A stretch of 64,000 nt of DNA from Candidatus Omnitrophota bacterium. GTDB taxonomy: Bacteria > Omnitrophota > Gorgyraeia > B26-G9. Location of the stretch: positions 31,299 through 95,298 of the forward strand of contig JBDRPX010000035.1 in NCBI GenBank assembly GCA_043826565.1, written 5' to 3'. Every line of letters begins with the position of its first letter. Positions within the stretch are counted from its first letter, which is position 1. This document shows, piece after piece, positions 1 through 64,000 of the stretch. A model generated the notes under the pieces. It did no database searches. It was given only the letters and a program-made list of their open reading frames with translations, and was not told the origin of the DNA. Made by a program: the position numbers and the translations under genes.

Positions 1-747
1 TTCCGCGTCTAAAAGAACCATGCCGCCGTTAGCTTCTAATGTTCCTAGGTTCTTTATCGCATCGGTTATCGGATTGCCATTTCGATCTAATATCGTCGAA
101 GCCACTTCTTTATCAATCGCTATAGAGATCATCCCGCCACTGGCAATATCTAATGTTACCGCGTCGCCGCAGGCTAAAGCGATTGTCCCCATCGGAGCAA
201 TGATCGTACCTTTGTTCTCTATACCACCGGCGATCAATACACCAAATCCGCCTTCACGAATATTAATTGTGCCTTCATTAAGCAAAAGCATATCCGCTAA
301 CTGGTCCGGATTTTTCTCAAATACATAATTACCGCTTAAGAAATTACTATTGGTAATATCTCTGGTTGAAGCAATTAATGATCCGGCATCAACAACCGCG
401 TTCGGACCAAAATATAATCCCGCTTCATTTATCAGGATCAGCCGGCCGTTACAGGTTAAATTACCAAGTAATAAACTTGGATTAGCGGATAGAACTCTAT
501 TTAATATTTCATCATTGAGATACGGCAGATTAATGATTACAGATTCTCCCGGTCCAATATTAAACGTAGCATAGTTAATAATTGATTTATCTGTGGCATT
601 AATTTGCAGTGTGGAAGAATTCGGATGTGAAAATTCAACGTCACCGTTGACCACCTCTGAATACTGTGGTAAAGCTAAAGCGCTGACATTAGCTGAATAT
701 ATAATAAAAATATTCAGCAAGATTATTGCTGTGAACTTTTTTAACAT
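1..747 (-). CDS. Partial (5'-end only; extends off the left edge) two-partner-secretion exoprotein / filamentous haemagglutinin N-terminal (haemagglutination-activity, TPS) domain protein
   Basis: Reverse-strand translation from the ATG at 745-747 reads MLKKFTAIILLNIFIIYSANVSALA (signal peptide). It is followed by ...NATDKSIINYATFNIGPGESVIINLP...NRVLSANPSLLLGNLTCNGRLILINEAGLYFGPNAVVDAGSLIASTRDITNSNF..., which is the canonical TPS-domain motif series (NxxG..LINxNGI.FG..A.V..G.LiAST). Confidence 0.75.
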   Translation of the reverse strand, partial: MLKKFTAIILLNIFIIYSANVSALALPQYSEVVNGDVEFSHPNSSTLQINATDKSIINYATFNIGPGESVIINLPYLNDEILNRVLSANPSLLLGNLTCNGRLILINEAGLYFGPNAVVDAGSLIASTRDITNSNFLSGNYVFEKNPDQLADMLLLNEGTINIREGGFGVLIAGGIENKGTIIAPMGTIALACGDAVTLDIASGGMISIAIDKEVASTILDRNGNPITDAIKNLGTLEANGGMVLLDAE

Positions 748-780
748 CTCTTTTACGCCCCCGTAAAACATTGGCTAATA

Positions 781-819
781 AAACAAAAAACCCATTCTTT
801 ATTAAATCTAGAATGGGTC
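781..819 (-). terminator. Rho-independent terminator-like hairpin (ACCCATTCT / AGAATGGGT stem) followed on the minus strand by UUUUUUGUUUU; lies 34 nt upstream of the TpsA-like start codon
   Basis: Perfect 9-bp inverted repeat at 790-798 and 811-819. Plus-strand A-run at 781-790 gives a U-run 3' of the stem on the minus strand. Confidence 0.6.
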
Positions 820-828
820 ACATTTTTT

Positions 829-922
829 CTTCGGCAACTGACTGCCTTTCCGCCACAATGCTTGGCGGATTAAGGCTCTTGAGTTTTGTGCCCCATCCTT
901 TCGGATAGTTTACCTTTTCGTG
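829..922 (-). ncRNA. Candidate GEMM-like (c-di-GMP-I-type) riboswitch aptamer in the leader of the TpsA-like gene
   Basis: Minus-strand RNA reads CACGAAAAGGUAAACUAUCCGAAAGGAUGGGGCACAAAACUCAAGAGCCUUAAUCCGCCAAGCAUUGUGGCGGAAAGGCAGUCAGUUGCCGAAG. The architecture parallels the Vibrio Vc2 aptamer: GG(Y)AAAC junction, a GAAA-tetraloop hairpin (AUCC-GAAA-GGAU), GGGCAC....AGCC, a second hairpin (CCGCCA-agcauug-UGGCGG), and ...UUGCCGAAG followed by the terminator at 781-819. Confidence 0.4.
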
Positions 923-1099
923 AACTAATATTATATTATAAAAGAACTAATTTCCTTATATATAAAGTATAACATATATATAATTATAATACTAATTATT
1001 GAGTAAAAAAAATAGGCCATAACATATCACTATAGAACAAGTTACGAAAGAAGCTTAAAAAAAGCAATCGTTAATTTAATAACTATACAAAATTGTTAA

Positions 1100-1144
1100 A
1101 TCTTTAACAACAAAACGCGGACAGGATTAATTCCCATCCGCGTT
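1100..1144 (-). terminator. Hairpin (AACGCGGA / TCCGCGTT) with a downstream U-rich tract just after the rpsA stop; probable rpsA terminator
   Basis: 8-bp inverted repeat at 1114-1121 and 1137-1144. The minus strand then reads UUUUGUUGUU. Confidence 0.5.
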
Positions 1145-1167
1145 AAATTTGTTATTTTTAGATCTTC

Positions 1168-2829
1168 CTACGATGTCTCTTTCATACTTAAACCGACTTT
1201 TCTCTGTTCATTATCGATTTTAACAATTTTTGCTTTTACTTTGTCATCAACCTTAAAAGTATCTTCCAGTTTCGCTGAAGCTTCAATATTTAATTCTGTA
1301 ATATGCACCAAACCTTCTAATTCTTTTTCAATTTCAACAAAGATCCCAAAAGTTGTAACTTTCGTAATTGTCCCTTCAATTTCTGTACCAATCGGGTAAC
1401 GCTCTACGATTTCCGGCCAAGGATCATCCGTAGCCTGTTTTAGCCCCAATGAGATCTTATGGTTTATCTCATCAACACTCAGGATAACAATTTCTACTTT
1501 TTGACCTTTTTTCAGAAACTCCGCAGGGTTATTCACTTTCTTGGTCCAGGAAATATCAGAAACGTGAATCAATCCATCTATACCTTCTTCGAGCTCAACA
1601 AATGCGCCGTAATCAGTAAGATTTCTCACTCTACCTTTTACTTTCGTACCCGTAGCATATTTACCGCTAATGCCCTGCCAAGGATCTGTTTCCGTTTGTT
1701 TAATCCCTAAAGCGATCTTCTGATTATTCGCTTCAAGATTTAAAACTACCGCCTCAACAATATCACCAATAGCCAGCATTTCCGAAGGATGGCTGATTCT
1801 TCTGACCCAGGAAAATTCTGAAATATGAATTAGCCCCTCAACCCCCTTTTCAAGCTCAACAAAAGCGCCGTAAGGAACAATGTTAACTACTTTCCCTTTT
1901 ATTTTTGAGCCGACAGGATATCTTTCTTCAATTCCCTGCCAAGGACTTTCGGTTTTCTGTTTCAAGCCAAGTGATATTTTTGTATTTTCTTTATTGATGT
2001 CCATGATCACAACATCAATCTTGTCTCCGATCGCCACCATTTCCGAAGGATGGCTGATTCTCCCCCAGCTCATATCCGTAATATGCAAAAGCCCATCAAC
2101 TCCGCCTAAATCTATGAAAACACCAAAATCAGCAATATTTTTAACTAATCCTGTGCGGACCTGACCTTTGGCTATTTCCTTGAGAAGTTTTGTTTTGCTT
2201 TCTTCTCTTTCCTTCATCAAAAGTTCTCTTCGGGAAAGGACAATATTTTTTCTCGGTTTATTTATCTTAACGATCATAAACTCATATTTATTTCCCAGAT
2301 ACTGATCTATGTTTTGCGCCCCGCGCAAAGAAGCCTGCGATGCCGGTAAAAATGCTTCCAATCCGACATCAACCATCAAACCGCCTTTAACCTTACGAGT
2401 TACTTTTCCTTCAATAATATCACCTTCATTAAAGTTATTGACAATTCTTTCCCATCCGAGAGTACGATCGGCTTTTCGCTTAGAAACGATAACCATTCCA
2501 TTTTCATCTTCTTTAGTCTCAAGCAGAACATTAATCTCTTCTTCCATATTGATATTATCAGGATCATCAAACTCATCAAGAGCGAGAATTCCTTCAGATT
2601 TATAACCAATATCCACCAAAACTTCTTTTTTGGTAATTCCGACAACTCTTCCGGTTATAATTTCGCCTTCAATAAGAGGTTTCACCCCCTGCTCATAGAA
2701 CTTTTCCAACTCCTTAGCAAATTTACTGTCTTTTCGGGGGTCTAATTCCTCGAATAATTCTGTTTTTTTCTTTTTTCGTGACATTTCATCTACTACCTCC
2801 TTTTCTAAAATAAGCCCCGCTATTTGCAT
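1168..2829 (-). CDS. rpsA: 30S ribosomal protein S1
   Basis: 553 aa with repeated S1 RNA-binding domains (e.g. GxV..I...GaFV.l..gveGLlHiSe). Typical length and acidic N-terminal region. Confidence 0.93.
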   Translation of the reverse strand: MQIAGLILEKEVVDEMSRKKKKTELFEELDPRKDSKFAKELEKFYEQGVKPLIEGEIITGRVVGITKKEVLVDIGYKSEGILALDEFDDPDNINMEEEINVLLETKEDENGMVIVSKRKADRTLGWERIVNNFNEGDIIEGKVTRKVKGGLMVDVGLEAFLPASQASLRGAQNIDQYLGNKYEFMIVKINKPRKNIVLSRRELLMKEREESKTKLLKEIAKGQVRTGLVKNIADFGVFIDLGGVDGLLHITDMSWGRISHPSEMVAIGDKIDVVIMDINKENTKISLGLKQKTESPWQGIEERYPVGSKIKGKVVNIVPYGAFVELEKGVEGLIHISEFSWVRRISHPSEMLAIGDIVEAVVLNLEANNQKIALGIKQTETDPWQGISGKYATGTKVKGRVRNLTDYGAFVELEEGIDGLIHVSDISWTKKVNNPAEFLKKGQKVEIVILSVDEINHKISLGLKQATDDPWPEIVERYPIGTEIEGTITKVTTFGIFVEIEKELEGLVHITELNIEASAKLEDTFKVDDKVKAKIVKIDNEQRKVGLSMKETS

Positions 2830-2956
2830 AAAAACAATTTGCGCGACTGATCACTCATACCTGAACACCCGGCATAAATGATGTAACCCCTTATGTTATT
2901 AACTAGTTATAAGGGCCTCTGATTTGAACATATATTATAACAAATAGACATTAGCA

Positions 2957-3592
2957 TTACAAGCAATTTTTACTTTTTAGTTCTCTGATACTCTCGATAA
3001 CCTTATCGGCAAATATCTGATAGTCATTCTTATTCTTCGGGTCAAGCCCCAATCCATCAAAACTCAACGGCGCAGCAAAATGCACACTGATCGGGATAAA
3101 TAATGAGAATTTCTTTTCTTTTGCCGGCAAAGCCAGATCAGTTCCGATAATATATGTCGGCACCACAGCAACTCCTGATTTCGCAGCCAGCATTCCCACC
3201 CCGGACTCAGCGTCTTTTATCTGTCCATTAGTACTTCTCGTCCCTTCCGGAAATACGATTAATGCTTTACCGTCTTTAAGCTTCCCCAGAGATGTGCGTA
3301 TCGCCTTTAAATCCCCCTTACCCCGCTCAACAGGAAAAGCATTAAGCGCACTGATCATTACCCCAAAGAACCCTTTAAACAGATCCCTTTTCGCCAAAAA
3401 ATTCAAAATTCGCGGACTAGCAATACTCAGGACCATCGGGTCTAAATAACTTAAATGATTTGACGCGATAATACATCCGCCTGACTTCGGAACAAATTTT
3501 CTTCCGGTTGCTTTAAAGAAAAAACATATTTTATAAAAACCATGCAAAATAAATCTAACCGATAAATATAGCAATATATTTTCTTTATTCAT
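2957..3592 (-). CDS. plsC: 1-acyl-sn-glycerol-3-phosphate acyltransferase
   Basis: ASNHLSYLD (HxxxxD) and FPEGTRS acyltransferase motifs; 211 aa. Confidence 0.88.
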   Translation of the reverse strand: MNKENILLYLSVRFILHGFYKICFFFKATGRKFVPKSGGCIIASNHLSYLDPMVLSIASPRILNFLAKRDLFKGFFGVMISALNAFPVERGKGDLKAIRTSLGKLKDGKALIVFPEGTRSTNGQIKDAESGVGMLAAKSGVAVVPTYIIGTDLALPAKEKKFSLFIPISVHFAAPLSFDGLGLDPKNKNDYQIFADKVIESIRELKSKNCL

Positions 3593-4244
3593 TTTTTATA
3601 TATCCAAAAATTTTATCTACAACTTCCCGAATACTTAATCCGGTGCTGTCAATTAAAACAGCATCTTCTGCCTGTTTTAACGGCCCGCTGGTTCTGGTCT
3701 TATCCCTTTGGTCACGATCTTTGATTTGCTGTACCAATTCCGGGAAATTTACCGGCATTCCCTTTTCCTGGAGTTCTTTGCTTCGGCGCTGTGCCCTTAC
3801 TTGAACATCCGCATCTAAATAAAATTTCTTATCCGCCTTGGGAAAAACAACCGTTCCGATATCCCGGCCCTCCATAACAATATCACTATTATGACCATAC
3901 TCTCTTTGCCAATGCACCATCACTTCCCGTATCTGGGGAATCCCGGCAACTTTAAATACAGCATTAGTCAATTCCGGCGTACGAATTTCCTGGGAGACAT
4001 CTTCTCCATCGAGAAAAACTTTTTCTCCCCCATCTTCTGTTTGTTTTAAGGTTATTTGCGTACGCATTGCCAACTCAACAAGTTTTTCAATCATTTTAAA
4101 ATCAACCTTAGAACGCAGTACTTTTAAAGTAAATGCCCGGTACATCGCTCCGGTATCAATATATAAAAATCCAAGCTTCTTCGCCAGTTGGCGAGCTATT
4201 GTACTTTTGCCTGCTCCGGCAGGCCCATCAATACAGATAATCAT
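3585..4244 (-). CDS. cmk: Cytidylate kinase (the ORF track extends it to 4310; the start is more likely the ATG at 4242-4244 giving MIICIDGPAGAGKST)
   Basis: P-loop IICIDGPAGAGKSTIARQLAKKLGFLYIDTGAMYRA is a typical Cmk N-terminus. The upstream extension MPQWRMNSLSFVILISEQKGYF has no homology. Confidence 0.88.
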   Translation of the reverse strand: MIICIDGPAGAGKSTIARQLAKKLGFLYIDTGAMYRAFTLKVLRSKVDFKMIEKLVELAMRTQITLKQTEDGGEKVFLDGEDVSQEIRTPELTNAVFKVAGIPQIREVMVHWQREYGHNSDIVMEGRDIGTVVFPKADKKFYLDADVQVRAQRRSKELQEKGMPVNFPELVQQIKDRDQRDKTRTSGPLKQAEDAVLIDSTGLSIREVVDKIFGYIKNE

Positions 4245-4326
4245 AAAATATCCTTTTTGCTCGGAAATTAAAATAACAAAGGATAAGGAATTCATCCTCC
4301 ATTGCGGCAATCCCTTATCCTAAAGC

Positions 4327-5208
4327 TTATCCAATAGAGTCGCGTTTTTTCTTAGCCTTAACCAATAACTGTGTAAATGCAGACTCATTATTTGCTGCCA
4401 ACGCCTTTTTCATATATTGCAATTCTTTTTCAAAAAATCGGATACTCTCTAAAATCGCCTGACGATTACTAAAAGAAATATCCCGCCACATTTCCGGGCC
4501 GCCGGAAGCTATGCGAGTTGTATCTTTAAATCCGCTCGCGGCATATTTTAAATAAACCTTATTAGTGCTATCTACAAGTGCGGCCGCTATAATATGCGGC
4601 AAATGACTTATCTGCGCAACGATCCGATCATGATCAGACGGATCAACCAAAACAATTCTTGCTCCTAAGCTCTCCCATAATTTCTTCACACGACTTAATG
4701 CATTTTTATTGGTTCTTTTTGTTTTACTTATAAAACATATCGCGTTTTTAAACAAAGCAATATCTGCGTTAACAACCCCTAATTTTTCAGATCCAGCCAT
4801 GGGATGGGTTCCAATAAAATTTACGTTGACCGGTAAATGCTTTTGCGCGGTATCAACTATTTCCTTTTTCGTACTTCCGACATCAATAACTATAGCTCCT
4901 TTGGCAAGCTTATTCTTAATTTTCAGTATGGTCTTCTCTATCACTCTTACCGGAGTAGCTAAAATTACCAAATCAGCGCCCAAAACTGCTTCTTCTACAT
5001 CCATTGTTCCGTAATCAATCGCCTGCTTTTCTATTGCATTTTCTAAACTCTTACTATGCCTGGTAACACCCACCACACATCGTGATAATTTCTTTTTCTT
5101 TAAAACCATCCCGATTGAACCACCGATTAATCCACTACCAACAATAACTGTTTTATTGAATTTTTTCATCATCATCTTCTCTACTTCTTGATCACAGTCC
5201 CAAGCCAC
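4327..5208 (-). CDS. tyrA: Prephenate (or arogenate) dehydrogenase; true start probably one of the MMMKK methionines near 5169-5175
   Basis: Rossmann motif VIVGSGLIGGSIG, ...ADLVILATPV..., and a dimerisation/PDH C-terminal domain; 293 aa. Confidence 0.85.
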   Translation of the reverse strand: MAWDCDQEVEKMMMKKFNKTVIVGSGLIGGSIGMVLKKKKLSRCVVGVTRHSKSLENAIEKQAIDYGTMDVEEAVLGADLVILATPVRVIEKTILKIKNKLAKGAIVIDVGSTKKEIVDTAQKHLPVNVNFIGTHPMAGSEKLGVVNADIALFKNAICFISKTKRTNKNALSRVKKLWESLGARIVLVDPSDHDRIVAQISHLPHIIAAALVDSTNKVYLKYAASGFKDTTRIASGGPEMWRDISFSNRQAILESIRFFEKELQYMKKALAANNESAFTQLLVKAKKKRDSIG

Positions 5209-5386
5209 AAGCCTCAGGTCACAAGTTAAAACAAAAATACCTTTTTTCTCGAGTTTTCCTATCAGCGATGAACCTTTTTATTGTCATTTAGCTTTTAGTC
5301 TTTAGTTTCTTCTTTCTTCTTTTGCTTTTACTTCTTTCTGCTTTCTGCTTTTTAACTTGCAGCCTGTGACCTGCAACCTGTAACTT

Positions 5387-6400
5387 TTACACTGTTCTGC
5401 CGACAGCTTGAGCAATTTCTCCTACTTCTTTAACAAGTTTTTCAAAATTAACAGGATTCAAAGACTGCACCCCGTCTGAAGAAGCTTCCTCAGGCGCAGT
5501 GTGAACCTCTACAAGTAACCCATCACTACCAGCAGCTATTGCTGCCTTACTAACCGGGGTCACTAGCCCCCATTTACCGGTAGCATGGCTAGGATCAACA
5601 ATAATCGGCAAATGGCTAAGCTGCTTTATCACCGGCACCGCATTAATATCACAAGTATTTCTGGTATAAGTTTCAAAAGTGCGGATACCCCGTTCGCACA
5701 TGATCACATTAAAATTACCTTCGCTTAAAATATATTCCGCGCTCATTAAAAATTCTTTAATCGTAGACATCATCCCCCGTTTTAAAACAACCGGATGATT
5801 TGACTTCCCGACTTCTTTAAGCAGATTAAAGTTTTGCATATTCCGTGCCCCGATCTGCATAATATCCACATATTTAATCATTAATTCTACATCACGAGGA
5901 TCCATAATCTCGGTAACCGTAATCAGATTGAATTCATCAGCAACCTGCTTCATTATCTTAAGCCCTTCTTCTCCTAAGCCCTGGAATGAATAGGGAGAAG
6001 TCCTCGGTTTAAAAGCTCCGCCGCGCAATACGGTTGCCCCTAATCTCTTAACCTCTTTGGCAATTCCGTGCAAAGTTTCATAACTCTCTATCGCGCAAGG
6101 CCCGGCCATGATCACAATTTTTTTTCCGCCGATTTCCAGACCCTTAACTTTTATAACGCTGTTTTCCGGCTTAAATTCCCGGGAAACAAGTTTATATGGC
6201 GCTAATACCGGAATAACTTTCTCAACACCGGAAAAAGCTTCCAAAGGCTGAACCCGGACAACATCTTCTTCTCCGATAACTCCGATAATTGTCCTCTCGA
6301 CACCCTCGGAAACCATTGTATTCAATCCTAAGGAGTGAATTTTGTCAATTACTCTCTTCTTCTCTTCTTCAGTAATTTTCGGTTTAAGTACAATGATCAT
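5387..6400 (-). CDS. aroF: 3-deoxy-7-phosphoheptulonate (DAHP) synthase, class I-beta (KDO8PS-like) with an N-terminal ferredoxin-like regulatory domain
   Basis: 337 aa. An N-terminal ~70-aa ACT/FL-like domain (MIIVLKPKITEEEKKRVIDKIHSLG...) is followed by KPRTSPYSFQGLGEEGLKIM... and the DAHPS/KdsA barrel motifs, as in the Thermotoga-type enzyme. Confidence 0.85.
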   Translation of the reverse strand: MIIVLKPKITEEEKKRVIDKIHSLGLNTMVSEGVERTIIGVIGEEDVVRVQPLEAFSGVEKVIPVLAPYKLVSREFKPENSVIKVKGLEIGGKKIVIMAGPCAIESYETLHGIAKEVKRLGATVLRGGAFKPRTSPYSFQGLGEEGLKIMKQVADEFNLITVTEIMDPRDVELMIKYVDIMQIGARNMQNFNLLKEVGKSNHPVVLKRGMMSTIKEFLMSAEYILSEGNFNVIMCERGIRTFETYTRNTCDINAVPVIKQLSHLPIIVDPSHATGKWGLVTPVSKAAIAAGSDGLLVEVHTAPEEASSDGVQSLNPVNFEKLVKEVGEIAQAVGRTV

Positions 6401-6422
6401 TTTTTAGGCTCCTTAATTTGTG

Positions 6423-7556
6423 TTAGCAAATTAACCTCGAACCGGCAAAGGTGAGAGGTCCTTCTTTTTTTAACAGTTTTTTAAATTCGCGCATAAATAA
6501 TTTATTTTCTTTCATTGATCCGATGGTAACCCGGATAAAATTTTTCAATCCCCAACCGGACATTTCCCGGACAATAATACCCTTCTGAAGCAGCTGCTGA
6601 TATATTGCCGTACTTTTTCTGCCGGCATTAAACAAAATAAAATTGGTTACACTGGGAACAAAAAATAATTTCAAAGCTTTAAATTCACCTGTCAAATATC
6701 TCATCCCCTCGCGTACGACCTTTTTTGATTTTTCTATATGCTTTTTATCTTCTAAAGCTGCCTCCGCAGCTGCCTGAGCCAAAGAGTTTGCGTTAAACGG
6801 TTCTCTGACCTGATTTAAATATCCGGAGATTTCCTTACTCGCCGCTGCCCAGCCGATACGCAAACCTCCCAGACCATATATTTTAGAAAATGTCCGGCTG
6901 ACAATAATATTGCCTTTTCGCAGATATTTCATTGTATCGGGATAATCTTTAACGCTGACATATTCAAAATAAGCTTCATCAAAAAATACAATAACATTTT
7001 CAGGCAATCCTTTTAAAAAATTCTCAACTTCTATTCTGTTGACATAACTTCCCGTCGGGTTATCCGGGTTGGCAATAAAAATCAACTTTGTTTTTGATGT
7101 GATTTTCGCTTTCATCGAAGCGAGATCATAACGAAATGCTTTTAGCGGAACACTTATTATGCGGGCATCACTCAGTTTTGCCGCCAGTTTATATATCAAA
7201 AAAGTTGGATCAGCAACAATTACTTCTTCACCTTTATTAACAAACGCCCTCAGTGCGAGAACAATCAATTCATCTGAGCCGTTTCCCACAATTATGTTTT
7301 CCGCCTTAAGCTTATATTTTTTTGCTAAAGCTTTTTTCAAATAGAAAGATTCCCCATCCGGATAACGGTTAATTTCGACTAAGGACTTTTTAATCGCAGC
7401 AACCGCGCGAGGAGAAGGCCCCAGGCTGTTTTCGTTGGAAGCCATCTTGTAAACTGTTTTAAGGTTCAATTCACGCTTAAGCTCAGATATCGGTTTTCCC
7501 GGTTTATACGGTTTTATTGTTACAACACACGGCCTTACTAAGTCTTTAATACCCAT
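6423..7556 (-). CDS. hisC: Histidinol-phosphate aminotransferase family protein; in this context possibly the aromatic aminotransferase
   Basis: NENSLGPSP...YPD motif; PLP-lysine region TFSKIYGLGGLRIGW; 377 aa. Confidence 0.85.
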   Translation of the reverse strand: MGIKDLVRPCVVTIKPYKPGKPISELKRELNLKTVYKMASNENSLGPSPRAVAAIKKSLVEINRYPDGESFYLKKALAKKYKLKAENIIVGNGSDELIVLALRAFVNKGEEVIVADPTFLIYKLAAKLSDARIISVPLKAFRYDLASMKAKITSKTKLIFIANPDNPTGSYVNRIEVENFLKGLPENVIVFFDEAYFEYVSVKDYPDTMKYLRKGNIIVSRTFSKIYGLGGLRIGWAAASKEISGYLNQVREPFNANSLAQAAAEAALEDKKHIEKSKKVVREGMRYLTGEFKALKLFFVPSVTNFILFNAGRKSTAIYQQLLQKGIIVREMSGWGLKNFIRVTIGSMKENKLFMREFKKLLKKEGPLTFAGSRLIC

Positions 7557-7570
7557 TACTATTTACTCCA

Positions 7571-7890
7571 ATTATTAAGGTTCTTTCTTGTTTAAGTTGA
7601 ATAAAAGAACCTGATTTACCGCCAAGTATTTCCTCTCGAAGCAGCTATTGGCGAGTTCTCGCCGTGGGCCGCTTCAGAGATGTAACTCGGCGGACATAGA
7701 TTTTCAAAAGATTACAGAGATACTAATATATCTAATTGTCGACACTAAAACTGCTTCTTAAGTTACATTGTCCAATCGGTATAATCAGTTTTTTAATCAC
7801 TGTAATCAGGGTCATTCTTGTTTTTATATGATCTCTGTACTTTTATTGTGTTACAGAAATTATCCCACTTCAAATAAGAATGACCCATTA
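7571..7890. repeat. Intergenic repeat element, copy 1 (pheA-hisC spacer), containing two conserved hairpins: GGTTCTTT/AAAGAACC (7579-7611) and GGGTCATTCTT/AAGAATGACCC (7809-7886)
   Basis: Shares ordered blocks with 25561-25770: GGTTCTTTC..GAAAGAACCTGATT, AGATTACA..GATACTAATA, GTAATCAGGGTCATTCTT and AAGAATGACCC. Copy 1 has an extra ~75-bp internal insertion. Confidence 0.55.
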
Positions 7891-9003
7891 TTAACGATCA
7901 TACATTTTTTGTACAGTATGCGGATAAGAGCCAAGTATCTTTAAAAAATAGCACTTTTTCTCCAGCTTATCCAATGCTTTTTTTACAATAATATCATTTT
8001 TATGCCCTTCCATATCCATAAAAAAGTAATAATCCCAAACTTTCTTTTTTGAAGGACGTGATTCAATTTTGGTCAGATTTATTTTCGCTGCTTTAAACGA
8101 AAGCAGCATATCATGCAAAGCACCAACCCGGTCTTTAATGGAAAAAACTACCGAAGTCTTATCCTTGCCTGTCTGTTTTGCTTCATTCTTACCGATCACT
8201 AAGAATCGGGTCATATTATGCGGGCTATCTTCGATTGACTCAGCTAAAACATTAAGTTTATAAACCCTGGCAGCCAAACTGCTGGCAATCGCGGCGCTGC
8301 CTTTTTCTTTTTGAGCAATCTCTGCCGCTCTCGTTGTACTCGATGAATCTATTAATTCTCGTGTCGGCAAATTGCTTTCGAGCCATAAACGGCACTGACC
8401 GAAAACCTGAGATTTGGAATATATGCGTTTTATCTGATTTAACGGACATTTGGCCATTAAATTATGAGAAATATCCAACAAAATCTCCGAGCAAATTTTT
8501 AGATCTGAATCAACCAGCATATCCAAAGTATGATTTACCGCGCCTTCAATGGAATTCTCTACCGGGACAACTCCATAATCACAATTACCGCGCTCTACTT
8601 CACTAAAAACATCGGTTATAGTGTTTGCCGGCTTATATTCAACCTGAGAACCGAATTTTTTCAAACCGGCAAGGTGAGTAAAAGTAGCCACCGGTCCAAG
8701 ATAAGAAACTCTCATCGGTTTTTGAAGCATAATTGTTCCCGACATAATTTCCCGGAATACAGCCATTAACGCTTCATTAGACAGCGGCCCTTTGTTAAAT
8801 TTTTTAATATTATTATATACCTGCTGTTCACGAGCCGGCATATATACAGTTTGTTTAAACTGCTCTTTTAATTTACCAATATCAATCGCTTTGCCTGTAC
8901 GTTTATTTAGAATTTCGATAAGCTGTTTATCAAGGATATCAATCGCCTTGCGCAATTTTGGAATGCTTGTCCTGAGATTGGCTTTCTTCTGGTTCTGCTT
9001 CAT
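7891..9003 (-). CDS. pheA: Bifunctional chorismate mutase / prephenate dehydratase (P-protein)
   Basis: N-terminal chorismate-mutase helix (LRKAIDILDKQLIEILNKR), a PDT domain (VSYLGPVATFTHLAGLKKFG), and a C-terminal ACT domain; 370 aa. Confidence 0.9.
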   Translation of the reverse strand: MKQNQKKANLRTSIPKLRKAIDILDKQLIEILNKRTGKAIDIGKLKEQFKQTVYMPAREQQVYNNIKKFNKGPLSNEALMAVFREIMSGTIMLQKPMRVSYLGPVATFTHLAGLKKFGSQVEYKPANTITDVFSEVERGNCDYGVVPVENSIEGAVNHTLDMLVDSDLKICSEILLDISHNLMAKCPLNQIKRIYSKSQVFGQCRLWLESNLPTRELIDSSSTTRAAEIAQKEKGSAAIASSLAARVYKLNVLAESIEDSPHNMTRFLVIGKNEAKQTGKDKTSVVFSIKDRVGALHDMLLSFKAAKINLTKIESRPSKKKVWDYYFFMDMEGHKNDIIVKKALDKLEKKCYFLKILGSYPHTVQKMYDR

Positions 9004-9676
9004 TGTTTTCCTCCTCCTCTAAAACTTCGTCTGAAGGCTCCTCTGGCATATCATGTTCATTATTTTCTTCAGTTTCTAAATGAATATTTTCAACATCTTC
9101 TTCGCCATCACTACTTTCATTTTCTAAAGCTTGGGCAGTAAATTCCTCCAATGTCGGTAAATCTTGTAATGATTTTAATCCGAAATATTGCAAGAATTCT
9201 TCTGTCGTTCCATATAAAATCGGCTTACCCGGGACATCTTTTCTTCCTTTGATTTTTATTAACCCACGTTCGGAAAGTGTCTTGACTACTCCGTCAACAT
9301 TAACCCCTCGAATAAATTCAATCTCAGAGCGCGTTACCGGCTGCTTATACGCGATAATCGCCAAAGTTTCCAAGGAAGGCCCGGAAAGACGCCAAACCCG
9401 CCGTGTTTTATACAATTTTTTTATATACGCGGCACAATCCGGATTAGTGCAAAATTGATACCCCCCGGCAACTTCAACAATCTGAATCCCTCGATCATTT
9501 TTAGCGTATTCTTCTTTTAAATCCTTTAGAGCTTCTTTTATTTGAGAAACTTCTATTTTATCACAAACCTCAGTGATTTGTTTCATCGTGATTGGCTTTT
9601 CACTGACAAATAATAATGCTTCAACTATTTTTTTCACTTCTACTTCTGACATCCTTATCTCCTTCAATGAGCGCAC
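8939..9676 (-). CDS. scpB: Segregation and condensation protein B with an acidic C-terminal tail (overlaps the pheA start by ~65 nt)
   Basis: EALLFVSEKPITMKQITEV... tandem winged-helix ScpB domains. The C-terminus is rich in E/D. Confidence 0.88.
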   Translation of the reverse strand: MRSLKEIRMSEVEVKKIVEALLFVSEKPITMKQITEVCDKIEVSQIKEALKDLKEEYAKNDRGIQIVEVAGGYQFCTNPDCAAYIKKLYKTRRVWRLSGPSLETLAIIAYKQPVTRSEIEFIRGVNVDGVVKTLSERGLIKIKGRKDVPGKPILYGTTEEFLQYFGLKSLQDLPTLEEFTAQALENESSDGEEDVENIHLETEENNEHDMPEEPSDEVLEEEENNEAEPEESQSQDKHSKIAQGD

Positions 9677-9719
9677 ATTTTACCGAACAAAGTTATGTAA
9701 AATTTCAACGCGAATTGAA

Positions 9720-9810
9720 CCCCGCCCTTTGGGCGTATCAATCAAACTTCAAACATATCACAAACAAGCAATTCTCAATGCAAAACCTCTTACCCGGCCA
9801 AAGGGCGGGG
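9720..9810. repeat. Long GC-rich inverted repeat (CCCCGCCCTTTGG ... CCAAAGGGCGGGG; 13-bp perfect arms, ~64-nt loop) in the scpA-scpB spacer
   Basis: Arms at 9720-9732 and 9798-9810; flanking TTGAA/TTCAA extends the pairing. Confidence 0.55.
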
Positions 9811-9861
9811 TAAATTTCAAGCAAATAAGTTATAGCTTATTTGTAGCCATAACTTATGCCT

Positions 9862-10608
9862 TCAAGTTACATTCGCGTGAATCGTCGGAAGAATACGTTC
9901 TTCATTAAGAAAAACATATATCTGCCCAAAAAGCCCTTTCTGGGCCACGACTATTTCTTTTTGCCTTATCAATTCTAAAACCGCGAGAAACGTAGCAATC
10001 GTTTCATATTTATTTTTAGACTCATTAAACAACTCATTGAGTAAAATCTTCCTTTTTTTAACCAGGACATGCAGCAAATCATGAATTTTCCCTTCTACAG
10101 TAAATTCATCTTTGATGATCTCCCGAAAAATATCCTTGGGAAAATCTTTTAATGCTTTAGAAAACGCACTGATCAGATCAAATACGCTTGTCTCAAAAAA
10201 TACTTCCTCTTCCCCTTCAATATCCGAAGCAACATTAACTCTTTTAAATATTTCACTTTGTTTTGTTTCCTGCTCTTCAAGGTACCCGGCAATTTCCTTA
10301 AATTTTTTATATTCTAAAAGTTTCCTAACCAGTTCATCCCGAGGATCTTCTTCTTCCTGATTTTCACCATCAGTCTCATCGGGAGGTAACAACATTTTTG
10401 ATTTGATATGCATAAGTGTCGCCGCCATAACCAAAAACTCACCGGCAATATTAAGGTCCAAAAGCCGCATTAACTCTAGATATTGCAGATACTGCTCAGT
10501 TACCTTGGACACCGGAATATCATAAATATTAAGATGGCTCTTTTTTATCAAATAGAGCAATAAGTCCAATGGCCCTTCAAAAATTTCCAACTTTATTTTA
10601 TAACTCAT
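9862..10608 (-). CDS. scpA: Segregation and condensation protein A
   Basis: MSYKIKLEIFEGPLDLLLYLIKK... ScpA signature; 248 aa. Confidence 0.9.
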   Translation of the reverse strand: MSYKIKLEIFEGPLDLLLYLIKKSHLNIYDIPVSKVTEQYLQYLELMRLLDLNIAGEFLVMAATLMHIKSKMLLPPDETDGENQEEEDPRDELVRKLLEYKKFKEIAGYLEEQETKQSEIFKRVNVASDIEGEEEVFFETSVFDLISAFSKALKDFPKDIFREIIKDEFTVEGKIHDLLHVLVKKRKILLNELFNESKNKYETIATFLAVLELIRQKEIVVAQKGLFGQIYVFLNEERILPTIHANVT

Positions 10609-11588
10609 AATCCTACAACGTTTCTGACTTCATTCATCGTCGATTTAGCAATCTGTTGCGCTTTTTCTTTACCATCTGCGAGAATCTTCAATAACTGCCC
10701 TTTATCATCAAGCAAAGTCCGCCTTTTCTCCTGAATCGGAGCAAGATAATCTACCAATATCTGGCCTAATTGTTTTTTACAATCCGTACAGCCGATTTCC
10801 GCCGCCGAGCATTTTTTAGCAATCTCCTGAGGTTTTCCGGCATCGGCAAAAACTTTATAATAGCTATGTACATTGCAAACTTCCGGCCGGCCCGCATCTG
10901 TCTTCCGTAATCTTTGAGGATCCGTAAACATACTCATCACTTTTTTTCGTACGCAATCATCCGGATCACTTAACCCGATATAATTGTCATAGCTCTTAGA
11001 CATCTTTCGTCCGTCAAGCCCCAGCAAACGCGGCATCGCAGTCAATTCAGCCTGCGGCGCAGGAAAAACATTTTTCTTCATAACATTATTAAAACGTTCG
11101 GCGATTTTGCGGGTTAATTCAAGATGGGGTAACTGATCTTCACCAACCGGAACAACTTCAGCTTTATATAAGAGTATATCTGCCGCCTGCAAAACAGGGT
11201 ATCCCAAAAAAGCATAGTTATTGACCTCTCTGGTCTTCAATTCTCTTAACTGTTCTTTGTAAGTTGGGCATCGTTCCAGCCAGCCTAAAGGAGTCATACA
11301 GGAAAAAACCGTGAATAGTTCCAAGTGTTCGGGGATCTGAGATTGAATAAATAGCGTAGATTTTTTAGGATCTATGCCGCAGCTGAGCCAGTCGAGGACA
11401 TTATCCAATGAATACTCTCTAATATGCGCAGGATCTTTATACTCACTCATCAGAGCATGCCAATCAGCCACCATGAACAAACAGTCATATTTTTCCTGTA
11501 ATTGACTCCAGTTCTTAAGTGCTCCGACCAAATGACCCAAGTGCAGCTTACCCGTGGGGCGCATTCCGCTTAATATTTTTTTCTTCAT
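10605..11588 (-). CDS. trpS: Tryptophan--tRNA ligase (track ORF extends to 11627; the start is probably the ATG at 11586-11588 giving MKKKILSGMRPTG, 2 nt after the infB stop)
   Basis: RPTGKLHLGHLVGAL (HIGH-like) and KMSKS motifs. Confidence 0.9.
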   Translation of the reverse strand: MKKKILSGMRPTGKLHLGHLVGALKNWSQLQEKYDCLFMVADWHALMSEYKDPAHIREYSLDNVLDWLSCGIDPKKSTLFIQSQIPEHLELFTVFSCMTPLGWLERCPTYKEQLRELKTREVNNYAFLGYPVLQAADILLYKAEVVPVGEDQLPHLELTRKIAERFNNVMKKNVFPAPQAELTAMPRLLGLDGRKMSKSYDNYIGLSDPDDCVRKKVMSMFTDPQRLRKTDAGRPEVCNVHSYYKVFADAGKPQEIAKKCSAAEIGCTDCKKQLGQILVDYLAPIQEKRRTLLDDKGQLLKILADGKEKAQQIAKSTMNEVRNVVGL

Positions 11589-11590
11589 AT

Positions 11591-13552
11591 CTAAAGTCTT
11601 CGAACTATTTTTTCGACATGAAAACATTCAATAATATCTTCGGGAAGAATACTGGCGAAGTTCTCCAATGAAATACCGCATTCTAAGCCTTCACCAACTT
11701 CTTTAACATCATCTTTATAACGTTTTAATGATTCCAGTTTTCCTTCAAACAAACACTGCTCATCACGATATAACCTTACCAATTGTGCCGAACGCATGAA
11801 TTTTCCCTTTACCACCATACATCCGGCTATTTTACCAACCTTAGTGATCTTAAATATCTGCTGAACTTTGGCCCGCCCGATGAAAATTTCCTTTATTTTA
11901 GGTTCAAGCAATCCTTCCATACTCATGCGGACATCATTAATCGCTTCATAAATAATACGATATAACCGCACATCAACACTCTTATTATCCGCCTCTTCTT
12001 TAGCTTTAGATTCAATAGTGACATGAAATCCGATAATAACCGCGTCACTGGCAACAGCCAGCATTACATCTGATTCATTAATGCTGCCGACCTGAGAATG
12101 GATAATTTTGACCACAATGTCATTTGTGCCTAATTTTTCCAAAGAACTGCCTAAAGCCTCCAGTGAACCCTGGACATCTGCTTTTATAATAATTTTGAGT
12201 TCTTTTAGTTTTCCTTCCTGCGCCTGCTCAAACAACTGGTCAAGGCTTACCCGCTGTGAAGGCATTAATTTCTGCTGACGCTGTTCATCTTTTTTTTGCA
12301 GGGTTATTTCACGGGCTCTTCTCTCATCTTCAACCACATAAAAAACATCACCGACCTGAGGAACATAATCCAACCCGAAGATCTCGACCGGAATTGCCGG
12401 TCCGGCTTCGGTAACCCGTTCTCCCAAGTCATCTATCATCGCTCTTACTTTTCCGCAAGTTTGTCCGCAAACAAAAACATCCCCAATCTTCAGTGTGCCA
12501 TTCTGAACCAAGATAGTTACCGTCGGGCCGCTGCCCTTGGAAAGTTTACTTTCAATAATTATCCCCCGCGCCGGCTTATTGGGATTAGCCTTAAGTTCCA
12601 GGATTTCCGCTTCTAAAAGAATACTCTCCAGCAGATTATCTATCCCGGTCCCCACTTTTGCGGAAACCGCTACAGTTATGGTCTTTCCACCCCAATCTTC
12701 ACTCGTAAGATCATGCTCGGCCAAACCTCTTTTTACTTTATCAATATTAGCTCCGGGCAGGTCAATCTTATTAATGGCCACTACTATCGGGACCCCGGCA
12801 GCTTTAGCATGATTAATCGCTTCTATTGTCTGCGGCATCAGCCCGTCATCAGCCGCGACAACCAGGATAACGATATCCGTTACCTGTGCTCCGCGTGCCC
12901 TCATCGCGGTAAATGCCTCATGGCCGGGGGTATCTAAAAAAGTGATCGTTCCATTTTTGAGTTTAACTTTATAAGCGCCGATATGCTGCGTAATGCCGCC
13001 GGATTCTCTTAGCGTTAGATTGGACCGGCGAATAACATCAAGTAAAGACGTCTTTCCATGATCTACATGCCCCATAAGGGTAACTACAGGAGAGCGCGGC
13101 ATAAGCTCATCATCATCTGCATCTGATTCTTTATGTTGAGAAAGCAATTCTTCTTCTTTAGTAGGTTTCTCTTCTAATAAAACATCATATTCCAAAGCAA
13201 TTGCCTGCACCGTATCCTGATCTAGGCGAGTGTTAATATTGGCCATCACTTTATTTTTCATCAACTTTTTGATAATTTCGGTAGCGGAAATCTGCAGTTT
13301 AACAGATAGATCTTTCACTGTTAAAGGAAAAGAAACCAGGACTTTTTTCATTTCTTGTTTTTTCTTTTCTGCCTTCTCTTTTTTTACCTCTTCTTTTTTT
13401 CCCAGTAACTCATGACGTACTATTTCCGTAGTATCATCGTCTAAAGCACTCATGTGCCCCTTAACTTCAACATGCATACCCTTAAGTATTTTTACCAGTT
13501 CTTTACTGGAAACCCCGATTTCTTTAGCTAATTCGTATACACGAACACTCAT
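11591..13552 (-). CDS. infB: Translation initiation factor IF-2
   Basis: G-domain [28 protein letters not shown]; 653 aa. Confidence 0.95.
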
Positions 13553-13562
13553 AAGTAATTAC

Positions 13563-14717
13563 CTATACCACTTTCTTAGCTTCTTCTATAATCTGTTCAG
13601 CACGCTTTTTGCCCACGCCCTTTACTTTTGTTAATTCATCGGCGCTAGCTTGCGCCAATGATTGAACATTATCATACCCTGCTTCAATAAGCGCTTCTTT
13701 AGTCTTGCCTCCGATGCCCGTCAGCTGCGCAAAAGATTCTTCTTTTTTCCTGTCTTTTTCCTTCTTATCTTTTTCAATTTGCGCGTGGCTTCCGATATTT
13801 ATTGACCAGCCTATTAATTTCGAAGCCAGCCGGACATTTTGTCCGCGTTTACCTATAGCTAAAGAAAGAAACTCATCATCAACAACAATATCAACTTTAT
13901 TTTCTTTTGGATCAAGACAGATATCCAGAATCTTCGCCGGACTCAATGCCGCTTTAATATATTCTTTAACATCTTCATTCCAACGAACGATGTCTACTTT
14001 TTCTCCATGCAGCTCGCGCACTATATTTTTAATCCGGGAACCGCGCACCCCGACACAAGCACCCACGCAATCAATTTTATCATCTTTAGAACTTACCGCC
14101 ACTTTAGTTCTCTCCCCGGCTAAACGAGCAATCGATTTAATTTCCACAATCCCTTCATAAATTTCCGGAACTTCCAGTTCAAAAAGACGTTTCACAAATC
14201 CCGCGTTTGTTCTTGATAAGATAATCTGCGGCCCTCGATTAGTCTTTTTCACATCAAGAATTAGAGCCCTGACTCTTTCACCCTGCCGGAATTCTTCTTT
14301 TGGCAAAAGTTCTCTCGTCGATAAAACGCCTTCAGTCTTGCCCAAATCAACAATTATATTTCCCTTTTCAAAACGGTGGACGATCCCATTAGTAATATCC
14401 CCAACTTTAGCCTGATAATCACTAAAAACTACTTCCCGTTCCGCTTCTCTAATCTTTTGGGTGATTATCTGTTTTGCCATCTGCGCGGCAATCCGTCCAA
14501 AATCTCCGGATTTTATCTCTTTACCGTCCTGGGTAACTTTTATCTGTCCTGACTCAGGATCAATCGATACAGCTAAATTTGCCGTCTCTCCGAAACGCTT
14601 ACGCGCAGCAGAAAGCAAAGCCGATTCAATAGCCGAAATAATAACCGTCTTATCAACACCTTTTTCTCTCTCAATATGATCTAAAACCGATAATAACTCA
14701 TTATTCATAACTACCAC
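13563..14717 (-). CDS. nusA: Transcription termination/antitermination factor NusA
   Basis: N-terminal NusA domain, S1 and KH domains; 384 aa. Confidence 0.93.
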   Translation of the reverse strand: MVVMNNELLSVLDHIEREKGVDKTVIISAIESALLSAARKRFGETANLAVSIDPESGQIKVTQDGKEIKSGDFGRIAAQMAKQIITQKIREAEREVVFSDYQAKVGDITNGIVHRFEKGNIIVDLGKTEGVLSTRELLPKEEFRQGERVRALILDVKKTNRGPQIILSRTNAGFVKRLFELEVPEIYEGIVEIKSIARLAGERTKVAVSSKDDKIDCVGACVGVRGSRIKNIVRELHGEKVDIVRWNEDVKEYIKAALSPAKILDICLDPKENKVDIVVDDEFLSLAIGKRGQNVRLASKLIGWSINIGSHAQIEKDKKEKDRKKEESFAQLTGIGGKTKEALIEAGYDNVQSLAQASADELTKVKGVGKKRAEQIIEEAKKVV

Positions 14718-15187
14718 CTAACTTCTAATTTTGCTTTAACAATTTCATCTATATTTAAACTAAATTTTTCATTATCTTCAGTTTGTATCTCTACAATATT
14801 CTGCTCAACCGCGGTTATTACCCCGGTTATATTTGTTTTTTTCTCCATTACCGGCACCCGGGTAATAAAGCTTACGGTTTTCCCCTTGGCCCAGACAAAA
14901 TCAGATTCTTTTTTCAAATCCCTATCTAATCCGGGCGAAGATACTTCTAAAGTATAATCATTACCCAATGCGCCATTTTCATCAAAAATTTCGCGTAAGT
15001 GCTTATTAATAGAAGCGCAATCGTCTAGGGTAATTCCGGTTCTTTCCTTATCCACTGTGATTTTTATATCACAACCTCGCTTAGAAGACTTCACATCAAG
15101 GTCAATTAGCATAAAATCCTGTCCCTTTAAAGCCTTCTCGACCACCTGTCTTGCTATATCTTGAATATTACTCATAAAATTTTCCAC
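14711..15187 (-). CDS. rimP: Ribosome maturation factor RimP
   Basis: DUF150/RimP-like 158-aa protein immediately upstream of nusA, the conserved rimP-nusA-infB arrangement. Confidence 0.8.
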   Translation of the reverse strand: MENFMSNIQDIARQVVEKALKGQDFMLIDLDVKSSKRGCDIKITVDKERTGITLDDCASINKHLREIFDENGALGNDYTLEVSSPGLDRDLKKESDFVWAKGKTVSFITRVPVMEKKTNITGVITAVEQNIVEIQTEDNEKFSLNIDEIVKAKLEVRW

Positions 15188-15232
15188 AAAAAAAGCGGGA
15201 ATAATCTCCCACTTCTTATTTTGACTACCCGC
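15188..15232 (-). promoter_or_regulatory. Terminator-like hairpin plus U7 inside the rimP leader (possible attenuator)
   Basis: Minus-strand RNA reads GCGGG-(33-nt loop holding a GGGA/UCCC hairpin)-CCCGC UUUUUUU. It lies between the consensus promoter and the rimP ATG. Confidence 0.4.
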
Positions 15233-15247
15233 GACTAATCTTAATAT

Positions 15248-15275
15248 ATTATACTATTTAAAAAAATCTTGTCAA
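15248..15275 (-). promoter_or_regulatory. Consensus sigma-70 promoter (TTGACA-16 nt-TATAAT) for rimP-nusA-infB
   Basis: Minus-strand TTGACA at 15275-15270, TATAAT at 15253-15248, with a 16-nt spacer. Confidence 0.6.
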
Positions 15276-15293
15276 GTTAAACAAAAATTATCC

Positions 15294-16967
15294 TCACTTA
15301 GTTAAATTCTCGGAATTGCCTACCTCACCCGTAGCCTTACCTTGTATCTCTATCGCTGTCTTCACTTTACCCAGAATCTCCTTTAACTGTTCTTCTTCGA
15401 TATCGAGAACTTTTTTGCGTTCCATAGCGACAGCTTGTCTTTTAACATCTTCTTTTTCTTTAGGATCTTCCGGAACCTCTGAAGTGGAAAGAACTTCCCG
15501 CAAAAGTTTCTCATCCTGCTCTTCCAAAGTAAGGCCTTCCTCACCCATCATTTTTTTTCTTCTGGCAGCTTCACTAGCCGCTATCTCCTTAGCCTGTCTC
15601 TTTTCTTTACGCTTATTCATATAACCGTCAAATCTCTCTAACTCTGAATCTTCATCAATAGTCAAAGGCTTTTTCTGATCAAGCGCCAGGAACATATCAA
15701 TTTCCTTATCCGTAAGCCTTGTATCCCCAATTATATGCGGAGTAACAAATATCATTAATTCCGTTTCTACTTTACTAATAACTTTTTTCTTAAAGAATAA
15801 ACCAAAAAATGGGATATCCCCAAACCCGGGAATTTTATCATAGGTTACAGTATCATTTACTTTCCGCAATCCTCCAATAACAATTGTCTGTCCGTCTTTT
15901 ACGAGAAGATTTGTTTCGGCTTTACGATAATCAATAACCGGGTTATCCAGAATTTCCGCGGATTTAAAACTTTGTTCCGGCTTAACATTCATAGATATGA
16001 AATTCCCGCTGGTAATATGAGGAGTTACATATAGTTTTATCCCAGCTTCTTTAAATTTTACGTTTGTCGTTGTTCCTGATCCGGAATCAACAGTTTCAAA
16101 ATACGGGATTTCCTCAGTTATTTCAATTTTCGCCTCCTGATTATCCAAAGTCAATACTTTTGGATTAGCCAGAATTTCCGCTCTATTCTCCTGCTGCCAA
16201 AGATCCAGCAAAGCACTTAAATTAAGAGCATCCAGTACCGCGGAAAACTCAAACACACCGCGATTTTCGAGTGAACTATTTTCCATCACATGCTGATAAT
16301 AATTTCCACTGCCCTTTTCATCAACTAACAGATTTACTCCGCGGCGTTCATCCTTAGTTATCTTTACATCAACCATCATTGCTTCTATCAATACCTGCGG
16401 GGTATCCGTATCCAAGGCAATAGCCGCGGCTTCAACTTTATCAACCACATCAGGGATATCCGTAATTATAAGAGAATTAGTCCTTTTATCTACAGTAATA
16501 CTTCCGCGTTTACTAAGAACTTTTGCCAATGAAGCTTTAAGCTCTTCTACATCAGCAAAATTAAGCGGAATGATTTTTGTTGTCAGAGGAACTTTTGTCT
16601 CTTCATCAAGTGCCCGCTGCAAACTCATTACCCGTAAAAGTTTTCCTTCTTTTTTATAAGTAAAATTATATGTTTTTAAAATGGCATCAAGCGCATTCTC
16701 CCAGGGGACATCTTTAAGCTGCACACTTACTTTTGCCGTTACGTCATCACCGGCAATTATGTTCACTCCGCCCTTATATGCCAGAATATTCAATACTTCA
16801 CGCATATCCGTGTCTCTAAAAGTTATCGACACTGTTCCTGTTGTGCTGAAATCATCAGCTTCCCCGGCTTTACACGGATCAAGCCCACATACCCCAAAGC
16901 AAACAAGCATAGACAATAACAAAAACCTGCTTATCCGCTTCTTTTTTTGATAATTAAATACTCTCAT
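15294..16967 (-). CDS. pilQ: Type IV pilus secretin PilQ (GspD family) with a K/E-rich C-terminal tail
   Basis: Secretin domain (ILANPKVLTLDNQEAKIEI...) and N0/N1-type domains; 557 aa. Confidence 0.85.
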   Translation of the reverse strand: MRVFNYQKKKRISRFLLLSMLVCFGVCGLDPCKAGEADDFSTTGTVSITFRDTDMREVLNILAYKGGVNIIAGDDVTAKVSVQLKDVPWENALDAILKTYNFTYKKEGKLLRVMSLQRALDEETKVPLTTKIIPLNFADVEELKASLAKVLSKRGSITVDKRTNSLIITDIPDVVDKVEAAAIALDTDTPQVLIEAMMVDVKITKDERRGVNLLVDEKGSGNYYQHVMENSSLENRGVFEFSAVLDALNLSALLDLWQQENRAEILANPKVLTLDNQEAKIEITEEIPYFETVDSGSGTTTNVKFKEAGIKLYVTPHITSGNFISMNVKPEQSFKSAEILDNPVIDYRKAETNLLVKDGQTIVIGGLRKVNDTVTYDKIPGFGDIPFFGLFFKKKVISKVETELMIFVTPHIIGDTRLTDKEIDMFLALDQKKPLTIDEDSELERFDGYMNKRKEKRQAKEIAASEAARRKKMMGEEGLTLEEQDEKLLREVLSTSEVPEDPKEKEDVKRQAVAMERKKVLDIEEEQLKEILGKVKTAIEIQGKATGEVGNSENLTK

Positions 16968-17408
16968 TTAATCCTCCTTGACAATCTCGTTTTCCTTTTT
17001 TACAAGTGATATTACCTGGGTTAAGTCCTGATACCCGACAACAACACTATCTTCTTTTATATCCATAACAAACAATCCGTTAATGTTATCCCCTTTTTTG
17101 CGGATTTTATTATTAATCATTACTAACGGCATTTGCTCATCCCATAATATTCCGTTGATCGTAATATTCGCTAATAGTTTCCTGAACTCTTCCTCTCTGA
17201 GTACCGGCTCAAGTTTAGGCTTAGTCCCCTGGACATCTAAAAGAGGGATAAAAGGATCTCGTTCATTTTTAATAGTATAGACAAAAGATTGCACCATACT
17301 ATCATCATCAATACCAAACTCTTCGGCCTCTATCTCGGCATAGGCCTTAGATGAAAGCAACAAAACCGTTAATAATAAAATACAAACTTTTATATTGCGC
17401 TTCATCAT
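16968..17408 (-). CDS. Small secreted/periplasmic protein; PilP-like by position
   Basis: 146 aa with a signal peptide, immediately upstream of pilQ. Confidence 0.35.
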   Translation of the reverse strand: MMKRNIKVCILLLTVLLLSSKAYAEIEAEEFGIDDDSMVQSFVYTIKNERDPFIPLLDVQGTKPKLEPVLREEEFRKLLANITINGILWDEQMPLVMINNKIRKKGDNINGLFVMDIKEDSVVVGYQDLTQVISLVKKENEIVKED

Positions 17409-17412
17409 TTTT

Positions 17413-18015
17413 CTATAATGCTCCCTTGGGTTTTCTCTCTGATTTAGCTCTAGTGCTTAATGAATACGAACTCACTTTTAAATGTACGGTATGCTGATGC
17501 GGTTCAGACTGATCCGGAGATATTTGAAAACTGTCAATTTCCATAAATCTTCCGGAACGCTCAATCAGGTTAATAAACTTTCCCAGATTATGATACGCTG
17601 CTTTTAAGGATAGCTGTATCGGCACCTGCAGATAACTATCTTCACTTTCTTCTGAAATTTTAATTTCATCAACATCAAGCGGTTCTATGGAAATAAAAAC
17701 CACCCCGCTATCTTTACCCATTTTGATAAGTGAATCTAAAACCTCCGGAACATTAATTTCTTGCGGAAGTCTCTTTTCATAATAGCTGATTTTCTTCTTA
17801 ATGTTTTCTACTTCTTCAGTTAATTTATTCTTATCGGCAAATACCGTTTCGGCATTTTTCAGCTGATTCATTATTTGTTTTTCCTCAGCAGAAAGTTTCA
17901 TCAGCCTGGATACCAAAGGCATAAAAACAAACATTACATAAAAAACCAAAAACACAAACACTATAAGTATTCCGGCAATCAAATATTGATTTTTTTCCAG
18001 TGTCGCTTTATCCAT
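17413..18015 (-). CDS. PilO-like bitopic membrane protein
   Basis: 200 aa with an N-terminal TM helix (LIAGILIVFVFLVFYVMFVFMPLV) followed by a coiled coil; position within the pilMNOPQ cluster. Confidence 0.45.
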   Translation of the reverse strand: MDKATLEKNQYLIAGILIVFVFLVFYVMFVFMPLVSRLMKLSAEEKQIMNQLKNAETVFADKNKLTEEVENIKKKISYYEKRLPQEINVPEVLDSLIKMGKDSGVVFISIEPLDVDEIKISEESEDSYLQVPIQLSLKAAYHNLGKFINLIERSGRFMEIDSFQISPDQSEPHQHTVHLKVSSYSLSTRAKSERKPKGAL

Positions 18016-18026
18016 ATAAACACACC

Positions 18027-19691
18027 TTACCTTAACATCGCCTGTATTTCAAAACGCATAACTGTAGACTCACCGATCCGATCACGAAAGGTTTTAATCA
18101 ACTCTACATTTTTAAAATCATCAGCAAAATCAGAATTGTTTTTTAAATTGTTTATTAAATTATTGATAGAAAAGAGCATTTGGTCGCTATCCGCCGCAAA
18201 AGCAACTCCGTTAAGATTTAAAAACTGGCGTATTTCCTTTTTACGAAATGCCGTATCCATCAACCTGGTAAACTCATCTTCGTATCTCTTATCCGCGACA
18301 TCCATATTAGTAGTAAAAAGTCCGGTCAACCAGATATCTTTAGGTAAGACACTGCTGATTTCCTGTAATTTCTGAGCCCAGCTTATCCGGCGCTTAAGCA
18401 GGCCCCGAATGCCGTTCATTTGGTTGTCGAGTGTCGCTCTGGCTGTTTTTAAAGCATCTATTTCATCCATAACTAATGTTAAATCACCGTATTTCTGCTG
18501 CAGCCTGGCTTTATTTGCTTCTTTGATTTTAAGCTGCGTAAGCACCATTATCCAAATACCCACCAGCACAAAAGCTACGGCTCCGGATATGTAAATGTAT
18601 TTTTTGTATTGCCCAAAAAGTTCTACCAGCTTGTTTCTATTAACCTTAGCTTTTGTTGTGGAAAGATTAATATCAAAAGCACGGTGACAAGCAAGCCCCG
18701 CGCAAAGAGCCAACATCTTGGAATTATGCTCCAGATCCGTCTTTTTAAAAACCGCTGGATCGTAAGCTACATTAGCCATCGGATTCCATATTTTGACATT
18801 TAAACCAAGAACATTATGCAGGTATTTATCCACATTCTTAAACATGGTAATTCTACCGCTCAAATAAATCTCTTCAACATTATCTCTGCCCTGACTTTCG
18901 TAAAACTCTATTGTTCTTCTGATCTGGTTTGATAATGCGTTCAATATAAATAGACACAACTCATAAAGATCGTCACTTCCCAACACTCCCTTAAGAGAAC
19001 TAATATTGTTAAAATCTAATTCCATCTCTTTGGGTAAGGCATCTACCAAATTACTCCAGGCGACAAAACCATCTTTGGTAAGGCCGACAATTCTACCTCT
19101 GATAATGTCAACATTAGTAACCTCCATACCCACATTTATAATCGCAATGGTTTTATCCGGAGAAACCTGAGGACCGTTGATATAAAAACAATTCAATAAA
19201 CTGAATGTATCAACCTCTATAAATCCGCACTCATAACCGGCAGAAGTTATCAGACTCGCATAATTCTCAATTAAATCTTTTTTTGCCGCAACCAGGATTA
19301 CCCGGGTTTTTGTTTCCGCGATACTTTTATCTAAAACAGAATAATAATCAAAAACAATATCTTCCATTTTATAATGGACCTGCCGTTCAACCTCAAACTT
19401 CAATGCTTTACGAATTTCCGCATCACCCATTTGCGGCCAATGAATATCACGCACCACGACAGATTCACCGGACACCGAAATATTCACCTTAAATTTTTTT
19501 TTCTTTAACGGAAGTTTTTGGATTACATCTTTAATAGCATTTATAATTCCCTGTCTTCCTTCCCGAAAATTAACCTCGACCATTTCTAATCCAAGTAATT
19601 TATTTTCTTTTTCATTAGACGCAATATAGATAGCCTTAACCAGGCCATCGCCGATCTCCAATCCGACTGACTCTTTGTATTTACTGAACAT
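18027..19691 (-). CDS. pilMN: PilM (actin-like ATPase fold) fused to PilN (TM + coiled-coil periplasmic domain)
   Basis: 554 aa. An N-terminal ~350-aa PilM/FtsA-like region is followed by a TM helix (YISGAVAFVLVGIWIMVLT) and a ~180-aa PilN-like C-terminus. Confidence 0.65.
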   Translation of the reverse strand: MFSKYKESVGLEIGDGLVKAIYIASNEKENKLLGLEMVEVNFREGRQGIINAIKDVIQKLPLKKKKFKVNISVSGESVVVRDIHWPQMGDAEIRKALKFEVERQVHYKMEDIVFDYYSVLDKSIAETKTRVILVAAKKDLIENYASLITSAGYECGFIEVDTFSLLNCFYINGPQVSPDKTIAIINVGMEVTNVDIIRGRIVGLTKDGFVAWSNLVDALPKEMELDFNNISSLKGVLGSDDLYELCLFILNALSNQIRRTIEFYESQGRDNVEEIYLSGRITMFKNVDKYLHNVLGLNVKIWNPMANVAYDPAVFKKTDLEHNSKMLALCAGLACHRAFDINLSTTKAKVNRNKLVELFGQYKKYIYISGAVAFVLVGIWIMVLTQLKIKEANKARLQQKYGDLTLVMDEIDALKTARATLDNQMNGIRGLLKRRISWAQKLQEISSVLPKDIWLTGLFTTNMDVADKRYEDEFTRLMDTAFRKKEIRQFLNLNGVAFAADSDQMLFSINNLINNLKNNSDFADDFKNVELIKTFRDRIGESTVMRFEIQAMLR

Positions 19692-20976
19692 GAAACTCCT
19701 CCGGCTCCGGATAACAAACCCTGTTTCTTCCTTCGTGTTTGGCTTTATAAAGCATTTCGTCAGCTTTTTGAATCAACTGATCCATACCCATGGCTTTATC
19801 TTCCGGGAATTTACGCACGACAACACCGACACTAATCGTAAGCTTAATATGTTTATCACCCTGCATTATAAAATCTTCTTTTTCCACGCTCAGACGTAGA
19901 CGTTCGGCAATAGAGAATTGGTCCCCTTCTTTTTCCGCGAGGCCGGGAAGCACAACAACAAATTCTTCGCCGCCATAACGAGCACAAATATCTGTCATAC
20001 GAATACTCTGACTTAAAATTTGCGCGATTTTTTTCAGAACCATATCTCCGTCCTGATGTCCGTAAGTATCATTAATATTCTTAAAATAATCAATATCAAT
20101 CATCAGCAGGCTCATCGGCAATAACTGACGATTACAAAATTCCAACTCTTCATTTATACGTTTTTGTAAAAATGTACGGTTATAAAGCTGAGTTAACCTA
20201 TCCACAGAAGCAAGCCCGCGATGAATCGCGCTTCCTAAAGCAATCGCTCCTTCAGAAACAAGTAGTAGAAAAAATTCTTCTTCATTTTTAATTCTCATGG
20301 CCGCGCTCTCACCGCAAAAAACTACGATAATACCCCAAACTTCATCTTCAAGCACAAGCGGTATCAAAGCAAGAGCGGAAAGCCGGGCCAGATAAGCCGG
20401 CCGTTCTCCTTTTAGAAAATACGATGTCGCCGCGTCATTTCCAAAAGCATCGCCCCGGTCGGTAAAAATTTTTTTCGTTAACATTACCTTCTTGAGCAAT
20501 TCATCAGACTGCTTATATCGCAGAGCCTTTAACATACTGCGGTCAAAATTACAACCCGTCACATAGTCAAATTCATCAGTTCCCGGATCCTGGCAAAGTA
20601 AAAAACATTGGCTATCTCCCGACATATCGGCAGTGATTTTGGAAAACATATTCACGATCAATCTCAATAACTGATCCTTATTTATTGCGGAAGCAAGATC
20701 CTTCCCGAAATTTCTTAACTGAGCAAATTGCTCACGCTGGCGTTTTTCTTTTCTTCTTATTTCCTGAATAATTTCTTCTTTTTCATTTTGAAAAGACGCG
20801 ACAACTGCTTTTAATTCTTCTTCTACTTTAGAAGCATTGATTTTTAAATAAATTGCCGCGGCTAAAAAAGGCCCGCTAACCAGCAGTAAGGCCCCGCCCA
20901 TTAATGGTTTTATAAATAAAAATGCGATTATGAAAATTATGCCTACTGCCAATAATACAATTAAAAATTTCTGCAT
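19681..20976 (-). CDS. Membrane-anchored GGDEF diguanylate cyclase with a GAF-like sensory region
   Basis: GGEEF active-site motif (ARYGGEEFVVVLPG) with ...IDIDYFKNINDTYGHQDGD...; N-terminal TM helices. Confidence 0.85.
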   Translation of the reverse strand: MQKFLIVLLAVGIIFIIAFLFIKPLMGGALLLVSGPFLAAAIYLKINASKVEEELKAVVASFQNEKEEIIQEIRRKEKRQREQFAQLRNFGKDLASAINKDQLLRLIVNMFSKITADMSGDSQCFLLCQDPGTDEFDYVTGCNFDRSMLKALRYKQSDELLKKVMLTKKIFTDRGDAFGNDAATSYFLKGERPAYLARLSALALIPLVLEDEVWGIIVVFCGESAAMRIKNEEEFFLLLVSEGAIALGSAIHRGLASVDRLTQLYNRTFLQKRINEELEFCNRQLLPMSLLMIDIDYFKNINDTYGHQDGDMVLKKIAQILSQSIRMTDICARYGGEEFVVVLPGLAEKEGDQFSIAERLRLSVEKEDFIMQGDKHIKLTISVGVVVRKFPEDKAMGMDQLIQKADEMLYKAKHEGRNRVCYPEPEEFHVQ

Positions 20977-20985
20977 GCTCTTACC

Positions 20986-21177
20986 TTATGATTGCCCTGA
21001 CCGGCCCAGTATTTTCAGCATTTTTAAAATATCGTTCTGAGTATATTCTCTTCTATTATTTACCTTATTGCGGCGCGGCGAAGGAAACTTTTCCAATTTC
21101 TCATATCGCCTAATTGTCTGCACCGAGACGTTTAGCCGCTGAGCAATCTCGCCTATTGAAAAGAATCTTTCCATCAT
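20986..21177 (-). CDS. Small MerR/excisionase-type HTH DNA-binding protein (track ORF runs to 21279; the ATG at 21175-21177 has an AGGAG SD)
   Basis: MMERFFSIGEIAQRLNVSVQTIRRYEK... helix-turn-helix. SD AAAGGAGUGAAUGAU sits before the ATG. Confidence 0.55.
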   Translation of the reverse strand: MMERFFSIGEIAQRLNVSVQTIRRYEKLEKFPSPRRNKVNNRREYTQNDILKMLKILGRSGQS

Positions 21178-21208
21178 ATCATTCACTCCTTTTAATTTGA
21201 AATTATTC

Positions 21209-21266
21209 TTGATATACTTTGATAGTGTTTGATATGATTTTATCATCTTTAAATACCTTTTGTCAA
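21209..21266 (-). promoter_or_regulatory. Sigma-70-like promoter (TTGACA-18 nt-TAAAAT) and three 10-bp-phased TTGATA direct repeats in the HTH gene leader
   Basis: Plus strand 21209-21247 reads cTTGATAtacttTGATAgtgttTGATAtgattttatcatc. Minus-strand -35 at 21266-21261 and -10 at 21242-21237. Confidence 0.4.
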
Positions 21267-21374
21267 CTAAAAACAACACTGCTTAAGCTCAATATGACTA
21301 TTCTGAATATTTACTATAGGGACTTGTACACCTCCTTGTTTAGGAGCAGAGTTTATCCATAAATTCTTTAAATT

Positions 21375-21851
21375 CTAATTACAAACAGTAAGTGCGTAAT
21401 ACGCAGCTTCGGTATTAATTATGGCACCTCCATTGTCTCCTGACCTCAACACACCGGTCTCATTAACACAAAATGTCCGTTCACCTGTAGCCTGATAAAC
21501 TTCCGGAGAGGCACAACAGACAAATTGATTATCATTAAAACGTGTAAAACTATAATTATATCCTTTTCGGGCAATCCCAACAACCGCTGTATCCAGGGAA
21601 GTATCCAGATACGGCGGTACTGCTGCCGTCAACTCCGCAAAATTAAGCGGTACACGCATCGGAGTTTGCGCCGCGCGAAAATTCTCACAAGCGGCAGTAA
21701 CAACTCCTAAAGTTCCCTGGGCCACAGCCTCATTGGCATTAAGTCTGGACCTGAATAAATTAGGGATTGAAATAGCAGATAGTAGAGCAATAATTGCCAC
21801 AACAATCATTATTTCAACCAAAGTAAATCCCTTTGGCCGCCTAAGCTTCAC
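21375..21851 (-). CDS. pilA: Type IVa major-pilin paralog 1 (start re-assigned to the GTG at 21849-21851; prepilin leader MKLRRPKG, mature FTLVEIMIVVAIIALL...)
   Basis: Canonical prepilin cleavage/methylation N-terminus G|FTLVEIM with Glu5. SD AAGGGGGAG lies 7 nt before the GTG. The track ORF's N-terminal extension is occupied by a sigma-70 promoter. Confidence 0.78.
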   Translation of the reverse strand: MKLRRPKGFTLVEIMIVVAIIALLSAISIPNLFRSRLNANEAVAQGTLGVVTAACENFRAAQTPMRVPLNFAELTAAVPPYLDTSLDTAVVGIARKGYNYSFTRFNDNQFVCCASPEVYQATGERTFCVNETGVLRSGDNGGAIINTEAAYYALTVCN

Positions 21852-21876
21852 TATCTTTCTCCCCCTTTCTAACCTC

Positions 21877-21905
21877 ATTATATCAAACAAAAATTGTTTC
21901 TTCAA
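21877..21905 (-). promoter_or_regulatory. Sigma-70 promoter for pilin paralog 1 (TTGAAG-17 nt-TATAAT)
   Basis: Minus-strand -35 at 21905-21900 and -10 at 21882-21877. Confidence 0.55.
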
Positions 21906-21913
21906 GAAAACTT

Positions 21914-21955
21914 AAACAAAAAAAAAGGAACGACGGGCAAAGCCGCCGTTCCTTT
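21914..21955 (-). terminator. Strong Rho-independent terminator after pilin paralog 2
   Basis: AAAGGAACG...CGTTCCTTT GC-rich stem (21924-21932 and 21947-21955), followed on the minus strand by U9GUUU. Confidence 0.75.
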
Positions 21956-21968
21956 AATAACCATATTC

Positions 21969-22430
21969 TTACTGTACAACTGTGTGTCCCGCATAAGTAG
22001 CTTCATCAGCTACCGCACCATCAGCACCGGAACGTAAAACTCCGCTTTCATTAATACAGAACATACGCGTACCGGTTACACCAATAGTAGCCGCTCTTGC
22101 TGAGCATACAAACTGATTGGCATTGATAAATGTGTAAACAAAGTTATATCCCTGCTTCGCAGCTCCGGTTGTAACCGTATCAACTGTAGTATCGATATAA
22201 GCTGGAGTTGCACCAGTCATCGCTGCTAAAGTTGCCGGATATGTCGGAACTGTCTGCGCGGCACGAAAACTCTCACAAGCTGTTGATATTGTCTTGCATG
22301 TAGCTTGTGCCGCAGCTTCGTTAGCATTGTGTCTGGCACGCAGCAAGTTAGGAATAGCAATCGCCGCCAATAAAGCAATGATTGCTACAACGATCATAAT
22401 TTCCACCAATGTAAAACCTTTGCGATCCAT
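21969..22430 (-). CDS. pilA: Type IVa major-pilin paralog 2 (start at the ATG 22428-22430; leader MDRKG, mature FTLVEIMIVVAIIALL...)
   Basis: GGAGG SD 7 nt upstream of the ATG. The G|FTLVEIM prepilin motif and the C-terminal disulfide-region motifs are shared with paralog 1. Confidence 0.85.
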   Translation of the reverse strand: MDRKGFTLVEIMIVVAIIALLAAIAIPNLLRARHNANEAAAQATCKTISTACESFRAAQTVPTYPATLAAMTGATPAYIDTTVDTVTTGAAKQGYNFVYTFINANQFVCSARAATIGVTGTRMFCINESGVLRSGADGAVADEATYAGHTVVQ

Positions 22431-22527
22431 AACCACACCTCCTCTTTCTTTCCTTCCTAAAACCATTTCCACCCTAGTTAAATTTTTGTTTCCCGGACCC
22501 AAATCCTTTGAGTCACACCTCTATAGA

Positions 22528-22543
22528 AGCACTTGACGTGCCA
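22528..22543 (-). promoter_or_regulatory. Sigma-54 (-24/-12) promoter, TGGCACGTCAAGTGCT, upstream of pilin paralog 2
   Basis: GG-N10-GC spacing is exact (GG at 22542-22541, GC at 22530-22529 on the minus strand). The adjacent NtrC-family regulator, called pilR here, fits. Confidence 0.6.
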
Positions 22544-22788
22544 ACGTAATTTTTTTAAACTTTTTTTATTTTTAACATAACGCATCACTAACAAAGAAGT
22601 TATAGACATACCATTAGCTGTTAAATTGTGGATAAGATTTATCATCAGCCTTATTTAGAAAAATCCTTCCAAATTTCAACAAAAATCTTCTGTCATGTTA
22701 GATTTTATCAATTTAAAGGCAATACTATAATGTAGGGATATTATTCTTGTAACTTGCAGCTTGGGACTTGAAACTTGTAGCTTTCAAC

Positions 22789-24141
22789 TTACAAACCATA
22801 CCTTTTAATCTTATAATCCAGATTGCGCCGGGTCATTTTAAGTTTTTCCGCGACAAGATTTTTATTGCCGCCAGATTCTGTGAGTGTCTTTGATATTAAT
22901 TCTTTCTCAAACTGTTCGACTTTTTCTTTCAAAGAATCCTCTTCAGAGACAGACAAGCTTGCCGAAACCGGGCTTTCCGTAATTCTCGCCGGCAAATCAA
23001 CCAGAGAAATTTCATCTTTTTCACTTAAAGCAATCGCGCTCTCGATGGCATTTTCCAGTTCCCGGACATTTCCCGGCCAATTATAGGAACGAAATACATC
23101 TAAACATTCCGGAGAAATTCTTTTCGCCGGAGTTCCCGCGGATTGATATTTCTTCAAAAAATGATTTACTAAAAACTCAATATCTTCTTTTCTTTCTTTT
23201 AGAAGAGGCAAATACAAAGAAATTACACTAATTCGGTAGAAAAGGTCCTTACGGAAATTCCCGCGTTTAACCTCATCCTCAAGGTTTCGATTAGTTGCCG
23301 CGATTATCCGCACATCAACTTTTGCACTCTTTGTTGCGCCTACTGATCTAATTTCTTTTTCCTGCAAAGCTCTTAATAGCTTAGTCTGCATCGCCGGTGA
23401 GGTTTCTCCAATCTCATCTAAGAATAATGTTCCCCCTCCGGCAACTTCAAACAACCCCTGCTTAGTAGAAATAGCCCCGGTAAAAGATCCTTTTACGTGG
23501 CCGAAAAGTTCGCTCTCCAGCAGCTCGTCCGGCAATGCCCCGCAATCAATAGAAACAAACGGCTTAGTTTGCCGCAAGCTATTAAAATGTAGCGCCTTGG
23601 CAATCAATTCTTTTCCCGTACCGCTTTCTCCATTAACCAGAATCGTAGTATTTGTTTTAGCCACTTTGTCGACCATATCAAAAACTTTATGCATGGGTTT
23701 ACTTTTTCCAATAATATTCGCAAAGCGGTAACGCTCCTGTAATTTTTTCTGCGTGGATTTATCTTCAGAAAATATTCTCTTTTGACTGAAAGCTTTTTTT
23801 ATTACTAATTTTATATCATGCAGTTTAAACGGCTTGGTTAAATAATCATACGCTCCGTAACGTAAAGCTTTAATCGCGGTTTCCACCGACGCGTACGCGG
23901 TCATCATCAAAACAATTATTTCCGGGTTGTGCATTTTCACCTGCCGCAGCAATTCAATCCCGTTCATCTCCTTCATCCGGATATCGGTAATAACCATATC
24001 AAACGGTTCTTTTTTAAAAACCTTTAGCGCCTCATCTGCCGTAGCCGCTCGTTTAATAACATATCCTTCGGTCTCTAAGACTACCGTTAGCCATTCCAAG
24101 AGATCTTTCTCATCATCAACTAAAAGAATTTTTCCGCTCAT
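22789..24141 (-). CDS. pilR: Sigma-54-dependent response regulator, PilR/NtrC family (REC + AAA+ + Fis-HTH)
   Basis: GESGTGKELIAKALH Walker A, GSFTGA sigma-54 contact motif, and a C-terminal HTH; 450 aa. Confidence 0.9.
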   Translation of the reverse strand: MSGKILLVDDEKDLLEWLTVVLETEGYVIKRAATADEALKVFKKEPFDMVITDIRMKEMNGIELLRQVKMHNPEIIVLMMTAYASVETAIKALRYGAYDYLTKPFKLHDIKLVIKKAFSQKRIFSEDKSTQKKLQERYRFANIIGKSKPMHKVFDMVDKVAKTNTTILVNGESGTGKELIAKALHFNSLRQTKPFVSIDCGALPDELLESELFGHVKGSFTGAISTKQGLFEVAGGGTLFLDEIGETSPAMQTKLLRALQEKEIRSVGATKSAKVDVRIIAATNRNLEDEVKRGNFRKDLFYRISVISLYLPLLKERKEDIEFLVNHFLKKYQSAGTPAKRISPECLDVFRSYNWPGNVRELENAIESAIALSEKDEISLVDLPARITESPVSASLSVSEEDSLKEKVEQFEKELISKTLTESGGNKNLVAEKLKMTRRNLDYKIKRYGL

Positions 24142-24210
24142 ATCCTAAACCTCATCTTTAATTTCTAATTTAATATTGATAAATATCTAATGTTTTTCCT
24201 ATTCTCTACT

Positions 24211-24262
24211 CTCAATTTTCAATTCTCAATTCTCAATTATCTGCTTATCTGCTTATCTGCTT
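24211..24262. repeat. Short tandem repeats: (T/C)TCAATT x4 followed by ATCTGCTT x3 (the latter overlaps the stop region of the kinase gene)
   Basis: Read directly: ctcaattttcaattctcaattctcaattatctgcttatctgcttatctgctta. Confidence 0.7.
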
Positions 24263-25533
24263 AACGGCAGAAAAACACTAAACGTCGCCCCTTTGCCCGG
24301 AGAGCTGCTTACATCAATATTCCCGCTGTGTTCTTTTATTATACTATAAACTATCGCCAATCCAAGCCCGACCCCTTTATCCTTATCACTGGAAAAAGGT
24401 TCAAACAGGTTTTCTTTCATCCCCTTATTAATACCAATTCCATTATCAATAACATCGATCCTGACCATATTCGTTTCTTTATCAATACTTCCCTTAATCG
24501 TAATCTTTCCCTTTTCTCCCACAGCTTCAACCGCATTAATCAAAAGGTTAAAAAACACTTGTTTCATATGCTGTTCATCGCAGGCTGTCTTGATCTTATC
24601 CACACTGTTTTCTTTTTCTATACTCACCCCGGATTTAAAATCCCGGCTATTTGTAACCAGCGTTACGACATCATCAATTACTTCTCCCAGGGAAACTGTT
24701 TGCATTATTAATTTACGCGGTTTAACATACTCCAGCAGGCTGTTAATTATATTATTCAACCGCGTAGTTTCTTTCATGATCAGACTAAACAGCTTCTGGT
24801 GGTTCCCATCTAAAACTAAAGTCTCACTTAAAGCTTCCACACAACCTGAAATAGACGCCAGAGGATTGCGGATTTCATGGGCGGTACTCGCGGCTAACTT
24901 ACCGATCGCCGAGAGACGGTCTTCTCTTCTGAGTTTTTCTCTTAAAGACTTGACTACTTTATCACGCTTTTTTACCTGACCGGAAATATAGGCGCTTAAG
25001 AACCCGATAACCGAAAAAATCGTAACCCGCAAATACAATAATGAAAACACATATGTGCTTTCATGCTGAGTTATCCCGGCAGCATCAACCGGCAATGGGA
25101 TAATCTCATAAAATTCCAGGCTGACAATTCCGCTATATAATGAGCTTCCTAATAAAGCGATTATTACAGCGGCCCGCGGAGAGATCAGAATACTGGCGGC
25201 AATAGACGAAAGCGGAAAAAGTATATCCAGAACCGATTCAATGCCCCCGGTATAATGAACCAATAAAGTTTCAATTAAAAGATCAATGATTATTTGGGAA
25301 TAAAGAAAAAATTTACTATACTTGCCGCTAAGCAGCAATACCGAGTAGGCAATAGTAATCAGGTATATAATGGCTACAAAAAAATACACCGGGGTTTGGG
25401 CTAAACCGAACAATGCGGTGTTAGCAATTAAAATAACCGTGGCAATCGTAAATCTGAAAATGATGATTTTATATAAATCCGCTTTATTACTTAACATAGA
25501 AACTATTATAAAGAAGGTTCCGGGAAAAGTCAA
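24253..25533 (-). CDS. pilS: Sensor histidine kinase with a polytopic membrane N-terminus (PilS-like, partner of pilR)
   Basis: Six N-terminal TM helices, HisKA (AHEIRNPLASISG), and an HATPase_c domain; 426 aa. Confidence 0.85.
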   Translation of the reverse strand: MTFPGTFFIIVSMLSNKADLYKIIIFRFTIATVILIANTALFGLAQTPVYFFVAIIYLITIAYSVLLLSGKYSKFFLYSQIIIDLLIETLLVHYTGGIESVLDILFPLSSIAASILISPRAAVIIALLGSSLYSGIVSLEFYEIIPLPVDAAGITQHESTYVFSLLYLRVTIFSVIGFLSAYISGQVKKRDKVVKSLREKLRREDRLSAIGKLAASTAHEIRNPLASISGCVEALSETLVLDGNHQKLFSLIMKETTRLNNIINSLLEYVKPRKLIMQTVSLGEVIDDVVTLVTNSRDFKSGVSIEKENSVDKIKTACDEQHMKQVFFNLLINAVEAVGEKGKITIKGSIDKETNMVRIDVIDNGIGINKGMKENLFEPFSSDKDKGVGLGLAIVYSIIKEHSGNIDVSSSPGKGATFSVFLPLSR

Positions 25534-25560
25534 ATTTAAAAAATATCTTCAGGCAGGAAA

Positions 25561-25770
25561 TCCATTTTCGGTTCTTTCGCATTTAGGGTGATTGAAAGAA
25601 CCTGATTACAGCGATTAAATACAGATTACACCGATATACTAATAGAAAACAATCTCTGTAATCTTCTTAATAATCTGTGTAATCAGGGTCATTCTTAAAT
25701 TTAACATAACAGCCTATAAGTCAATAAGTTATATAAATTTATTCACCCTAATTAAGAATGACCCCCATTT
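25561..25770. repeat. Intergenic repeat element, copy 2 (same family as 7571-7890), with hairpins GGTTCTTTC/GAAAGAACC (25570-25602) and GGGTCATTCTT/AAGAATGACCC (25686-25764)
   Basis: Shares ordered blocks with copy 1. Hairpin B directly follows the stop of the upstream gene. Hairpin A sits ~37 nt before the kinase start codon. Confidence 0.55.
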
Positions 25771-25789
25771 TCTCCGCTTAATATACCTA

Positions 25790-26284
25790 TTATTTCGGCA
25801 TATTCTTAGACATATTCTCTTTATACATCTGCTCGATCTTCTTTAATACCTCGGGATCTGTGTCCGGATTTTCCAGTTTTACTGCTTCCATCATATCTTC
25901 GGTTACCTGTTCAGGAGTCACTTCCGGCATGGGTTCGGCAATAGACGAGTATTCCAGATCTCCCATTAACATCTCCGGCCTTAACTCCAGATTTTTTAAC
26001 AGCTGTTCCTCCAGCGGGACAGTCATCTCATTCGGATCGACTTTTTTCCTCTGGGGATCTTTTTTGGGAAAATAATCGGTATTGCGGATAATCCTGGCTC
26101 GGGCGGTAACCGGCATATTATTAGCATGAGCTTTTAGTTTTTCCAGATTTTGACGGCTTTGAATCTTGTCAGTTTTTGCCGCGTCCTTATCCGGCGCGAT
26201 AATATAATTCTTTATCCCAAACATAATTACCAATACCAGCAGTAACATGGTAATTCCCACGGTCATTTTTACACTTTTATCCAT
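25790..26284 (-). CDS. Hypothetical bitopic membrane protein; paralog of 30373-30888
   Basis: N-terminal TM helix. Shares a YF(F)PKK....VDP motif with the protein at 30373-30888. Confidence 0.4.
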   Translation of the reverse strand: MDKSVKMTVGITMLLLVLVIMFGIKNYIIAPDKDAAKTDKIQSRQNLEKLKAHANNMPVTARARIIRNTDYFPKKDPQRKKVDPNEMTVPLEEQLLKNLELRPEMLMGDLEYSSIAEPMPEVTPEQVTEDMMEAVKLENPDTDPEVLKKIEQMYKENMSKNMPK

Positions 26285-26306
26285 AACCTTATCTCTCCTA
26301 AATTAA

Positions 26307-29132
26307 TTAGAAATCCATCTTATAAAAGAAAGCACATTCCGCTTCCGCCCACAAAGATTCGGCCCCGCCGAAAAATACATCTGACGGTGAACGTGAAGCA
26401 CTTTTAAATCTCCCATCATATTCCATAAACTTGGAGGGATAGTAACTTTTTAAATAGTATGATCCGGAGTATGATGTACTCGGCGCTATCCTATCCCGGT
26501 CATCATAATACATTCCTGATTCACTGTAATAATCAACAAACTCATTATTAGCCGCGGTAAATCCATCGCTCTGAATTACAAAATAAGCACCCTTTAAATC
26601 CTGAGTTTTCGAACCCCAATATTCCAAGGCCGCGCCTTTACATCCCGCGCCCCGGGTATCCAGCCAGCGGTTAGAAGCAATTAGACAATTATAATCCTGT
26701 GATTGTGTAACACTATTGGCCATCATGCCGTAGGTAAATGATTCACTTTCCCCGCTATTGTCACCATAAGTCCAGGTAAATGTATCGGTCGCCGCCCCTG
26801 TTGTATCAGGCTTATCAAATTTACTTCTATATTGTGAATCTTTACTGTTTATTCTATTATATAAAGTCCTTTCATAGCTATCTGGAATTTCTGAATAATA
26901 ATCAGTATCATCAACTGCCCCGTCTGTATCCAAACGGTCCCGGTTTACCCAAACACCGTCGTCATTATCCGGATTAGTATCTGTCCAGTATTTAATGACA
27001 ATAGGCTCAGGCAACCAGGGGAAATCGAAAATTCTTTCTGCTTCTTTAACATACATATAGGGATAATCCGGATAATGATACGTTGCCGGAGTTACCTGCG
27101 GGTCATTAAAATCATCCGAAAGCAAAAACACTCTTTTTTTGGAAAGGATCGCGCTGGTGCGCCAATCGCACGGATTCGCTCCTCCGGTATTATAATCTCC
27201 TTTTAAATATATATTCTCTTCACTTAAAACCGTAAACCCGTAATGCTCTTTGGCGCGCGGTAAGACCTCCGCATTAGTAAGCCGCACCGGCACCTGGGAA
27301 TAGACAATTCCGTTTCTCGGATATACCGCGGTTTTCTGCATCTTTTGCAAATCTAATTCTAAAACTGTATTCCATTTATTCGTAAACGCGTTTATGAATT
27401 TGACTTTTTCGGCTACTTTTTCTCCTCCGGCAGCTTCATTAAAACGCTTTACTGCCGCATCCACACTATCTTCGATCACACTTTCCCATTCACTATAATC
27501 ACTGAATTCACCGTCAAAATTATCAGCCAAGCCTATATACGTACCATCTTTTTTCGCTAAAACAGAATAAGTTTTGGAAAACTCCGGGGTATCCAAATAC
27601 TCACCTCCGGTATTCTTGTCACGCAAAACATTATCAAGTTTATTTTTTGATAAAAATTCTTTCCAGGCTTTGGGCTGTTTTTTCGAATTAGTATAATTTA
27701 CCATCGCGTTTCCGTTATTCGAAGACCGGTCTGTGCCGTATCTTCCGTCACTGACAACCTCATCATTAAGCATATTCGCATATCCCGGAGTCCCATTTAC
27801 CGCGCTCCAAAAATCCGGCTTTTTGAACATCTCCCAATAGGTCGCGGCATCCGGATGAGCCGCTTTAAAATCCTCCATGGTAGGATAATCTAGGGGGTTA
27901 AGCATAACAACTTCCTTACTCGCGTCTATTTCCCACCAGCTTTTTTCCGCGCTAACCTGAGCGCCATGATTATCAGTAACATAAAATTCCAGCGGGTTCT
28001 CTCCCACAGCGCTTCCGGTTCCGTATTTACTGCCGAAGTATTTACCCCATTCCCAGGGGCTGTCTAGTTTGGCGGGAATTTCCACCCATTCTCTATCTAC
28101 CAGCTCTCCTTTTTCATCCTGCTGATACGGCTTAACCCAAACATTGTATCTGTTTAAAGGCGTACTATCATTATAAAACTCAGAATCCGGGTCTTTAGCA
28201 TAAGGAGCAATATTATTCTTAGCCTGATCATCACCGACAAAATGAGAATCGAAATCAGTATAAGCATAGGTATACCGAGGCCAATCGGTAACAAGATCTC
28301 TGGTGAAATAATAAGCATAGTCTTTCCAGCACCATTCATCTTTAGAATTATAATACCCAAAAGGCCCGGGAGTAAGCGTACTATCGTCACGGCCGCCCAT
28401 ACTCTGTAAATCATCCAAACGGGAGATCGGAGCTTGGCCGTCTTTTACTCCATCATAATTATCCGCATAATAAGGCGCCGGATATCCTGTGGCCGTATAA
28501 TAAATCGATCCCTCCGCACCCGTACTGATCTCCGATACATTTTCAATACGCATCTGGCTGTCTATATAAATATCACCGTTGGAATGAACACCTCCGCCGT
28601 TCAATTTTGAAGCCCGGCCCAAAGCATCGTATAAATCCAAATTATACGGGCTATAAACAAAAAAATCATAAATTCCCTGGCGGGATAAATAATAGGTTAT
28701 TACTCTGGTCTCCTGTCCGCAGGCTCCTTTAGAAACGATTACGGTTGTATCCGACTGGGTCTGATCCGGATAGGCCTTGACCATAAAATCGCCCTTATCA
28801 TGCACATAAAAACCATCACCGTCAAAGGAACAATCTGATCTGGTTTTTATTTTATAACTTTGATCCCCTGATTCTAAAGGGAGAAGCTTATCTCCGGCAT
28901 CATTCCACTTATGGGTATACCATTGCCAGCCCAGATTATACGATTCATGATACGCGTACGAGACGCCTTTTTCCGCCATATTCAAGGCTTTAGCCGCGTC
29001 ATTACTGCGGGTAACATTTTTGCGTTCCGTAACGATCAAAGTAAAAAAAGCGCTGGCCACCACAATAACAACAAATAAAACCATGTACGTGGAGATAAGA
29101 ATAGTACCTTGCTTTTTTCTTAGTGATATCAT
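26307..29132 (-). CDS. Giant (941 aa) pseudopilin-like protein: GspK/PilX-type N-terminal TM segment lacking Glu5, plus a large Y/W/D/N-rich extracellular domain (possible tip adhesin)
   Basis: N-terminus KKQGTILISTYMVLFVVIVVASAFFTLIVTERK resembles PilX_N/GspK. ~50% identity to the 907-aa paralog across the whole length. Confidence 0.55.
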   Translation of the reverse strand: MISLRKKQGTILISTYMVLFVVIVVASAFFTLIVTERKNVTRSNDAAKALNMAEKGVSYAYHESYNLGWQWYTHKWNDAGDKLLPLESGDQSYKIKTRSDCSFDGDGFYVHDKGDFMVKAYPDQTQSDTTVIVSKGACGQETRVITYYLSRQGIYDFFVYSPYNLDLYDALGRASKLNGGGVHSNGDIYIDSQMRIENVSEISTGAEGSIYYTATGYPAPYYADNYDGVKDGQAPISRLDDLQSMGGRDDSTLTPGPFGYYNSKDEWCWKDYAYYFTRDLVTDWPRYTYAYTDFDSHFVGDDQAKNNIAPYAKDPDSEFYNDSTPLNRYNVWVKPYQQDEKGELVDREWVEIPAKLDSPWEWGKYFGSKYGTGSAVGENPLEFYVTDNHGAQVSAEKSWWEIDASKEVVMLNPLDYPTMEDFKAAHPDAATYWEMFKKPDFWSAVNGTPGYANMLNDEVVSDGRYGTDRSSNNGNAMVNYTNSKKQPKAWKEFLSKNKLDNVLRDKNTGGEYLDTPEFSKTYSVLAKKDGTYIGLADNFDGEFSDYSEWESVIEDSVDAAVKRFNEAAGGEKVAEKVKFINAFTNKWNTVLELDLQKMQKTAVYPRNGIVYSQVPVRLTNAEVLPRAKEHYGFTVLSEENIYLKGDYNTGGANPCDWRTSAILSKKRVFLLSDDFNDPQVTPATYHYPDYPYMYVKEAERIFDFPWLPEPIVIKYWTDTNPDNDDGVWVNRDRLDTDGAVDDTDYYSEIPDSYERTLYNRINSKDSQYRSKFDKPDTTGAATDTFTWTYGDNSGESESFTYGMMANSVTQSQDYNCLIASNRWLDTRGAGCKGAALEYWGSKTQDLKGAYFVIQSDGFTAANNEFVDYYSESGMYYDDRDRIAPSTSYSGSYYLKSYYPSKFMEYDGRFKSASRSPSDVFFGGAESLWAEAECAFFYKMDF

Positions 29133-29157
29133 CGTACGCCTCCTCTATTGATAAAAC

Positions 29158-29847
29158 CTAATTGTTACGTGTAGAAACTCTGTTCGTTAATGTTAATCTT
29201 AACGGGCTCGCCAGATTTCTGCCCCTTACAGTATTTTTTTCCGTACGTATCGTAATGTCAAAAATCTCTACTGCGGAACCGGAAAGCGCTTGCGCGTATT
29301 TCTTGCCGCCGGTATCCCAATATAATCCTTCCACCCAAAAATTCGCTAATCCCCGGGCAATCTCCGTTGAAGAAACCAGTTTATTACTATCGTCCCAGAC
29401 CCGGCGCCACAAACGCCCCTCAGTATCCCCGGCAATAATACAATACTCCACATTATAATCAAGTTTCCCGTCTATCCCCCATTCGATACGGCCAAAATTA
29501 TCAAAAACATTTCCGTCACCGTCCCAGTCCACCGGCACCTGAAAAACAATACTCGGGCCTTGAAAAGTTATCGCTGCCCCCAACTGATCAATTGGCTTAT
29601 CATAAATAAAACAGAGATCTTTTTTGGACATCCGCAATTCTTTTACCATTATGATCATGGCTTTCCGCGCGTTTAGATCAACATCCATTCTCGCGGTATT
29701 ATTAGTAATAAATGTATTCTGCGATATAAGTAATGTAAAAAGCGAACCCACGATCACCGCATATATGCCCATGGATACAAGCATTTCCACCAGGGTATAG
29801 CCGCTGTTTTTTTTTGATCCCTTTAAAATCCTTTTTATTTTTTTCAC
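29158..29847 (-). CDS. Minor pilin / pseudopilin, PilW/GspJ-like
   Basis: Prepilin-type N-terminus SG|YTLVEMLVSMGIYAVIVG with Glu5; 229 aa. Confidence 0.6.
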   Translation of the reverse strand: MKKIKRILKGSKKNSGYTLVEMLVSMGIYAVIVGSLFTLLISQNTFITNNTARMDVDLNARKAMIIMVKELRMSKKDLCFIYDKPIDQLGAAITFQGPSIVFQVPVDWDGDGNVFDNFGRIEWGIDGKLDYNVEYCIIAGDTEGRLWRRVWDDSNKLVSSTEIARGLANFWVEGLYWDTGGKKYAQALSGSAVEIFDITIRTEKNTVRGRNLASPLRLTLTNRVSTRNN

Positions 29848-29850
29848 TTT

Positions 29851-30345
29851 TTAATCCCGGTTATAAATTGCCGCTTCTACGGCGCACGGAGAATCAATAT
29901 CTCCATTACCGTCAAGATCCGCCAAGGTTATCCCTAAAATTCCTTCTTTACCATTATTAATAGCTTCGCCGATAATTCTTTCCCCTTGTTTCCAGCAGAC
30001 AATTACTCTGATTCTTAACATCGCATCTGTTCCGGTTCCGAAACTTTCCAGCAAATCCACTTTTACTAATCCCTGATGCGCGACATTACGAGCCATAAGT
30101 TCATCCACATAAAAAATCTGTCCGTCATAACCTGCTCTAATATCATCAAAGGCTACGTTACGAATTTCATCCATAACCCCTTCCGCCGCGTTCATGCAGG
30201 TAACTGATAATTCCCCGGATTCGGCCAGGCGCGAAAGATACAATGCGGACTGAAAAGTAGTACCCACAGCCACAACCATAATAGCCATGGACATAATAAT
30301 TTCAATAATTGTAAATCCTTTTTCTTTCTTGATCCGCCTGCTCAT
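29851..30345 (-). CDS. Minor pilin / pseudopilin, PilV/GspI-like
   Basis: KG|FTIIEIIMSMAIMVVAVG prepilin N-terminus; 164 aa. Confidence 0.62.
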   Translation of the reverse strand: MSRRIKKEKGFTIIEIIMSMAIMVVAVGTTFQSALYLSRLAESGELSVTCMNAAEGVMDEIRNVAFDDIRAGYDGQIFYVDELMARNVAHQGLVKVDLLESFGTGTDAMLRIRVIVCWKQGERIIGEAINNGKEGILGITLADLDGNGDIDSPCAVEAAIYNRD

Positions 30346-30372
30346 TAATTAAATCCTCTCATCTAACTACAA

Positions 30373-30888
30373 TCACTGCGGTTCATCATCGGAAAACAAA
30401 GTATCCCCCCCATCAAAACTTGGCCCGGGATTAAGCCATTCCGGGATATTTTCCTCCGGGCCCCCCTCTTGCCCAGAAGCAGTTTGTTGTTCAATCAGCT
30501 TTTCGGGCTTTTCTTCTGCGGCCTGATTATTGATCTGATCTCCGGTGATCAGAATCCCCGAATTCTCGATCAATTTTTTATTTCCCCCGGGATCAACACG
30601 TTTAACTTTTTTCTTAGGGAAAAAATATGAATTTTTTCTTACGGCGAGATTTGTGCGGGCTTTTATGCCTAATGGCGCTTTAGAAGGAGAGCCATACTCT
30701 GAGGAATATTTTGCTTTTCTGGACACTTCCTCGCGCAAATTTTTTTTCGTATCTGTTTCAATTATCGAAACCCACCCGTCTTTACTTCTGATTATCTTTA
30801 TGGCATCAACTATAATGATCAACACTAATAAAAGACTACATATCGCTATGGTAATTTTTACCCCTTTTTCCATGTCTTTTTCCCCCAA
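30373..30888 (-). CDS. Hypothetical bitopic membrane protein; paralog of 25790-26284
   Basis: N-terminal TM helix and the shared YFFPKK...VDP motif. Confidence 0.4.
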   Translation of the reverse strand: MGEKDMEKGVKITIAICSLLLVLIIIVDAIKIIRSKDGWVSIIETDTKKNLREEVSRKAKYSSEYGSPSKAPLGIKARTNLAVRKNSYFFPKKKVKRVDPGGNKKLIENSGILITGDQINNQAAEEKPEKLIEQQTASGQEGGPEENIPEWLNPGPSFDGGDTLFSDDEPQ

Positions 30889-30911
30889 TTAATTATTTTT
30901 AAAATACCGCT

Positions 30912-33635
30912 TTAGAAATTCTCCTGATAAAAGAAATCACAGGACTCTTCTTTCCATAAAGACTGCGCCCCTCCGAAAAACACATCCGAAGCCGATCTAG
31001 TCGCGGTTTGAAAACGCTTATCATAATTCAAACTCCAAGGAGGTGATTTCGTACCATAATAAACCGTGCCGCTGACATAACGACCGCGGCTGCTGGTCCC
31101 TAACCCGGACTCATAATCCACAAAATCACCGGTAGGCGCGGTAAATTCGCCATCTTTATCCAGCACAAAATACGCGCCGTTTAAATACTTTTTCATGTCC
31201 TTACTGCCATTATTCCAGTTTTCCAGGTTATCGCCTTTTGTCCCGCGGTAACAAGCGATCAGCGTATTGAAAGTATAGTTATCATAAACCCGATTCGGCA
31301 TCATCCCGTAAGTATAATTTTCTCCGCTGTCCGGCCAGGAAAAAGTCGCCGAAGCTGTTCCGGTGGGATCATGCTTATTAAACATCGCGCGGTACGTTCC
31401 GTCTTTTTTATCAATGAGATCTTTTAACTGCTGTTCATTAGCATCGTCAATATTGGTGTAGCGGTCATAAGTCAGGTAATTCAAATAATCCCGGTAAACC
31501 CACTGCCCCCCGCCTGCATCCGGATTTGCTTCTTCATATATTCCGCTGCCTTCGTCTTTCTTAACATAAAGATAAGGATAATCCCGGTAATGCTCAGTTG
31601 CCGGCACTATTTGAGGATCATTAAAATCATCGGATAAAGTAAAAATACGCTTTTTACCGATAATCGCAGAAGTAACCCATTCATCAGTATTAAAATTTCC
31701 CTGCAAATAGATATTTTCCTCTCCTAAGACCGTAAACCCGTAGGAATCCATTTTTCGCGGCAGTTTTTCCGCATTGGTCAGGCGCAAAGGAACCTGGCTG
31801 TAGACAATACCGTTATCCGGAGTTTTCCCTTCTTTTTGCATCCGTCCTAGATTTATCTCCAAGACAACATTCCATTGATTCGTAAATGTATTGATAAATT
31901 TTACTTTACTGGCCACGGGCCGGGCTGTACCGTCATTAAGTTCTGTCACAGCCTTATCAATACTCTTTTCTAAAACCTTCATCCATTCTTCATAATCATT
32001 ATATTTACCGTCAAAATCATCCGCAAGATTAATAAGCAGTCCGCTGCGTTCGGCCATGCGCGCATAAGTAATATCAAATTCCGGCGGCGCCAGATACTCT
32101 CCTCCGGTATTGCCGTCCCGCACAATCCCGTCTAATTTTGATTTCTTTAAAAAAGAATCCCAAGCATCCGGCTGTTTCTCCGAGTTCGTATGCTTAACCG
32201 GTATCTTTCCTCCGGAAGCCCTCTCCGAACCATAAGTGCCGTCTTTAATATCTTCACTCATATTATCCGGCCAATCCTCTGAACCGGAAAGGTCTTTGCC
32301 TATAGCTGTCCAGTACCGCGGATCTTTAAACATATCCCAATATGATTTAGCCTGCGGATGTTCATCCAGTTTAGCGGGATCAACCATTTCTACTGACACG
32401 GGAGTGTGATGCCCACCTCCGGTTATTTCCCAATAAGTATTCTCCACATTCACTTTATTACCGTCATTATCATAAGTGTAAAAATGCAATGGCTGTTCTC
32501 CGGCACCGCTTCGATATCCATAAGCATCGCCTTTATATTTGCTCCAATCCCAGGTCTGATCCATTTCCGCGGGTATCTGGGTCCATTCTCCGGAAATGAT
32601 ATCGCCGCAATCAGTTTCTCCTAAATATGGTTTGACCCAGGTATTATAACCGTTTAAAGGCTCAGAGCTGTCATTTATAATTGATGAGCTTACCCGGTTA
32701 TCTCTGTTCCCGGGATTAATATTATTATAATCAAGCATATCTCCGTAAAAATACCATTCCGTACTCCGAAAAGCACTGGTCAGCCAAGTACTAGTGCTCC
32801 CGAAATAACTCGCGTTACTCTGATAATTCCAATGCCGGTCACCATATTTATCCCAGTAATAATAACCAAAATCACCGGGATTATCTTTAGCATCATCACG
32901 AAAAATATCATTCGGACGGTCAAGCCGGACCATCGGCGCCATACCGTCTTTTACTCCGTCATAATTATCCGCGTAATATGGAGCCGGGTACTGGTCAGAA
33001 GCCGCGTAATAAATGACCCCGTTTTCTCCGGCACTTAATTCTGAAATATTTTCCAATCTTACCGGATTATCAATCCGGATATTGCCGTTGGTATGGATAC
33101 CTCCGCCGTAAAGCTTTGGGAAATTACCCACCTCATTATCGAGATCCATATCATAAGGACTGTAAAAGAAAAAATCATATATACCCTGGCGGCTGAGCGT
33201 ATAGGTGATCACGCGCCGGTTTTCCCCCTCAATGCCCATGGCGACAATAACTGTCTCATCTTCGTCATCCCGGTTTGGATATGCTTTAACCATGAATTTT
33301 CCGTCATTAGACTGATAATATCCGTTAGCATCAAAAGAGCAATCCGCTCTTAAGAGCTGGCCATAACTGCTGTCTCCGGGAGCCAGCTTAAGGAGTTTAT
33401 CTTCATCATTATTCCATTTATGCGTATACCACTGCCATCCGTAATTTTGTGATTCATAATAAGCATAAGCTACGCCCATTTCCGCATAACCAAGCGCTTT
33501 TTTCCCTCCGGACTCGCGGGCTATACTTTTCTGTTCCGTGATCACAAATGTACACAGAGAGCTGGCCACAACAATAATAATAAACAATACCAGATATGTC
33601 GCAATAAGCATTGTACCTTTATTATTTATCTTCAT
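30912..33635 (-). CDS. Giant (907 aa) GspK/PilX-like pseudopilin paralog
   Basis: N-terminus NKGTMLIATYLVLFIIIVVASSLCTFVITEQK. Many collinear conserved blocks with 26307-29132 (GWQWYTHKWN, APYYADNYDGVKDG, KQPxAWxxFLxKxKLD, YGFTVLxEENIYLxG, SDDFNDPQ, YGMMxN). Confidence 0.55.
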   Translation of the reverse strand: MKINNKGTMLIATYLVLFIIIVVASSLCTFVITEQKSIARESGGKKALGYAEMGVAYAYYESQNYGWQWYTHKWNNDEDKLLKLAPGDSSYGQLLRADCSFDANGYYQSNDGKFMVKAYPNRDDEDETVIVAMGIEGENRRVITYTLSRQGIYDFFFYSPYDMDLDNEVGNFPKLYGGGIHTNGNIRIDNPVRLENISELSAGENGVIYYAASDQYPAPYYADNYDGVKDGMAPMVRLDRPNDIFRDDAKDNPGDFGYYYWDKYGDRHWNYQSNASYFGSTSTWLTSAFRSTEWYFYGDMLDYNNINPGNRDNRVSSSIINDSSEPLNGYNTWVKPYLGETDCGDIISGEWTQIPAEMDQTWDWSKYKGDAYGYRSGAGEQPLHFYTYDNDGNKVNVENTYWEITGGGHHTPVSVEMVDPAKLDEHPQAKSYWDMFKDPRYWTAIGKDLSGSEDWPDNMSEDIKDGTYGSERASGGKIPVKHTNSEKQPDAWDSFLKKSKLDGIVRDGNTGGEYLAPPEFDITYARMAERSGLLINLADDFDGKYNDYEEWMKVLEKSIDKAVTELNDGTARPVASKVKFINTFTNQWNVVLEINLGRMQKEGKTPDNGIVYSQVPLRLTNAEKLPRKMDSYGFTVLGEENIYLQGNFNTDEWVTSAIIGKKRIFTLSDDFNDPQIVPATEHYRDYPYLYVKKDEGSGIYEEANPDAGGGQWVYRDYLNYLTYDRYTNIDDANEQQLKDLIDKKDGTYRAMFNKHDPTGTASATFSWPDSGENYTYGMMPNRVYDNYTFNTLIACYRGTKGDNLENWNNGSKDMKKYLNGAYFVLDKDGEFTAPTGDFVDYESGLGTSSRGRYVSGTVYYGTKSPPWSLNYDKRFQTATRSASDVFFGGAQSLWKEESCDFFYQENF

Positions 33636-33651
33636 AACATACTCTCCTTTT

Positions 33652-34332
33652 CTAATTACGCCAACAAACTCTATTATTTAAAACAACAGTAAGAGGGTTA
33701 TCCAAAGTCCTCCCCTTAATTGTATCTTTTTCCGCGGTAATATTAATTTCAATAAGTTCTATGGTTGTATCCACAACATATTTTTTTAAACCGGTATCAT
33801 AACTGTACCCGATAATTGAAAAATTTGAGATATCATTAGCCACAACTGTTTGCTCGACCAGAGTACTGGTCTCATCCCATACCCGGCGCAAGATCTCTTC
33901 GGCGACCGCGTCCCAGCAATATTCTATCTGCCAGTCCAGGTTATTTTCCGCTCCCCATTCCACACGCCCGAAATTATCCAGGGAATCTCCGTCCGCGTCC
34001 CAATCAACCGGAACCTGGAAAACAATACTTTTAGCATCACTGGCATCAATGAGAACACCGGCTTGATCCAGCGGCCGGTCATAGAGCGTGGTATTTAATC
34101 CCGACCCTACCCTAACCTCTTTAACAATAGAATTCATACCTTTTCCCGCCAGCCGTTTAACATCCCATTTCGCAAAACACTGCTGAGAAATCCGGTTATA
34201 AGATATAAGCATACTAAATAAAGAACCAATCACTACTGAATAAATCCCCATAGATACAATGATCTCAGTCAAAGTAAATCCCTGTTCTTTTTTTCTTTTT
34301 CTACATTTTAATATTTTTTTAATTAGGCTCAC
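33652..34332 (-). CDS. Minor pilin / pseudopilin, PilW/GspJ-like (module 1)
   Basis: QG|FTLTEIIVSMGIYSVVIG; 226 aa. Confidence 0.6.
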   Translation of the reverse strand: MSLIKKILKCRKRKKEQGFTLTEIIVSMGIYSVVIGSLFSMLISYNRISQQCFAKWDVKRLAGKGMNSIVKEVRVGSGLNTTLYDRPLDQAGVLIDASDAKSIVFQVPVDWDADGDSLDNFGRVEWGAENNLDWQIEYCWDAVAEEILRRVWDETSTLVEQTVVANDISNFSIIGYSYDTGLKKYVVDTTIELIEINITAEKDTIKGRTLDNPLTVVLNNRVCWRN

Positions 34333-34354
34333 AAATAACTCCTTTTAGTAAACG

Positions 34355-34819
34355 CTAACGAAAAATAACCGCGGTTTCCATAGCACAGGGCGAATCAATC
34401 AGGCCGTTTAAATTAGTATCTTCTCCGCTGTCTAAAACCCCGTTTAAATTAGCATCTTCTCCGATCATTCTGTTTCCCTGCCGCCAGCAAACAACAATCC
34501 GGAATTTTAAAAGAAAAGAAGGTTCCGTAAGATCTACAGTGATTGTTCCAAGATTAGGCACCCCTTTATTGGTCAGTTCATTTAAGGTGAATTGCGTATT
34601 ATGATAGTTTGGCGAGATATCGTCAAAGGGGACATTTTTTATCTCATCTCTTATCCCTTCAAGAGAATTCATAACCGGAGTAATATTGTCATTAAGTTCA
34701 TTAAGCTGTAGTAAATAACTTGTCGCCTGAAAAGATGAACCGATCGCTACAGACATTATGCCTACTGAAACAAGAATCTCTACTAGAGAAATTCCTTTGT
34801 TATTTTTCAATAACCTCAT
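34355..34819 (-). CDS. Minor pilin / pseudopilin, PilV/GspI-like (module 1)
   Basis: KG|ISLVEILVSVGIMSVAIG; 154 aa. SD GAGGGG immediately follows the leader terminator. Confidence 0.62.
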   Translation of the reverse strand: MRLLKNNKGISLVEILVSVGIMSVAIGSSFQATSYLLQLNELNDNITPVMNSLEGIRDEIKNVPFDDISPNYHNTQFTLNELTNKGVPNLGTITVDLTEPSFLLKFRIVVCWRQGNRMIGEDANLNGVLDSGEDTNLNGLIDSPCAMETAVIFR

Positions 34820-34830
34820 TATTTTACCCC

Positions 34831-34878
34831 TCTAAAAAATAAAATCCGACCTACCGTCCTTTTCCTTCGGTAGCTCGG
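34831..34878 (-). terminator. Intrinsic terminator / riboswitch expression platform 12 nt upstream of the first minor-pilin gene
   Basis: Minus-strand CCGAGCUACCG-(loop)-CGGUAGGUCGG stem (plus 34846-34878), followed by AUUUUAUUUUUU. Confidence 0.65.
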
Positions 34879-34900
34879 CTATCATAGGTTTTTCCTTTTT

Positions 34901-35050
34901 CTTCGGTAACCCGGCTGTCTGAAAAGGTATTACCTTTAGACCCGTGGCTTTGCTCCGGACTGACCAATGTCCAGAATCCCTAGCGCAAATCTCAACCGCT
35001 ATTATGGGATGTCCCCGCCTTTCGACGGGTTTGCCATTATCGGTAAAGGA
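34901..35050 (-). ncRNA. Candidate c-di-GMP-I (GEMM) riboswitch aptamer with an inserted extra hairpin
   Basis: Minus-strand RNA contains GGCAAACC, a CCGUC-GAAA-GGCGG tetraloop hairpin, GGGGAC, an inserted hairpin (AUCCC..UAGCG..CGCUA..GGGAU), GGAGCAAAGCCACGGGUCUAAAGG and CAGCCGGGUUACCGAAG. The last three are near-matches to conserved GEMM-I blocks (GGGACGCAAAGCC, GGGUUACCG). Confidence 0.5.
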
Positions 35051-35100
35051 CACAAATTAATAAAACCTTATAAATTGTGTCTATCTATACTTCTACTATA

Positions 35101-35129
35101 AGTATACCCTATATACCGAACTTTGTCAA
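35101..35129 (-). promoter_or_regulatory. Sigma-70 promoter (TTGACA-17 nt-TATACT) driving the riboswitch leader / minor-pilin module
   Basis: Minus-strand -35 at 35129-35124 and -10 at 35106-35101. Confidence 0.55.
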
Positions 35130-35180
35130 TGTTAGCCCAGGACACCTAACCGCTTTAAAATAAAAAAGTTACGCAACTTT

Positions 35181-36395
35181 TTATCCGATAAGTTCTGTAA
35201 TTTTGAAAATCGGCAGAAACATCGCCACAACAATACCGCCGACAACAATACCCAAAAAAGCAATAATCAGCGGCTCAATCAAGCTGGTAAGGCCGCTTAC
35301 CGCCGCATCAACCTGATCTTCATAAAAATCAGCGATCTTACTTAACATTTTTTCCAGCTCTCCGGATTCCTCCCCAACTGAAATCATTCGGGTCACCATC
35401 GGAGGAAAAGCACGGCTCTTCGCCAAAGGCGTGGAAATACTTTCTCCTTCAAGAATACCAGCACGAGCTTTATCCACAGCGCCTTCAATTACGCTATTTC
35501 CGGCAGTCTTGCCGACAATTTCCAAAGCACCCAAAATAGGCACACCGCTGCGTATTAATGTTGCTAGCGTTCGGGAAAAACGCGCTACCGCCACTTTTCT
35601 TAACAATGGACCGAACACCGGCATATTAAGTTTAAGCTGGTCTATCTTTACCCGGCCTACGGGTGTCTTAATAAATTTGGCAATAACAAAAACAAAACCC
35701 GCCAGACCAATAACAACATATATAAAATAATATCTAAGAGTATCGGAAACATTAATCAGCAGCTGCGTAGGAGCAGGCAATGCGCCGCCTAAAGATTCAA
35801 ATATCTCCTTAAAAGTCGGAATAACTTTCAGCAGTAATACCAGGGTAATACCAATAGCCATACAGGAAACTACACTCGGATAGACCATTGCCGATTTTAC
35901 TTTACGCACGAGTTGAGTATTTTTTTCCAGGTACCCGGCAAGCCTGTCGAGAATTTCATCAAGCATACCGCTGGTTTCTCCGGCTTTGACCATATTCGTA
36001 TATAATAGGGTAAAAACCCGGGGATGTTTCTCCAATGCCGCGGATAGACTTGATCCGGATTCTACATCCTGCCTTACCTTAGTTATAACCGCACGTAAAA
36101 CTGGGCTTTCCATCTGTTCACTAAGAATGTCCAGACTTTGCACTAAAGGAATACCCGCGTTTACCATCGTGGCCAGCTGTCGGGAAAAAATTACCAGCTC
36201 CTCGGATTTGACTGATTTTTTTCCCATGGATTTTGCCTCGGCTGCTGCTTTCCCCGATTTTTCCTCTGTAACAGAAATGATAATCAGATTTTTAACACGC
36301 AGCATGTCCAAGGCTATAGATTTATCTTTAGCCTCAATCACATCCGTAACTGTATTACCTTCCTCATCTTTAGCGGTATACTTAAAAAATGGCAT
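35181..36395 (-). CDS. pilC: Type IV pilus inner-membrane platform protein PilC (GspF family)
   Basis: Two GspF repeats and three TM segments; 404 aa. Confidence 0.9.
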   Translation of the reverse strand: MPFFKYTAKDEEGNTVTDVIEAKDKSIALDMLRVKNLIIISVTEEKSGKAAAEAKSMGKKSVKSEELVIFSRQLATMVNAGIPLVQSLDILSEQMESPVLRAVITKVRQDVESGSSLSAALEKHPRVFTLLYTNMVKAGETSGMLDEILDRLAGYLEKNTQLVRKVKSAMVYPSVVSCMAIGITLVLLLKVIPTFKEIFESLGGALPAPTQLLINVSDTLRYYFIYVVIGLAGFVFVIAKFIKTPVGRVKIDQLKLNMPVFGPLLRKVAVARFSRTLATLIRSGVPILGALEIVGKTAGNSVIEGAVDKARAGILEGESISTPLAKSRAFPPMVTRMISVGEESGELEKMLSKIADFYEDQVDAAVSGLTSLIEPLIIAFLGIVVGGIVVAMFLPIFKITELIG

Positions 36396-36455
36396 ATTCT
36401 CCCCCTTTTAATTAGCTCATTGTTTATAGCTAATGGCTCATAGCATCTTTCCCAT

Positions 36456-36567
36456 CAACCATCAACTATCAACTATCAATTATCAACTATCAATTATCAA
36501 CTATCAACTATCAACTATCAACTATCAACTATCAATTATCAATTATCAATTATCAATTATCAATTAT
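36456..36567. repeat. Perfectly phased 7-bp tandem repeat, CAAYTAT x16 (minus strand: ATARTTG), in the pilB-pilC spacer
   Basis: Read directly: caaccat caactat caactat caattat ... caattat, 112 bp. Confidence 0.85.
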
Positions 36568-36607
36568 CTTATTATATATTAAATCCACAATATATAGAAT
36601 AACTTTT

Positions 36608-38332
36608 TTATTCTGAAGAGGTCACCCGTAAAACTTCTTCTAATGTAGTTTTCCCTTCCAAAAAATTATGTATCCCGGCCCCACGTAAAGTAACCATGCC
36701 CACTTCTTTTTTAGCATAGCGTTTAATCTCATCGCTGGAACATCGTTTCATGATCATCTCCCGGATATCATCATTAAGTAATAAAATTTCAATCATCGCA
36801 AAACGCCCGCGATATCCTCCGGTGCATTTATTGCATCCTTTCCCTTTATACACAGTTAATTCTTCGGATTTTTTATCAATCTCCATCCGATCCAGCACTG
36901 ACTGAGGTACCTTATACGCCTCTTTACAATGAGAACAAACTTTACGGGCAAGCCTTTGCGCAACTACAGCCACAACACTCGAAGCAATTAAAAACGGTTC
37001 AATACCCATATCAATAAGTCTGGTTACCGCTCCCGGCGCGTCATTAGTATGGAGAGTACTTAAAAGCATTGCTCCGGTTAATGCCGCTTTAATCGCGATA
37101 TCACCTGTTTCAAAGTCTCTGATTTCTCCCACCATTAGAACATCCGGATTCTGCCTTAAAATCGATCTTAGCCCGGAGGAAAAAGTAAGTCCGATATCCG
37201 GTTTAACCTGTACCTGGGTAATTCCTTCAACCTGATATTCAACCGGATCTTCGACGGTAATAATATTTTTTTCCGGAGTATTAAGTTTATTTAAAACAGA
37301 ATACAAAGTCGTTGATTTCCCGCTTCCGGTAGGCCCGGTAACCAGGATCATGCCATACGGCCGGGTAATCGCGTAGTTAAAATCTTCCAGTGCTTTTGGC
37401 AGGAATCCTAAGGCTTCCAATCCAATGCTTAAATTGGATTTATCCAAAGCCCGCATAACAACTTTTTCCCCAAAACTGATCGGCAGGACAGAAACACGAA
37501 AATCAACTTCTTTTTGCGCGAATCTGACTTTAAACCTGCCGTCCTGAGGAATATGCCGCTGCGTAATATCCAGATTTGACATTATTTTTAAGCGTGCGGC
37601 AATAGCGTTCTGTATTTTTTTCGGCAAAATCGCGGCTTCGTGCAATGCTCCGTCAATTCTATATCTAACTCTAATATTATGTTCATACGGTTCAATATGT
37701 ATATCCGAAGCTTCTTTGATCAGGGATTCGGCGATTAAAGCATCGATCATCTTAACAATCGGAGCTTCTTCACTGGAACGGATTACATCACCGATATCAA
37801 CCTGGTCGTGCTGCTGAACCACTTCGATATCGTCTTCAGTCATATTCTTAACTAAATCATCAATTGACTGATTAAGCTTTTTCTGCGCCTCCACCCCTCC
37901 CGGATGATATAATCTATCTATGGTCGAAGTAACCGCACTCACGGTACAGACAGCCGGAGCCACATCATAGCCGGTAAGCGCTTTTATATCATCTATGGCT
38001 AATACATTTGATGGGTCACTCATGGCAATGCTCAGCATACTTCCAATCCTGGAGATAGCTAAGAGCTGGTAATGACGGGCTACATGTTCCGGGATTATCT
38101 TAACCGCTTTTTCCGCAGCATTAAACTTAGTAAGGTCAATTAGCGGCACATGCAGATATTTACAAAAACAAATCGCGATATTTTCTTCGGTTGTGAATTT
38201 ATTTTCTACTAATATAGTCGCTAACTGTCCGCCTTTCTTTTGCTGAATATTCAAGGCTTCATTGAGTGTTTTTTCGTCAATAAGATTGTGCTCTATTAGT
38301 AGTTCATTAAGTCTTTTTTTTACTCTACGCAT
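36608..38332 (-). CDS. pilB: Type IV pilus assembly ATPase PilB/GspE with an N-terminal MshEN (GspE-N) domain and tetracysteine motif
   Basis: N-terminal RLNELLIEHNLIDEKTLNEALNIQ (MshEN), Walker A GPTGSGKSTT, and CSHC...CNKC zinc site; 574 aa. Confidence 0.9.
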   Translation of the reverse strand: MRRVKKRLNELLIEHNLIDEKTLNEALNIQQKKGGQLATILVENKFTTEENIAICFCKYLHVPLIDLTKFNAAEKAVKIIPEHVARHYQLLAISRIGSMLSIAMSDPSNVLAIDDIKALTGYDVAPAVCTVSAVTSTIDRLYHPGGVEAQKKLNQSIDDLVKNMTEDDIEVVQQHDQVDIGDVIRSSEEAPIVKMIDALIAESLIKEASDIHIEPYEHNIRVRYRIDGALHEAAILPKKIQNAIAARLKIMSNLDITQRHIPQDGRFKVRFAQKEVDFRVSVLPISFGEKVVMRALDKSNLSIGLEALGFLPKALEDFNYAITRPYGMILVTGPTGSGKSTTLYSVLNKLNTPEKNIITVEDPVEYQVEGITQVQVKPDIGLTFSSGLRSILRQNPDVLMVGEIRDFETGDIAIKAALTGAMLLSTLHTNDAPGAVTRLIDMGIEPFLIASSVVAVVAQRLARKVCSHCKEAYKVPQSVLDRMEIDKKSEELTVYKGKGCNKCTGGYRGRFAMIEILLLNDDIREMIMKRCSSDEIKRYAKKEVGMVTLRGAGIHNFLEGKTTLEEVLRVTSSE

Positions 38333-38343
38333 TCATTATTCCT

Positions 38344-40059
38344 TTAATCATCCGCAGTTAAACGGGTGATCTCTTCTAAACTTGTAAGCCCTTTCAGTGC
38401 TTTAATAACACCGTTTTCCCGTAAAGTGGTCATTCCTTCCTCTCGCGCTTTTTTCTTGATGATCCCTTCCTGGGCTTTTTGCATAACCAAGTCCCGGATA
38501 TCCGGAGTAAAAATCAAAACCTCACATAAACCGAGTCTTCCCCGATAACCGGTATTACTACATTTAGCACATCCTTTAGGTTTGAATAACTCTTTAGCAT
38601 CCTCGTTAATAAAAAATCTTTTTCTTATCTCCGGGGTTATCTCATATGCTTCTTTACAATTATCACAAAGTTTTCGGATCAATCTCTGGGCACATACCAA
38701 TAAGCACGAGGAAGTGATCAGAAACGGTTCAATACCCATATTTACCATTCTGGTTACCGCTCCGGAAGCTTCCGTCGTATGTAATGTGCTTAAAACTAAA
38801 TGCCCGGTAAGAGCAGCTTTAATCGCGATATCCAGAGTTTCTGTATCACGAATTTCACCGACCATAATGATATCCGGGTCCTGACGTAAAAATGATCGTA
38901 AAGCACCGCTAAAAGTAAGCCCGATCTCCGGGTTAACACTAACCTGATTAATTCCCGGCAATTGGTATTCAACCGGATCCTCTGCGGTAACCAGATTTAG
39001 TTCCGGATTATCCACATATTTTAAAACCGAATACAAAGTAGTCGATTTTCCGCTTCCGGTCGGCCCGACAACAAGGATCATTCCATGCGGTTCCTGCGCA
39101 AGGGTCTTAACTCTTTGTATTGTTTCAACCTCAAAACCTAAAGCGTCCAAATCAAGAATTACCGTAGTCTTATCTAATATACGCAAAGCAATTTTCTCTC
39201 CGTGGGTGCACGGCATAATCGAAACACGAAAATCAATTTCCCGGTCACCGATTTTAATTTTAAAACGGCCGTCTTGCGGTAAACGATGTTCCGCTATATT
39301 TAAAGTGGACATGACTTTAATCCGGGAAATAATCGCGTCCTGCATATGTACCGGCGGTGCCGGAAATTCCTGTAGAATTCCATCGAGGCGATAACGTATC
39401 CGCAGGCGTTTTTCCTGCGGTTCAATTAAAACATCGCTCGCTTTGTGTTTAATCGCTTCCGCAAGAAGCATATTCGTAACTTTTACAACCGGAGTATCTT
39501 CAACTTGAGCAAGAAGTTGTTTTTCACTAAGCTGCCTATCTTCAGAAGCACCTTCATCCTGAAATATTTGGATATCCATGTCCTTTACATCATCAATAAT
39601 TGCTCTCATCTGATCATCCGATGACCCGCTATAATGTTTTTCAATTGCTTCCTTAAGCTCCTTTTCAGCCGCAATAACAACTTTCAGCTGATAATTGGTA
39701 AGCACTTTAAGTTCATCAATAGCCAGGACATTAAGCGGGTCGACCATGGCGACTGTTAAAACTTTTCCAATTTTAGAAATCGCAATCGCCAGATATTTTT
39801 CCGCCAGCTGCCGGGGAATGATCTGAACCACATCCTGATTTATTTTGAACTTAGCAAGGTTGATCGGGGGGATATTCAAACTTTGACTTAATACAATTAC
39901 CAAGTCACGCTGACTAATATAACCCATTGTCGTCAGGACTTCACTTAAACGCCGTCCCGTTTCTTTTTGCAAAGCAATAGCTTCCTCAAGCTGCTCCTTT
40001 GTTAAGAAATTAGAGCGGGTTAAAACCTCCAGCATTTTGTCTTTAATACCTTGAACCAT
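38344..40059 (-). CDS. Second PilB/GspE-family ATPase paralog with an N-terminal MshEN domain
   Basis: KMLEVLTRSNFLTKEQLEEAIALQ, GPTGSGKSTT, and CDNC...CAKC; 571 aa. Confidence 0.88.
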   Translation of the reverse strand: MVQGIKDKMLEVLTRSNFLTKEQLEEAIALQKETGRRLSEVLTTMGYISQRDLVIVLSQSLNIPPINLAKFKINQDVVQIIPRQLAEKYLAIAISKIGKVLTVAMVDPLNVLAIDELKVLTNYQLKVVIAAEKELKEAIEKHYSGSSDDQMRAIIDDVKDMDIQIFQDEGASEDRQLSEKQLLAQVEDTPVVKVTNMLLAEAIKHKASDVLIEPQEKRLRIRYRLDGILQEFPAPPVHMQDAIISRIKVMSTLNIAEHRLPQDGRFKIKIGDREIDFRVSIMPCTHGEKIALRILDKTTVILDLDALGFEVETIQRVKTLAQEPHGMILVVGPTGSGKSTTLYSVLKYVDNPELNLVTAEDPVEYQLPGINQVSVNPEIGLTFSGALRSFLRQDPDIIMVGEIRDTETLDIAIKAALTGHLVLSTLHTTEASGAVTRMVNMGIEPFLITSSCLLVCAQRLIRKLCDNCKEAYEITPEIRKRFFINEDAKELFKPKGCAKCSNTGYRGRLGLCEVLIFTPDIRDLVMQKAQEGIIKKKAREEGMTTLRENGVIKALKGLTSLEEITRLTADD

Positions 40060-40077
40060 TAGAAGACCTCAATAAGG

Positions 40078-40698
40078 CTATTTCGGCTCATAATACTGGG
40101 CGATAGCATTATTAATATCCGAAAAGGTAGAAATAAACGTCTCAACATCAAGTCCGGTAATCTGTTTTATTTCTTCTTTCGCAGCAGAGTTAAGAGGATC
40201 AGCCATGGCAACAGTAAGAATGTTGCCAATTTTATCGATCGGGATAAGATTGTATTTCTGAGCAATATCTTTTGAAATAATTTTTACTAATTCGGTTTCA
40301 ATTTCATAATTTTCCAACTGTAAATAAGGAAATCCGTATTGAGTCACCATAGTACTCACAAGGTCTTCTTCCGAAAGGTAACCCATTTCGATAATTAGTT
40401 GAAATAAAGATCCTCCCTTTTTAGTTTGCATCTCCAACGCTTTATCTAACTGCTCCTGGGTAATAATGCCGATATCCAACAGAATGTTTTCCAGTTTCTG
40501 CGCTGTATGCGTCTGCTCATAAATACTTTCCTCTATCTGCTCCGAAGTAACATACTTAAGTTTGACTAAAATCTGACCGACTAAACCACCTTCCTGAAGC
40601 TGAACTTCCAGAGCTTTTTCCAATTGCTCCTGGGTGATCAGATTCTTCTCGATCAAAAGTTGTCCGATTTGTTTCTTTTTATTTTTTTTCAATTCCAA
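40078..40698 (-). CDS. Stand-alone protein made of two MshEN (GspE N-terminal, c-di-GMP-binding type) domains with no ATPase domain
   Basis: Two copies of the MshEN consensus: QIGQLLIEKNLITQEQLEKALEVQ and KLENILLDIGIITQEQLDKALEMQ; 206 aa. Confidence 0.65.
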   Translation of the reverse strand: MELKKNKKKQIGQLLIEKNLITQEQLEKALEVQLQEGGLVGQILVKLKYVTSEQIEESIYEQTHTAQKLENILLDIGIITQEQLDKALEMQTKKGGSLFQLIIEMGYLSEEDLVSTMVTQYGFPYLQLENYEIETELVKIISKDIAQKYNLIPIDKIGNILTVAMADPLNSAAKEEIKQITGLDVETFISTFSDINNAIAQYYEPK

Positions 40699-40702
40699 CC
40701 AC

Positions 40703-41767
40703 CTATCGTTTAAACAAACGAATTAAATCATCCGGATCCGTAGAACGGGATATCGCGTCCTCATAAGCAATTAATTTACGTGTATATAACTCATAAAGGG
40801 CCTGATTCATAGTCTGCATCCCTTCTTTTTGTCCGGTTTGAATCAGTGAATAAATCTGATGAACTTTTTGTTCTCTGATCATACTTTTTACAGCCGGAGT
40901 AGCCACCATAACCTCAGCACCAAGTACCCGTCCGAATCCACCAACTTTAGGAACCAACTGCTGAGAAAGAATTCCCACCATTACAAAGGAAAGCTGAGTT
41001 CTAACCTGCTGCTGCTGATGCGAAGGAAAAACGTCAATAATTCGGTTTACTGTTTGCACCGCGTCAGAAGTGTGTAATGTGGCAAACACTAAGTGCCCTG
41101 TTTCCGCAATTGTTAATGCCGCCTCAATTGTTTCTAAGTCGCGCATTTCGCCGACCAGAATAACATCCGGGTCTTGTCTAAGAATATGTTTAAGAGCTAA
41201 ACCAAATGATTTTGTATCCTGCCCTATCTCCCGCTGATCCACAACCGACATCTTATTTGCATGTACAAATTCTATCGGGTCCTCTACCGTTATAATATGA
41301 CAAGCCCTATCTTCATTTACTTTATCCACAATAGATGCCAAGGTAGTTGATTTACCACTACCCGTAGCTCCGGTAACCAAAACCAGCCCTTTGGGTTTTC
41401 GGGAAAGTTCTGTAACAACCTTCACCGGTAACCCGCATTCGGTAAAGCTTAAAATCTTAAACGGAATAGCCCGGATAGCCGTTCCGACAAAACTGCGTTG
41501 AAAAAACACATTCATACGAAAACGGCTTAAACCTTCAATTTCAAAAGACCGGTCAAGTTCCCTGTTTGTCTCAAACTTCGCAATTTCTTCCGGGCTGAGC
41601 ACCGCATAAATAATGTCTTTGACCTCTCCCGGAGAAAGTGACGGCATATCCAGTGGAACCATTTTTTCATCAATACGCATATGCGGAGGCGTATGCGCGC
41701 CTAAATGCAGATCCGAGGCATTGCGCTCAATTAGAATCCTCAATAATTGGGATAAATCAGCACCCAT
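40703..41767 (-). CDS. pilT: Twitching-motility retraction ATPase PilT
   Basis: Walker A GATGSGKSTT, and C-terminal GMQTMNQALYELY (PilT signature); 354 aa. Confidence 0.9.
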   Translation of the reverse strand: MGADLSQLLRILIERNASDLHLGAHTPPHMRIDEKMVPLDMPSLSPGEVKDIIYAVLSPEEIAKFETNRELDRSFEIEGLSRFRMNVFFQRSFVGTAIRAIPFKILSFTECGLPVKVVTELSRKPKGLVLVTGATGSGKSTTLASIVDKVNEDRACHIITVEDPIEFVHANKMSVVDQREIGQDTKSFGLALKHILRQDPDVILVGEMRDLETIEAALTIAETGHLVFATLHTSDAVQTVNRIIDVFPSHQQQQVRTQLSFVMVGILSQQLVPKVGGFGRVLGAEVMVATPAVKSMIREQKVHQIYSLIQTGQKEGMQTMNQALYELYTRKLIAYEDAISRSTDPDDLIRLFKR

Positions 41768-42188
41768 GCTCGTCCTCTCTTCCTTCTGTTTTTTGTAATC
41801 CTTTATGTATTCTTAACGCGGTATGGATTAATCGCGCGGCTTCCTCGAACCCTTTTTCTTTGGCAAAGAAACCGGAAATTCCCAGTTTAGTCGCCTCCTT
41901 CATGCTTTCCATCGTTCCGAAAGCGCTAAAAATCACAACCGGTATTTTCTTGTCGATTTCCCGGACTTGTTTAAGTATCTCTATTCCGCTTAGCCCGGGG
42001 AGCTTTAAATCCAGAAAAATTATATTGTATTTATTAGCCCGGATCTGCTCAATAACTTTTTCTCCGCTATAAAGCACATCCGCATCAAATTCCCGGCTTT
42101 TTAGCCAGAATTGCATCATGTTAATAAAATCCATCTCATCATCAATTAACAATACTTTAATTTTTTCATCCATAACAAACCCCATCAT
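41757..42188 (-). CDS. Single-domain response-regulator receiver (CheY-like)
   Basis: VLLIDDE...FLDLKLPGLSGIE...FFAKE; REC domain only, 143 aa. Confidence 0.8.
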   Translation of the reverse strand: MMGFVMDEKIKVLLIDDEMDFINMMQFWLKSREFDADVLYSGEKVIEQIRANKYNIIFLDLKLPGLSGIEILKQVREIDKKIPVVIFSAFGTMESMKEATKLGISGFFAKEKGFEEAARLIHTALRIHKGLQKTEGREDEHGC

Positions 42189-42205
42189 TTAAAATTTTTA
42201 GTTCA

Positions 42206-43321
42206 TTACGTACTGCTGTGCTTAAAAAACCGTTTAAAATCATCGTGATCAGTAACATGCAAAGCCGCTTCCTGGTAACTAATTAACCCCTGTTTATATA
42301 ATTCAAAAAGTGACTGATTCATCGTCTTCATTCCATCTTTTTGTCCAGTCTGGATCAAAGAAAAAATTTGATGGATCTTTTCTTCTCTAATCATCGCCCG
42401 GATACCAAAATTAGAAATCATTATCTCTACCGCAAGAGCTCTTCCATTTTCATCAGAACGCGGTATCAACTGCTGAGAAACAGTTGCCAGCAGCACAAAT
42501 GATAATTGGGTACGTACCTGCGATTGCTGCGACGCGGGGAAAACATCGATAATTCTGTTAATTGTCTGTACACAATCAGATGTGTGCAGCGTAGCAAAAA
42601 CAAGATGTCCGGTTTCCGCAATATTTAATGCCGCCTGAATCGTCTCCACATCCCGCATTTCTCCGATAAGAATAACATCAGGGTCTTGCCTTAAAACATA
42701 TTTCAGCGCTCCGCTATAAGAATCGGTATCCGTACCGATTTCTCTTTGTGATACAAGACTTTTTTTGTTCAAATGCACAAATTCTACAGGATCCTCTACC
42801 GTAACAATATGGCAATGCCTCTCGGAGTTTATATGATCAATCATCGCGGAGAGTGTTGTTGTTTTTCCTACCCCGGTAGCCCCGGTAACCAGAACCAACC
42901 CCCTTTGACTTCTACAGATTTGTAAAAATTGCTCTTCCGGTAATCCTAAAGCTCTAAACCCGGAGATTTCCTTAGGAATAACGCGCAGGGAAGCACAAAC
43001 TGCCCGACGATGATAAAACACATTAACCCGAAATCTGCCGATATCACCAAGATCATACGATTTATCAAGCTCTTTTTTATCTTCAAACTGTTTTATTTCG
43101 TCAGTAGTTAATAATAAATAAATCATTGTTTTACAATCATCTTCAGTTAAGCTAGGATATTCGAGCTTCACTAATTTGGAATCAACTCTGATTTGCGGGG
43201 GGCTATCTACGTGGATATGCAGATCCGATGCTCTTCTCTCCACCATAATTTTAGCAAGTGTTTCTATCTTTAAAGTCATTTCAAGTCCTTTTTTTATACC
43301 GGCTAAATTGCTTTCAGGCAA
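42206..43321 (-). CDS. Second PilT/PilU-family retraction ATPase
   Basis: GATGVGKTTT, and GMKTMNQSLFELYKQGLISYQEA; 371 aa. Confidence 0.88.
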   Translation of the reverse strand: MPESNLAGIKKGLEMTLKIETLAKIMVERRASDLHIHVDSPPQIRVDSKLVKLEYPSLTEDDCKTMIYLLLTTDEIKQFEDKKELDKSYDLGDIGRFRVNVFYHRRAVCASLRVIPKEISGFRALGLPEEQFLQICRSQRGLVLVTGATGVGKTTTLSAMIDHINSERHCHIVTVEDPVEFVHLNKKSLVSQREIGTDTDSYSGALKYVLRQDPDVILIGEMRDVETIQAALNIAETGHLVFATLHTSDCVQTINRIIDVFPASQQSQVRTQLSFVLLATVSQQLIPRSDENGRALAVEIMISNFGIRAMIREEKIHQIFSLIQTGQKDGMKTMNQSLFELYKQGLISYQEAALHVTDHDDFKRFFKHSST

Positions 43322-43402
43322 TTTTATAACATTTATCTATTCTCAGATAGGTAAAGAGAGTTTAAAATAAATATAACAGATAACTAAAGCTATGTCAACT
43401 GG

Positions 43403-45121
43403 TTAAATGCCGGATTTTCGCAAGGCATCACGAAGAACCTCACTAGGAATTCCGCAATCTATATACTCCCAGGGTAAATCCTGGGAAATATCTCTCTTTT
43501 GGCAAACATATTGCCGAGGATCAATATCATGTTCTTTAAAAGCTTCCTGCCAGAGAGCAAAGTTAAATGATTCTGACCAGGCATCAAAACGGGCTCCTGA
43601 TGTATACGCTTTAAAAATCACCTTATGTAACTGACGGTCTCCCCGGGTTAAATATGCCTCGAGAAAACTCATTCTCACATCATGAAAACTAACTTTTAAA
43701 TTCTTAGCGGAAAGCCGAGACCTAAGATATTGTTGTTTAGCCGCCAGCTCCTCCGGAGTATTCATTCCCAACCATTGAAAGGGTGTATGTGCTTTGGGAA
43801 TAAAATTCGATATGCTTACATTTATCTGTCCGAGTCTTGAGTCAACAGATTTTCTCAAATAAGTGAATTCCTTCACCAGACTAACAATATTCTCCAAATC
43901 CTCATTGTCTTCGGTCGGCAGGCCGATCATAAAATATAATTTTAATTTTTTCCACCCTATTTTATGCGCGGCAAGAACAGCATCTTTTAATGACTGAATA
44001 TCAATATTTTTATTAATAAGTTTTCGTAAACGCTCACTGCCTGCCTCAGGAGCAAATGTTAACCCGGTTTTTTTTAAATCACCTATCATCGCCAGAATTT
44101 CCGAAAAATCCTTATCGATCCGCAAAGACGGCAGGGAAATCCCTAATCCTCTTTCCCGGCAAAATGAGTGCATTTGGGTGATCAGCTTTTTGAGATTTGG
44201 ATAATTCGCGCTGGAAAGCGCGCAAAAAGCAATTTTTTCAAAACCTGTGTTTCGATATGTTTTCTTGGCAAGCTCCAATACTTTATCCACACTGCGCATG
44301 CGCACAGGATTTATCGTAAATCCGGCCTGGCAAAAATAACATTGGTTTGGACATCCCCGCATTATTTCCAGGCTTATCCGGTCATGAATCACTTCAACAA
44401 ACGGCACCGGCGGCGCTGTAGGAACTTCCGTTTCTTCAAAATTTTCAACATATCGTCTGGTTATACGCTTGGGCGTTTCTGTAAACGTCGGGACATAAAC
44501 ACCTTCAATTTTCGCCAATTCACGCAGTAGTTTTTCTCTTTGACTTAAACTTTCTGCTTCAGGTAAATCCTCAAAAGATTTTTTAAACTCACGGCATTTA
44601 TTCACCAATTCAATAATTACTTCCTCTGCTTCTCCAATCACAAAAACATCAATAAACTCAGCCATAGGCTCAGGATTATAACAACAAGGACCGCCGGCTA
44701 TGACAATCGGCAATCCGGCTCTGTCCTTTGCATAGATGGGAATACCGCCAAGTTCAAGCATATTCAATACATTGGTAAATCCAAGCTCATACTGCAAAGA
44801 AAAACCCAGAACATCAAAATCTGAGAGCGGTCTTTGACTTTCCAGACTAAGTAAAGGAAGATTACGTTTGCGCATTAACTCTTCCATATCCAACCACGGA
44901 GCAAAACATCGCTGGCAGAACACTTCTTCCTGTTTATTTAAAATATGGTAAAGAACTTTAATCCCCAAATGACTCATTCCGACTTCATAAGCATCGGGGA
45001 AACATAAAACAATATTAAATGTATTGCTGTTTATTTTTTTAACGACACTATTAAACTCCCGGCCGATATATCTAGCCGGCTTTCTCACTTCCAGTAAATA
45101 GTCTTCTGTATTTTCTTCCAT
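43403..45121 (-). CDS. B12-binding-domain radical SAM protein (uncharacterised family)
   Basis: CPNQCYFCQAG (CxxxCxxC) radical-SAM cluster motif and an N-terminal cobalamin-binding-like domain; 572 aa. Confidence 0.75.
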   Translation of the reverse strand: MEENTEDYLLEVRKPARYIGREFNSVVKKINSNTFNIVLCFPDAYEVGMSHLGIKVLYHILNKQEEVFCQRCFAPWLDMEELMRKRNLPLLSLESQRPLSDFDVLGFSLQYELGFTNVLNMLELGGIPIYAKDRAGLPIVIAGGPCCYNPEPMAEFIDVFVIGEAEEVIIELVNKCREFKKSFEDLPEAESLSQREKLLRELAKIEGVYVPTFTETPKRITRRYVENFEETEVPTAPPVPFVEVIHDRISLEIMRGCPNQCYFCQAGFTINPVRMRSVDKVLELAKKTYRNTGFEKIAFCALSSANYPNLKKLITQMHSFCRERGLGISLPSLRIDKDFSEILAMIGDLKKTGLTFAPEAGSERLRKLINKNIDIQSLKDAVLAAHKIGWKKLKLYFMIGLPTEDNEDLENIVSLVKEFTYLRKSVDSRLGQINVSISNFIPKAHTPFQWLGMNTPEELAAKQQYLRSRLSAKNLKVSFHDVRMSFLEAYLTRGDRQLHKVIFKAYTSGARFDAWSESFNFALWQEAFKEHDIDPRQYVCQKRDISQDLPWEYIDCGIPSEVLRDALRKSGI

Positions 45122-45393
45122 TAACCACCTAATCTATTTTATAATATTTGAGTATTGAATATTGAGAATTGAGAGTTGGGAATTTCAATAACTAGTTACC
45201 AGTAACCAGGAAACATAAAGGTTCCGCAAAAGAAGTGAAGCGTAAAAAACACGCAAATTAATTTTTGTTTTTGGCTTATAGTCTATTGAGTACTTAATAT
45301 AAATATCGACAAATAGTTATTGTTAAATAATACATTTTCAATCTTTTTTCTACATCCTATTCTCAACTATCAATTTTCAATTGTCTAGAATCA

Positions 45394-47478
45394 TTAATCT
45401 CTAATATCAAGCAGTTCTTTTTCCTTCGGGATAGTAAAATAAAATCTGCTTCCTTTACCCAACTCACTCTCTACCCAGATTTTTCCGCCATGAAGTTCAA
45501 TGATTTCTTTTACAATCGCAAGCCCTAGACCGGTTCCTTTGGGCGATCCCTCGATCGGAACAGTTTTCGACTGCTCGAATTTCTCAAAAATCCGGACTAA
45601 ACTCTCCGAAGGTATTCCGCAGCCTGTATCCGCAACGCATATCTCGATTAATTTATCTTTGGGCTGCGCAGATAAGACAACCGATCCTCCGGCCGGCGTA
45701 AATTTAATCGCGTTTCCCACGAGATTAGTAAATACCTGATTCATCATTTTTGAATCCACATCAAATTCAATGGATTCATCAATATTTTTTTCAAGTTTTA
45801 CTTCTCGGCTCTGGGCCCAGGCCCCGATCAAGTCAAACACTCCGCTAACGATCAAGCTCAAAGAATCACGAGTACATTCTAAATGCATCTTACCTGCTTC
45901 AAGCTTTGATATATCCAGCAAATCATTAACCAGTTCCGTCAAACGTTTCGCATTATTACTGGCAATTTCCAAAAATTGTTTCTGCTGGGCATCCATACCC
46001 CCTTTATTTGCCGTATCTAAGATCAATCCCAGACTCTTTTGAATAGAAATTAACGGAGCGCGCAATTCATGAGAAACATTTGAAACAAAAGCATCTTTCA
46101 TTTTATTTATCTCTTTTTCCTTGGTAACATCACTTAAAACCGAGACCATTCCGACAGCCTGCCCATTTTCATTTTCAATTACCGCCGTACTCGCACGAAG
46201 TGTTTTTTTAGTCGCGTCATTCGGACCGGATAATTCTATTTCTATCTCCTGCAGCTTATCTTTGGAAAGACTCACGATATGTTCATCCTTTAATCCCTCC
46301 AAGATATTATTACCAATCTTTTCCTCTTTATTAACTCCCAGCAACACCTCAGCCGCCGGGTTAAGCGCCATAACTTTACCGTCATTATCAACAATAACCA
46401 ACCCTTCGGCAATATTTCTTAACACCGAATTTATCCGCTCCTTATCTTTCTTGATCTTGCGGTTTTCACTCATCAACACCTGCGTTGCTTCCGCTACTCT
46501 CTTTTCGACAAACCCTTCAATATTTTTCAGTTCACTCTTTAAAGCTAAATTCTCTTTTTGTGTCTTTTTTAATTCATTTTCCAACTGTTTCTTAGTAACC
46601 TTCGGCTGTTTTAACCTGATCGTTTCCGCCTCTATTTTTTTAAGCAACGGAACCTGTTCGACATCCGTAAACCCGGCTTGATCAAAACGCTCCTTAATAA
46701 TCTCAATCACTTCTTCGACAGCTTTTTCCGGACCGACCAATTCCAGAAATTGTTTTACCAGACGACGCGCATGTTTTTTAAATTCCAGAGAAATCAATTC
46801 CTTTTCCGGCATAAGCTCGGACTGGCCTCCTAAAAAATCACTAACCATTCCTACAATATCCTTTTTTCCTGTTCCGGTCCCCGCTCCGATGCCTTCGCCT
46901 ATTCCTGCCCCCTCTCCGATGCCTTCGCCTGTTCCTTTTCCTTCGCCGGTTACTCCCGTTGCCTCCTGGATCTTTTTAACTTCTTCATCTTCGGTAATCC
47001 GGGCATAGTGTACTTCAATAATCTGCACATTTTCAATCTGCTTTTCTTCAAGAATGTTTTTCACCCCGCCTTTTTTATCAGCATCTTCAGGCTTTAAAAC
47101 AAGCACCTCTAAAAATTTTTCCAATTCTTCCTTGGAAAGCCCCTGTTTAAATAACAATCCCTGGATATGAAACTTTTTTAAATTGGTAATTAGGCTTTTG
47201 GAGGCATCGGCTACATCTTCTAATAGTTCCCCATAAAACATTACATTGTGCTCCATAATATCCAGCGACATATCCCCAAACTTCGCCAGGAATGCAGTTA
47301 ATTCAATGGTTGCCTTTTCAATTGCTCCTTTGACCATCGGATGTGCTGCCGGATATAAAGGAACAATCCGTAAGGCAGAAGAAAATGCCTTAAAAAAATC
47401 TCGGATTTTTGTCTTTATGATTTTGTCGTTTTTTAACGCCTCGGTAAAAGCGTGATTTTTTTGATGTTCGTCACTCAT
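45394..47478 (-). CDS. Cytoplasmic sensor histidine kinase with a PAS domain, a Gly-rich (GTGEGxGxG) linker and an uncharacterised N-terminal domain
   Basis: HisKA ([11 protein letters not shown]) and HATPase_c ([12 protein letters not shown]); 694 aa; no TM segment evident. Confidence 0.8.
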
Positions 47479-47547
47479 TTAAAATCTCCTCTTTTATGAA
47501 CGCTTAATTTATAGCGCGCTTCATGTGATTTAAATTATTTGCGCGAA

Positions 47548-48645
47548 TTAAAAAACTGTCCGATGCATTTTCACATTAAACAGAAAACCCATAGCAATAA
47601 AATTACATATCAAAGCAGATCCCCCATAACTAATAAACGGTAAGGGCATCCCGACAACCGGCATCAGCCCTAAGGTCATACCTATATTTATTATAGCATG
47701 TAATGCCAACATTGTCGTCACCCCTGTAGCAATAAGCTGTCCGGAGATATCATTAGTATTTTCCGCTATTTTTAAGCCCCTTAAGATCAGCATTAGAAAA
47801 AGAATTATTATTGCCCCGGCAGCTAAGAACCCGCCTTCTTCTCCAATCACAGAAAAAATAAAATCAGTATGACGTTCCGGCAAAAAATTCAAACGGTTTT
47901 GGGTACCGATAAATAAACCCTTTCCTGTTAACATGCCCGAACCGATAGCAATTTTAGACTGATTAATTGTGTATCCTACTCCCAAAGGATCAAGATTTGG
48001 ATTTATAAAAACCATTAACCTGTCTTTTTGGTAAGGTTTCAGGAAAAGCCAAAAAAACGGTAAACTCACCACCCCAGCCGCTATCGCAGAAACAAGATAT
48101 TTTATTTTTATCCCGCCGACTAAAAACATCGCCATTAAAATCGGCAAAAAGATTATCGCTGTTCCTAAATCCGGCTGTTTAAAAATCAATACCATCGGCA
48201 CTAAAGTAATTAAAAACGGTCCTAAGAGGCCTCCCAGGGTTTTTAATCTTTGCGGGTTATCGCCAACCATTCTGGCTACAGCTAAAATGGTAAATAATTT
48301 TGAAAATTCCGAAGGCTGAAAACCTATTCCGCCGATACTAATCCAGCGTTGCGCACCAAAAGCTGTTTTGCCCATCAGCAAAACAAACACTAATGAAATT
48401 ATATGAATACCATAGATTATATAAGCAACGCTCAAAAAAGAATGGTAACTTGTCTTAGCTACGACAAACATTAAAAACAGGCCAATAGAAAGCCACACTA
48501 TCTGGCTTAGGAAAAAATTCTTCCCGGTATCTATCTGTTTTTGATATGAAGCGCTAAGTATCGCCATCAACCCAAACACAATCAGAATCACGAGAATAAC
48601 TGCCAAATATTTATCAAATCCCCCCATTGAGATATTACTAAACAT
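47548..48645 (-). CDS. mrdB: Peptidoglycan glycosyltransferase RodA (SEDS family)
   Basis: FtsW/RodA polytopic membrane-protein motifs; adjacent to PBP2; 365 aa. Confidence 0.85.
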   Translation of the reverse strand: MFSNISMGGFDKYLAVILVILIVFGLMAILSASYQKQIDTGKNFFLSQIVWLSIGLFLMFVVAKTSYHSFLSVAYIIYGIHIISLVFVLLMGKTAFGAQRWISIGGIGFQPSEFSKLFTILAVARMVGDNPQRLKTLGGLLGPFLITLVPMVLIFKQPDLGTAIIFLPILMAMFLVGGIKIKYLVSAIAAGVVSLPFFWLFLKPYQKDRLMVFINPNLDPLGVGYTINQSKIAIGSGMLTGKGLFIGTQNRLNFLPERHTDFIFSVIGEEGGFLAAGAIIILFLMLILRGLKIAENTNDISGQLIATGVTTMLALHAIINIGMTLGLMPVVGMPLPFISYGGSALICNFIAMGFLFNVKMHRTVF

Positions 48646-48661
48646 ATTTTTAAAAATTCCT

Positions 48662-50368
48662 TTATATTTTCTTTTTATCCCTTAAGTATTCCACTATCTG
48701 CTTGGCGATATCCGCGGCTTGCCCGCCGCCGTGTCCGCCATGCTCAAGAAACACAACAAAACAAACATTCTCCCGGGCAAGCTGAGCATACCCGATAAAC
48801 CAGGCGTGAGCAGTATGCCCAGACACCTGTGCGGTACCTGTCTTGGCAAAAACCGGAACATTCTCAACATTAGCACGTATTCCGGTCCCATAACTGGTAT
48901 TGACAACTTTTCTCATTCCATTACGAACTATACGCAATTCCTCAGGTGAAAGCACCTGCGGGCTTAGAAACTTCCCTCCTTTAACCAGATGAGGCTGAAC
49001 CTGTTTACCTTCATTGGCAACTAACGATACCATTTTTAAAGCCTGTAAAGGACTTAACAGCAAATATCCCTGCCCGATCGCAAAGTTAACTGTATCTCCG
49101 CCATACCATTTTTGGCGCAAAGCTGTTCTTTTCCATTGCGGATTTGGCACAACACCTCCCTGCTCTGCTGGTAAACCGACTCTAGTCGGCTCCCCAAGGC
49201 CAAATTCTTTAGCGTAATTAGATAATGTTTGTGCCCCCAATCTAGTCCCTACATTATAAAAGAATACATTGCAGGAAGTCGCTAACGCATCTTCTACACT
49301 GACGCTACCATGGCCTCTTTCTAACCAACACCTAAACACGGCCTTGCCCAGATCGTAATGCCCGGGACAGAAAAAGGTAGTACTAGGATCAATTTTTTTC
49401 TCTTTAAGTCCGGCATAGGCGGTAACAATTTTAAAAATTGAACCCGGCGGATATACCTGTAGGCATCTATTAAGCATTAAAGCATCTTTATGTCTTAAGA
49501 TTTCATTGATTTGCTTATTTTGCTTTTGATCCATAAACACATTCGGATTGAATGAAGGCCCGCTATAAAGCGCTAATATTTCCCCTGTCTGAGCATCCAT
49601 TACACTCACCGCGCCTTTTAATTCCTCCATCGCGTGATATATCAAATTCTGCAGGCCGATATCTATAGTTAAATGTATATCCTGACCACGAACCGGCGGT
49701 TTATATCCCAAAACTTCGATAATATTACCTTCACTATTAACTTCAAGCTGCATACCCCCGGGCTGACCGTGCAGAACATCCTCGAGCTCTTTCTCTAAAC
49801 CACTTCTGCCGATAACGTCATTTATCCCGTATCCGAATTCTTTTAATTCCTGGTATTCGCTTTTATGCATCATCCCTACATATCCCAACAAATGCGCCGT
49901 AGCTGCTTCATATATATATTGGCGCTCTGCGCGGGGTTTAATAAAGATACCGGAAAGTTTTGTTCTTTCCTGTTCAATAAGAAAGGCCACATCGCGCGGA
50001 ACATCCGCGGAAAGCAATACCGGATAAAACGATGTCCGGGAGCTGTAATTATAATTAAATGTATCGGCTAATACCTGGGAACTCACATCTAAAAACTTAC
50101 TCAGCTGCTCAAATAAAACACTTTTGTTTTTGCCTTCAAGTTCTTGCGGAACAGCAACCACATCAAAAGCAAGCTTGTTTTTAACAAGCGGAATATCATT
50201 ACGATCATATATAATACCGCGCGATGCTTCTTCCGGAACCAAGCGAATACGATTACTTTCACTTTGCTTAAAATATTCCCTTCCTTTAAGGCACTGCATC
50301 CTGAATAAATGAACAAATAAAATCAGGAATAAAAATATTATTATATTTCGAACAGCATATAATCGCAT
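48662..50368 (-). CDS. mrdA: Penicillin-binding protein 2 (elongasome transpeptidase)
   Basis: SIFK (SxxK), SCN (SxN) and KTGTA motifs; 568 aa. Confidence 0.9.
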   Translation of the reverse strand: MRLYAVRNIIIFLFLILFVHLFRMQCLKGREYFKQSESNRIRLVPEEASRGIIYDRNDIPLVKNKLAFDVVAVPQELEGKNKSVLFEQLSKFLDVSSQVLADTFNYNYSSRTSFYPVLLSADVPRDVAFLIEQERTKLSGIFIKPRAERQYIYEAATAHLLGYVGMMHKSEYQELKEFGYGINDVIGRSGLEKELEDVLHGQPGGMQLEVNSEGNIIEVLGYKPPVRGQDIHLTIDIGLQNLIYHAMEELKGAVSVMDAQTGEILALYSGPSFNPNVFMDQKQNKQINEILRHKDALMLNRCLQVYPPGSIFKIVTAYAGLKEKKIDPSTTFFCPGHYDLGKAVFRCWLERGHGSVSVEDALATSCNVFFYNVGTRLGAQTLSNYAKEFGLGEPTRVGLPAEQGGVVPNPQWKRTALRQKWYGGDTVNFAIGQGYLLLSPLQALKMVSLVANEGKQVQPHLVKGGKFLSPQVLSPEELRIVRNGMRKVVNTSYGTGIRANVENVPVFAKTGTAQVSGHTAHAWFIGYAQLARENVCFVVFLEHGGHGGGQAADIAKQIVEYLRDKKKI

Positions 50369-50376
50369 GACTGCCT

Positions 50377-50889
50377 TCAGTTTCTTTGTAATGTATATTG
50401 CTTAAGAACCGTTTGTTTTTCTAAAAAATTAAAAAATACCAGGCTTAAAAAAGTCGTATATAAAACTGACCCCGCGATAACACCGATGTGTTCAGAAAAG
50501 GCTGGTAATCCATAAAAATTACCGGCCAGAATATAATATGCGGTTACGGAAAAAATACTGCCGGAAAATGGAACTAAAATCTTTGTTAAGAAATGTGTCC
50601 GATAAACCCTGTCTTCTAATAACCCGGTCATCATGCCGACAGCCCCTAGGATAATACTGTTTATGCCCAGAATCCCTCCGCTTAAACTATCAACACAAAA
50701 CCCCAAAATTATTCCACAGAAAACTCCTCGATAAATACCATTATACAGACCGAAAAATATTACCAATAATAAAATAAGGTCCGGTTTTATAACTCCTAAA
50801 GAAATAATATTTATCAACGTTGTCTGAAATACCAAACTTAACAAAGCAATGATCACAAATCTTACTGTTTTGAATCTGATTTTATACAT
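50377..50889 (-). CDS. mreD: Rod shape-determining protein MreD
   Basis: 170-aa polytopic membrane protein immediately downstream of mreC. Confidence 0.6.
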   Translation of the reverse strand: MYKIRFKTVRFVIIALLSLVFQTTLINIISLGVIKPDLILLLVIFFGLYNGIYRGVFCGIILGFCVDSLSGGILGINSIILGAVGMMTGLLEDRVYRTHFLTKILVPFSGSIFSVTAYYILAGNFYGLPAFSEHIGVIAGSVLYTTFLSLVFFNFLEKQTVLKQYTLQRN

Positions 50890-51653
50890 AAAATTTCTTC
50901 CAAACCGGAAAGAGGTGAAAGTGGTTTAACAATACAGTTTTTATAAATCCCCCCTCTTTCGACCTTAATGCTTTCAATCTTTCCGATAACTAATCCTTTA
51001 GGATAAACTCCGCCGACGCCGGCGCTGATAACAATATCACCTAACTCTACATCCGCATCTACAGGTAAATATTTCAGACGGCATAATTCACTGCCGATAC
51101 CTTCTAATAGCCCTTCTTCTCTTGTCCGCTGAACCATGACCACAACCCGGGAATTAACATCACTAATTAGAAGTATTTTTGACACCCAAGGACTAACTTC
51201 AAAAACTTTCCCGATTAATCCGGAATAACTCATAACCGGCTGATTGATGAAAATCCCCTGATCATAACCTTTATTTATTATGATACTGTTGAGCCAGTTT
51301 GTCGGCTCCTTGCCGATAACCTGAGCAACAATGTAACTATGCGGACTTTTTTCCTGCAGTTGGAGAATCGAGCGCAGTCTTTGGTTTTCCAATTTCTCTT
51401 CTTTTAACTGATTGATCTGAAACTTAAGTTTTTCAATCACCTTTAGATTTTTCTCATTATTAGAAAATCCGGTTACCAGCTGACGGGTCTCAAATATAGC
51501 TAGATAAATACGATAAGTAATCGTAAGGGGAGCTTTTAAAAGGCCTAAAAAACCACTTTTAAAATGCACTGATTTATGGGGTGGAAAAATAAAAATAGCG
51601 ATCAGTAAAAAAACAACGGGAATAATGAAAAGTGGTTTTTTTTGTTTAAGCAC
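50862..51653 (-). CDS. mreC: Rod shape-determining protein MreC
   Basis: N-terminal TM helix, coiled coil, C-terminal beta domains; 263 aa; between mreB and mreD. Confidence 0.8.
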   Translation of the reverse strand: MLKQKKPLFIIPVVFLLIAIFIFPPHKSVHFKSGFLGLLKAPLTITYRIYLAIFETRQLVTGFSNNEKNLKVIEKLKFQINQLKEEKLENQRLRSILQLQEKSPHSYIVAQVIGKEPTNWLNSIIINKGYDQGIFINQPVMSYSGLIGKVFEVSPWVSKILLISDVNSRVVVMVQRTREEGLLEGIGSELCRLKYLPVDADVELGDIVISAGVGGVYPKGLVIGKIESIKVERGGIYKNCIVKPLSPLSGLEEILCIKSDSKQ

Positions 51654-51669
51654 TGTAAAAAATTATCTT

Positions 51670-52734
51670 TCAAAACCGGGATCTTTTTGCACTAACCCTG
51701 CGAAAATTATGAATTTCATTTAAAAATTTCCCTGTTCCCAAAGCTACCGCAGTTAACGCATCTTCGGCAACCCGTACCGGCAAGCCTGTTTCATCAGCTA
51801 ATAATCTATCAATGCCTCTGAGAAGACTGCCTCCTCCCACTAAAACTATTCCTTGGTCCACAAGATCAGCGGAAAGTTCAGCCGGAGCTTTTTCTAAAAT
51901 TATTCTTACAGACTCAACAATCGAGCTTATCGGTTCTGATAATGATTCACGAATTTCCTGAGATGTAATCTTTATTGTTTTGGGCAGACCGGCAATTAAA
52001 TCACGTCCCTTTATATCCATCTCCAACTCTTCCTCTAACGGATACGCTGAACCAATTCTTATCTTTATTTCTTCCGCGGTACGTTCTCCGACCATCAGGT
52101 TATACGCGCGCTTAAGATGCTGAATGATCGCTCCGTCCATTTCATCTCCACCGATACGTAAACTTCGAGAACAAACAATCCCCCCCAACGAAATAATCGC
52201 AATTTCCGTTGTCCCGCCTCCGATATCAACGATCATATTACCGATGGGGTCTTGCACCGGCAAGCCGACTCCAATAGCCGCAGCTTTCGGCTCTTCAATT
52301 AAATAAACTTCCCGAGCACCGGCTCTTTCTGCCGAATCAACAACCGCTCTTTTTTCAACTTCAGTTATCCCTGAAGGCACTGCGATAACAATTAAAGGTT
52401 TGACAAAACGACGGCGTTTGTGAACACGTGAGATAAAATAACGTAACATCCTTTCACTGATATCAAAGTCAGCAATAACTCCGTCTTTCATCGGACGTAT
52501 TGCAATAATATTACCGGGAGTACGGCCAAGCATCTTCTTAGCTTCTTCTCCGACGGCTAAGACCTGATTCGTCCCTTTTCTCACCGCGACAACAGACGGT
52601 TCACAAAGAACAATTCCTTCGCCTTTTACATACACAAGAGTATTAGCTGTACCAAGATCGATGCCGATGTCGAAAGACAGGAAAGCACGTATTGAATTAA
52701 CTAGTTTAACTAACCGTTCAAATAATTTATTCAT
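51670..52734 (-). CDS. mreB: Rod shape-determining actin homolog MreB
   Basis: [17 protein letters not shown]... actin-fold motifs; 354 aa. Confidence 0.95.
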
Positions 52735-52819
52735 GCAACACCTTCCTTGTTTCGTAGAGATTAAATATAAAATTATATATAGTTATAACATATTCGAAAC
52801 ATTATGTCAAACGAGTATT

Positions 52820-54136
52820 TTACCCCTTTTTCAAGCTCTTTAATACTTTCATAAACTCAGGGAATGACTTATGAATACATTCTGTATCTTTAATCGTTGT
52901 CTGGCCTTGGGATAATAACCCTGCGATAGCCATACACATGGCACTGCGGTGGTCTTTAAAACTGTTAACCACCGCTCCTTTTAGCTGAGCCGGACCGCTT
53001 ATGATCAAATCATTTTTCTTATTAACAATATCCGCACCCATTTTTTGAAGATTAGTAACCATAGAATAAATCCGGTCAGTTTCCTTCACACGCAATTCAC
53101 CTGCTCCGCGAATATACGTTTTGCCTTTGGCAAAACAAGCAGCCACACATAATATCGGCAATTCATCAATACAGTAAGCAGCTTCTTTTTCCGAAATATT
53201 AATTCCTTTTAAAGAACTTGATTTTATCATCAGATCCGCGGCCGGTTCCCAACTTTTGAGTCTATTATTTTTCTTTAAAATTCTAATATCCGCACCCATT
53301 TTTTTTAAAAGCGGAATCAGGTAACTGCGCGTTGGATTGAGCCCGACATTGCGAATAGTAATATTTGAGCCCTTAATTATTGTTGCCCCAACAATAAAAA
53401 AAGCAGCCGAGGAAATATCCCCGGGTAGAGTAATTTTCCCGGGAGCGAGTAATTCATTTTTTCCGCTTAAATTTATAATTTCCCCTTTAACCTTTATATC
53501 GGCATTAAACAGTTTTAACATTCTTTCAGAATGGTCCCGTGTCTTAATTATTTCCTTAATCCGGGTCTTCCCTTGGGCATATAATCCGGCTAAAAGAATC
53601 GCCGACTTAACTTGCGCACTTTTTATCGGCATATCATAACGTATCCCTTTTAATTTTTTTCCGCTAATTACTAGAGGTGGGTATTCTTGTCCGCCCTTTT
53701 TTTTACCGTAAATATCCGCGCCCATTTTCCGCAAAGGGAGAATTATCCTTTTCATCGGCCTTAAGGACAAAGACGGATCTCCGCTTAAAACGCTTTTAAA
53801 TTTCTGTCCGGCCAAAATCCCGGAAAGCAATCGCATCGTAGTTCCGGAATTACCAATATCCAATCTACCTTTAGGCGCTTTCAACCCATTCAACCCTTTG
53901 CCTTTTATTTTGACATTTACAGTCTTTCTATTTTTAATAAGCTTTATGGAAACCCCCATATTCCGAAATGCCGTAATCGCATTACGCGAATCACTACAAT
54001 CTAAAAAATGCTGTATGAGAGTTTCTCCTTCGGCAATAGCCCCAATCATGACCGCGCGCTGCGAAAGAGACTTATCACTGGGAGCACTAAAAACCCCTTT
54101 AAGTTTTCTAATTTTTCTTACCTTTATCTGTTCCAT
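52820..54136 (-). CDS. aroA: 3-phosphoshikimate 1-carboxyvinyltransferase (EPSP synthase)
   Basis: KGVFSAPSDKSLSQRAVMIGAIAEGET and LNPTRS... EPSPS motifs; 438 aa. MurA is the alternative fold, judged less likely. Confidence 0.8.
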   Translation of the reverse strand: MEQIKVRKIRKLKGVFSAPSDKSLSQRAVMIGAIAEGETLIQHFLDCSDSRNAITAFRNMGVSIKLIKNRKTVNVKIKGKGLNGLKAPKGRLDIGNSGTTMRLLSGILAGQKFKSVLSGDPSLSLRPMKRIILPLRKMGADIYGKKKGGQEYPPLVISGKKLKGIRYDMPIKSAQVKSAILLAGLYAQGKTRIKEIIKTRDHSERMLKLFNADIKVKGEIINLSGKNELLAPGKITLPGDISSAAFFIVGATIIKGSNITIRNVGLNPTRSYLIPLLKKMGADIRILKKNNRLKSWEPAADLMIKSSSLKGINISEKEAAYCIDELPILCVAACFAKGKTYIRGAGELRVKETDRIYSMVTNLQKMGADIVNKKNDLIISGPAQLKGAVVNSFKDHRSAMCMAIAGLLSQGQTTIKDTECIHKSFPEFMKVLKSLKKG

Positions 54137-54163
54137 AATTCTCCAAAACTACCCCGTTCAAAA

Positions 54164-54263
54164 CTTGGCGTCCTGCCAATGAACCCGATTATTTCATCCT
54201 GAAACTACCCTGCCTAGGAGCTTTTGCGTCCGGCAAACCGGCCCGGTCATTTCATCCTGAAAC
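54164..54263. repeat. Two tandem ~42-bp imperfect direct repeats (period 58 bp), each ending ATTTCATCCTGAAAC, in the aroA upstream region
   Basis: Unit 1 at 54164-54205 and unit 2 at 54222-54263; the 15-bp core is identical. Confidence 0.55.
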
Positions 54264-54295
54264 CCGAAGGGTTCCGCGAGCGTAGCGAAGTGCAA

Positions 54296-54325
54296 CTAAA
54301 AAGGGGAAGCTCAACACTCCCCCTT
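54296..54325 (-). terminator. Possible intrinsic terminator after the 54353-55402 gene (AAGGGGG...CCCCUU stem + UUUAG)
   Basis: Inverted repeat at 54301-54306 and 54320-54325 with a U-tract on the minus strand. Confidence 0.4.
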
Positions 54326-54352
54326 CTAAAGTCTTAACTTATCCCACACTCC

Positions 54353-55402
54353 TTAAATCTGTTTTACTGCATCTCCTTCTTTAATCTCTTCGGTAGTATA
54401 TTCCGGCAGGATCACAGCTGAGGACATGGTATCATAAATTCTTTCCACCTGTACTTTTCCTAAATAATTTTGCCCTCTATAAACTTCTAATATTTTGGAT
54501 TCTTCTAAACCGTCTTTTTGTCCGATATTAATTACAACAAACGCAAACTCTTTATTTACAACAAGCACCTGCCCCTCTAAACTAGCCGGTGGCGGCAAGC
54601 TTATATAATGCCCCTGATCCTCAGGGTTGGGGATCATTGTCTTTTTTTTTTGCGTTCCGGAGCTGTCGTCTCCCACGACAATTTTTTCTAATTCAACAGT
54701 ATTCGCGCTTTTTTTGCGGCTTAGCTGTATAATTCTGTTTTCCAATGATTCCTTAGCCATTCTAATCTGACTAAGCTGTACTTTTAAATGCTGCAAGTCC
54801 CGATTTGCTTCCTTAAATTTATTATCCAACTTTTCCTGCTCTTTATCTTTTTTGGACAAAGAAGCGTTCAAAGAAGCAACCATATTATTCGTATCGTCAA
54901 TCTGTTTTTCTTTTTTAGCCAGCTCTTCTTCTTTTTCGGCAAGTTCTGACAAAGTCTTTTTGAAATCTTGTCTGGTCTGGGTTAAATCTGACTCAAACTG
55001 ATCTTTAACAATAATTGTATCCTTTAACTCTTTTTCAGTTTGCTCTTTAGCCAGCTGGGTTGCCTCCAAAGTCGCCTCAACTTCTAAGCGTTTATTAACC
55101 TCAGCCTCCTTAATGACATACAATGCCACTGCTCCGGAAACAGAAAAGACAGTCAAAACAACAAGCGCTATTGTTAAAATCGAAGTGTTTGATTTCTTAG
55201 GCTCCGGAATATCTGACCCAGACAAATTTTTATCCGGAAATTGGCTTTCTTGAGGTATCTTATCCTGTGGGTTCATTTCAGCCCCAAACGGAATTTCCTG
55301 CCCGACCCCGAATCCCTTATCCATTAGTCCCCCTTGGTTATTTAGCCCTTTGAATACTTTTGCAGTTGTTATCAGAATATCAAAAATAAAAAAATATGTC
55401 AA
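54353..55402 (-). CDS. Hypothetical membrane-anchored coiled-coil protein with a C-terminal beta-rich domain (start possibly the internal MDKGFGV)
   Basis: TM helix (~aa 75-95), ~130-aa heptad-rich coiled coil, C-terminal domain GQVLVVNKEFAFVVINIGQKDG...; no family recognised. Confidence 0.4.
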   Translation of the reverse strand: MTYFFIFDILITTAKVFKGLNNQGGLMDKGFGVGQEIPFGAEMNPQDKIPQESQFPDKNLSGSDIPEPKKSNTSILTIALVVLTVFSVSGAVALYVIKEAEVNKRLEVEATLEATQLAKEQTEKELKDTIIVKDQFESDLTQTRQDFKKTLSELAEKEEELAKKEKQIDDTNNMVASLNASLSKKDKEQEKLDNKFKEANRDLQHLKVQLSQIRMAKESLENRIIQLSRKKSANTVELEKIVVGDDSSGTQKKKTMIPNPEDQGHYISLPPPASLEGQVLVVNKEFAFVVINIGQKDGLEESKILEVYRGQNYLGKVQVERIYDTMSSAVILPEYTTEEIKEGDAVKQI

Positions 55403-55433
55403 CCATTTTATCTACTGCACACAGCTTAACTTA

Positions 55434-56183
55434 TTAATAATTCACTTTCAAAAGACATAGTCCTTTAGCCGGAGCAGTGGGGCCGGCTTGGCTCCTGTCT
55501 TTTGACTTTAAGATGCGTTTTACCGCTCCTTTTTCGAACTTCCCCTTACCTACTTCCAAAAGAGTTCCGACAATATTTCTCACCATATTATAAAGGAACC
55601 CATCTGCTTCGACATCAATGAGAATGTAGTTATTACGTTTTCTCACTAAAAGTTTCTTAATCGTACGTATTGAATTACGGTGTATTTTGTCACTTGCCTG
55701 AAAAGATTTAAAATCATGTCTTCCGATAAGCGTCTTTGCTTCCTCCTGCATTGCTTTAATATCAAGCTTTCGGGAAATTTGGACTACCCAGCTTCGATCA
55801 AAAACAGAATTATATTCTCTGTTTATAATCGCATAGCGATATGTCTTACTTTTAGCACAGTAACGGGCATGGAAATCCTTACCCGCTAAACAAATGGCTT
55901 TAATCCGAATATCTTCCGGCAGCAGAGAATTAAGCGCGATCTTTATTTTTTTTAAAGGGATCTCTGAATAAGTATTAAAATTAGCTACCTGCTCTTTGGC
56001 ATGAACTCCGGAATCTGTACGTCCGGAACTAATAAGATTTACATTTTCCTGCAATACCTGTGATAAAACTTTTTCTATTGTTTCCTGAATAGTAACAAAC
56101 CGGGTTTTCCCTCGTTTGCGCTGAGTCTGCCAACCCTGATAATTTGTTCCGTCATATTCGATTTTAAGTAAAATATTACGCAT
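55434..56183 (-). CDS. truA: tRNA pseudouridine(38-40) synthase
   Basis: LLKIEYDGTNYQGWQTQ and the catalytic Asp region; 249 aa. Confidence 0.9.
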   Translation of the reverse strand: MRNILLKIEYDGTNYQGWQTQRKRGKTRFVTIQETIEKVLSQVLQENVNLISSGRTDSGVHAKEQVANFNTYSEIPLKKIKIALNSLLPEDIRIKAICLAGKDFHARYCAKSKTYRYAIINREYNSVFDRSWVVQISRKLDIKAMQEEAKTLIGRHDFKSFQASDKIHRNSIRTIKKLLVRKRNNYILIDVEADGFLYNMVRNIVGTLLEVGKGKFEKGAVKRILKSKDRSQAGPTAPAKGLCLLKVNY

Positions 56184-56310
56184 ATCAACTCAAAATTCAA
56201 AACGCAAAATTCAAAAATTCAACTTAAAAATCAAAAATAAAAACATTTTTAAAAAAGTTTTAAGTTTTGGATTGCAGTTTTGACTTTTGACTTTTTAGTT
56301 TTGAATTCAT

Positions 56311-57366
56311 TTAGTACTTCCCGATAAGATACTCCGCTATCTGAACCGCATTAGCTGCCGCGCCTTTTCTCAAATTATCGCTAACTACCCAAAGCCACAA
56401 TCCGTTTTTAACAAACGGGTCTTTTCTGATCCGGCCCACAAAAACCTCATCTTTTCCTGAGCATTGTGCCGGCATGGGATATTGAGACTTTTTCGGATCA
56501 TCAACTACGACGATGCCTTTAGCTTTGCTTAGAATCTTTTTCACCTCTGCCGGACTAATCGGTTTAGAAGTTTCAATATAAATCGATTCAGAGTGCGAAT
56601 TCAATATCGGAACCCTTATGCAAGTTGCCGATACTTTAATTTTCTTAGTTCCAAATATCTTATGAGTTTCATGAACCATTTTCCATTCTTCACTAGTATA
56701 ATCATCTTCAGCAAAACCACCGATCTGAGGAATAGCATTAAAAGCAATTTGATAAGCCAAAGGAGTACCCTCAATATTTTTCATATTCTGCACAGGATTT
56801 TCATAGGCAGATTTTGCATCATTCTTACTGACCATATAATCAGTCTCTGCCCAAAGTCTCTGCAAAGCACTTCTTCCAGCCCCGGAAACTGCCTGAAAAG
56901 TTGAAACAATAATTCTTTTAATCCCAACTTTGCGGTGAATCGGAGCTATTGCCGCAACCATCTGAATAGTTGAACAATTCGGATTAGCAATAATGCCTTT
57001 ATTTTTTTTAGCATCAGCTCCATTAACCTCCGGGACGACCAAAGGCACATTTTTTTTCAAGCGAAAATCAGCGCCGTTATCAATAACGATCGCACCTCTT
57101 TTTACTGCCTCCGGAGCATAAGTCACGGCCGCGCCTTTCTCTCCTTCGGTTCCGGCAAAAAGCGCGAAATCCATATCATTAAAGCTATCGGCGGAAATCT
57201 GTTCCACCTCATATGTTTTTCCGTCAACTTTAATCTTTCTGGCACTGCGCGCCAAAACCTTTAATTTATTAATCGGAAATTTATGCTGGCACAACACCTT
57301 GAGCATCTCCTCTCCTACCGCGCCAACTCCGACAACCGCAACATTGTATTTTTGTTTTTTCTTCAT
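56311..57366 (-). CDS. asd: Aspartate-semialdehyde dehydrogenase
   Basis: NVAVVGVGAVGEEM Rossmann motif and the active-site Cys region NPNCSTIQMV; 351 aa. Confidence 0.9.
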   Translation of the reverse strand: MKKKQKYNVAVVGVGAVGEEMLKVLCQHKFPINKLKVLARSARKIKVDGKTYEVEQISADSFNDMDFALFAGTEGEKGAAVTYAPEAVKRGAIVIDNGADFRLKKNVPLVVPEVNGADAKKNKGIIANPNCSTIQMVAAIAPIHRKVGIKRIIVSTFQAVSGAGRSALQRLWAETDYMVSKNDAKSAYENPVQNMKNIEGTPLAYQIAFNAIPQIGGFAEDDYTSEEWKMVHETHKIFGTKKIKVSATCIRVPILNSHSESIYIETSKPISPAEVKKILSKAKGIVVVDDPKKSQYPMPAQCSGKDEVFVGRIRKDPFVKNGLWLWVVSDNLRKGAAANAVQIAEYLIGKY

Positions 57367-57410
57367 TTTCTTCCTTTGTCTCGGGCGGGCACAAGGCCCG
57401 CCCCTACAGG

Positions 57411-58472
57411 TTACTTAAGATTTTCCACCACCAAGTCACCGATTTCAGAAGTAGAATACCCCATTCTACCGGCACCTAAGCTCTTAACCTTATTTTTCAC
57501 AATATAGATTACCGCATCCTCGATACTCTTAGCGGCCTTTTCTTCTCCTAATGTCTCCAAAAGCATCGCTAAAGCACAAATCGCTGCCAGCGGATTAATT
57601 ACATTCTTTCCTGTATACTTCGGAGCTGATCCGCCAATCGGTTCAAACATGGAAACTCCCTGAGGATTGATATTGCCACCGGCGGCAATTCCCATCCCTC
57701 CCTGAACCATCGCGCCCAGGTCGGTAATAATATCTCCAAACATATTATCGGTAACAATGACATCAAACCATTCCGGATTTTTCACAAACCACATGGTCGT
57801 TGCATCAACGTGCGCATAATCTGTAGTAATATCCGGGTATTCTTTGGCGACTTCATCAAATGTTCTCTGCCAAAGGCCCCAAGCATAAGTTAATACGTTT
57901 GTCTTCCCGCACAAGGTAAGGTTTTTCCTTTTATTACGTTTACGCGTATATTCAAAAGCATAGCGGATACACCGCTCAATCCCCTTCCGGGTATTATAAG
58001 AAAGCTGAATCGCTACTTCTTCCGGAGTCCCTTCATTCTGAATTTCTCCCATACCTTTATATAAACCTTCGGAATTTTCACGGACGACTACAAAATCAAC
58101 ATCTTCTTCATTTTTATCTTTTATCGGACAAAAATCTTTATTATATAACTTTACCGGACGTAAATTAATATACTGATCCAGTCCAAATCTGGTTTTAAGC
58201 AAAATACCCTTTTCTAGTATACCCGGTTTTACATCAGGATGCCCGATTGCTCCTAAATAAATAGCGTCAAACTTCTTCAACCCGTCAACTTCTTCATCAG
58301 TCATAACCACACCGGTCTCAATATAGCGGTCTCCGCCATAATTGAAATTTGTAAGCTCATATTCAAATCCGAACATTTTGCTAACTTTTTCTAAAACCTT
58401 CAGCCCCTCATCTATCACCTCAGGACCAGTACCATCTCCAGGCATAACTGCAATTTTATACATTTGCGTCAC
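57411..58472 (-). CDS. leuB: 3-isopropylmalate dehydrogenase (isocitrate/isopropylmalate dehydrogenase family)
   Basis: [13 protein letters not shown] and [26 protein letters not shown] motifs; adjacent to leuD/leuC. Confidence 0.8.
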
Positions 58473-58557
58473 CTCTTTCTTTCCCGCCGGGTACCTTCTT
58501 CGAAGTATCCCACGGGAGGCTCGCCACTGTCCATTTCTTAAGTGTCCACATGGCGGC

Positions 58558-59085
58558 TTATTTTTTGTTTTTCTTGCGCTTCGCTTTGCTCGCGGAACCT
58601 TTCGGGTTTTTAATCCAATTTAATAGTCCGCCGCAATTGACAATCTCCTGCATAAAATCAGCAAACTTATCAGTCTTATAACTTTTTTTATTTGTTAAAT
58701 TGTAAATCACACCTTCGGTCACATCTACCTCAATCACATCTTTTTCCTTAATATCACAGGATGCCTGCTTACTCACAAGTATCGGCAATCCGATATTAAT
58801 TGCATTGCGGTAAAATATCCGGGCAAAACTTTCCGCGATAACACATGATATCCCGCAGCCCTTAATCGCAATCGGCGCATGCTCACGAGAAGAACCGCAT
58901 CCGAAATTCTTACCGGCAACCATACAGTCTCCTATTGAAATCTTTTTCAAAAATTTTCCGTCAATATCTTCCATGCAATGCTCTCCCAGTTCCCGAGCAT
59001 CAAATGTATTTAGATATCGCGCGGCGATAATTTCATCAGTATTGATATTATCGCCAAACCGCCAAGCAGTGCCTTTTAATTTCAT
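58558..59085 (-). CDS. leuD: 3-isopropylmalate dehydratase small subunit (short archaeal/aconitase-X-like type)
   Basis: WRFGDNINTDEIIAARYL swivel-domain motif; 175 aa. Confidence 0.85.
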   Translation of the reverse strand: MKLKGTAWRFGDNINTDEIIAARYLNTFDARELGEHCMEDIDGKFLKKISIGDCMVAGKNFGCGSSREHAPIAIKGCGISCVIAESFARIFYRNAINIGLPILVSKQASCDIKEKDVIEVDVTEGVIYNLTNKKSYKTDKFADFMQEIVNCGGLLNWIKNPKGSASKAKRKKNKK

Positions 59086-59160
59086 AATCTAACCTCATTT
59101 TTCTATCTTCTATTTTCTTGTTTTTTGATTTTCTATACGCTATCCGCTATACGCTCCACG

Positions 59161-60444
59161 CTATATTTTACTCGGATGAGTAACACAACCGGTAATCGCG
59201 CTCGCCGCGGCAACAGCCGGACTGCTTAAGATAACTTCACTTTCCGGATGCCCCATGCGCCCGACGAAATTTCTATTCGTTGTCGCTATCGCCCGTTCTC
59301 CCTTAGCCAAAATACCCATGTGCCCGCCTAAACAAGGACCGCAGGTAGGAGTAGAAACAACCGCATTTGCTTTAACAAAAATTTCCAACAATCCTTCTTT
59401 CATTGCCTGAGAATAAATCTTCTGGGTAGCGGGAAAAACAATACAGCGCACATCCGGATGGACTTTTTTTCCTTTTAGAATTTTTGCCGCAATACGTAAA
59501 TCAGTGATTCTTCCGTTTGTACATGAGCCGATAACGACCTGATCAACACGCATTTTTTTGAGTTTGCTGACCGGCCGGGTATTGCTCGGTAAATGCGGCA
59601 AAGACACCTGCGGTTCTATCTCGGAAACATTGATCTCTATAGTTTTTTCATATTCAGCATCGGAATCACTTTTTAAATAATCATAGTTTTTCGCTAATCT
59701 GCCCTTAGCAGGATTATTATGCGCCTTTACATATTCCATAGTAATCGCATCCGGTTCAATCAATCCGGCTTTTCCTCCGGCTTCAATCGCCATATTCGAC
59801 ATAGTAAAACGGTCATCAATCGCAAGATGCTTAATAACCGGACCGGTAAATTCCATCGCTTTATAAAGTGCACCGTCAACACCGATCAATCCGATTGTAT
59901 AAAGAATCAGATCTTTTCCGGAAACCCATTTATTCATTTTCCCCTTATACACAAAACGAATGGTTTCCGGCACCCGAAACCACGCTTTTCCCGTAGCCCA
60001 GCAGGCGGCCAAATCAGTAGATCCCACTCCGGTAGCAAACGCACCTAAAGCCCCGTATGTACAAGTATGCGAATCTGCTCCGATAATAAGTTCTCCGGGA
60101 CGAACTAATCCACACTCCGGCAGTAGAGCGTGCTCAATACCCATCCGCCCCACTTCAAAATAATTCACAAGTTTCTGCTCTTTAGCAAATTCCCGCAAAA
60201 CCTTTGCCTGCTCAGCGCTTTTTATATCCTTAGCCGGAGTAAAATGATCCGGAACAAGCACGACTTTCTTTCGATCATATACTTTTTTAACCCCGATCTT
60301 TTTAAACTGATCGATAGCTATAGGTGCAGTTATATCATTCCCCAAAGCAACATCTACATCAGCGTAAACAAAATCACCGGCCTTAACTTTTTTTGCTCCC
60401 TTAACATGAGCATTAAATATTTTTTCCGAAATCGTAAATCCCAT
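59161..60444 (-). CDS. leuC: 3-isopropylmalate dehydratase large subunit (track ORF runs to 60465; start probably the ATG at 60442-60444, MGFTISEKI)
   Basis: Aconitase-family Fe-S cysteine motifs (CTNGR..., PTCGPCLG); ~427 aa. Confidence 0.88.
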
Positions 60445-60542
60445 AACAAATTTCCCCTTCCACAACTATACTTGTCTTTTTCTGTTTTTATTTTTTGTTT
60501 TTATTTTTTGTTTTTTAGTCTATGGTCCATAGTCTATTGTCT

Positions 60543-60995
60543 CTAGTCTATTGTTTTAATCATTGCTGTTTCATCACAGTCGGGGAATTTGATACATTCG
60601 ACACAATCACTCCATATTTTATGAGGAAGCGTCGCTTTATCCACAATTTTAAACCCGAATTTTTCAAAATACCCGATATGCGCAGTAAGCAAAAATGTTC
60701 TAGTTATCCCAAAGTGTTTTGCATCTTCTAAACAAAAATTAATTAATTGTGTACCAATCCCTTTTTTTTGATAGGCGTCATCTACAATAAGTGAGCGTAT
60801 TTCCGCCAAATTCCCCCAGGTGATATGTAAAGCACAACATCCAATAATAATACTATTTTCCGCACAAACCACAAAATCACGAATATTCTCATATATATTA
60901 TTTAAAGAGCGGGGCAAAACCTGGCTTTTTTTCGCGTGAGTATTTATCAGCGCTTGAATCGCTTCAACATCTTTAACATTAGCTTTTCGAATCAT
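60543..60995 (-). CDS. GNAT-family N-acetyltransferase (short amino-acid N-acetyltransferase-like)
   Basis: Acetyl-CoA-binding motif QKKGIGTQLI; 150 aa. Confidence 0.75.
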   Translation of the reverse strand: MIRKANVKDVEAIQALINTHAKKSQVLPRSLNNIYENIRDFVVCAENSIIIGCCALHITWGNLAEIRSLIVDDAYQKKGIGTQLINFCLEDAKHFGITRTFLLTAHIGYFEKFGFKIVDKATLPHKIWSDCVECIKFPDCDETAMIKTID

Positions 60996-61005
60996 AATTT
61001 ATACC

Positions 61006-61413
61006 TCATATTATAATTTCTACCGCCCGGTAAGGACACAATGGAACACATAAACCGCAGGCAATACATTTATTCTTATTAAACTCGACCCGCATATCCA
61101 CTTTGTTTGTAAAAAACGCTCCCGTCGGACACACTGTAATACATTTCGTGCAATGGATACATTTCCTTTCATCCCACTTAATATCCTGAATGAGTGATTC
61201 TATTTTAACTCCTGTTTTTTTAAGATAATCAATGCCGGCATCAAGATTCTGCTTATTACCTTCAATCTCTAATACCAGTAACCCGAGTTCATTAGGTGTA
61301 ATATTAGCCTTTAAAATATTCACGATCAGGTCAAAGTCCTTAATCAGGTGATAGGTTATCGGCTTACTCAGCAGATCATGCGGAAATGTTAAAACAACTC
61401 TTTTTTTATTCAT
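61006..61413 (-). CDS. NIL-domain-containing 2x[4Fe-4S] ferredoxin
   Basis: CTKCITVCP and CIACGLCVPLCP cluster motifs; N-terminal NIL-like domain; 135 aa. Confidence 0.7.
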   Translation of the reverse strand: MNKKRVVLTFPHDLLSKPITYHLIKDFDLIVNILKANITPNELGLLVLEIEGNKQNLDAGIDYLKKTGVKIESLIQDIKWDERKCIHCTKCITVCPTGAFFTNKVDMRVEFNKNKCIACGLCVPLCPYRAVEIII

Positions 61414-61429
61414 CAGGTCACCTTAACTT

Positions 61430-61984
61430 CTAATTATTCTCTTTAACAATTACCGTATCCACAGCATCAAGCAAATCCTTGGCGATAAAATCCGGTTTTA
61501 ACTCAAAATCATTGATCTCTTCCCGATCTTTAGTATTCCCGGAAAGAACTAATATTGTTCGGAATCCAAGTTTTTGTCCTGCCTGAATATCCCTGGCACT
61601 ATCTCCAATAACAAATACCTGCCCCGGGTCTACTTTTCTACCAACAATCGCCTGTTCAAAAAGTCCGGTCTTAGGCTTACGGCAATCACATGCATCCTCA
61701 TCTCTATGCAGACAATAGTGAACTTTATTAACATTTCCGCCGCCTGCTTTTATTGCTCCCAGCATATTTTGTGTCATCCGGGATAACTCTTCTTCTGTAT
61801 ACAGCCCTTTGGCTACACCAGCCTGATTAGAAATCACAAAGATTTCAATCCCAAGATCCGTAATTTTTTTAATCGCCTCTATAGAACCAGGTAAAAACTC
61901 GAAGTGCTCCCAAGACCGGACATATTGGTCTTTATTGTTTTTATTTATAACTCCATCCCTATCTAAGAGAATGATTTTTACCAT
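61430..61984 (-). CDS. gmhB: HAD-IIIA phosphatase, D,D-heptose 1,7-bisphosphate phosphatase (GmhB)-like
   Basis: LDRDGVIN motif I, VISNQAG motif II; 184 aa. Confidence 0.72.
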   Translation of the reverse strand: MVKIILLDRDGVINKNNKDQYVRSWEHFEFLPGSIEAIKKITDLGIEIFVISNQAGVAKGLYTEEELSRMTQNMLGAIKAGGGNVNKVHYCLHRDEDACDCRKPKTGLFEQAIVGRKVDPGQVFVIGDSARDIQAGQKLGFRTILVLSGNTKDREEINDFELKPDFIAKDLLDAVDTVIVKENN

Positions 61985-62043
61985 GATTTTGTTCCTAAAA
62001 GTTGTTTAAATATTTTCTTTCATATTAAGTCGATTATTATATA

Positions 62044-63579
62044 TTAACCTACGGCGTTTGTCAAATCCGTCATGTCCGAAAAAAATCTCTGCCTCCGAGA
62101 GTAAAAACCAATCACTAAAACCACAAACAAGTAATAAATAGACACCCCTGCGAAAGAAATATCTTTTATTTCCCAATAGGCCCCGGGAAAACCTAAGAAA
62201 ACTATGTTTATTTTGTATAGCAAAGCAACTAAGAGTTCACAGCTTAGCGCTAAAGGCCCGAGCAATCCGGGGATTATTCCTCCTAAAATAATCATCAAAA
62301 AACCACTAGCAATAACGATAAACAAAAACGGCACTATGATAATATTCGCGATAACCGCTATCGGGGTAAAGAGTTGAAAATAATAGGCAATTATTCCCGT
62401 TGCTCCCAGCCAGGCGGAAACAGACACACTGAAACTTTTCAAAATCAAAGCTAACCACTTATTTTCCTTCCATTTAACCGGAAAAATACTCAATATTGTA
62501 TTTGTGAACTTAAAAATAGAAAGAACGCAGGCAAAAGACAGTTGAAATCCAACTTCAAATAATTGCCACGGATTTACATATAGAATAATAAGCGCGGATA
62601 AACTTAAAGCACTGTACGGATCATAATCTCTGTTTAATAACACTCCGGAGAGAAAAACTACGGTCATAATCGTTGCCCGGACAACCGAAACCCTCCCTCC
62701 GGTGAATATACAGAACCCGCATAAAGCAATAATCGCCAGCAAATATCTTAGCCGAAACGGCATTTGGCAGAGTTTCAGTAAGGATATTATTATCATCGCA
62801 ACTATGCCGACATGTAATCCGGAAACAGCCAGAATATGTACGGTCCCGGTTCTTTGCAATGCGGTATTTATAAATCTCGGCACATCTTCCCTGTCCCCTA
62901 AGATCATCGCGCTCATTATTTTCCCCGCATTTTCCGACAAATGGACATTAATCATTTGCTTAACTTTACTTTTTAAAGACAGGATGATTGTTTTTATAGA
63001 GTTGTTTTGCTTTGATTGTTCAACTGTTATCTTGCCTTGCTTGCCGACGCTTAGAATCGAATATATCCCTTTTCGTTTAAGAAACTCACGATACCTGAAT
63101 CTCCCGCTATTGGGGAAGTTATATGGTTTATATAATGTTCCGGAAACAGTGATCCTGTCTTGATCATTGATTTTTTCCTTTTTAAAAAAATTCACTAAAA
63201 GATTCCCCTGAATTGGAAAATCTTTATTATCAATTACAATCTTTTCCGTTTTCACAATAAAAATAGTTTTATTCTTTTTCTTTACCGGGGCAGAAATCAC
63301 CAACCCTTTTACTGAAACAAACTTCCCTTTATGCGGAGTAATTTTGGCGATATGATTATTCGGTAAGATTTGTGCGATTAAAAAATGGCAATACCCTAAA
63401 TAAAAACAGCACAGAATCAGCGAAAATCGGAATGTAATTTTATCCTCTAAATTAACAAATAAGCTGATAAAAGCAGCGATGAGACAAGCAAACGAAAACC
63501 AGACATTTAAAGAAACAAACGAAGCCGCAACAATTCCGCAAATAATTGAGATACACACCACCACCAAAGGACGTTTCAT
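62044..63579 (-). CDS. comEC: DNA-internalisation competence protein ComEC/Rec2 (channel domain only, no beta-lactamase domain)
   Basis: Polytopic membrane protein with the competence domain (HILAVSGLHVGIV); 511 aa. Confidence 0.82.
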   Translation of the reverse strand: MKRPLVVVCISIICGIVAASFVSLNVWFSFACLIAAFISLFVNLEDKITFRFSLILCCFYLGYCHFLIAQILPNNHIAKITPHKGKFVSVKGLVISAPVKKKNKTIFIVKTEKIVIDNKDFPIQGNLLVNFFKKEKINDQDRITVSGTLYKPYNFPNSGRFRYREFLKRKGIYSILSVGKQGKITVEQSKQNNSIKTIILSLKSKVKQMINVHLSENAGKIMSAMILGDREDVPRFINTALQRTGTVHILAVSGLHVGIVAMIIISLLKLCQMPFRLRYLLAIIALCGFCIFTGGRVSVVRATIMTVVFLSGVLLNRDYDPYSALSLSALIILYVNPWQLFEVGFQLSFACVLSIFKFTNTILSIFPVKWKENKWLALILKSFSVSVSAWLGATGIIAYYFQLFTPIAVIANIIIVPFLFIVIASGFLMIILGGIIPGLLGPLALSCELLVALLYKINIVFLGFPGAYWEIKDISFAGVSIYYLFVVLVIGFYSRRQRFFSDMTDLTNAVG

Positions 63580-63587
63580 TGCCTCCC

Positions 63588-63959
63588 CTATAATTTTACA
63601 TGATTTTCTATTACTATAAGTTTTTTAGGCCCGATTCCTTTGACTTCCATTAATTCGTCTTTTGTTTTAAATAATCCATTTTTCCGGCGATATTCAATTA
63701 TTCGGTTGGCAATTACCGGTCCGATTCCGGGGATACGGCAGAGTTCTTGGGCATTGGCTTGATTAAGCGCGATTAATTCCGGGTGACTATCCTGAGTTGA
63801 AGCAACTAATGGAGAGATTCTATTGTCCTGGCTAATAGCCATGATCCGCTCAGCTGCTTGTGAGTTATTTTTCTTAACCCAGCTTAATCCCAACCCCAGA
63901 ATCAAAACAGCGAGAACAAAGACAATAATTTTTCTTTCTTCTATAATAAAGTCCTGCAT
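63588..63959 (-). CDS. comEA: Competence protein ComEA (helix-hairpin-helix DNA receptor)
   Basis: Tandem HhH motifs ELCRIPGIGPVIANRII and MEVKGIGPKKL; N-terminal TM helix; 123 aa. Confidence 0.85.
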   Translation of the reverse strand: MQDFIIEERKIIVFVLAVLILGLGLSWVKKNNSQAAERIMAISQDNRISPLVASTQDSHPELIALNQANAQELCRIPGIGPVIANRIIEYRRKNGLFKTKDELMEVKGIGPKKLIVIENHVKL

Positions 63960-64000
63960 GACTCCCCCCCCAAAAAAACGCCTACAGGTATTTGCGGAAA

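Follow-up and report, generated by a model that had tools for sequence, protein, structure and literature searches.

The leader that precedes a TpsA-like exoprotein gene near the start of the analysed DNA is a standard c-di-GMP-I (GEMM-I) riboswitch. It is real, it is conserved in relatives, and it is neither a new RNA class nor a cGAMP-type switch. The analysis covered the whole stretch of 64,000 nucleotides, referred to here as the window. That this leader (the tpsA leader) is a c-di-GMP-I riboswitch with terminator control is almost certain. The best overall explanation, which we consider very probable, is a canonical GEMM-I leader of a TpsA-like gene, equipped with a terminator and operating under an OFF model; the OFF direction taken by itself is graded separately below.

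Along the minus strand of window positions 1-1500, an rpsA-like gene comes to its end and is followed by its terminator, an AT-rich spacer, the leader, a hairpin and the TPS open reading frame (Table 1). The leader after the rpsA terminator reads UUCACGAAAAGGUAAACUAUCCGAAAGGAUGGGGCACAAAACUCAAGAGCCUUAAUCCGCCAAGCAUUGUGGCGGAAAGGCAGUCAGUUGCCGAAGAAAAAAUGUG on the minus strand, and the minus-strand sequence quoted in the original prediction was found as written and where it had been placed. As predicted, the leader lies on the strand of the gene, with the rpsA terminator on one side and a TPS-domain gene on the other. Because the rpsA terminator lies at 1144-1114, the tpsA leader belongs to a separate transcription unit. 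In the TpsA-like reading frame, the TPS secretion domain PF05860 was matched with E values of 4e-23 to 1e-24 (residues 28-284). The part of this frame within the window comprises the first 249 residues and includes the TPS domain, and the N-terminus of the protein, as read from its sequence, is hydrophobic, in line with a signal peptide ahead of the TPS domain. A public contig (L003, from Logan SRR26275510, the one public run in which it was detected) is identical to the window over the leader, and there the gene extends to at least 1701 amino acids, with the TPS domain and GLUG repeats (PF07581 Glug, E 9e-35).

Upstream of the aptamer, 9 related leaders have the extended -10 element TGnTATACT at the corresponding position, in most cases preceded by a TTGACA at a distance of 17-18 nt. 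The window contains only two occurrences of this element, a number that does not by itself exceed chance expectation, and its support comes from this positional conservation. Transcription of the tpsA leader would thus be expected to start near 959. A second conserved element, GTTCTTTT, is located about 20 nt upstream of P1 and outside the Rfam aptamer model. In the minimum free energy (MFE) fold of the full leader, this element is paired with GUAAAAGA, immediately upstream of the AUG, a pairing that is not convincingly conserved. The window also encodes a GGDEF diguanylate cyclase, which indicates that c-di-GMP is made by this organism. The cyclase gene is part of a type IV pilus cluster that includes genes for MshEN-domain pilus ATPases (36608-40059).

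Table 1. Features of the tpsA leader, its surroundings and the second aptamer (window coordinates).
Feature	Position	Strand	Description
TpsA-like exoprotein gene, 5' part (regulated gene)	1..747	minus	ATG at 747-745; runs off the window
Intrinsic terminator	780..819	minus	stem 819-810 with 798-789, loop 809-799, U6GU4 790-780
Antiterminator 3' strand (proposed)	810..822	minus	UGUG-A-CCCAUUCU; overlaps terminator 5' arm
c-di-GMP-I (GEMM-I) aptamer	827..924	minus	RF01051 match, MFE folding, covariation
Aptamer P1	924-919 with 833-827	minus	G919-C833, C920-G832, C922-G829, U923-A828, U924-A827
C92 equivalent	834	minus	Watson-Crick pair with G-beta of c-di-GMP; placed by model alignment
Aptamer P3	885-882/839-836, 878-877/841-840, 876-874/846-844, 869-864/854-849	minus	paired segments of the aptamer
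A47 equivalent	887	minus	intercalates between the two guanines of the ligand; A in 12/12 related leaders
Antiterminator 5' strand (proposed)	887..899	minus	AGGAUGGG-G-CACA; P2 3' arm plus C44, A45, C46, A47
Aptamer junction pairs	G913-C888, U912-A889	minus	part of the aptamer
Aptamer P2	908-903 with 898-893	minus	GAAA loop 902-899
G20 equivalent	914	minus	contacts G-alpha of c-di-GMP; RF01051 model position 11; G retained
Conserved 5'-leader motif	940..947	minus	GTTCTTTT (GYTCTTTA in relatives); 9/12 related leaders
Probable promoter	966..974	minus	extended -10 TGTTATACT, weak -35; positional conservation in relatives
rpsA terminator	1114..1144	minus	13-bp stem, then T-run
rpsA-like ORF	stop at 1168	minus	six S1 domains
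GGDEF diguanylate cyclase gene	19681..20976	minus	PF00990, E 6e-47; GGEEF motif
Pilin-like gene downstream of second aptamer	34355-34819		N_methyl motif
Second GEMM-I aptamer	34902..35045	minus	RF01051, 44.9 bits over the full 87-position model; 28.2 bits with lineage model R1

Positions 830-924 of the minus strand matched RF01051 (c-di-GMP-I/GEMM-I) with 61.5 bits and an E value of 1.3e-9 for the 64-kb window. The gathering score of this family is 35, the match spans all 87 model positions (1-87), and the similarity greatly exceeds what chance would give. When the entire window was scanned with Rfam 15 at the gathering threshold, exactly two matches were returned, both to RF01051 and both on the minus strand. 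The original prediction had described the tpsA leader as GEMM-type, which this score bears out, and as divergent, which it contradicts, since the copy before the pilin-like gene reached 44.9 bits and the tpsA copy is the less divergent of the two. The proposal that the two leaders represent a new class of cis-regulatory RNA was rejected because both match the catalogued family RF01051. The shared CCGAAG that had been read as a sign of such a class consists of C92 and the 3' strand of P1 and falls within the Rfam consensus (UgCCgaa). For the c-di-GMP-II family (RF01786), the window gave no match at the gathering threshold, and positions 700-1200 gave none at E values up to 10. The c-di-GMP-I-GGC variant (RF03167, consensus GACGCGAA), which has a G at position 47, was also rejected, as the window has A887 and the best clan member is RF01051.

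MFE folding recovered P2 (CUAUCC-GAAA-GGAUGG) and the long P3 hairpin, with z scores of -3.4 to -4.2. P1 is short and lacks independent covariation support. Its strands CACG (922-919) and CGAAG (833-829) correspond to the annotation of P1 in the sister model RF03167, and it can be extended by U923-A828 and U924-A827. A different P1, formed between the upstream GUUCUUU motif and the GAAGAA tail, was dropped as mere pairing of pyrimidine and purine runs with inconsistent registers in the relatives. Vc2 numbers were placed on the RF01051 model by counting along the Vc2 sequence, and we take G20 to be the unpaired G directly 5' of the two-bp “GC...GC” helix and A47 to be the nucleotide directly after that helix. 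In Vc2, the ligand is contacted by G20, A47 and C92 (PMC4744006, PMC5888326), and an interhelical Watson-Crick pair, C44-G83, connects P2 to P3 and is universally conserved (PMC4744006). All five of these nucleotides are canonical in the window aptamer, C44 and G83 being represented by C890 and G842, which are present in the sequence at the matching model positions. The aptamer of the tpsA leader agrees with the RF01051 family and its structural prototype, Vc2 of Vibrio cholerae, in a full-length model match, a three-helix junction, a GAAA-capped P2, the G20/A47/C92 contacts, C44-G83 and the CACG/CGAAG P1. Like other RF01051 members, it is located in a 5'-UTR before a surface or environment gene. 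It differs from them in a variant P3 receptor, a longer distal P3 hairpin and a compensated U22-A45 pair in place of C22-G45. In the tetraloop-receptor region of P3, CCUUAA...AAGG is found instead of CCUAAG...UAUGG, with the 3' side one nucleotide shorter. This variant receptor, common only to the window and one related leader (L006), is a point against the main explanation; the GAAA loop of P2, which would dock there, is present. With G20, A47 and C92 in place, the aptamer is predicted to bind c-di-GMP.

A metagenome scan with a three-sequence TPS alignment yielded 80 loci, among which the ten closest TpsA relatives (L004-L013) show 49-60% identity. Rfam detected GEMM-I upstream, on the strand of the gene, in 9 of these 10 loci (L004-L012, 40-76 bits) and in none of L014-L023. 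A lineage model built from nine leaders (R1) also recovered L013, so that an aptamer is found upstream of 10/10 of the closest TpsA relatives. The same model detected no aptamer in the 70 more distant loci and no copies in the window beyond the two already known. In the species-genome collection, two TpsA relatives were found, and neither had a riboswitch match: L001, a Candidatus Omnitrophota MAG with 57% identity and only 363 nt of upstream sequence, and L002, which is distant. These two say little about conservation of the leader, and L001 gives a weak hint at the taxonomic placement.

Across 12 related leaders, 96.8% of the pair cells contain standard pairs, compared with 22-42% when the partners are slid. 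In addition, 10 of the 17 pairs have changed on both sides, a number reached in 0/500 column shuffles. The alignment was fitted to the model and is biased towards the structure; the conclusion on the fold is nevertheless safe, given the control with slid partners and the count of pairs changed on both sides. Compensatory changes, as expected of a structured RNA, are thus present in these leaders and speak for membership of the established GEMM-I family. Additional copies in front of related genes were found in the TpsA leaders of the relatives, but a third copy within the window was not. Taken with the positive covariance-model scan, which returned the known family RF01051, these results leave standing the part of the original prediction that concerns a genuine structured RNA, yet what survives is membership of a known family and not a new one. 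Several orthologous leaders carry changes at ligand-contact positions: A20 in L007 and L009, C20 in L013 and U92 in L011. One of the relatives, L006, was considered as a true “GGC” variant and rejected, given the marginal match (60 vs 59 bits) and the presence of A47.

The second aptamer precedes a pilin-like gene, as had been claimed, with the N_methyl motif in the gene and a score above the gathering score of the family. The statement that both leaders have the same layout holds for the family consensus and for the order of GEMM-I followed by a terminator, but their expression platforms are built differently. The pilin leader carries a two-hairpin insertion of about 57 nt between C44 and G45. 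Its terminator 5' arm and loop copy the 3' strand of the aptamer (21/24 identical), and this copy includes a second AAAGGA able to replace the 3' strand of P1. Unlike this platform, the tpsA terminator has a 5' arm that is complementary to the 3' arm of aptamer P2.

The terminator hairpin of the tpsA leader has the arms GACCCAUUCU and AGAAUGGGUU, which form 10 bp around an 11-nt loop. It folds at -12 to -13 kcal/mol, and 0/200 shuffles were as stable, in keeping with its earlier description as an excellent terminator. The distance to the ATG, previously given as 34 nt, was measured as 33 nt after the last U, so that the earlier figure was essentially right. A pattern scanner missed this terminator because its 11-nt loop exceeds the 8-nt limit. 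With the exception of L011, in which the aptamer is present and no terminator was detected, every related leader with enough downstream sequence has one to three terminators in the same place.

Folding of growing transcripts was used to search for an antiterminator. A duplex of 899-887 with 822-810 was identified at -16.6 kcal/mol, a value reached by none of 300 shuffled aptamers. Among genomic 15-mers, a fraction of 0.0105 pair equally well, or 0.0015 when GC-matched. The proposed antiterminator is the MFE structure while the transcript ends at 811-806, where the 5' arm of the terminator is out and the 3' arm is not. At this critical length it is about 1 kcal/mol better than the fold with P2 intact (ddG -1.0). 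In a transcript ending at 800, the 4-bp CACA/UGUG helix has a probability of about 0.3, compared with about 0.68 for P2. At full length, the MFE structure is the aptamer with the terminator (-46 vs -38 kcal/mol). The same complementarity between the P2 3' arm and a terminator 5' arm was observed in L004 (T2), L005 (T2), L006, L007, L009 (T2) and L010. In L009 both sides of the antiterminator are changed (GGGUAGGGC with GCCCUAUUU, ddG -10.2 kcal/mol). L008 has a different P2 sequence, and its terminator 5' arm matches the distal part of P3 instead. For L004 T1, L009 T1 and L010 T1 and T3, the pairing does not exceed that of the shuffled controls.

These structures suggest a mechanism in which the transcript would begin at the extended -10 promoter (974-966), near 959, and the leader would fold into the GEMM-I three-helix junction (924-827), with G20, A47 and C92 placed for c-di-GMP. 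Control would be exerted at transcription elongation, through the terminator at 819-780, which ends 33 nt short of the ATG. When c-di-GMP is low, a proportion of the nascent transcripts may adopt the antiterminator, which would allow read-through into the TpsA gene. At high c-di-GMP, the junction would be locked, the terminator would form and expression would be OFF. The four CACA/UGUG base pairs would use junction nucleotides that the ligand locks, and could therefore serve as a toehold in the free state only. Two considerations point in this direction. No part of the terminator overlaps the aptamer or P1, so that ligand binding hides neither of its arms and the bound state permits termination. 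Furthermore, the 12-bp antiterminator, the only competing structure found, requires an unfolded aptamer, so that the free RNA would antiterminate and the bound RNA would terminate. On this basis, transcriptional OFF control is the direction that we favour for the tpsA leader, with moderate confidence.

The closest characterized systems include a set of clostridial switches. In Cd1 (Cdi-1-3) and other functional class I riboswitches of Clostridioides difficile, c-di-GMP favours termination and switches expression OFF (PMC6366702). The tpsA leader resembles Cd1 (PMC6366702) in that an intrinsic terminator comes after a class I aptamer, and in its inferred OFF logic. The C. difficile switches differ in being experimentally validated, in belonging to a Firmicute and in preceding flagellar, protease and other genes, whereas the target of the tpsA leader is a TpsA-like exoprotein in an uncultured, probably Omnitrophota-related bacterium and its direction is deduced from pairing only. 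The V. cholerae class I riboswitches provide a contrast, since according to a review of c-di-GMP riboswitches neither of them acts by transcription termination, unlike the tpsA leader with its clear intrinsic terminator.

An adhesin-like gene shut off at high c-di-GMP would run counter to the usual pattern in which c-di-GMP promotes adhesion, and this expectation stands against the OFF direction. The same GEMM-I aptamer could instead act as an ON switch, with c-di-GMP causing read-through and inducing the adhesin-like gene. Such a direction would follow the general paradigm and the precedents of Vc1-gbpA (V. cholerae) and Bc2-cap (B. thuringiensis), which are ON switches and, like the tpsA leader, class I riboswitches before adhesin or colonisation-factor genes. 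The review also stresses that the direction has to be established case by case and allows no extrapolation between species. However, both arms of the terminator (819-810 and 798-789) lie outside 924-827, and ligand binding withdraws nothing required for termination. Formation of the one competing helix that was found depends on unfolding of P2 and the junction, and the same logic is seen in relatives. An ON switch operating through an overlap of P1 or P3 with the terminator was rejected, as there is no such overlap and no aptamer-compatible structure that would block the terminator. We therefore regard an ON switch as rather unlikely.

A second possibility is that the aptamer looks intact while the terminator acts as a constitutive attenuator, or that an extra factor is needed, as reported for Bc1. 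Bc1 of B. thuringiensis, whose long expression platform includes two terminators in tandem, did not respond to c-di-GMP. Its tandem terminators resemble those of L004, L005, L009 and L010, whereas the window leader has only one terminator and its platform is short. The marginal advantage of the antiterminator (-1.0 kcal/mol) and the clear full-length preference for aptamer plus terminator are also compatible with constitutive attenuation. Nevertheless, the aptamer is strongly conserved, with compensatory changes, in 10 orthologous leaders, and the ligand contacts of the window copy are all kept. The complementarity between the terminator 5' arm and the aptamer is itself conserved and covarying. 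Together, the conserved aptamer and the covarying complementarity argue for selection on a switching function, and we consider constitutive attenuation improbable.

The GGUAAAC sequence of the junction had been thought to recall the G20A change that retunes GEMM-I to cGAMP. G20 (914) is kept in the window RNA, and the base that has changed is C22, which is U at 912 and is compensated by a change of G45 to A (889). In the 12 related leaders, the 22-45 pair is UA in six, CG in five and UG in one. Judged from these sequences, GGUAAAC reads as a textbook compensatory change and not as a specificity switch. The overall fold and consensus are shared with GEMM-Ib riboswitches, which respond to 3'3'-cGAMP (for example Gs1761 of Geobacter) and have A20, unlike the window RNA; among the relatives, A20 is found only in L007 and L009. 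That the tpsA leader is itself a cGAMP-sensing riboswitch of the GEMM-Ib type is highly improbable, for although these two orthologous leaders carry A at position 20 and indicate that the lineage varies there, the window RNA has G20 (914) with canonical C92 and A47 in place of the defining A20, and the U of GGUAAAC is position 22, which is paired and covaries with A45 (889).

The GEMM-I class was described in 2007-2008, and for RNA biology the present assignment matters little, being a routine annotation at the level of Rfam. The association of GEMM-I with adhesion and surface genes is well established according to the review, and our search of a literature library returned nothing linking GEMM-I to TpsA or filamentous haemagglutinin genes, or riboswitches to Omnitrophota. 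Its modest value lies in the context: in an uncultured lineage about which little is known, it predicts direct c-di-GMP control of a giant exoprotein of the TpsA type and, separately, of a pilin operon. If the OFF direction is true, it would run contrary to the expectation that c-di-GMP promotes adhesion. The linkage between the riboswitch and TpsA is kept among close relatives, and the variation at specificity positions among the orthologous leaders constitutes a small natural experiment. Only tentatively would we go further and propose that the TpsA locus of this lineage always includes a GEMM-I leader, with inverted logic by which high c-di-GMP turns off the giant exoprotein, and that orthologues in sister species may answer to different cyclic dinucleotides, the window copy being the canonical c-di-GMP form.

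Some of the GEMM-I aptamers carry an insertion of about 50–60 nt between C44 and G45 (Vc2 numbering), which forms two additional hairpins and lies exactly at the ligand-binding junction. This insertion was observed in the pilin leader of the window and in the TpsA leaders of two metagenomic relatives, and it accounts for the reduced Rfam scores of two of these aptamers and for the detection of the third by the lineage covariance model only. The coordinates of all features are listed in the table below.

Features of the window and of the loci of TpsA relatives (L-numbers)
Feature	Locus	Position	Strand	Remark
Insertion-bearing GEMM-I aptamer	Window	34902-35045	-	Pilin leader; Rfam 44.9 bits
Insertion-bearing GEMM-I aptamer	L012	482-623		TpsA leader; Rfam 40.5 bits
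Insertion-bearing GEMM-I aptamer	L013	1090-1235		TpsA leader; lineage model only; C at position 20
Aptamer	L007	1211-1317		A at position 20, GEMM-Ib-like
Aptamer	L009	918-1017		A at position 20, GEMM-Ib-like
Aptamer	L011	1097-1192		U at position 92
Partial second GEMM-like 5' half, UUCCGAUAAAGGUAAACCCUGUUAGAAAUAACGGGGUUUAC	L005	1160-1215		Directly 5' of the aptamer
Pilin-leader expression platform	Window	34817-34910	-	Sequence comparison with own aptamer
Tandem terminators	L004	1140-1225
Tandem terminators	L005	1335-1410
Tandem terminators	L009	1035-1125
Tandem terminators	L010	1235-1400
Small ORF before TpsA gene	L004	~1150-1400
Small ORF before TpsA gene	L008	~1240-1430
Small ORF before TpsA gene	L009	~1130-1415
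GYTCTTTA motif	Window; L004-L011	940-947; equivalent sites	-	Kept in 9 of 12 leaders
Type IV pilus cluster	Window	15294-40059	-	Pfam

In the pilin leader, the terminator 5' arm and loop (AGCCGAGCUACCGAAGGAAAAGGA) match the 3' strand of the aptamer together with the P1 3' strand (AGCCGGGUUACCGAAGAAAAAGGA) at 21 of 24 positions. The expression platform, with a terminator that copies part of its own aptamer, is therefore constructed differently from that of the tpsA leader. Four of the relatives contain two or three tandem intrinsic terminators 3' of the aptamer, recalling the dual terminators of the Bc1 platform in B. thuringiensis. Additionally, in several relatives the TpsA gene is separated from the riboswitch terminators by a small ORF of about 80–100 aa (e.g. 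MKMEKLRTVTFLNREQIDFLDNLDKD...); this ORF returned no match in a Pfam search and is absent from the tpsA leader of the window. The partial aptamer half in L005 may be the leftover of a tandem or duplicated aptamer.

Upstream of the aptamer, the conserved GYTCTTTA motif is separated by about 20 nt each from the -10 element on its 5' side and from P1 on its 3' side. Predicted folding indicates that the window copy could pair with GUAAAAGA, immediately 5' of the AUG.

The large type IV pilus cluster encodes a secretin, PilM/PilO, several pilin-like proteins, two MshEN-domain ATPases and a PilC-like T2SSF protein, and it encloses a GGDEF cyclase and a sigma-54 two-component pair. Two ORFs of this region (907 and 941 aa) were without a Pfam match. 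Across positions 1–64000, nearly all long ORFs are found on the minus strand; GC content is about 39–42%, with a GC skew that stays negative throughout (-0.16 to -0.27).

Alignment of the related leaders also revealed that ligand-contact positions vary among the orthologous TpsA leaders. G20 and C92 are kept in the tpsA leader of the window and in the related leaders other than the four variants tabulated. Judged from their sequences, the two leaders with A20 are possible candidates for cGAMP sensors.

Follow-up and report, generated by a model that had tools for sequence, protein, structure and literature searches.

Two hairpin-rich intergenic spacers of a Candidatus Omnitrophota bacterium are very probably insertions of one non-coding MITE family

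The 64,000-nt stretch of Candidatus Omnitrophota DNA analysed here (hereafter the window) contains two hairpin-rich intergenic spacers that resemble each other and lie in unrelated operons, one for aromatic amino-acid biosynthesis and one for a PilS-like kinase. The question raised by this locus is what the shared sequence is. The original prediction offered two readings, a MITE/REP-like mobile repeat and a transcribed regulatory or stabilising RNA. The results below indicate that both spacers are very probably insertions of a non-coding MITE family that is scattered in Omnitrophota genomes. The element would then be common to unrelated operons because of transposition and not because of common regulation.

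The genes around both copies are all encoded on the minus strand. The first spacer is preceded by pheA (7891–9003, minus strand), the product of which carries chorismate mutase, prephenate dehydratase and ACT domains, and is followed by a hisC-type aminotransferase gene (6423–7556, minus strand; TIGR01141) with its ATG at 7556. A DAHP synthase gene follows hisC in this operon. The second spacer is preceded by a 164-aa ORF (25790–26284, minus strand; stop at 25790) and followed by the gene for a 414-aa PilS-like sensor histidine kinase (24253–25497, minus strand; ATG at 25497; P0121, 100% identical), after which a sigma-54 response regulator gene is found. The names first given to pheA, hisC and the kinase are thus borne out by the CM/PDT architecture, TIGR01141 and the PilS-like kinase with its response regulator. 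The flanking genes lie outside the element.

The family profile matches both window copies end to end on the plus strand. Copy 1 occupies 308 bp at 7579–7886 (nhmmer E 7.6e-38 across the full model) and copy 2 occupies 195 bp, the canonical length, at 25570–25764 (nhmmer E 3.3e-52). The hairpins reported as common to both spacers are present in the same order, and with these E-values the similarity of the two spacers is not chance. A bare count of the 11-mer is weak evidence alone, as the 4 found compare with 1.2 expected, and 4 are also reached in 3 of 100 shuffles. The linear blocks described as shared are present as well, except that GATACTAATA is inexact and reads GATATACTAATA in copy 2. 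The limits first drawn for the element required correction to the coordinates given here, each pair of which is flanked by 8-bp direct repeats. The family profile detected no third copy in the 64-kb window.

The canonical element is approximately 195 bp, is non-coding and has imperfect terminal inverted repeats of approximately 25 bp. In copy 2 the left terminal repeat is GGTTCTTTCGCATTTAGGGTGATTG and the right terminal repeat, read inward, is GGGTCATTCTTAATTAGGGTGAATA. When the right end is reverse-complemented, it matches the left end at 15–21 of the first 26 positions in all seven full copies, with 16/26 in copy 1 and 19/26 in copy 2. The first 9–13 nt of each terminal repeat recur inverted a little further inside the element, and because of this the two ends fold as hairpins A and B. 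Folding predicts three consecutive palindromes, namely A (GGTTCTTTC..GAAAGAACC), C (CTGATTAC...GTAATCAG) and B (GGGTCATTCTT..56 nt..AAGAATGACCC). Hairpins A and B are the two that were described originally; the central palindrome C and the flanking direct repeats had been overlooked. The GATTA motifs of module C are approximately 10–11 nt apart, which is about one helical turn. Since the ends are inverted repeats of approximately 25 bp, the block conserved in the "loop" of module B is the inner portion of the right terminal repeat.

Copy 2 is composed of module A (25570–25602), in which GGTTCTTTC (25570–25578) pairs with GAAAGAACC (25594–25602), module C (25602–25686), and module B (25686–25764), in which GGGTCATTCTT (25686–25696) pairs with AAGAATGACCC (25754–25764). 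Copy 1 reads A, C, B on the plus strand, which is B, C, A along the transcription of the flanking genes. Its module A (7579–7611) begins with the left terminal inverted repeat GGTTCTTTCTTGTTTAAGTTG..., the tip of which recurs inverted as AAAAGAACC; a 9-bp hairpin forms between GGTTCTTTC (7579–7587) and AAAAGAACC (7603–7611). The enlarged module C (7612–7808) is an imperfect palindrome, CTGATT..GTAATCAG, of GATTA motifs at the same spacing of approximately 10–11 nt. Module B (7809–7886) contains the right terminal inverted repeat (reverse complement GGGTCATTCTTATTTGAAGTGGGAT...), the first 11 nt of which recur inverted further inside, and the pairing of GGGTCATTCTT (7809–7819) with AAGAATGACCC (7876–7886) produces an 11-bp stem with a 56-nt loop. 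At both sites module B abuts the stop of the upstream gene and module A faces the start of the downstream gene; in the first spacer the GGAG ribosome-binding site and ATG of hisC are located just past module A.

Copy 1 was originally described as having an extra insertion of approximately 75 bp. This corresponds to a nested palindrome of approximately 75–77 nt at 7619–7695 (58% G+C), a secondary insertion, and a further 36 nt or so of additional sequence in the loop of module C must be added to it. The nested palindrome gives copy 1 a fourth, G+C-rich hairpin that folds at −36.6 kcal/mol, and the alignment shows it to be absent from all six other full copies. No second copy of it was found in the window or the fetched loci, and no clear duplication can be defined for it. 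A copy at the Omnitrophota locus L002 has 18 nt inserted at the corresponding position (CCCTGCCTGCCGGCAGGG).

Neither copy has coding capacity, as the internal ORFs do not exceed 37 aa in copy 1 and 22 aa in copy 2 and none is common to the two. Scans of both strands at 7400–8000 and 25400–25900 identified no promoter or terminator consensus inside either copy, and no intrinsic terminator composed of a G+C-rich hairpin and a T tract was found on either strand of these regions. This result fits transcription through copy 1 within its operon. Outward promoter candidates picked by eye in module B were rejected due to wrong spacing. The kinase gene is preceded by a promoter-like TTGACT-17-TATAAT site (25505–25533, minus strand; 11/12 consensus match), which is host sequence outside the element and is located 36 nt downstream of copy 2 in the direction of transcription.

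The direct repeats at the corrected limits are ATTATTAA at 7571–7578 and 7887–7894 for copy 1, and CCATTTTC at 25562–25569 and 25765–25772 for copy 2. The right repeat of copy 1 includes the pheA stop codon (TTA at 7891–7893 on the plus strand, TAA on the minus strand). The flanking 8-mers of the full copies in other genomes are TAAAATTA (L002), TAAAAATG (L006a), GTATTAAC (L006b), TTATTCTT (L009) and AAAATAAT / TAAATAAT (L003). The search for target-site duplications that had been proposed as a check therefore returned an 8-bp duplication at seven of seven full copies, different in sequence at each; six are perfect and one matches at 7/8 positions. A perfect 8/8 match is expected by chance at approximately 2.4e-5 per site from base composition, and at 5e-6 empirically from random window positions.

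The module B hairpin was used to examine the distribution of the family in 185,579 species, with one genome scanned for each. Eight loci were obtained, five of which belong to four Candidatus Omnitrophota MAGs. The Omnitrophota loci carry the whole A-C-B element and not module B alone, and in L006 the profile search reveals a further full copy alongside a related fragment. The family totals seven full copies and one truncated copy (E 1e-38 to 1e-54), with two in the window and six in four other Omnitrophota MAGs. The caveat that the window copies might be the only two is removed by the five additional full copies. All copies are intergenic, in AT-rich DNA and beside unrelated neighbour genes. 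At least four are oriented one way relative to their flanking genes and two the other. An ordinary repeat with no positional preference had been named as the contrary outcome, and this is essentially what the data show, with AT-rich intergenic DNA as the only preference.

A metagenome scan returned one known locus again (L016, the same as L002) and unrelated hairpins. Copy 2 had no blastn match among 72,556 plasmids, and the module B hairpin pattern had no matches in viral contigs. The end patterns matched 94 viral loci, none with a family match or an ISL3 gene; these are chance matches. In the literature, the module 11-mers were found only in unrelated primers, and no paper in the library searched joins Omnitrophota with MITEs. 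The family is apparently the first documented in Omnitrophota and is active-looking, while the kind of element is well known. The GGGTCATTCTT(T) inverted repeat is also encountered in GC-rich contigs of other phyla, where it lies inside longer palindromes, in two cases beside inverted arrays of 7–8-nt repeats. These hairpins outside Omnitrophota exhibit no 8-bp duplications and belong to no Rfam family, giving only sub-threshold miRNA-hairpin noise. They may be due to chance, as very many palindromes were scanned, or to a recognition motif common to these genomes.

Identity between copy 2 and the copies in other MAGs is 74–87%, with 87% for those in a marine Omnitrophota MAG, whereas copies 1 and 2 of the same genome are 68% identical. 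Identity that is higher across species than within the window implies subfamilies, horizontal spread or constraint. Since copy 1 has intact ends and a perfect duplication, its divergence from copy 2 points to different subfamilies and not to decay in place. Independent Logan contigs from this organism break off within the two copies, 29 and 48 nt in, as would be expected of assemblers at multi-copy repeats.

Relatives that retain the gene order provide the corresponding empty sites. The pheA–hisC spacer is 334 nt in the window, compared with 21, 35, 38 and −4 nt in four syntenic relatives that have HisC proteins 72–76% identical and keep the order pilM-pilO-secretin ... scpA-scpB-pheA-hisC-aroF-tyrA-cmk. 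The spacer between the small ORF and the kinase gene is 292 nt, compared with 17 and 154 nt in two relatives, and the 154-nt empty spacer (L027) keeps a TTGACA..TATAAT promoter-like site. The family profile finds no match in any of these six orthologous loci. At approximately 72–76% protein identity, these relatives are distant and attest to absence, but not to a recent excision or a polymorphic insertion. Empty alleles in the same species were sought through exact matches to the PheA and 164-aa protein sequences, and no record was returned. In-silico removal of 7579–7886 and one duplication produces ...CGT TAA TAATTGGAGTAAATAGTA ATG. The restored 18-nt spacer keeps the pheA stop TAA, the GGAG ribosome-binding site and the hisC ATG. 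The pheA stop codon survives the insertion as part of the duplicated target.

Small size without coding capacity, terminal inverted repeats, a target-site duplication of fixed length and variable sequence, and copies scattered in both orientations over unrelated loci with empty sites together lead to the assignment as a MITE. The predicted mover is a DDE transposase that acts in trans; it would recognise the ends of the element and make a target cut staggered by 8 bp, the repair of which would leave the direct repeats found at every copy. Copy 1 would have landed exactly on the pheA stop codon, in the tightly packed pheA-hisC-aroF operon, and would have acquired the second small palindrome later. 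Copy 2 would have landed 36 nt upstream of the first promoter hexamer of the PilS-like kinase gene. A candidate effect on expression would be incidental; stable hairpins in the read-through transcript are one example.

The alternative of a strand-specific cis-regulatory or small RNA common to the aromatic amino-acid and kinase operons has some initial appeal, as the element is highly structured (fold z against shuffles between −4.5 and −7.4, the two strands of the two copies giving −6.1/−7.4 and −4.5/−5.4) and both window copies have the same orientation to their genes, just upstream of a start codon. The opposite strand folds equally well, however, and equal folding on either strand is the mark of a palindrome at the DNA level and not of an RNA whose sense strand is defined. 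The orientation is reversed in other genomes, the element is absent at the orthologous junctions of syntenic relatives, and Rfam returned nothing at the element, either for the whole window at gathering score or for both spacers at E<=1. Copy 2 is also upstream of the conserved promoter, hence outside the leader of the kinase gene, and such an RNA would leave the 8-bp duplications at every copy unexplained. The regulatory or stabilising RNA of the original prediction is therefore very improbable and was set aside. Its "MITE/REP-like" wording survives in the first half, on account of the terminal inverted repeats, 8-bp duplications, scattered copies and empty sites. With a hairpin at each end and a wholly palindromic sequence, the element does recall a REP/BIME moved by RAYT, or a palindromic element derived from IS200/IS605. 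Those systems make no target-site duplication, though, and every copy here has a variable 8-bp one; IS200/IS605 elements insert beside a fixed tetra- or pentanucleotide, and the targets here all differ. True terminal inverted repeats of approximately 25 bp are present and the element is far longer than a REP, which makes this origin barely conceivable.

A MITE that has been taken over by its host is a further alternative. The hairpins of such an element would stabilise, process or attenuate mRNA, or its GATTA array and ends would bind a host protein. The internal sequence is conserved across species (74–87% between copy 2 and the copies in other MAGs), the GATTA motifs keep their spacing of 10–11 nt, and copy 1 is located in an essential biosynthetic operon with no obvious terminator, so that it would be transcribed through. 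The inner inverted tip copies are also as conserved as the outer ones, and the copy at L006 3849–4042 exhibits a matched double change in both arms of module B (GGATC..GATCC). The hairpins themselves may therefore be selected, as a model in which only the ends matter needs neither the conserved inner arms nor the matched change. Against a host function, the stems are near invariant and covariation is scarcely informative, with essentially no signal (2/35 pairs, covariation term +0.6, from seven copies in which MAFFT misplaces the module B gap in two rows), both orientations occur beside unrelated flanking genes, and the sites are empty at six of six orthologous loci. Perfect duplications and intact ends are what active or recent copies would be expected to have in any case, and co-option is accordingly considered unlikely. 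A still more speculative and rather improbable idea is that the terminal hairpins are functional as self-complementary copies of a putative transposase-binding tip. They might then mark an undescribed hairpin-ended class with a common recognition motif across phyla, with transposition dependent on hairpins or cruciforms, or with host takeover as protein-binding or RNA-stabilising modules.

Under the preferred reading of a transposase-dependent MITE, the 8-bp duplication narrows the field of possible movers to a few families. An ISL3-family transposase acting in trans is the likely mover, a proposal held with slightly better than even confidence. It draws on the start of the repeat (GGYTCTT), on how long the repeat is and on the 8-bp duplication. 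ISL3 elements were fetched for comparison with the ISPpu12 transposase of pWW0 as bait, together with eight further ones from plasmids. The left end of the MITE, GGTTCTTTCG.., shares GGTTCTT and 12–16 of 24 positions with genuine ISL3 ends. The fetched ends include those from a Nostoc plasmid (L033; GGCTCTTGCGTTATTTTTATGG / GGTTCTTGCG.., also read as GGTTCTTGCGTTACTTTTATGG), from ISEfa5 (GGCTCTTTGTCAATAAGG) and from L015 (GGTTCTCTAAAAGAATTTGTGGG). The repeat of IS31831, which we take to be GGCTCTTCCGTTTTTAGAGTG, resembles GGTTCTTTCGCATTTAGGGTG even more closely. The right end of the MITE, GGGTCATTC.., departs from the ISL3-type GGYTCTT. ISL3 ends that begin GGCTCTTCG and have 8-bp duplications are described for ISArsp7 (PMC6305408), and a 187-bp Microcystis MITE with such ends was attributed to ISL3 (PMC11448079).

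It is possible, if rather doubtful, that the MITE is moved by another family that makes 8-bp duplications, such as IS6, IS256, IS1595, IS66, ISAs1 or an undescribed one. No cognate transposase was found in the window and fetched loci. The window and the Omnitrophota loci contain no autonomous element with the MITE ends and, by tblastn with nine ISL3 transposases, no ISL3 gene, and nothing relevant emerged when the window and fetched DNA were searched for complete elements of up to 3.5 kb with perfect 8-nt tips and an 8-bp duplication. The ISL3 element at L015 was the only tblastn match and was rejected as a partner, being on an unrelated GC-rich contig and having different ends of its own. One of these ends lies approximately 300 bp from a module-B-like hairpin, and the element interrupts an ABC-transporter gene. 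The right end GGGTCATTCTT also differs from GGYTCTT. MITEs derived from IS6, 227 and 336 bp long, have been recorded, and a related neighbouring element at L006 5051–5157 has a terminal hairpin, GGGACTGTTGCAAAATACAACAGTCCC, that fits the IS6 end consensus GG..cTGTt..caaa (PMC7986276). The motifs cTGTt and caaa are found in neither end of the MITE itself, however, which leaves the 8-bp duplication alone as compatible with IS6. The GGTTCTT start and ISL3-like positions of the left end also weigh against a different family, as do the typical ISL3 repeats, which at 15–39 bp and imperfect are like those of the MITE, and the published ISL3 MITE of the same size class and duplication length (PMC11448079).

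These results remove a false lead, in that the element does not tie aromatic amino-acid biosynthesis to a pilus kinase. The insertion on the pheA stop codon illustrates that such an element can sit in a packed operon without damage to the stop codon, the ribosome-binding site or the start codon. Repeats of this kind break metagenome assemblies, as seen for both Logan contigs that end inside the element. They also lengthen the spacers between genes, and scans of uncultured phyla may take them for riboswitches or small RNAs. The MITE family in turn provides a handle for finding its transposase.

Several short palindromic, non-coding repeat families of other bacteria are similarly multi-copy, intergenic and co-transcribed with their neighbours. 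These include BOX (boxA-boxB-boxC) and RUP of Streptococcus pneumoniae, Correia/NEMIS of Neisseria, and ERIC of enterobacteria. BOX has a fixed module order. Correia and RUP, both MITEs that depend on a transposase, duplicate TA, whereas BOX and ERIC are without regular duplications. To our knowledge, none of these families exhibits sequence similarity to the Omnitrophota MITE, an 8-bp duplication or its ends. REP/BIME sequences are likewise palindromic, intergenic, hairpin-forming repeats. The Omnitrophota MITE differs from REPs, which are 20–40 nt and have neither transposon-type terminal inverted repeats nor a target duplication.

The ISL3 insertion sequences (ISEfa5, ISArsp7, ISPpu12/ISPst2 and the Nostoc plasmid element L033) resemble the MITE in their 8-bp target-site duplications and in imperfect repeats of 15–39 bp that start with GG and often with GGYTCTT. 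In some of them the left end itself folds into a small hairpin, such as GGACTGATGAATCAAATTTTGATTCATC in L032. Unlike the window element, which has no coding capacity, the ISL3 sequences are autonomous, measure 1.2–3 kb and encode a DDE transposase (PF01610). The 187-bp MITE of Microcystis aeruginosa PCC 7806 is alike in being non-coding, approximately 190 bp, mostly intergenic and multi-copy, with an 8-nt target-site duplication and a predicted stem-loop (PMC11448079). For that MITE, cognate ISL3 copies with matching ends were identified (PMC11448079), and none were found for the Omnitrophota family. The imperfect repeats of the Microcystis element begin GGCTCTTCG (PMC11448079), and the tips of the Omnitrophota element are GGTTCTTTCG / GGCTCTTTCG. 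The two elements belong to different phyla and are unrelated in sequence beyond the tip. The Omnitrophota MITE is further distinguished by its repeats of approximately 25 bp, its right end GGGTCATTC, the inverted tip copies that give it two terminal hairpins, and its core of phased GATTA motifs.

Copies of the MITE coincide with breaks in the assembled sequence of the source organism. Two Logan contigs from its sequencing run (SRR26275510), L001 and L132, break off within MITE copies, at positions 1-29 and 1-48 respectively, and these breaks mean that the repeat fragments the short-read assemblies of this genome. Copy 1 (window 7579-7886), in the pheA-hisC spacer, is itself interrupted by a nested palindrome of 75-77 nt and 58% G+C (7619-7695) that is confined to this copy. 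A search for further copies of this palindrome found none, and no target duplication could be clearly delimited. The nested palindrome may be another small mobile element, unrelated to the MITE.

Module B of the MITE has look-alikes outside the Omnitrophota, where the hairpin GGGTCATTCTT..AAGAATGACCC is also present in contigs of which several have 59-73% G+C. These hairpins are located at L008 4370-4490, L011 1946-2015, L012 1037-1126, L013 880-949, L014 10994-11067, L015 696-765, L017 4532-4602 and 4717-4787, L018 1141-1203, L010 4510-4579, L004 3490-3555 and L005 7816-7884. They are usually followed by a T and are embedded in longer palindromes, and the 8-bp duplication is absent at these sites. 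In L008 and L012, repeats of GTGTCGG or GCTCTGGC, arranged in inverted arrays, border the hairpin. The hairpin in these contigs is either a chance occurrence or a conserved motif. The unrelated GC-rich contig L015 additionally encodes an ISL3-family transposase (1069-1929) with the C-terminus THKFF, and the ISL3 end GGTTCTCTAAAAGAATTTGTGGG interrupts an ABC-transporter ATPase gene. Approximately 300 bp separate this ISL3 end from a GGGTCATTCTTT hairpin, and this neighbourhood looks coincidental.

All substantial ORFs of the 64-kb window are on the minus strand, forming an unusually long co-directional run. The longest ORF of the PilS-like kinase downstream of copy 2 begins with TTG at 25533, and the recorded protein begins with ATG at 25497. 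This TTG is part of an 11/12 match to a sigma-70-type promoter, TTGACT-17-TATAAT (25505-25533), which is kept in one relative. Two c-di-GMP-I riboswitch aptamers (RF01051, gathering score 35) are found on the minus strand at 830-924 (61.5 bits) and 34902-35045 (44.9 bits). The latter lies upstream of a cluster whose genes include one set of a tandem paralogous pair. A multi-gene module of approximately 4.5 kb is duplicated in tandem at 26307-30345 and 30912-34819. The module encodes proteins of 941 and 907 aa, which match neither Pfam nor NCBIfam, alongside small neighbours, and its copies share 71-83% DNA identity in patches (repeat families D5, D7, D12 and D14).

Many intergenic spacers of the window contain tandem arrays of 7-8-nt units, every one upstream of a minus-strand gene (36454-36568, 5306-5387, 22746-22790, 24201-24263, 45143-45184, 56187-56304, 59133-59165 and 60485-60554). 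The units include ATCAACT (x16), ATTCTCA (x5), TTATCTGC (x3), TTGAGAA (x5), TGCAGCC/TGTGACC/TGCAACC, CTATACG and TAGTCTA. Module C of the MITE is similar in flavour to these arrays. Comparable heptamer arrays, some paired in inverted form, are also found in the spacers of relatives (L022 13203-13465).

In the relative L022, the hisC-aroF and tyrA-cmk spacers are enlarged by other palindromic insertions (11111-11340 and 13203-13465), one of which consists of inverted AAACCCT-type heptamers flanking CTGCCGGCAG. This core is common to the 18-nt insert of the MITE copy in the Omnitrophota locus L002 (about 7036-7053). A further Omnitrophota locus, L006, stops short of the end of an element (5051-5157) that has the same TGATTAC/GATTAC repeats after its terminal hairpin and is related to the MITE, but the hairpin itself differs, being GGGACTGTTGCAAAATACAACAGTCCC, an IS6-like end motif.

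Follow-up and report, generated by a model that had tools for sequence, protein, structure and literature searches.

Omnitrophota are uncultured and mostly ultra-small bacteria, whose near-universal type IVa pili are believed to serve in host attachment (PMC10066038). So far, no annotated feature of these pili accounts for the specificity of attachment. The window analysed here, the whole of a 64,000-nt stretch from a Candidatus Omnitrophota MAG (GCA_043826565.1, contig JBDRPX010000035.1, positions 31,299-95,298), holds a complete type IVa pilus locus in which two modules, each encoding a giant protein, sit between pilC and pilS. What do these modules contribute to the pilus? Read along the minus strand, the locus runs pilT (two copies), a gene for an MshEN protein, pilB (two copies), pilC, a riboswitch, module 1, module 2, pilS, pilR, pilA (two copies), a GGDEF gene, pilM(N), pilO, and pilQ; both PilB ATPases carry MshEN domains. 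PilY1 was not found among the window ORFs scanned.

The sequence-only reading had proposed two collinear four-gene modules, and all eight ORFs were indeed located on the minus strand (module 1, 34819-30373; module 2, 30345-25790), each of them intact (Table 1). By BLASTP, the giants are 49% identical over their full length (E=0), in keeping with the roughly 50% anticipated. The 226- and 229-aa prepilins share 46% identity (E=8e-67), the 154- and 164-aa prepilins 43% (E=2e-43), and the small membrane proteins 27% (E=1e-7), the last pair having in common the YF(F)PKK..VDP stretch noted earlier. As judged from these alignments, the similarity between the gene pairs is far above chance.

Table 1. 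Features of the two modules and of the leader that precedes module 1 (positions in the window).
Feature	Position	Strand	Description
Promoter-like site TTGACA-17-TATACT	35101-35129	-	Upstream of riboswitch leader; consensus match only
c-di-GMP-I riboswitch aptamer	34902-35045	-	Rfam RF01051, model positions 1-87
Intrinsic-terminator-like hairpin (CCGAGCTACCG / CGGTAGGTCGG) and U-tract	34834-34878	-	Expression platform; from sequence and fold
RBS GAGGGG	34827-34832	-	After terminator hairpin, before module 1
Module 1 (type B) gene 1	34355-34819	-	154-aa canonical prepilin, PilV/GspI-sized
Module 1 gene 2	33652-34332	-	226-aa canonical prepilin, PilW/GspJ-sized
Module 1 gene 3	30912-33635	-	907-aa giant minor pilin; GspK-like pilin domain and enlarged ComZ-type beta-solenoid (predicted)
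Module 1 gene 4	30373-30888	-	Small bitopic membrane protein; 171 aa listed, 166 aa per NCBI (ATG at 30873)
Module 2 (type A) gene 1	29851-30345	-	164-aa canonical prepilin, PilV/GspI-sized
Module 2 gene 2	29158-29847	-	229-aa canonical prepilin, PilW/GspJ-sized
Module 2 gene 3	26307-29132	-	941-aa giant minor pilin; the giant that was modelled
Module 2 gene 4	25790-26284	-	164-aa small bitopic membrane protein, DYFPKK..VDP motif

The module-1 giant falls in clade B with 99.7% bootstrap support, the two window giants are sisters in 0/300 bootstraps, and each has orthologues in other genomes. These placements indicate that the modules are old paralogues, types B and A, whose lineages split before these genomes diverged. 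Thus, the earlier description of a tandem duplication is correct in that two paralogous modules adjoin, but not as a local, recent event. Several related genomes (L002, L004, L005, L006) hold one module alone, and module 2 lacks its own riboswitch in this genome, both of which would fit one module being a redundant duplicate that is heading for loss and has no distinct function. This is, however, highly improbable: no ORF is disrupted, both lineages are retained elsewhere, and the comparison of substitution rates suggested by the sequence-only reading gave a dN (0.44-0.55) far below dS (>2, saturated) for three gene pairs. Moreover, divergence is clustered in certain segments, with the scaffold conserved.

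Each of the four small pilins scores above the cutoff of the Pfam N_methyl model (21.2 bits), with 22.9 bits for the 154-aa protein, 23.8 for the 226-aa protein, and 23.9 for both the 164-aa prepilin and the 229-aa protein. They carry a cleavage motif of the G↓F/I/Y-T/S-L-x-E type with Glu5, for example KG↓ISLVE (154 aa), KG↓FTIIE (164-aa prepilin), and SG↓YTLVE (229 aa); prepilins total six among the window ORFs scanned, all six canonical with Glu5. Family alignments revealed that the 154-aa prepilin has C-terminal repeats that are rich in Asp/Asn and resemble Ca loops, along with a conserved pair of Cys residues, and that the 226-aa prepilin has a conserved VPVDWDxDGD loop and NRVxWRN C-terminus. 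These are canonical prepilins, as had been proposed, but their PilV/GspI and PilW/GspJ labels are a matter of size, gene order, and weak matches. The gspI (TIGR01707, E 0.033-0.15) and gspJ (TIGR01711, E 0.04) models matched far under their cutoffs, profile searches against the PDB gave matches confined to the N-terminal helix, and a distant homologue of the 226-aa prepilin carries the JGI name PilW (E=9.5e-9). The 229-aa prepilin weakly matches ComGE and Verru_Chthon cassette protein C at its N-terminus; the latter model (TIGR02599) was not passed, at 24.5 bits over the N-terminal 67 residues against a cutoff of 256.5, and NCBIfam searches returned no match to Verru_Chthon protein A. The likeness of the Verru_Chthon (TIGR02596-02600) and hpsA-D cassettes to the modules is one of architecture alone. 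No FimT-, GspH-, or FimU-like fourth pilin was found within the module.

The giants begin with a pseudopilin-like segment that resembles a class III signal, with a short basic leader ending in Gly and then a long hydrophobic helix. It reads KKQG↓TILISTYMVLFVVIVVASAFF in the 941-aa protein (TILIS from position +1) and NKG↓TMLIATYLVLFIIIVVASSL in the 907-aa protein (TMLIA), with Ser and Ala, respectively, at position +5. Gly-1 (G9) is nearly invariant (at least 90% conserved) and Glu5 is absent throughout the family, extending what had been noted for the two proteins; processing by a prepilin peptidase is putative. An AlphaFold2 (AF2) model of the 941-aa giant, in answer to a call for structure prediction, contains an N-terminal helix of ~60 residues (8-67) followed by a beta-sheet (74-150), has no PilY1 propeller, and predicts a pilin alpha/beta core structurally similar to GspK. 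The predicted helix and sheet, the near-invariant Gly-1, and the missing Glu5 together support assignment of the giants to the GspK/PilX class of minor pilins. Attached to the pilin domain, the model places a large triangular beta-solenoid resembling ice-binding proteins, with helical and beta insertions. The sequence-only reading had recognised neither PilY1, vWA, nor any named adhesin fold in this domain; the first two are indeed missing, but the fold is recognisable in the model as a beta-solenoid of the ComZ/ice-binding-protein type. Identity as a PilY1/PilC tip adhesin was rejected, neither the C-terminal beta-propeller (PF05567) nor a vWA domain being found in the giants. Block pLDDT values of the conserved C-terminal tail (75 and 62 in the full-length model; 44, 36, and 37 in a model lacking the pilin domain) hint that the tail packs onto the N-terminal domain, as would be seen if the solenoid were inserted between the final two beta-strands of the pilin fold, the arrangement of the ComZ type.

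The family comprises 319 representative clusters of proteins of ~700-1100 aa each, and the giants fall outside every curated Pfam and NCBIfam model. PilX_N (PF14341) matched the 907-aa giant at 14.1 bits (cutoff 25.5, E=0.049) and did not match the 941-aa giant; it was found in 2/20 close and 2/52 distant family members (best E 2.5e-4). Matches to NCBIfam GspK (E 0.022) and HpsA (E 0.0013), each in 1/52 distant members, were likewise sporadic and sub-threshold. Foldseek on the giant model returned no significant match. A family profile weakly matched Geobacter PilA-N (E 0.018) and the tapirin 4WA0 (E 0.017). The tapirin paper bioRxiv 10.1101/359786 describes no pilin domain for these proteins of Caldicellulosiruptor (PDB 4WA0, 6N2C), and the similarity is too weak for a claim of homology.

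The pairing of a GspK fold with an ice-binding-protein fold is known from ComZ, found at the tip of the competence pilus with PilA2 in Thermus thermophilus (PMC6561018; PDB 6QVI), and the same pairing is predicted for the giants. These are, however, ~1.7-1.8 times longer than ComZ and in design about twice its size, with helical and beta insertions, and their modules include a dedicated small membrane protein gene and a riboswitch. If the likeness extended to function, the modules could encode a competence-pilus tip, with the giant as a ComZ-like receptor capturing extracellular DNA rather than an adhesin. We regard this as unlikely. The DNA-binding lysines of ComZ cannot be mapped on the giants because the two share no detectable sequence similarity, ComZ being unmatched among PDB sequences by either a single giant or a 122-sequence family profile. 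The giants are strongly acidic (D+E 15.1% versus K+R 10.1-10.2%), and their composition (Y 8%, W 2.6-2.7%, D 9.5%, N 5.5-7.2%) agrees with the Tyr/Trp/Asp/Asn-rich domain first described; with Trp and Tyr both abundant and conserved in the family, they appear better suited to glycan than to DNA. Furthermore, ComEC lies 27 kb from the modules amid housekeeping genes, and the other riboswitch in the window precedes an adhesin gene.

A second alternative is that the giants are not fibre subunits at all, but either beta-helix proteins of the cell surface, whether anchored in the membrane or secreted, or components of a short, HpsA/T2SS-like pseudopilus that drives the export of polysaccharide or protein, with the two small pilins as its piston. 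At ~100 kDa the giants are large for transit on a pilus tip, and a globular head of this mass may be hard to pass through the secretin, which counts against the pilus-tip reading. Sequence matches and names point the same way: the PilW-like proteins weakly match the hormogonium polysaccharide pseudopilin HpsC (E 0.004-0.007), the single distant HpsA match has been given above, and the 226-aa protein bears the NCBI name "type II secretion system protein". ComZ, too, is not a clear-cut substrate of PilD (PMC6561018). Nevertheless, all Hps matches are far under cutoffs (HpsC, not passed, 16-16.8 bits against 200), and homology of the giants to HpsA/PilX-EPS is not established. The type IVa pilus locus around the modules also encodes two PilT retraction ATPases, PilA major pilins, and PilQ, and a GspK-like fold partnered by V- and W-like pilins is what a tip subunit needs. 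We therefore consider a non-fibre role improbable. The GspI-GspJ-GspK tip of the T2SS (3CI0, 5VTM) also differs, its GspK having a small alpha-helical insertion in contrast to the ~800-residue solenoid of the giants; the Omnitrophota locus is that of a retractile type IVa pilus, and its proteins do not reach the GspI, GspJ, and GspK sequence models.

Sequence comparison across the family defines the triad of V-like, W-like, and giant genes as the conserved core. V- and W-like genes accompany even distant giants (86 and 60 bits in L023, 76 and 30 bits in L022), the triad also occurs beside Tad-like genes, and the phylogenetic affinities of its three members agree among themselves. The gene for the small membrane protein is absent beside distant giants. 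In module 1, this protein has an SYYFPKK..VDP motif, of which F and P are invariant in the family alignment, and an acidic tail; its only five homologue clusters are all Omnitrophota hypotheticals without Pfam domains. The fourth gene's product is a clade-restricted orphan outside the core.

Upstream of module 1, the promoter-like site matches 11/12 consensus positions, the best in the scanned region, and the aptamer, at 44.9 bits (E=1.5e-5), clears the Rfam gathering score of 35. A 57-nt insertion in the aptamer (34954-35010) folds as two hairpins, and their stems carry compensatory changes in 4 loci. The 5' arm of the terminator hairpin is a near-copy of the aptamer 3' strand, and the hairpin and U-tract are kept in 8/8 pilus-module leaders examined. 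The aptamer recurs ahead of each homologous module in L001, L002, L004, L005, L006, and L007, with orthologous leaders scoring 35.5-40.3 bits (RF01051) or 67.7-74.6 bits (RF03167, the GGC variant). The sign of c-di-GMP regulation is something that we infer; the alternative leader pairings give no unambiguous ON or OFF. Another riboswitch in the window stands before a gene for a TPS/FHA-type adhesin.

Module 2 begins 27 nt past the module-1 stop codon with an RBS (GAGAGG); so short a gap leaves no room for an aptamer, and module 2 lacks one. Since this gap contains no terminator, the modules are probably co-transcribed. The earlier statement that the riboswitch leader precedes module 1 alone is literally true, but module 2 is probably on the same transcript, and every module in the relatives has its own riboswitch. 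Two alternative tips produced by differential regulation are accordingly not supported in this genome; with both modules co-expressed, "alternative" tips would probably coexist here rather than switch.

Taken together, a GspK/PilX-class giant and two canonical prepilins within a complete type IVa pilus locus bear out the proposed tip-complex module, and we think it probable that each module codes for a complex that primes the pilus and forms its tip, with the giant as the solenoid-bearing subunit. We infer complex formation, tip location, and adhesive function as follows. The two canonical minor pilins would take the GspI/PilV and GspJ/PilW roles and, with the Glu5-less giant, assemble in the inner membrane through contacts between N-terminal helices. 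On the resulting complex, the PilA major pilin would begin to polymerise, which would leave the complex at the far tip of the fibre; the solenoid would then cap the fibre in place of a PilY1-type protein. The conserved aromatic- and Asp/Asn-rich surface of the giant would be the likely ligand-binding face, and its probable ligand would be a glycan or polysaccharide on the surface of a host cell or substrate. Types A and B, sharing a scaffold and differing in their loops, would provide two tip variants on one machine. Transcription of the modules would pass the c-di-GMP-I riboswitch and its intrinsic terminator, so that tip production would be tied to the same second messenger that the GGDEF protein of the locus would make and the MshEN domains of both PilBs would sense.

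Related systems are known. In cyanobacteria, a PilX beta-solenoid was proposed as a tip plug replacing PilY1, with an enlarged subfamily bearing extra domains, and two minor-pilin sets on one machine prime different filaments under second-messenger control (bioRxiv 10.64898/2026.02.12.705559). Those sets are FimT-PilW-PilV-PilX tetrads with a small Com type and a large EPS type, whereas the Omnitrophota modules have two canonical pilins and a giant, no FimT/GspH-like gene, closely paralogous giants of equal size, and control by a cis-acting riboswitch. Reports on Myxococcus xanthus describe several PilVWX(FimU)-PilY1 sets per genome, giving pili for different conditions; as in our proposal, pilus priming and adhesion fall to minor pilins together with a large tip protein (PMC7541494, PMC8833165, PMC9109919). 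The modules most likely represent a variant of the tip design that Thermus and cyanobacteria share. In Clostridioides difficile, a class II riboswitch precedes the major pilin gene pilA1, whereas a class I (or I-GGC) aptamer stands before the tip modules described here, a feature conserved across a clade. The type IV pilus genes of C. difficile are likewise under the control of a c-di-GMP riboswitch (Bordeleau et al. 2015, cited in PMC6916266).

This analysis gives a predicted fold and a probable role to a giant family not covered by Pfam or NCBIfam, and carries the solenoid-bearing PilX/ComZ tip design beyond Thermus and cyanobacteria into a lineage labelled as PVC group in the sources. It also reveals that pilus-tip modules are linked directly to a c-di-GMP riboswitch, and that this link is conserved; a recombinant solenoid and the leader RNA are thus targets for studying how the level of a second messenger sets the adhesive identity of a pilus. 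More tentatively, the triad may be a portable, exchangeable, Omnitrophota-specific tip cassette for type IVa and Tad-like machines, each copy being gated by a c-di-GMP riboswitch of its own, with hypervariable solenoid loops choosing the host, prey, or substrate surface and the orphan membrane protein serving as a novel factor that assembles or anchors oversized tip subunits. If so, the solenoid loops would set the choice of surface in these ultra-small, possibly host-dependent bacteria.

The two collinear minus-strand modules described in a sequence-only reading of the window were recovered in the ORF list with exactly the same coordinates. Between module 1 (type B) and module 2 (type A), identity is 43% for the V-like prepilins (E 2e-43), 46% for the W-like prepilins (E 8e-67), 49% for the giants (E 0) and 27% for the small membrane proteins (E 1e-7). 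Each of the four small pilins scores above the Pfam N_methyl threshold and has Glu5; with two PilA-like major pilins, they account for the only six canonical prepilins detected in a six-frame motif scan of the window. The giants were rightly described as pseudopilin-like without Glu5: each has a basic leader, Gly-1 and a hydrophobic helix, with Ser or Ala at +5. The window corresponds to a Candidatus Omnitrophota MAG: identical copies of the 907-aa and 226-aa proteins, and likewise of the small membrane proteins, occur under NCBI locus tags ABII88_10005 and ABII88_10000 as well as on a Logan contig.

Of the PilV/GspI and PilW/GspJ labels given to the small pilins, the prepilin N-termini hold, while the GspI and GspJ folds stay unconfirmed, since profile searches of the PDB matched pilin N-terminal helices only, besides weak calmodulin loops (E 0.6-1.3). 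Conserved Asp/Asn-rich loops were seen in both the V-like proteins (GEDxNxNGVLDxGEDxNGNGELDSPC, with a Cys pair) and the W-like proteins (VPVDWDxDGDxxD). These loops resemble Ca2+-binding motifs, with the weak calmodulin-loop matches in support.

Features of the window, with strand and length
Feature	Position	Strand	Length
Module 1 V-like prepilin	34355-34819	-	154 aa
Module 1 W-like prepilin	33652-34332	-	226 aa
Module 1 giant	30912-33635	-	907 aa
Module 1 small membrane protein	30373-30888	-	171 aa
Module 2 V-like prepilin	29851-30345	-	164 aa
Module 2 W-like prepilin	29158-29847	-	229 aa
Module 2 giant	26307-29132	-	941 aa
Module 2 small membrane protein	25790-26284	-	164 aa
GGDEF cyclase	19681-20976	-	
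Two MshEN PilB	36608-40059	-	
Stand-alone MshEN	40078-40698	-	
Radical SAM protein	43403-45121	-	
ComEC-like gene	62044-63579	-	
Edge-cut ORF	1-747	-	
Module 2/pilS spacer	25534-25790	-	256 nt
Promoter-like site at pilS	25505-25533		
Promoter-like site before aptamer	35101-35129		
Predicted module 1 aptamer	34902-35045	-	
Aptamer insertion	34954-35010	-	
Hairpin and U-tract	34834-34878	-	
Second predicted riboswitch	830-924	-	

Searches with the giants against Pfam, NCBIfam and PDB sequences returned nothing significant, only a weak PilX_N match, and neither phmmer nor profile searches matched them to ComZ, GspK or PilY1 among PDB sequences. A word-indexed search yielded 18 clusters, whose source-named matches are all Omnitrophota or "PVC group", and an exhaustive profile search with the family yielded 319 representative clusters (96 below 1e-30). 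Members are mostly 700-1100 aa long and have the N-terminal 240 residues as well as one central block in common; the Pfam scan of the wide family covered 52 members. Close relatives in species-representative genomes (genome scan, alignment A1) are all from Omnitrophota MAGs, except one labeled "PVC group" and one labeled Planctomycetia.

An AF2 model of the 941-aa giant, built on a 20-sequence alignment (pLDDT 73.9, pTM 0.62), comprises a helix (residues 8-67), a sheet (74-150), and beta-rich and mixed regions beyond. Foldseek found nothing significant for this model in the PDB, the best match being ComZ (E 0.09). The fold-comparison list contained GspK (8.5; 2.4 A over 89 residues), DUF3494 ice-binding solenoids (7.4-7.8), ComZ (7.5; 246 residues), XcpX (6.0), GspI (4.9-5.6) and several type IV pilins. 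Because the model matches GspK, ice-binding solenoids and ComZ, the large domain, previously reported as unrecognised, is better described as an enlarged, insertion-rich form of a known tip-pilin design. The architecture is already known; however, the family is a sequence-orphan relative to curated models, and the giant is about twice as large as ComZ. The module also differs from the known design in having no GspH/FimT-like partner within it, in its orphan membrane partner, and in its coupling to a conserved predicted riboswitch.

HMMs from the close family revealed that V-like and W-like genes adjoin distant giants too. In one locus with distant giants (L023, 3726-11045), two giants flank the small pilins (giant, V, W, giant); in another (L022, 6841-11225), the triad lies downstream of RcpC, secretin and fused TadZ/TadA-like genes. 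Both lie outside T4aP loci. The small membrane protein was not found in either distant locus, which rules it out as a core tip component, and it has five homologue clusters only, anywhere searched. Of the four-gene cassette originally proposed, the V-like/W-like/giant triad is therefore the conserved unit, as a GspI/J/K-like complex would predict, and the fourth gene is a clade-specific accessory.

The modules had also been taken for a tandem duplication. They are indeed collinear paralogues, but a recent event is ruled out by the outgroup-rooted tree of the giants (300 bootstraps), in which the two window copies are sisters in no bootstrap. The 907-aa giant forms a clade with the giant from the second module of the related locus L001 and with those of L002 and L004, which have a single module each (99.7% support), and the 941-aa giant pairs with that of the first L001 module (89%). 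Identities among the V-like and W-like proteins show the same pattern. Module order is swapped in L001, where the giant comes first in the second module, and other genomes keep one module type only. The suggested dN/dS comparison between modules proved unusable because synonymous sites are saturated (dS 2.1-2.9, with no defined value for the small membrane proteins). At the protein level, the window giants diverge mainly at residues 241-320, 401-480 and 681-920, with 41-240 and 481-680 conserved. The second module of a further related locus (L007, 4728-8097) has its own riboswitch and encodes a 567-aa PilX-like large protein with a head unrelated to the giants; as the N-terminal helix alone is in common, the same cassette plan has received a different head.

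According to Pfam annotation, both modules belong to a minus-strand type IVa pilus locus that is complete and is flanked by housekeeping genes. Two PilT-like ATPases, a stand-alone MshEN protein, two PilB with MshEN and PilC precede the modules, and PilS and PilR, two PilA, a GGDEF cyclase, PilM(N), PilO and the PilQ secretin follow them. Links to c-di-GMP occur at several levels, namely the GGDEF gene between pilA and pilM, MshEN in both PilB paralogues, and the stand-alone MshEN; this arrangement is kept in relatives. Next to the pilT genes, a radical SAM protein whose N-terminal domain is B12-binding-like is kept in several of these Omnitrophota loci (L002 1-512; L004 1-1275). The inverted repeat in the spacer between module 2 and pilS is long (GGGGGTCATTCTTAAT ... 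TTAAGAATGACCC), and the spacer also has several GATTACA-like repeats. Since the TTG listed as the start of pilS is overlapped by a strong promoter-like site, the true start is probably the ATG downstream.

Upstream of the module 1 leader lies the region's best promoter-like site. The leader has a predicted c-di-GMP-I aptamer (44.9 bits against an Rfam gathering score of 35), then a hairpin with U-tract and an RBS before the ATG at 34819. The claim that only module 1 sits behind the riboswitch holds for the aptamer, yet separate control of the two modules is not supported: because the 27-nt inter-module gap holds an RBS and no terminator was found in it, the simplest reading puts module 2 on the same riboswitch-controlled transcript. 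A c-di-GMP-I-type aptamer precedes every module in six related loci, including both modules of L001 and of L007. In the single-module relatives L002 (8697-8782) and L004 (8504-8587), the equivalent position is occupied by the GGC variant (RF03167; 67.7 and 74.6 bits), and a different ligand specificity is a possibility suggested by this variant.

Every one of the 8 pilus-module leaders examined has the terminator, in which the 5' arm (AGCCGAGCUACCGAAG) nearly copies the aptamer 3' strand (AGCCGGGUUACCGAAG); thus, the 3' arm is able to pair with either strand. The equivalent leaders of L001, L002, L004, L005 and L007 are alike in this unusual strand-mimic expression platform. The leader MFE fold retains aptamer and terminator together, and the alternative pairings favour neither an ON nor an OFF switch. 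Behind its first hairpin, the aptamer carries an insertion (about 57-76 nt), also present in L001 (4694-4851), L005 (8587-8747) and L007 (8589-8749), that folds as two additional stem-loops. Base changes there are compensatory across the four loci, and this aptamer may be a structural variant of c-di-GMP-I. A second predicted c-di-GMP-I riboswitch in the window scores higher (61.5 bits) than that of module 1. The ORF behind it, truncated at the window edge, encodes a TPS secretion domain (PF05860, E 4e-23), indicating a filamentous-haemagglutinin-type beta-helix adhesin; hence, both predicted riboswitches would control surface-adhesion genes.

The case for adhesion as the function of the giants is indirect. 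It comprises their conserved Trp and Tyr and acidic composition, beta-helix adhesins as fold-space neighbours of the solenoid, a borderline match of the family to tapirin (a T4P-linked cellulose adhesin), and the TPS/FHA-type gene behind the other riboswitch. A ComZ-like DNA-receptor role is possible because the window contains a ComEC-like gene (PF03772, E 4e-56, plus DUF4131), and the organism may take up DNA. This competence channel gene lies 27 kb away from the modules. A secretion pseudopilus or an HpsA-like role is likewise possible. In the best-supported reading, the module products form a priming and tip complex, in which the giant subunit would cap the pilus with an adhesive solenoid, and two tips would be made from one transcript gated by c-di-GMP through the predicted riboswitch.

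Follow-up and report, generated by a model that had tools for sequence, protein, structure and literature searches.

On the minus strand of a 64,000-nucleotide stretch (the window) of a Candidatus Omnitrophota genome, pilC and the first gene of a predicted minor-pilin operon are separated by a gap of 361 nt, which very probably houses a class I c-di-GMP riboswitch that acts by transcription termination and that, from a promoter of its own, would control the entry of RNA polymerase into this type IV pilus operon. Both the RNA family and the type of target gene are already known, and on that ground the element is ordinary. What is new, as far as could be established, is that the aptamer carries a recurrent insertion of two hairpins next to nucleotide C44 and that its 3' third is duplicated, with the second copy feeding the terminator.

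A conserved leader between pilC and a minor-pilin gene

All of the features of the leader lie on the minus strand, and the gap contains, in addition to the leader itself, the promoter, the terminator and the Shine-Dalgarno sequence of the following gene. On its 5' side is pilC, a T2SSF gene (35181-36395, minus strand). On its 3' side, the Shine-Dalgarno sequence GAGGGG (34832-34827, minus strand) precedes an open reading frame (34355-34819, minus strand; ATG at 34819) for a protein of 154 amino acids with an N-terminal methylation (pilin) motif, and this first gene of the operon is followed by closely spaced genes on the same strand. A sequence-only reading of this DNA had described the gene as PilV-like; the one signature detected, the N-methylation motif, is generic to minor pilins and does not by itself make the gene PilV-like. 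The same reading had pointed to c-di-GMP-related genes in the same locus, and these were all located: three MshEN-domain proteins (36608-38332, 38344-40059 and 40078-40698), of which two are full T2SSE ATPases and the third is a stand-alone protein of 206 amino acids, and one GGDEF protein (19681-20976).

We compared the window with the GTDB species genomes that hold its nearest pilC relatives, which are Candidatus Omnitrophota metagenome-assembled genomes with 76-82% identity. In nine leaders including that of the window (the others being L001-L004 and L006-L009), the promoter, the aptamer, the terminator and the pilin gene follow pilC in the same order, so that the comparison of orthologous leaders that had been suggested along with the initial description recovered the same riboswitch in the same position after pilC. 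At pilC loci that are more distant (L020-L039), no GEMM element follows the gene.

The promoter is of the sigma-70 type, with the -35 element TTGACA (35129-35124), a 17-nt spacer and the -10 element TATACT (35106-35101), which together match the consensus at 11 of 12 positions. It was the best-scoring site in a 2-kb scan, and TTGACA-N17-TATA(C/A)T is found after pilC in all 15 relatives examined, including those that lack the riboswitch; the consensus-like promoter proposed earlier at 35101-35129 is upheld by both results. From its position we infer a transcription start near 35094, which would give a leader of ~275 nt. The minimum free energy fold of 281 nt lies well below that of shuffled sequences (z = -3.65). 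At its 5' end, both the minimum free energy fold and the centroid fold contain a hairpin, GACACAA...UUGUGUC (35049-35081), just upstream of the 5' strand of the aptamer helix P1a, with an overlap of 2 nt, and the relatives carry a hairpin of other sequence at this site.

A class I aptamer with two inserted hairpins

When the whole window was submitted to Rfam cmscan, the c-di-GMP-I model RF01051 matched 34902-35045 on the minus strand at E = 1.5e-5, its 44.9 bits exceeding the gathering score of 35. The match covers the full model (positions 1-87 of 87) and holds 76 nt where the model expects 19. In a permissive scan (E <= 10), models of clan CL00126 alone matched the leader, and the c-di-GMP-II model RF01786 gave no match at E <= 10 on either strand of 34780-35150. 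Since RF01051 was matched and the permissive matches all came from the same clan, we conclude that the observation is real and above chance. The proposal of a GEMM-I leader had been made with a covariance-model search as its own test, and the outcome was positive, above the curated threshold; on the combined grounds of sequence and predicted fold, the leader can be taken as confirmed as a genuine class I c-di-GMP riboswitch, a member of a known RNA family.

The complete proximal aptamer, including P1a, spans 34893-35050 (minus strand) and encloses the RF01051 core match; against a covariance model built for this study (R1), the window scores 72.5 bits. Its closing helix P1a pairs UCCUUU (35050-35045) with AAAGGA (34898-34893). 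The upper stem of P1b, CCCGUC-GAAA-GGCGGG (35014-35029), is predicted by folding, and four of its six pairs covary across 27 distinct sequences of the variant described below; it is followed by G-A-C (35013-35011), the last nucleotide of which is C44. The P2 hairpin (34908-34949), found both in the Rfam match and in the fold, is made of a 5' strand that we call a (AGCCACGGGUC, 34949-34939) and a 3' strand that we call b (GACAGCCGGGUU, 34919-34908), and 98.9% of the a:b cells are paired in the nine clade members. The GAAA-tetraloop hairpin and the other leader elements listed in the sequence-only reading were all found in place.

Aligned with the Rfam consensus and numbered after Vc2 of Vibrio cholerae (PMC11705072, from which we also take the roles of the C44-G83 pair and of the tetraloop-receptor docking, both of which matter for the folding and binding of Vc2), the key nucleotides are G20 (35035), C44 (35011), A47 (34951), G83 (34915) and C92 (34906). 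The ligand-contact and C44-G83 nucleotides are kept in the window and in 26-27 of the 27 variants. In the alignment of these variants (A4), C44 and A47 are invariant (27/27 each) and G20 is present in 26, the exception being L006, which has A. Invariant in 27/27 as well is the AAA linker, which in the window lies within GC-AAA-GCC (34953-34946). A GAAA tetraloop in this family usually has a tetraloop receptor in P2 as its counterpart. In the receptor region, strand a has CUAA and its proximal partner is the non-canonical UUUUCA; a second, distal copy of the partner, to which we return below, has the canonical UAUG. An A at position 20 is the signature of the cGAMP-selective GEMM-Ib riboswitches, and the GEMM-Ib (3'3'-cGAMP) riboswitches of Geobacter share the same fold and often lie upstream of pilus genes. 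Unlike these, the window has G rather than A at position 20 and so nothing in it points to cGAMP specificity; among the relatives, L006 alone has A.

The element thus resembles RF01051 and Vc2 in its P1a/P1b/P2 layout, in the 6-bp P1b stem capped by a GAAA tetraloop, in the AAA linker and in the five key nucleotides, as well as in its location in a 5' untranslated region before pilus genes, with an intrinsic terminator following; association of GEMM with pilus genes and with terminators was noted in the founding paper (PMC1950547). It differs from RF01051 in having two hairpins (57 nt) between C44 and G45, which the Rfam model scores as a penalized gap, in a proximal P2 without a canonical receptor and in the duplication of its 3' third. 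Of the models that matched in the permissive scan, c-di-GMP-I-GGC (RF03167; 39.8 bits) had the best E-value. It has the same simple P2 without an inner receptor hairpin, and two close relatives, L001 and L009, pass it. However, the score of the window falls short of the RF03167 gathering score of 59, and whereas the consensus of that family has G at the equivalent of A47 (GCGAA), the window and all of its relatives have A (GCAAAG).

In the founding description of GEMM, P1 consists of two stems, of 2 bp and 6 bp, that flank an internal loop of 3 nt (PMC1950547). The window has the GC/GC stem of 2 bp, the 5' AAA, the 6-bp stem, the GAAA loop and the 3' GAC, but 57 nt between C44 and G45 break the internal loop on its 3' side, so that the layout agrees in its parts and differs in topology. 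The site follows exactly from two compact relatives, L001 and L009, whose sequence at this point is ...GGGAC|GCAAAGCC.... The earlier description had noted one extra hairpin; the insertion itself is borne out, but folding divides it into two hairpins that lie flush with each other. Hairpin A (34976-35010, minus strand), AUCCC...GGGAU with an inner AGCG/CGCU stem, starts directly after C44, and hairpin B (34954-34975, minus strand), UCUGGAC-AUUGGUCA-GUCCGGA, is flush with hairpin A on one side and with G45 (34953) on the other. In the predicted structure, the two hairpins turn the internal loop of P1b into a four-way junction and leave the residues of the ligand pocket untouched.

The same two-hairpin module is present, at the same place and with unrelated stem sequences, in six of the Omnitrophota relatives and in about 20 further distinct, unrelated metagenome sequences. 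The latter were collected with a pattern consisting of a GAAA hairpin followed, after 35-95 nt, by GCAAAGC. Of the more than 120 matches, most were ordinary tandem aptamers and ~10 were due to chance; these were removed by folding and by requiring CAAAG immediately 3' of the hairpin. The two-hairpin fold was obtained for 29 of the 40 noncanonical matches; for most of these, and for nearly all of the ~20 metagenome sequences, none of 200 shuffled sequences gave two flush hairpins at an equal energy. Two sequences that had passed the fold filter (L148 and L188) were missed by the covariance model and were dropped. Because MAFFT aligned the variants poorly within the insertion, we used R1, a model built from a seed of four sequences and a handwritten structure with both helices, to align the remaining sequences, and R1 separated the variants from canonical aptamers.

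In the 27 distinct sequences, changes on both sides were found at all nine pairs of hairpin A, with 96.7% of cells paired, and at all six pairs of hairpin B, with 93.7% of cells paired, percentages that are inflated by the fitting of alignment A4 to the model. The covariation score of the two helices was not equaled in any of 500 shuffles, slid controls had no more than 45% of cells paired, and RNAalifold recovered the same two helices from the 27-sequence alignment. For hairpin A of the window, none of 200 shuffled sequences was as good. Loops and lengths vary, the insertion with both hairpins measuring 41-91 nt (57 nt in the window), and there is some preference for particular bases, G-U-C-C...G-G-A-C in hairpin A and C-C...G-G in hairpin B. 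No other copy of the insertion was found within the window, and the insertion is not a repeat. This finding of a recurrent module that covaries in 27 distinct sequences bears out the earlier idea of a possible variant class defined by the insert.

L001 and L009 lack the module precisely, with the same genomic position, the same platform and an otherwise near-identical aptamer. Because compact and expanded forms thus occur among equally close relatives with near-identical aptamers, the module behaves, as judged from these comparisons, as an optional accessory domain, and its precise absence indicates that it is dispensable for the regulatory role. These observations bear on the improbable alternative that the insertion changes what is sensed, either through a second site for a protein or ligand or through altered specificity, and so makes a functionally new riboswitch class. 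The insertion does adjoin C44 in the binding junction, two bases from A47; the base preferences of the hairpins would fit a recognized site; and the insertion-bearing L006 has A20, the cGAMP-selective signature. Against this reading, the ligand-contact positions are conserved nearly throughout the variants, the loops and lengths of the hairpins are not conserved, and the insertion-free relatives keep both position and platform. The genes that follow the variants, moreover, encode minor pilins, a Flp pilin, RlpA-like proteins, GH1 enzymes and large secreted proteins, which is the usual c-di-GMP regulon. The two inserted hairpins most likely serve as a structural scaffold at the C44 side of the junction and not as a second sensor.

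A predicted terminator built on a second copy of the 3' third

A G+C-rich hairpin followed by a U-run, conserved among the relatives, is predicted to act as an intrinsic terminator at 34834-34878 (minus strand). In the minimum free energy fold, its arms CCGAGCUACCG (34878-34868) and CGGUAGGUCGG (34856-34846) form 10 pairs and a G.G mismatch around an 11-nt loop, and they are followed by the U-tract AUUUUAUUUUUU (34845-34834). Across nine relatives, the stem pairs in 97.5% of cells and shows one compensatory change from C-G to U-A. A pattern scan missed this terminator because its loop of 11 nt exceeds the maximum of 8 allowed in the scan. The terminator had been placed at 34831-34878, 12 nt before the Shine-Dalgarno sequence and ATG, in the sequence-only reading; it is retained, but the spacing is revised, as 14 nt separate the end of the U-tract from the ATG at 34819 and the Shine-Dalgarno sequence starts directly after the U-tract.

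Each of the nine clade members has two copies of the ~32 nt with which the aptamer ends (the 3' strand of P2, ACCGAA and the 3' strand of P1a). The proximal copy, with strand b, is CCUUUUCAGACAGCCGGGUUACCGAAGAAAAAGGA (34927-34893, minus strand), and the distal copy, which we call c, is CCUAUGAUAGCCGAGCUACCGAAGGAAAAGGA (34857-34888, minus strand), which is identical to the proximal one at 15/18 positions (p ~ 0). Copy c makes up the 5' arm and the loop of the terminator, holds the canonical receptor half UAUG and is able to replace b in both P2 and P1a. The duplication is confined to the Omnitrophota pilC clade and the metagenome sequence L174 and is independent of the two-hairpin module; we therefore rejected it as a general trait of the two-hairpin variant. 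No description of a duplicated 3' third in GEMM-I was found in the literature.

Conservation in this region also has to be weighed against coding, since a leader could encode a protein or act by leader-peptide attenuation. One candidate is a 73-amino-acid open reading frame with a GTG start (34832-35053), which the sequence-only reading had found unconvincing, naming its conservation and translation as the result that would tell against the riboswitch. The frame is open in the window and in none of eight relatives, in which the longest sense frames measure 8-51 amino acids in varying frames, and it is therefore not a gene; what similarity it has is patchy and split over frames, as expected of a conserved RNA. 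The other candidate is a short frame, AUGAUAGCCGAGCUACCGAAG... (M-I-A-E-L-P-K...), which overlaps the terminator, is preceded by a Shine-Dalgarno sequence (AAGGA) and keeps its start and first seven codons in all nine relatives. Its AUG coincides, however, with the UAUG half of the tetraloop receptor and its next codons with the P2 3' strand consensus, and the sole change that looks synonymous (CUA to UUA) has a compensating counterpart in the 3' arm of the terminator. We discarded MIAELPK as a conserved leader peptide for these reasons, and a coding role of the leader in either form is very improbable.

The duplication leaves strand a with two possible partners and copy c with two possible roles. 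In the nine sequences, 91.5% of the a:c cells are paired, and two pairs have changed on each side, one of them by an A-U/U-A swap at the pair that closes the receptor, a position at which a:b has U.U. This covariation score is reached by 30 of 500 shuffles and reflects few evolutionary events in nine close relatives. Pairing of b with the 3' arm of the terminator (strand d) occupies 96.3% of cells in the nine sequences, with no covariation. The nine sequences accommodate all four pairings, a:b, c:d, a:c and b:d. As an anatomy, strand exchange between a:b, which would allow the terminator to form, and a:c, which would block it, is well supported by these alignments, and both alternative aptamers keep the ligand-contact nucleotides.

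Direction of control and significance

How c-di-GMP would act on this exchange can be read in two ways. In the proposed mechanism, strand a pairs with either the proximal b or the distal c. Formation of a:b would leave c free for d, which gives the terminator; formation of a:c would sequester the 5' arm of the terminator and, through an alternative P1a, the first bases of the 3' arm as well. The direction that we prefer, at odds somewhat short of even, is kinetic trapping with c-di-GMP-induced termination (OFF): binding would lock the a:b aptamer that is made first, so that c:d forms and transcription stops, and without ligand strand a would swap to c, with a longer P1a and the canonical receptor, and polymerase would read through.

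The opposite direction (ON) is nearly as likely and must be counted a distinct possibility. Here the ligand-bound aptamer would be a:c with the alternative P1a, c-di-GMP would prevent termination and induce the minor pilins, and b would be a decoy that holds strand a without ligand, so that the terminator forms without leakage. High c-di-GMP usually promotes pili, and this general tendency together with the MshEN ATPases in the locus means that the biology favors ON over the preferred OFF. The distal copy is also closer than the proximal copy to the receptor consensus of the family (UAUG-GA(U/C)AGCC); P1a is more stable with the tail of c (-11.7 kcal/mol) than with that of b (-6.3 kcal/mol) in the window, and the c-tail is as good or better in six of nine relatives; and the compensatory swap at the receptor-closing pair backs a:c, the inner helix of a:b having U.U instead.

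Known platforms can be set beside both readings. As in classical GEMM-I ON platforms, copy c serves as P2 3' strand and terminator 5' arm at once; the metagenome relative L125 has this plain ON design, its P2 3' strand pairing directly with the terminator 3' arm, and in L174, a relative of L125, the distal copy completes a long P2. Overlap of the terminator 5' arm with the P2 3' strand is the common GEMM arrangement (Weinberg 2007, PMC1950547), which again favors ON. The window is unlike those classical platforms in that a second, proximal P2 3' strand comes first, and a complete aptamer is therefore made before the terminator-embedded copy. This first-made aptamer keeps G83, C92 and the invariant UACCGAA, and for that reason ligand should capture it and leave c for the terminator, which speaks against ON. 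So do the fixed differences between b and c, which optimize a:b (free of mismatches) and c:d (Watson-Crick), not a:c, which has a C.A mismatch in seven of nine sequences. Nearest-neighbor energies favor a:b plus the terminator over a:c, by 10-16 kcal/mol in seven of nine relatives, and thermodynamics alone would thus give the terminator with or without ligand; constrained folding gave no decision between ON and OFF.

We put forward tentatively, and as a reading that may well not hold in full, that two features as yet undescribed in GEMM-I meet in this leader: the optional four-way-junction module beside C44-G83 and a duplicated 3' third by which one aptamer core would be completed by either of two 3' ends, one of which permits the terminator. 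Text searches of the literature found no description of inserted or expanded GEMM-I riboswitches or of Omnitrophota riboswitches, in a coverage that was poor for subscription papers and Rfam seeds and so makes a prior description possible, and Rfam 15 has no family dedicated to the two-hairpin variants.

The variants matter for how this regulation is found in the first place, as searches by homology recover too few of the decorated members of a riboswitch class that ranks among the best studied: of 20 metagenome variants, 11 pass the RF01051 threshold and 9 are missed by it, and c-di-GMP regulons are therefore under-counted in uncultured phyla such as Omnitrophota. The site of the insertion is unexpected, lying between C44, with its essential pair to G83, and the G45-C46-A47 segment of the ligand pocket. 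The natural variant indicates that the pocket tolerates a four-way junction at C44/G45, which offers a ready site for engineering and structural study. The duplicated 3' third, for its part, is a testable natural case of competing aptamer completions. If c-di-GMP does kinetically trap the first-made conformer, the leader would represent a platform of a new type, in which three strands are exchanged between an aptamer and an antiterminator that resembles one, and it is possible, on comparing the plain ON design of L125 with L174 and the window, that partial duplication of an aptamer has inverted the regulatory logic. For the organism, the leader would put c-di-GMP control immediately before a module of minor pilins (pilus tip or priming), in a phylum without genetics and in a locus that also encodes c-di-GMP-binding MshEN ATPases and a diguanylate cyclase.

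Detection and variation of the two-hairpin aptamer

Among the 20 metagenome loci (L081-L194) carrying the two-hairpin form of the c-di-GMP-I (GEMM-I) aptamer, 11 reached the gathering score of the Rfam model RF01051, with scores of 35.4-47 bits, and the remaining 9 scored 50-74 bits under R1, the covariance model that we built from the variant. With 9 of the 20 loci falling below the RF01051 threshold, we therefore concluded that a sizeable share of two-hairpin riboswitches is overlooked by routine Rfam annotation. The expanded orthologue in the Omnitrophota MAG JAZDHZ010000009.1 (L006:4339-4503) also scores under Rfam's gathering score. This aptamer carries AUAGCAAACC in place of AUGGCAAACC, which puts an A at position 20, the ligand-contact G in the window; we take A20 to be the cGAMP-selectivity signature of GEMM-Ib, and among the 27 aligned two-hairpin variants it is confined to this one locus.

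Directly 5' of P1a, the closing helix of the window aptamer, lies a further leader hairpin (35049-35081, minus strand) that shares about 2 nt with the P1a 5' strand. A hairpin is found at equivalent positions in three relatives (L002, L004, and L008), and its sequence is not conserved. It may serve as a stabilizer of the 5' end or as a further competitor of P1a.

Composite arrangements and leaders after pilC

We also observed a recurrent composite GEMM-I arrangement in metagenomes (L098:1095-1275, minus strand, and L088, L093, L094, L107, L113, L163, L167, L170, L179, and L193, among others), in which a GEMM-I 5' half bearing a GAAA loop comes first, then a complete second aptamer whose loop is of the GCGA type, and finally a P2-like segment. 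This last segment (...CCUAAUGGUGGCCGAGCYGCUAGG) is similar to a further P2 3' strand, and such loci may represent one aptamer nested inside the P2 loop of another rather than a simple tandem.

The promoter after pilC is kept in more distant Omnitrophota (L013, L015, L016, L017, L019, L020, and L021). In five of these (L013, L016, L017, L020, and L021), it is followed by a short hairpin leader and directly by a major-pilin-like gene, with no riboswitch between promoter and gene; in L015 and L019, a compact GEMM-I riboswitch and terminator precede a second consensus promoter and then the pilin gene.

Genes behind the two riboswitches of the window

The operon behind the expanded riboswitch (25790-34819, minus strand) contains two paralogous four-gene modules (154/226/907/171 and 164/229/941/164 aa), each combining pilin-motif genes with one protein of roughly 900 aa. 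No Pfam family was matched by the 907- or the 941-aa protein, which share 49% identity across their entire length. Elsewhere in the window, a 206-aa protein (40078-40698, minus strand) carries a stand-alone MshEN domain, which binds c-di-GMP, without an ATPase, and its N-terminal region gave only weak, subthreshold Pfam matches. Its gene has a PilT-like ATPase gene directly upstream and two full MshEN-T2SSE ATPase genes downstream.

The window contains a second, compact canonical c-di-GMP-I riboswitch (830-924, minus strand; Rfam covariance-model score, 61.5 bits), followed in the sequence by a terminator hairpin and U-run (about 775-815, minus strand) and by a gene truncated at the window end (1-747, minus strand) that encodes a TPS domain (E = 4e-23), the domain of two-partner secretion exoproteins. 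Because this riboswitch precedes the TPS-domain gene, the pilus module and an adhesin-like exoprotein are both predicted to be under the control of c-di-GMP riboswitches in this genome.
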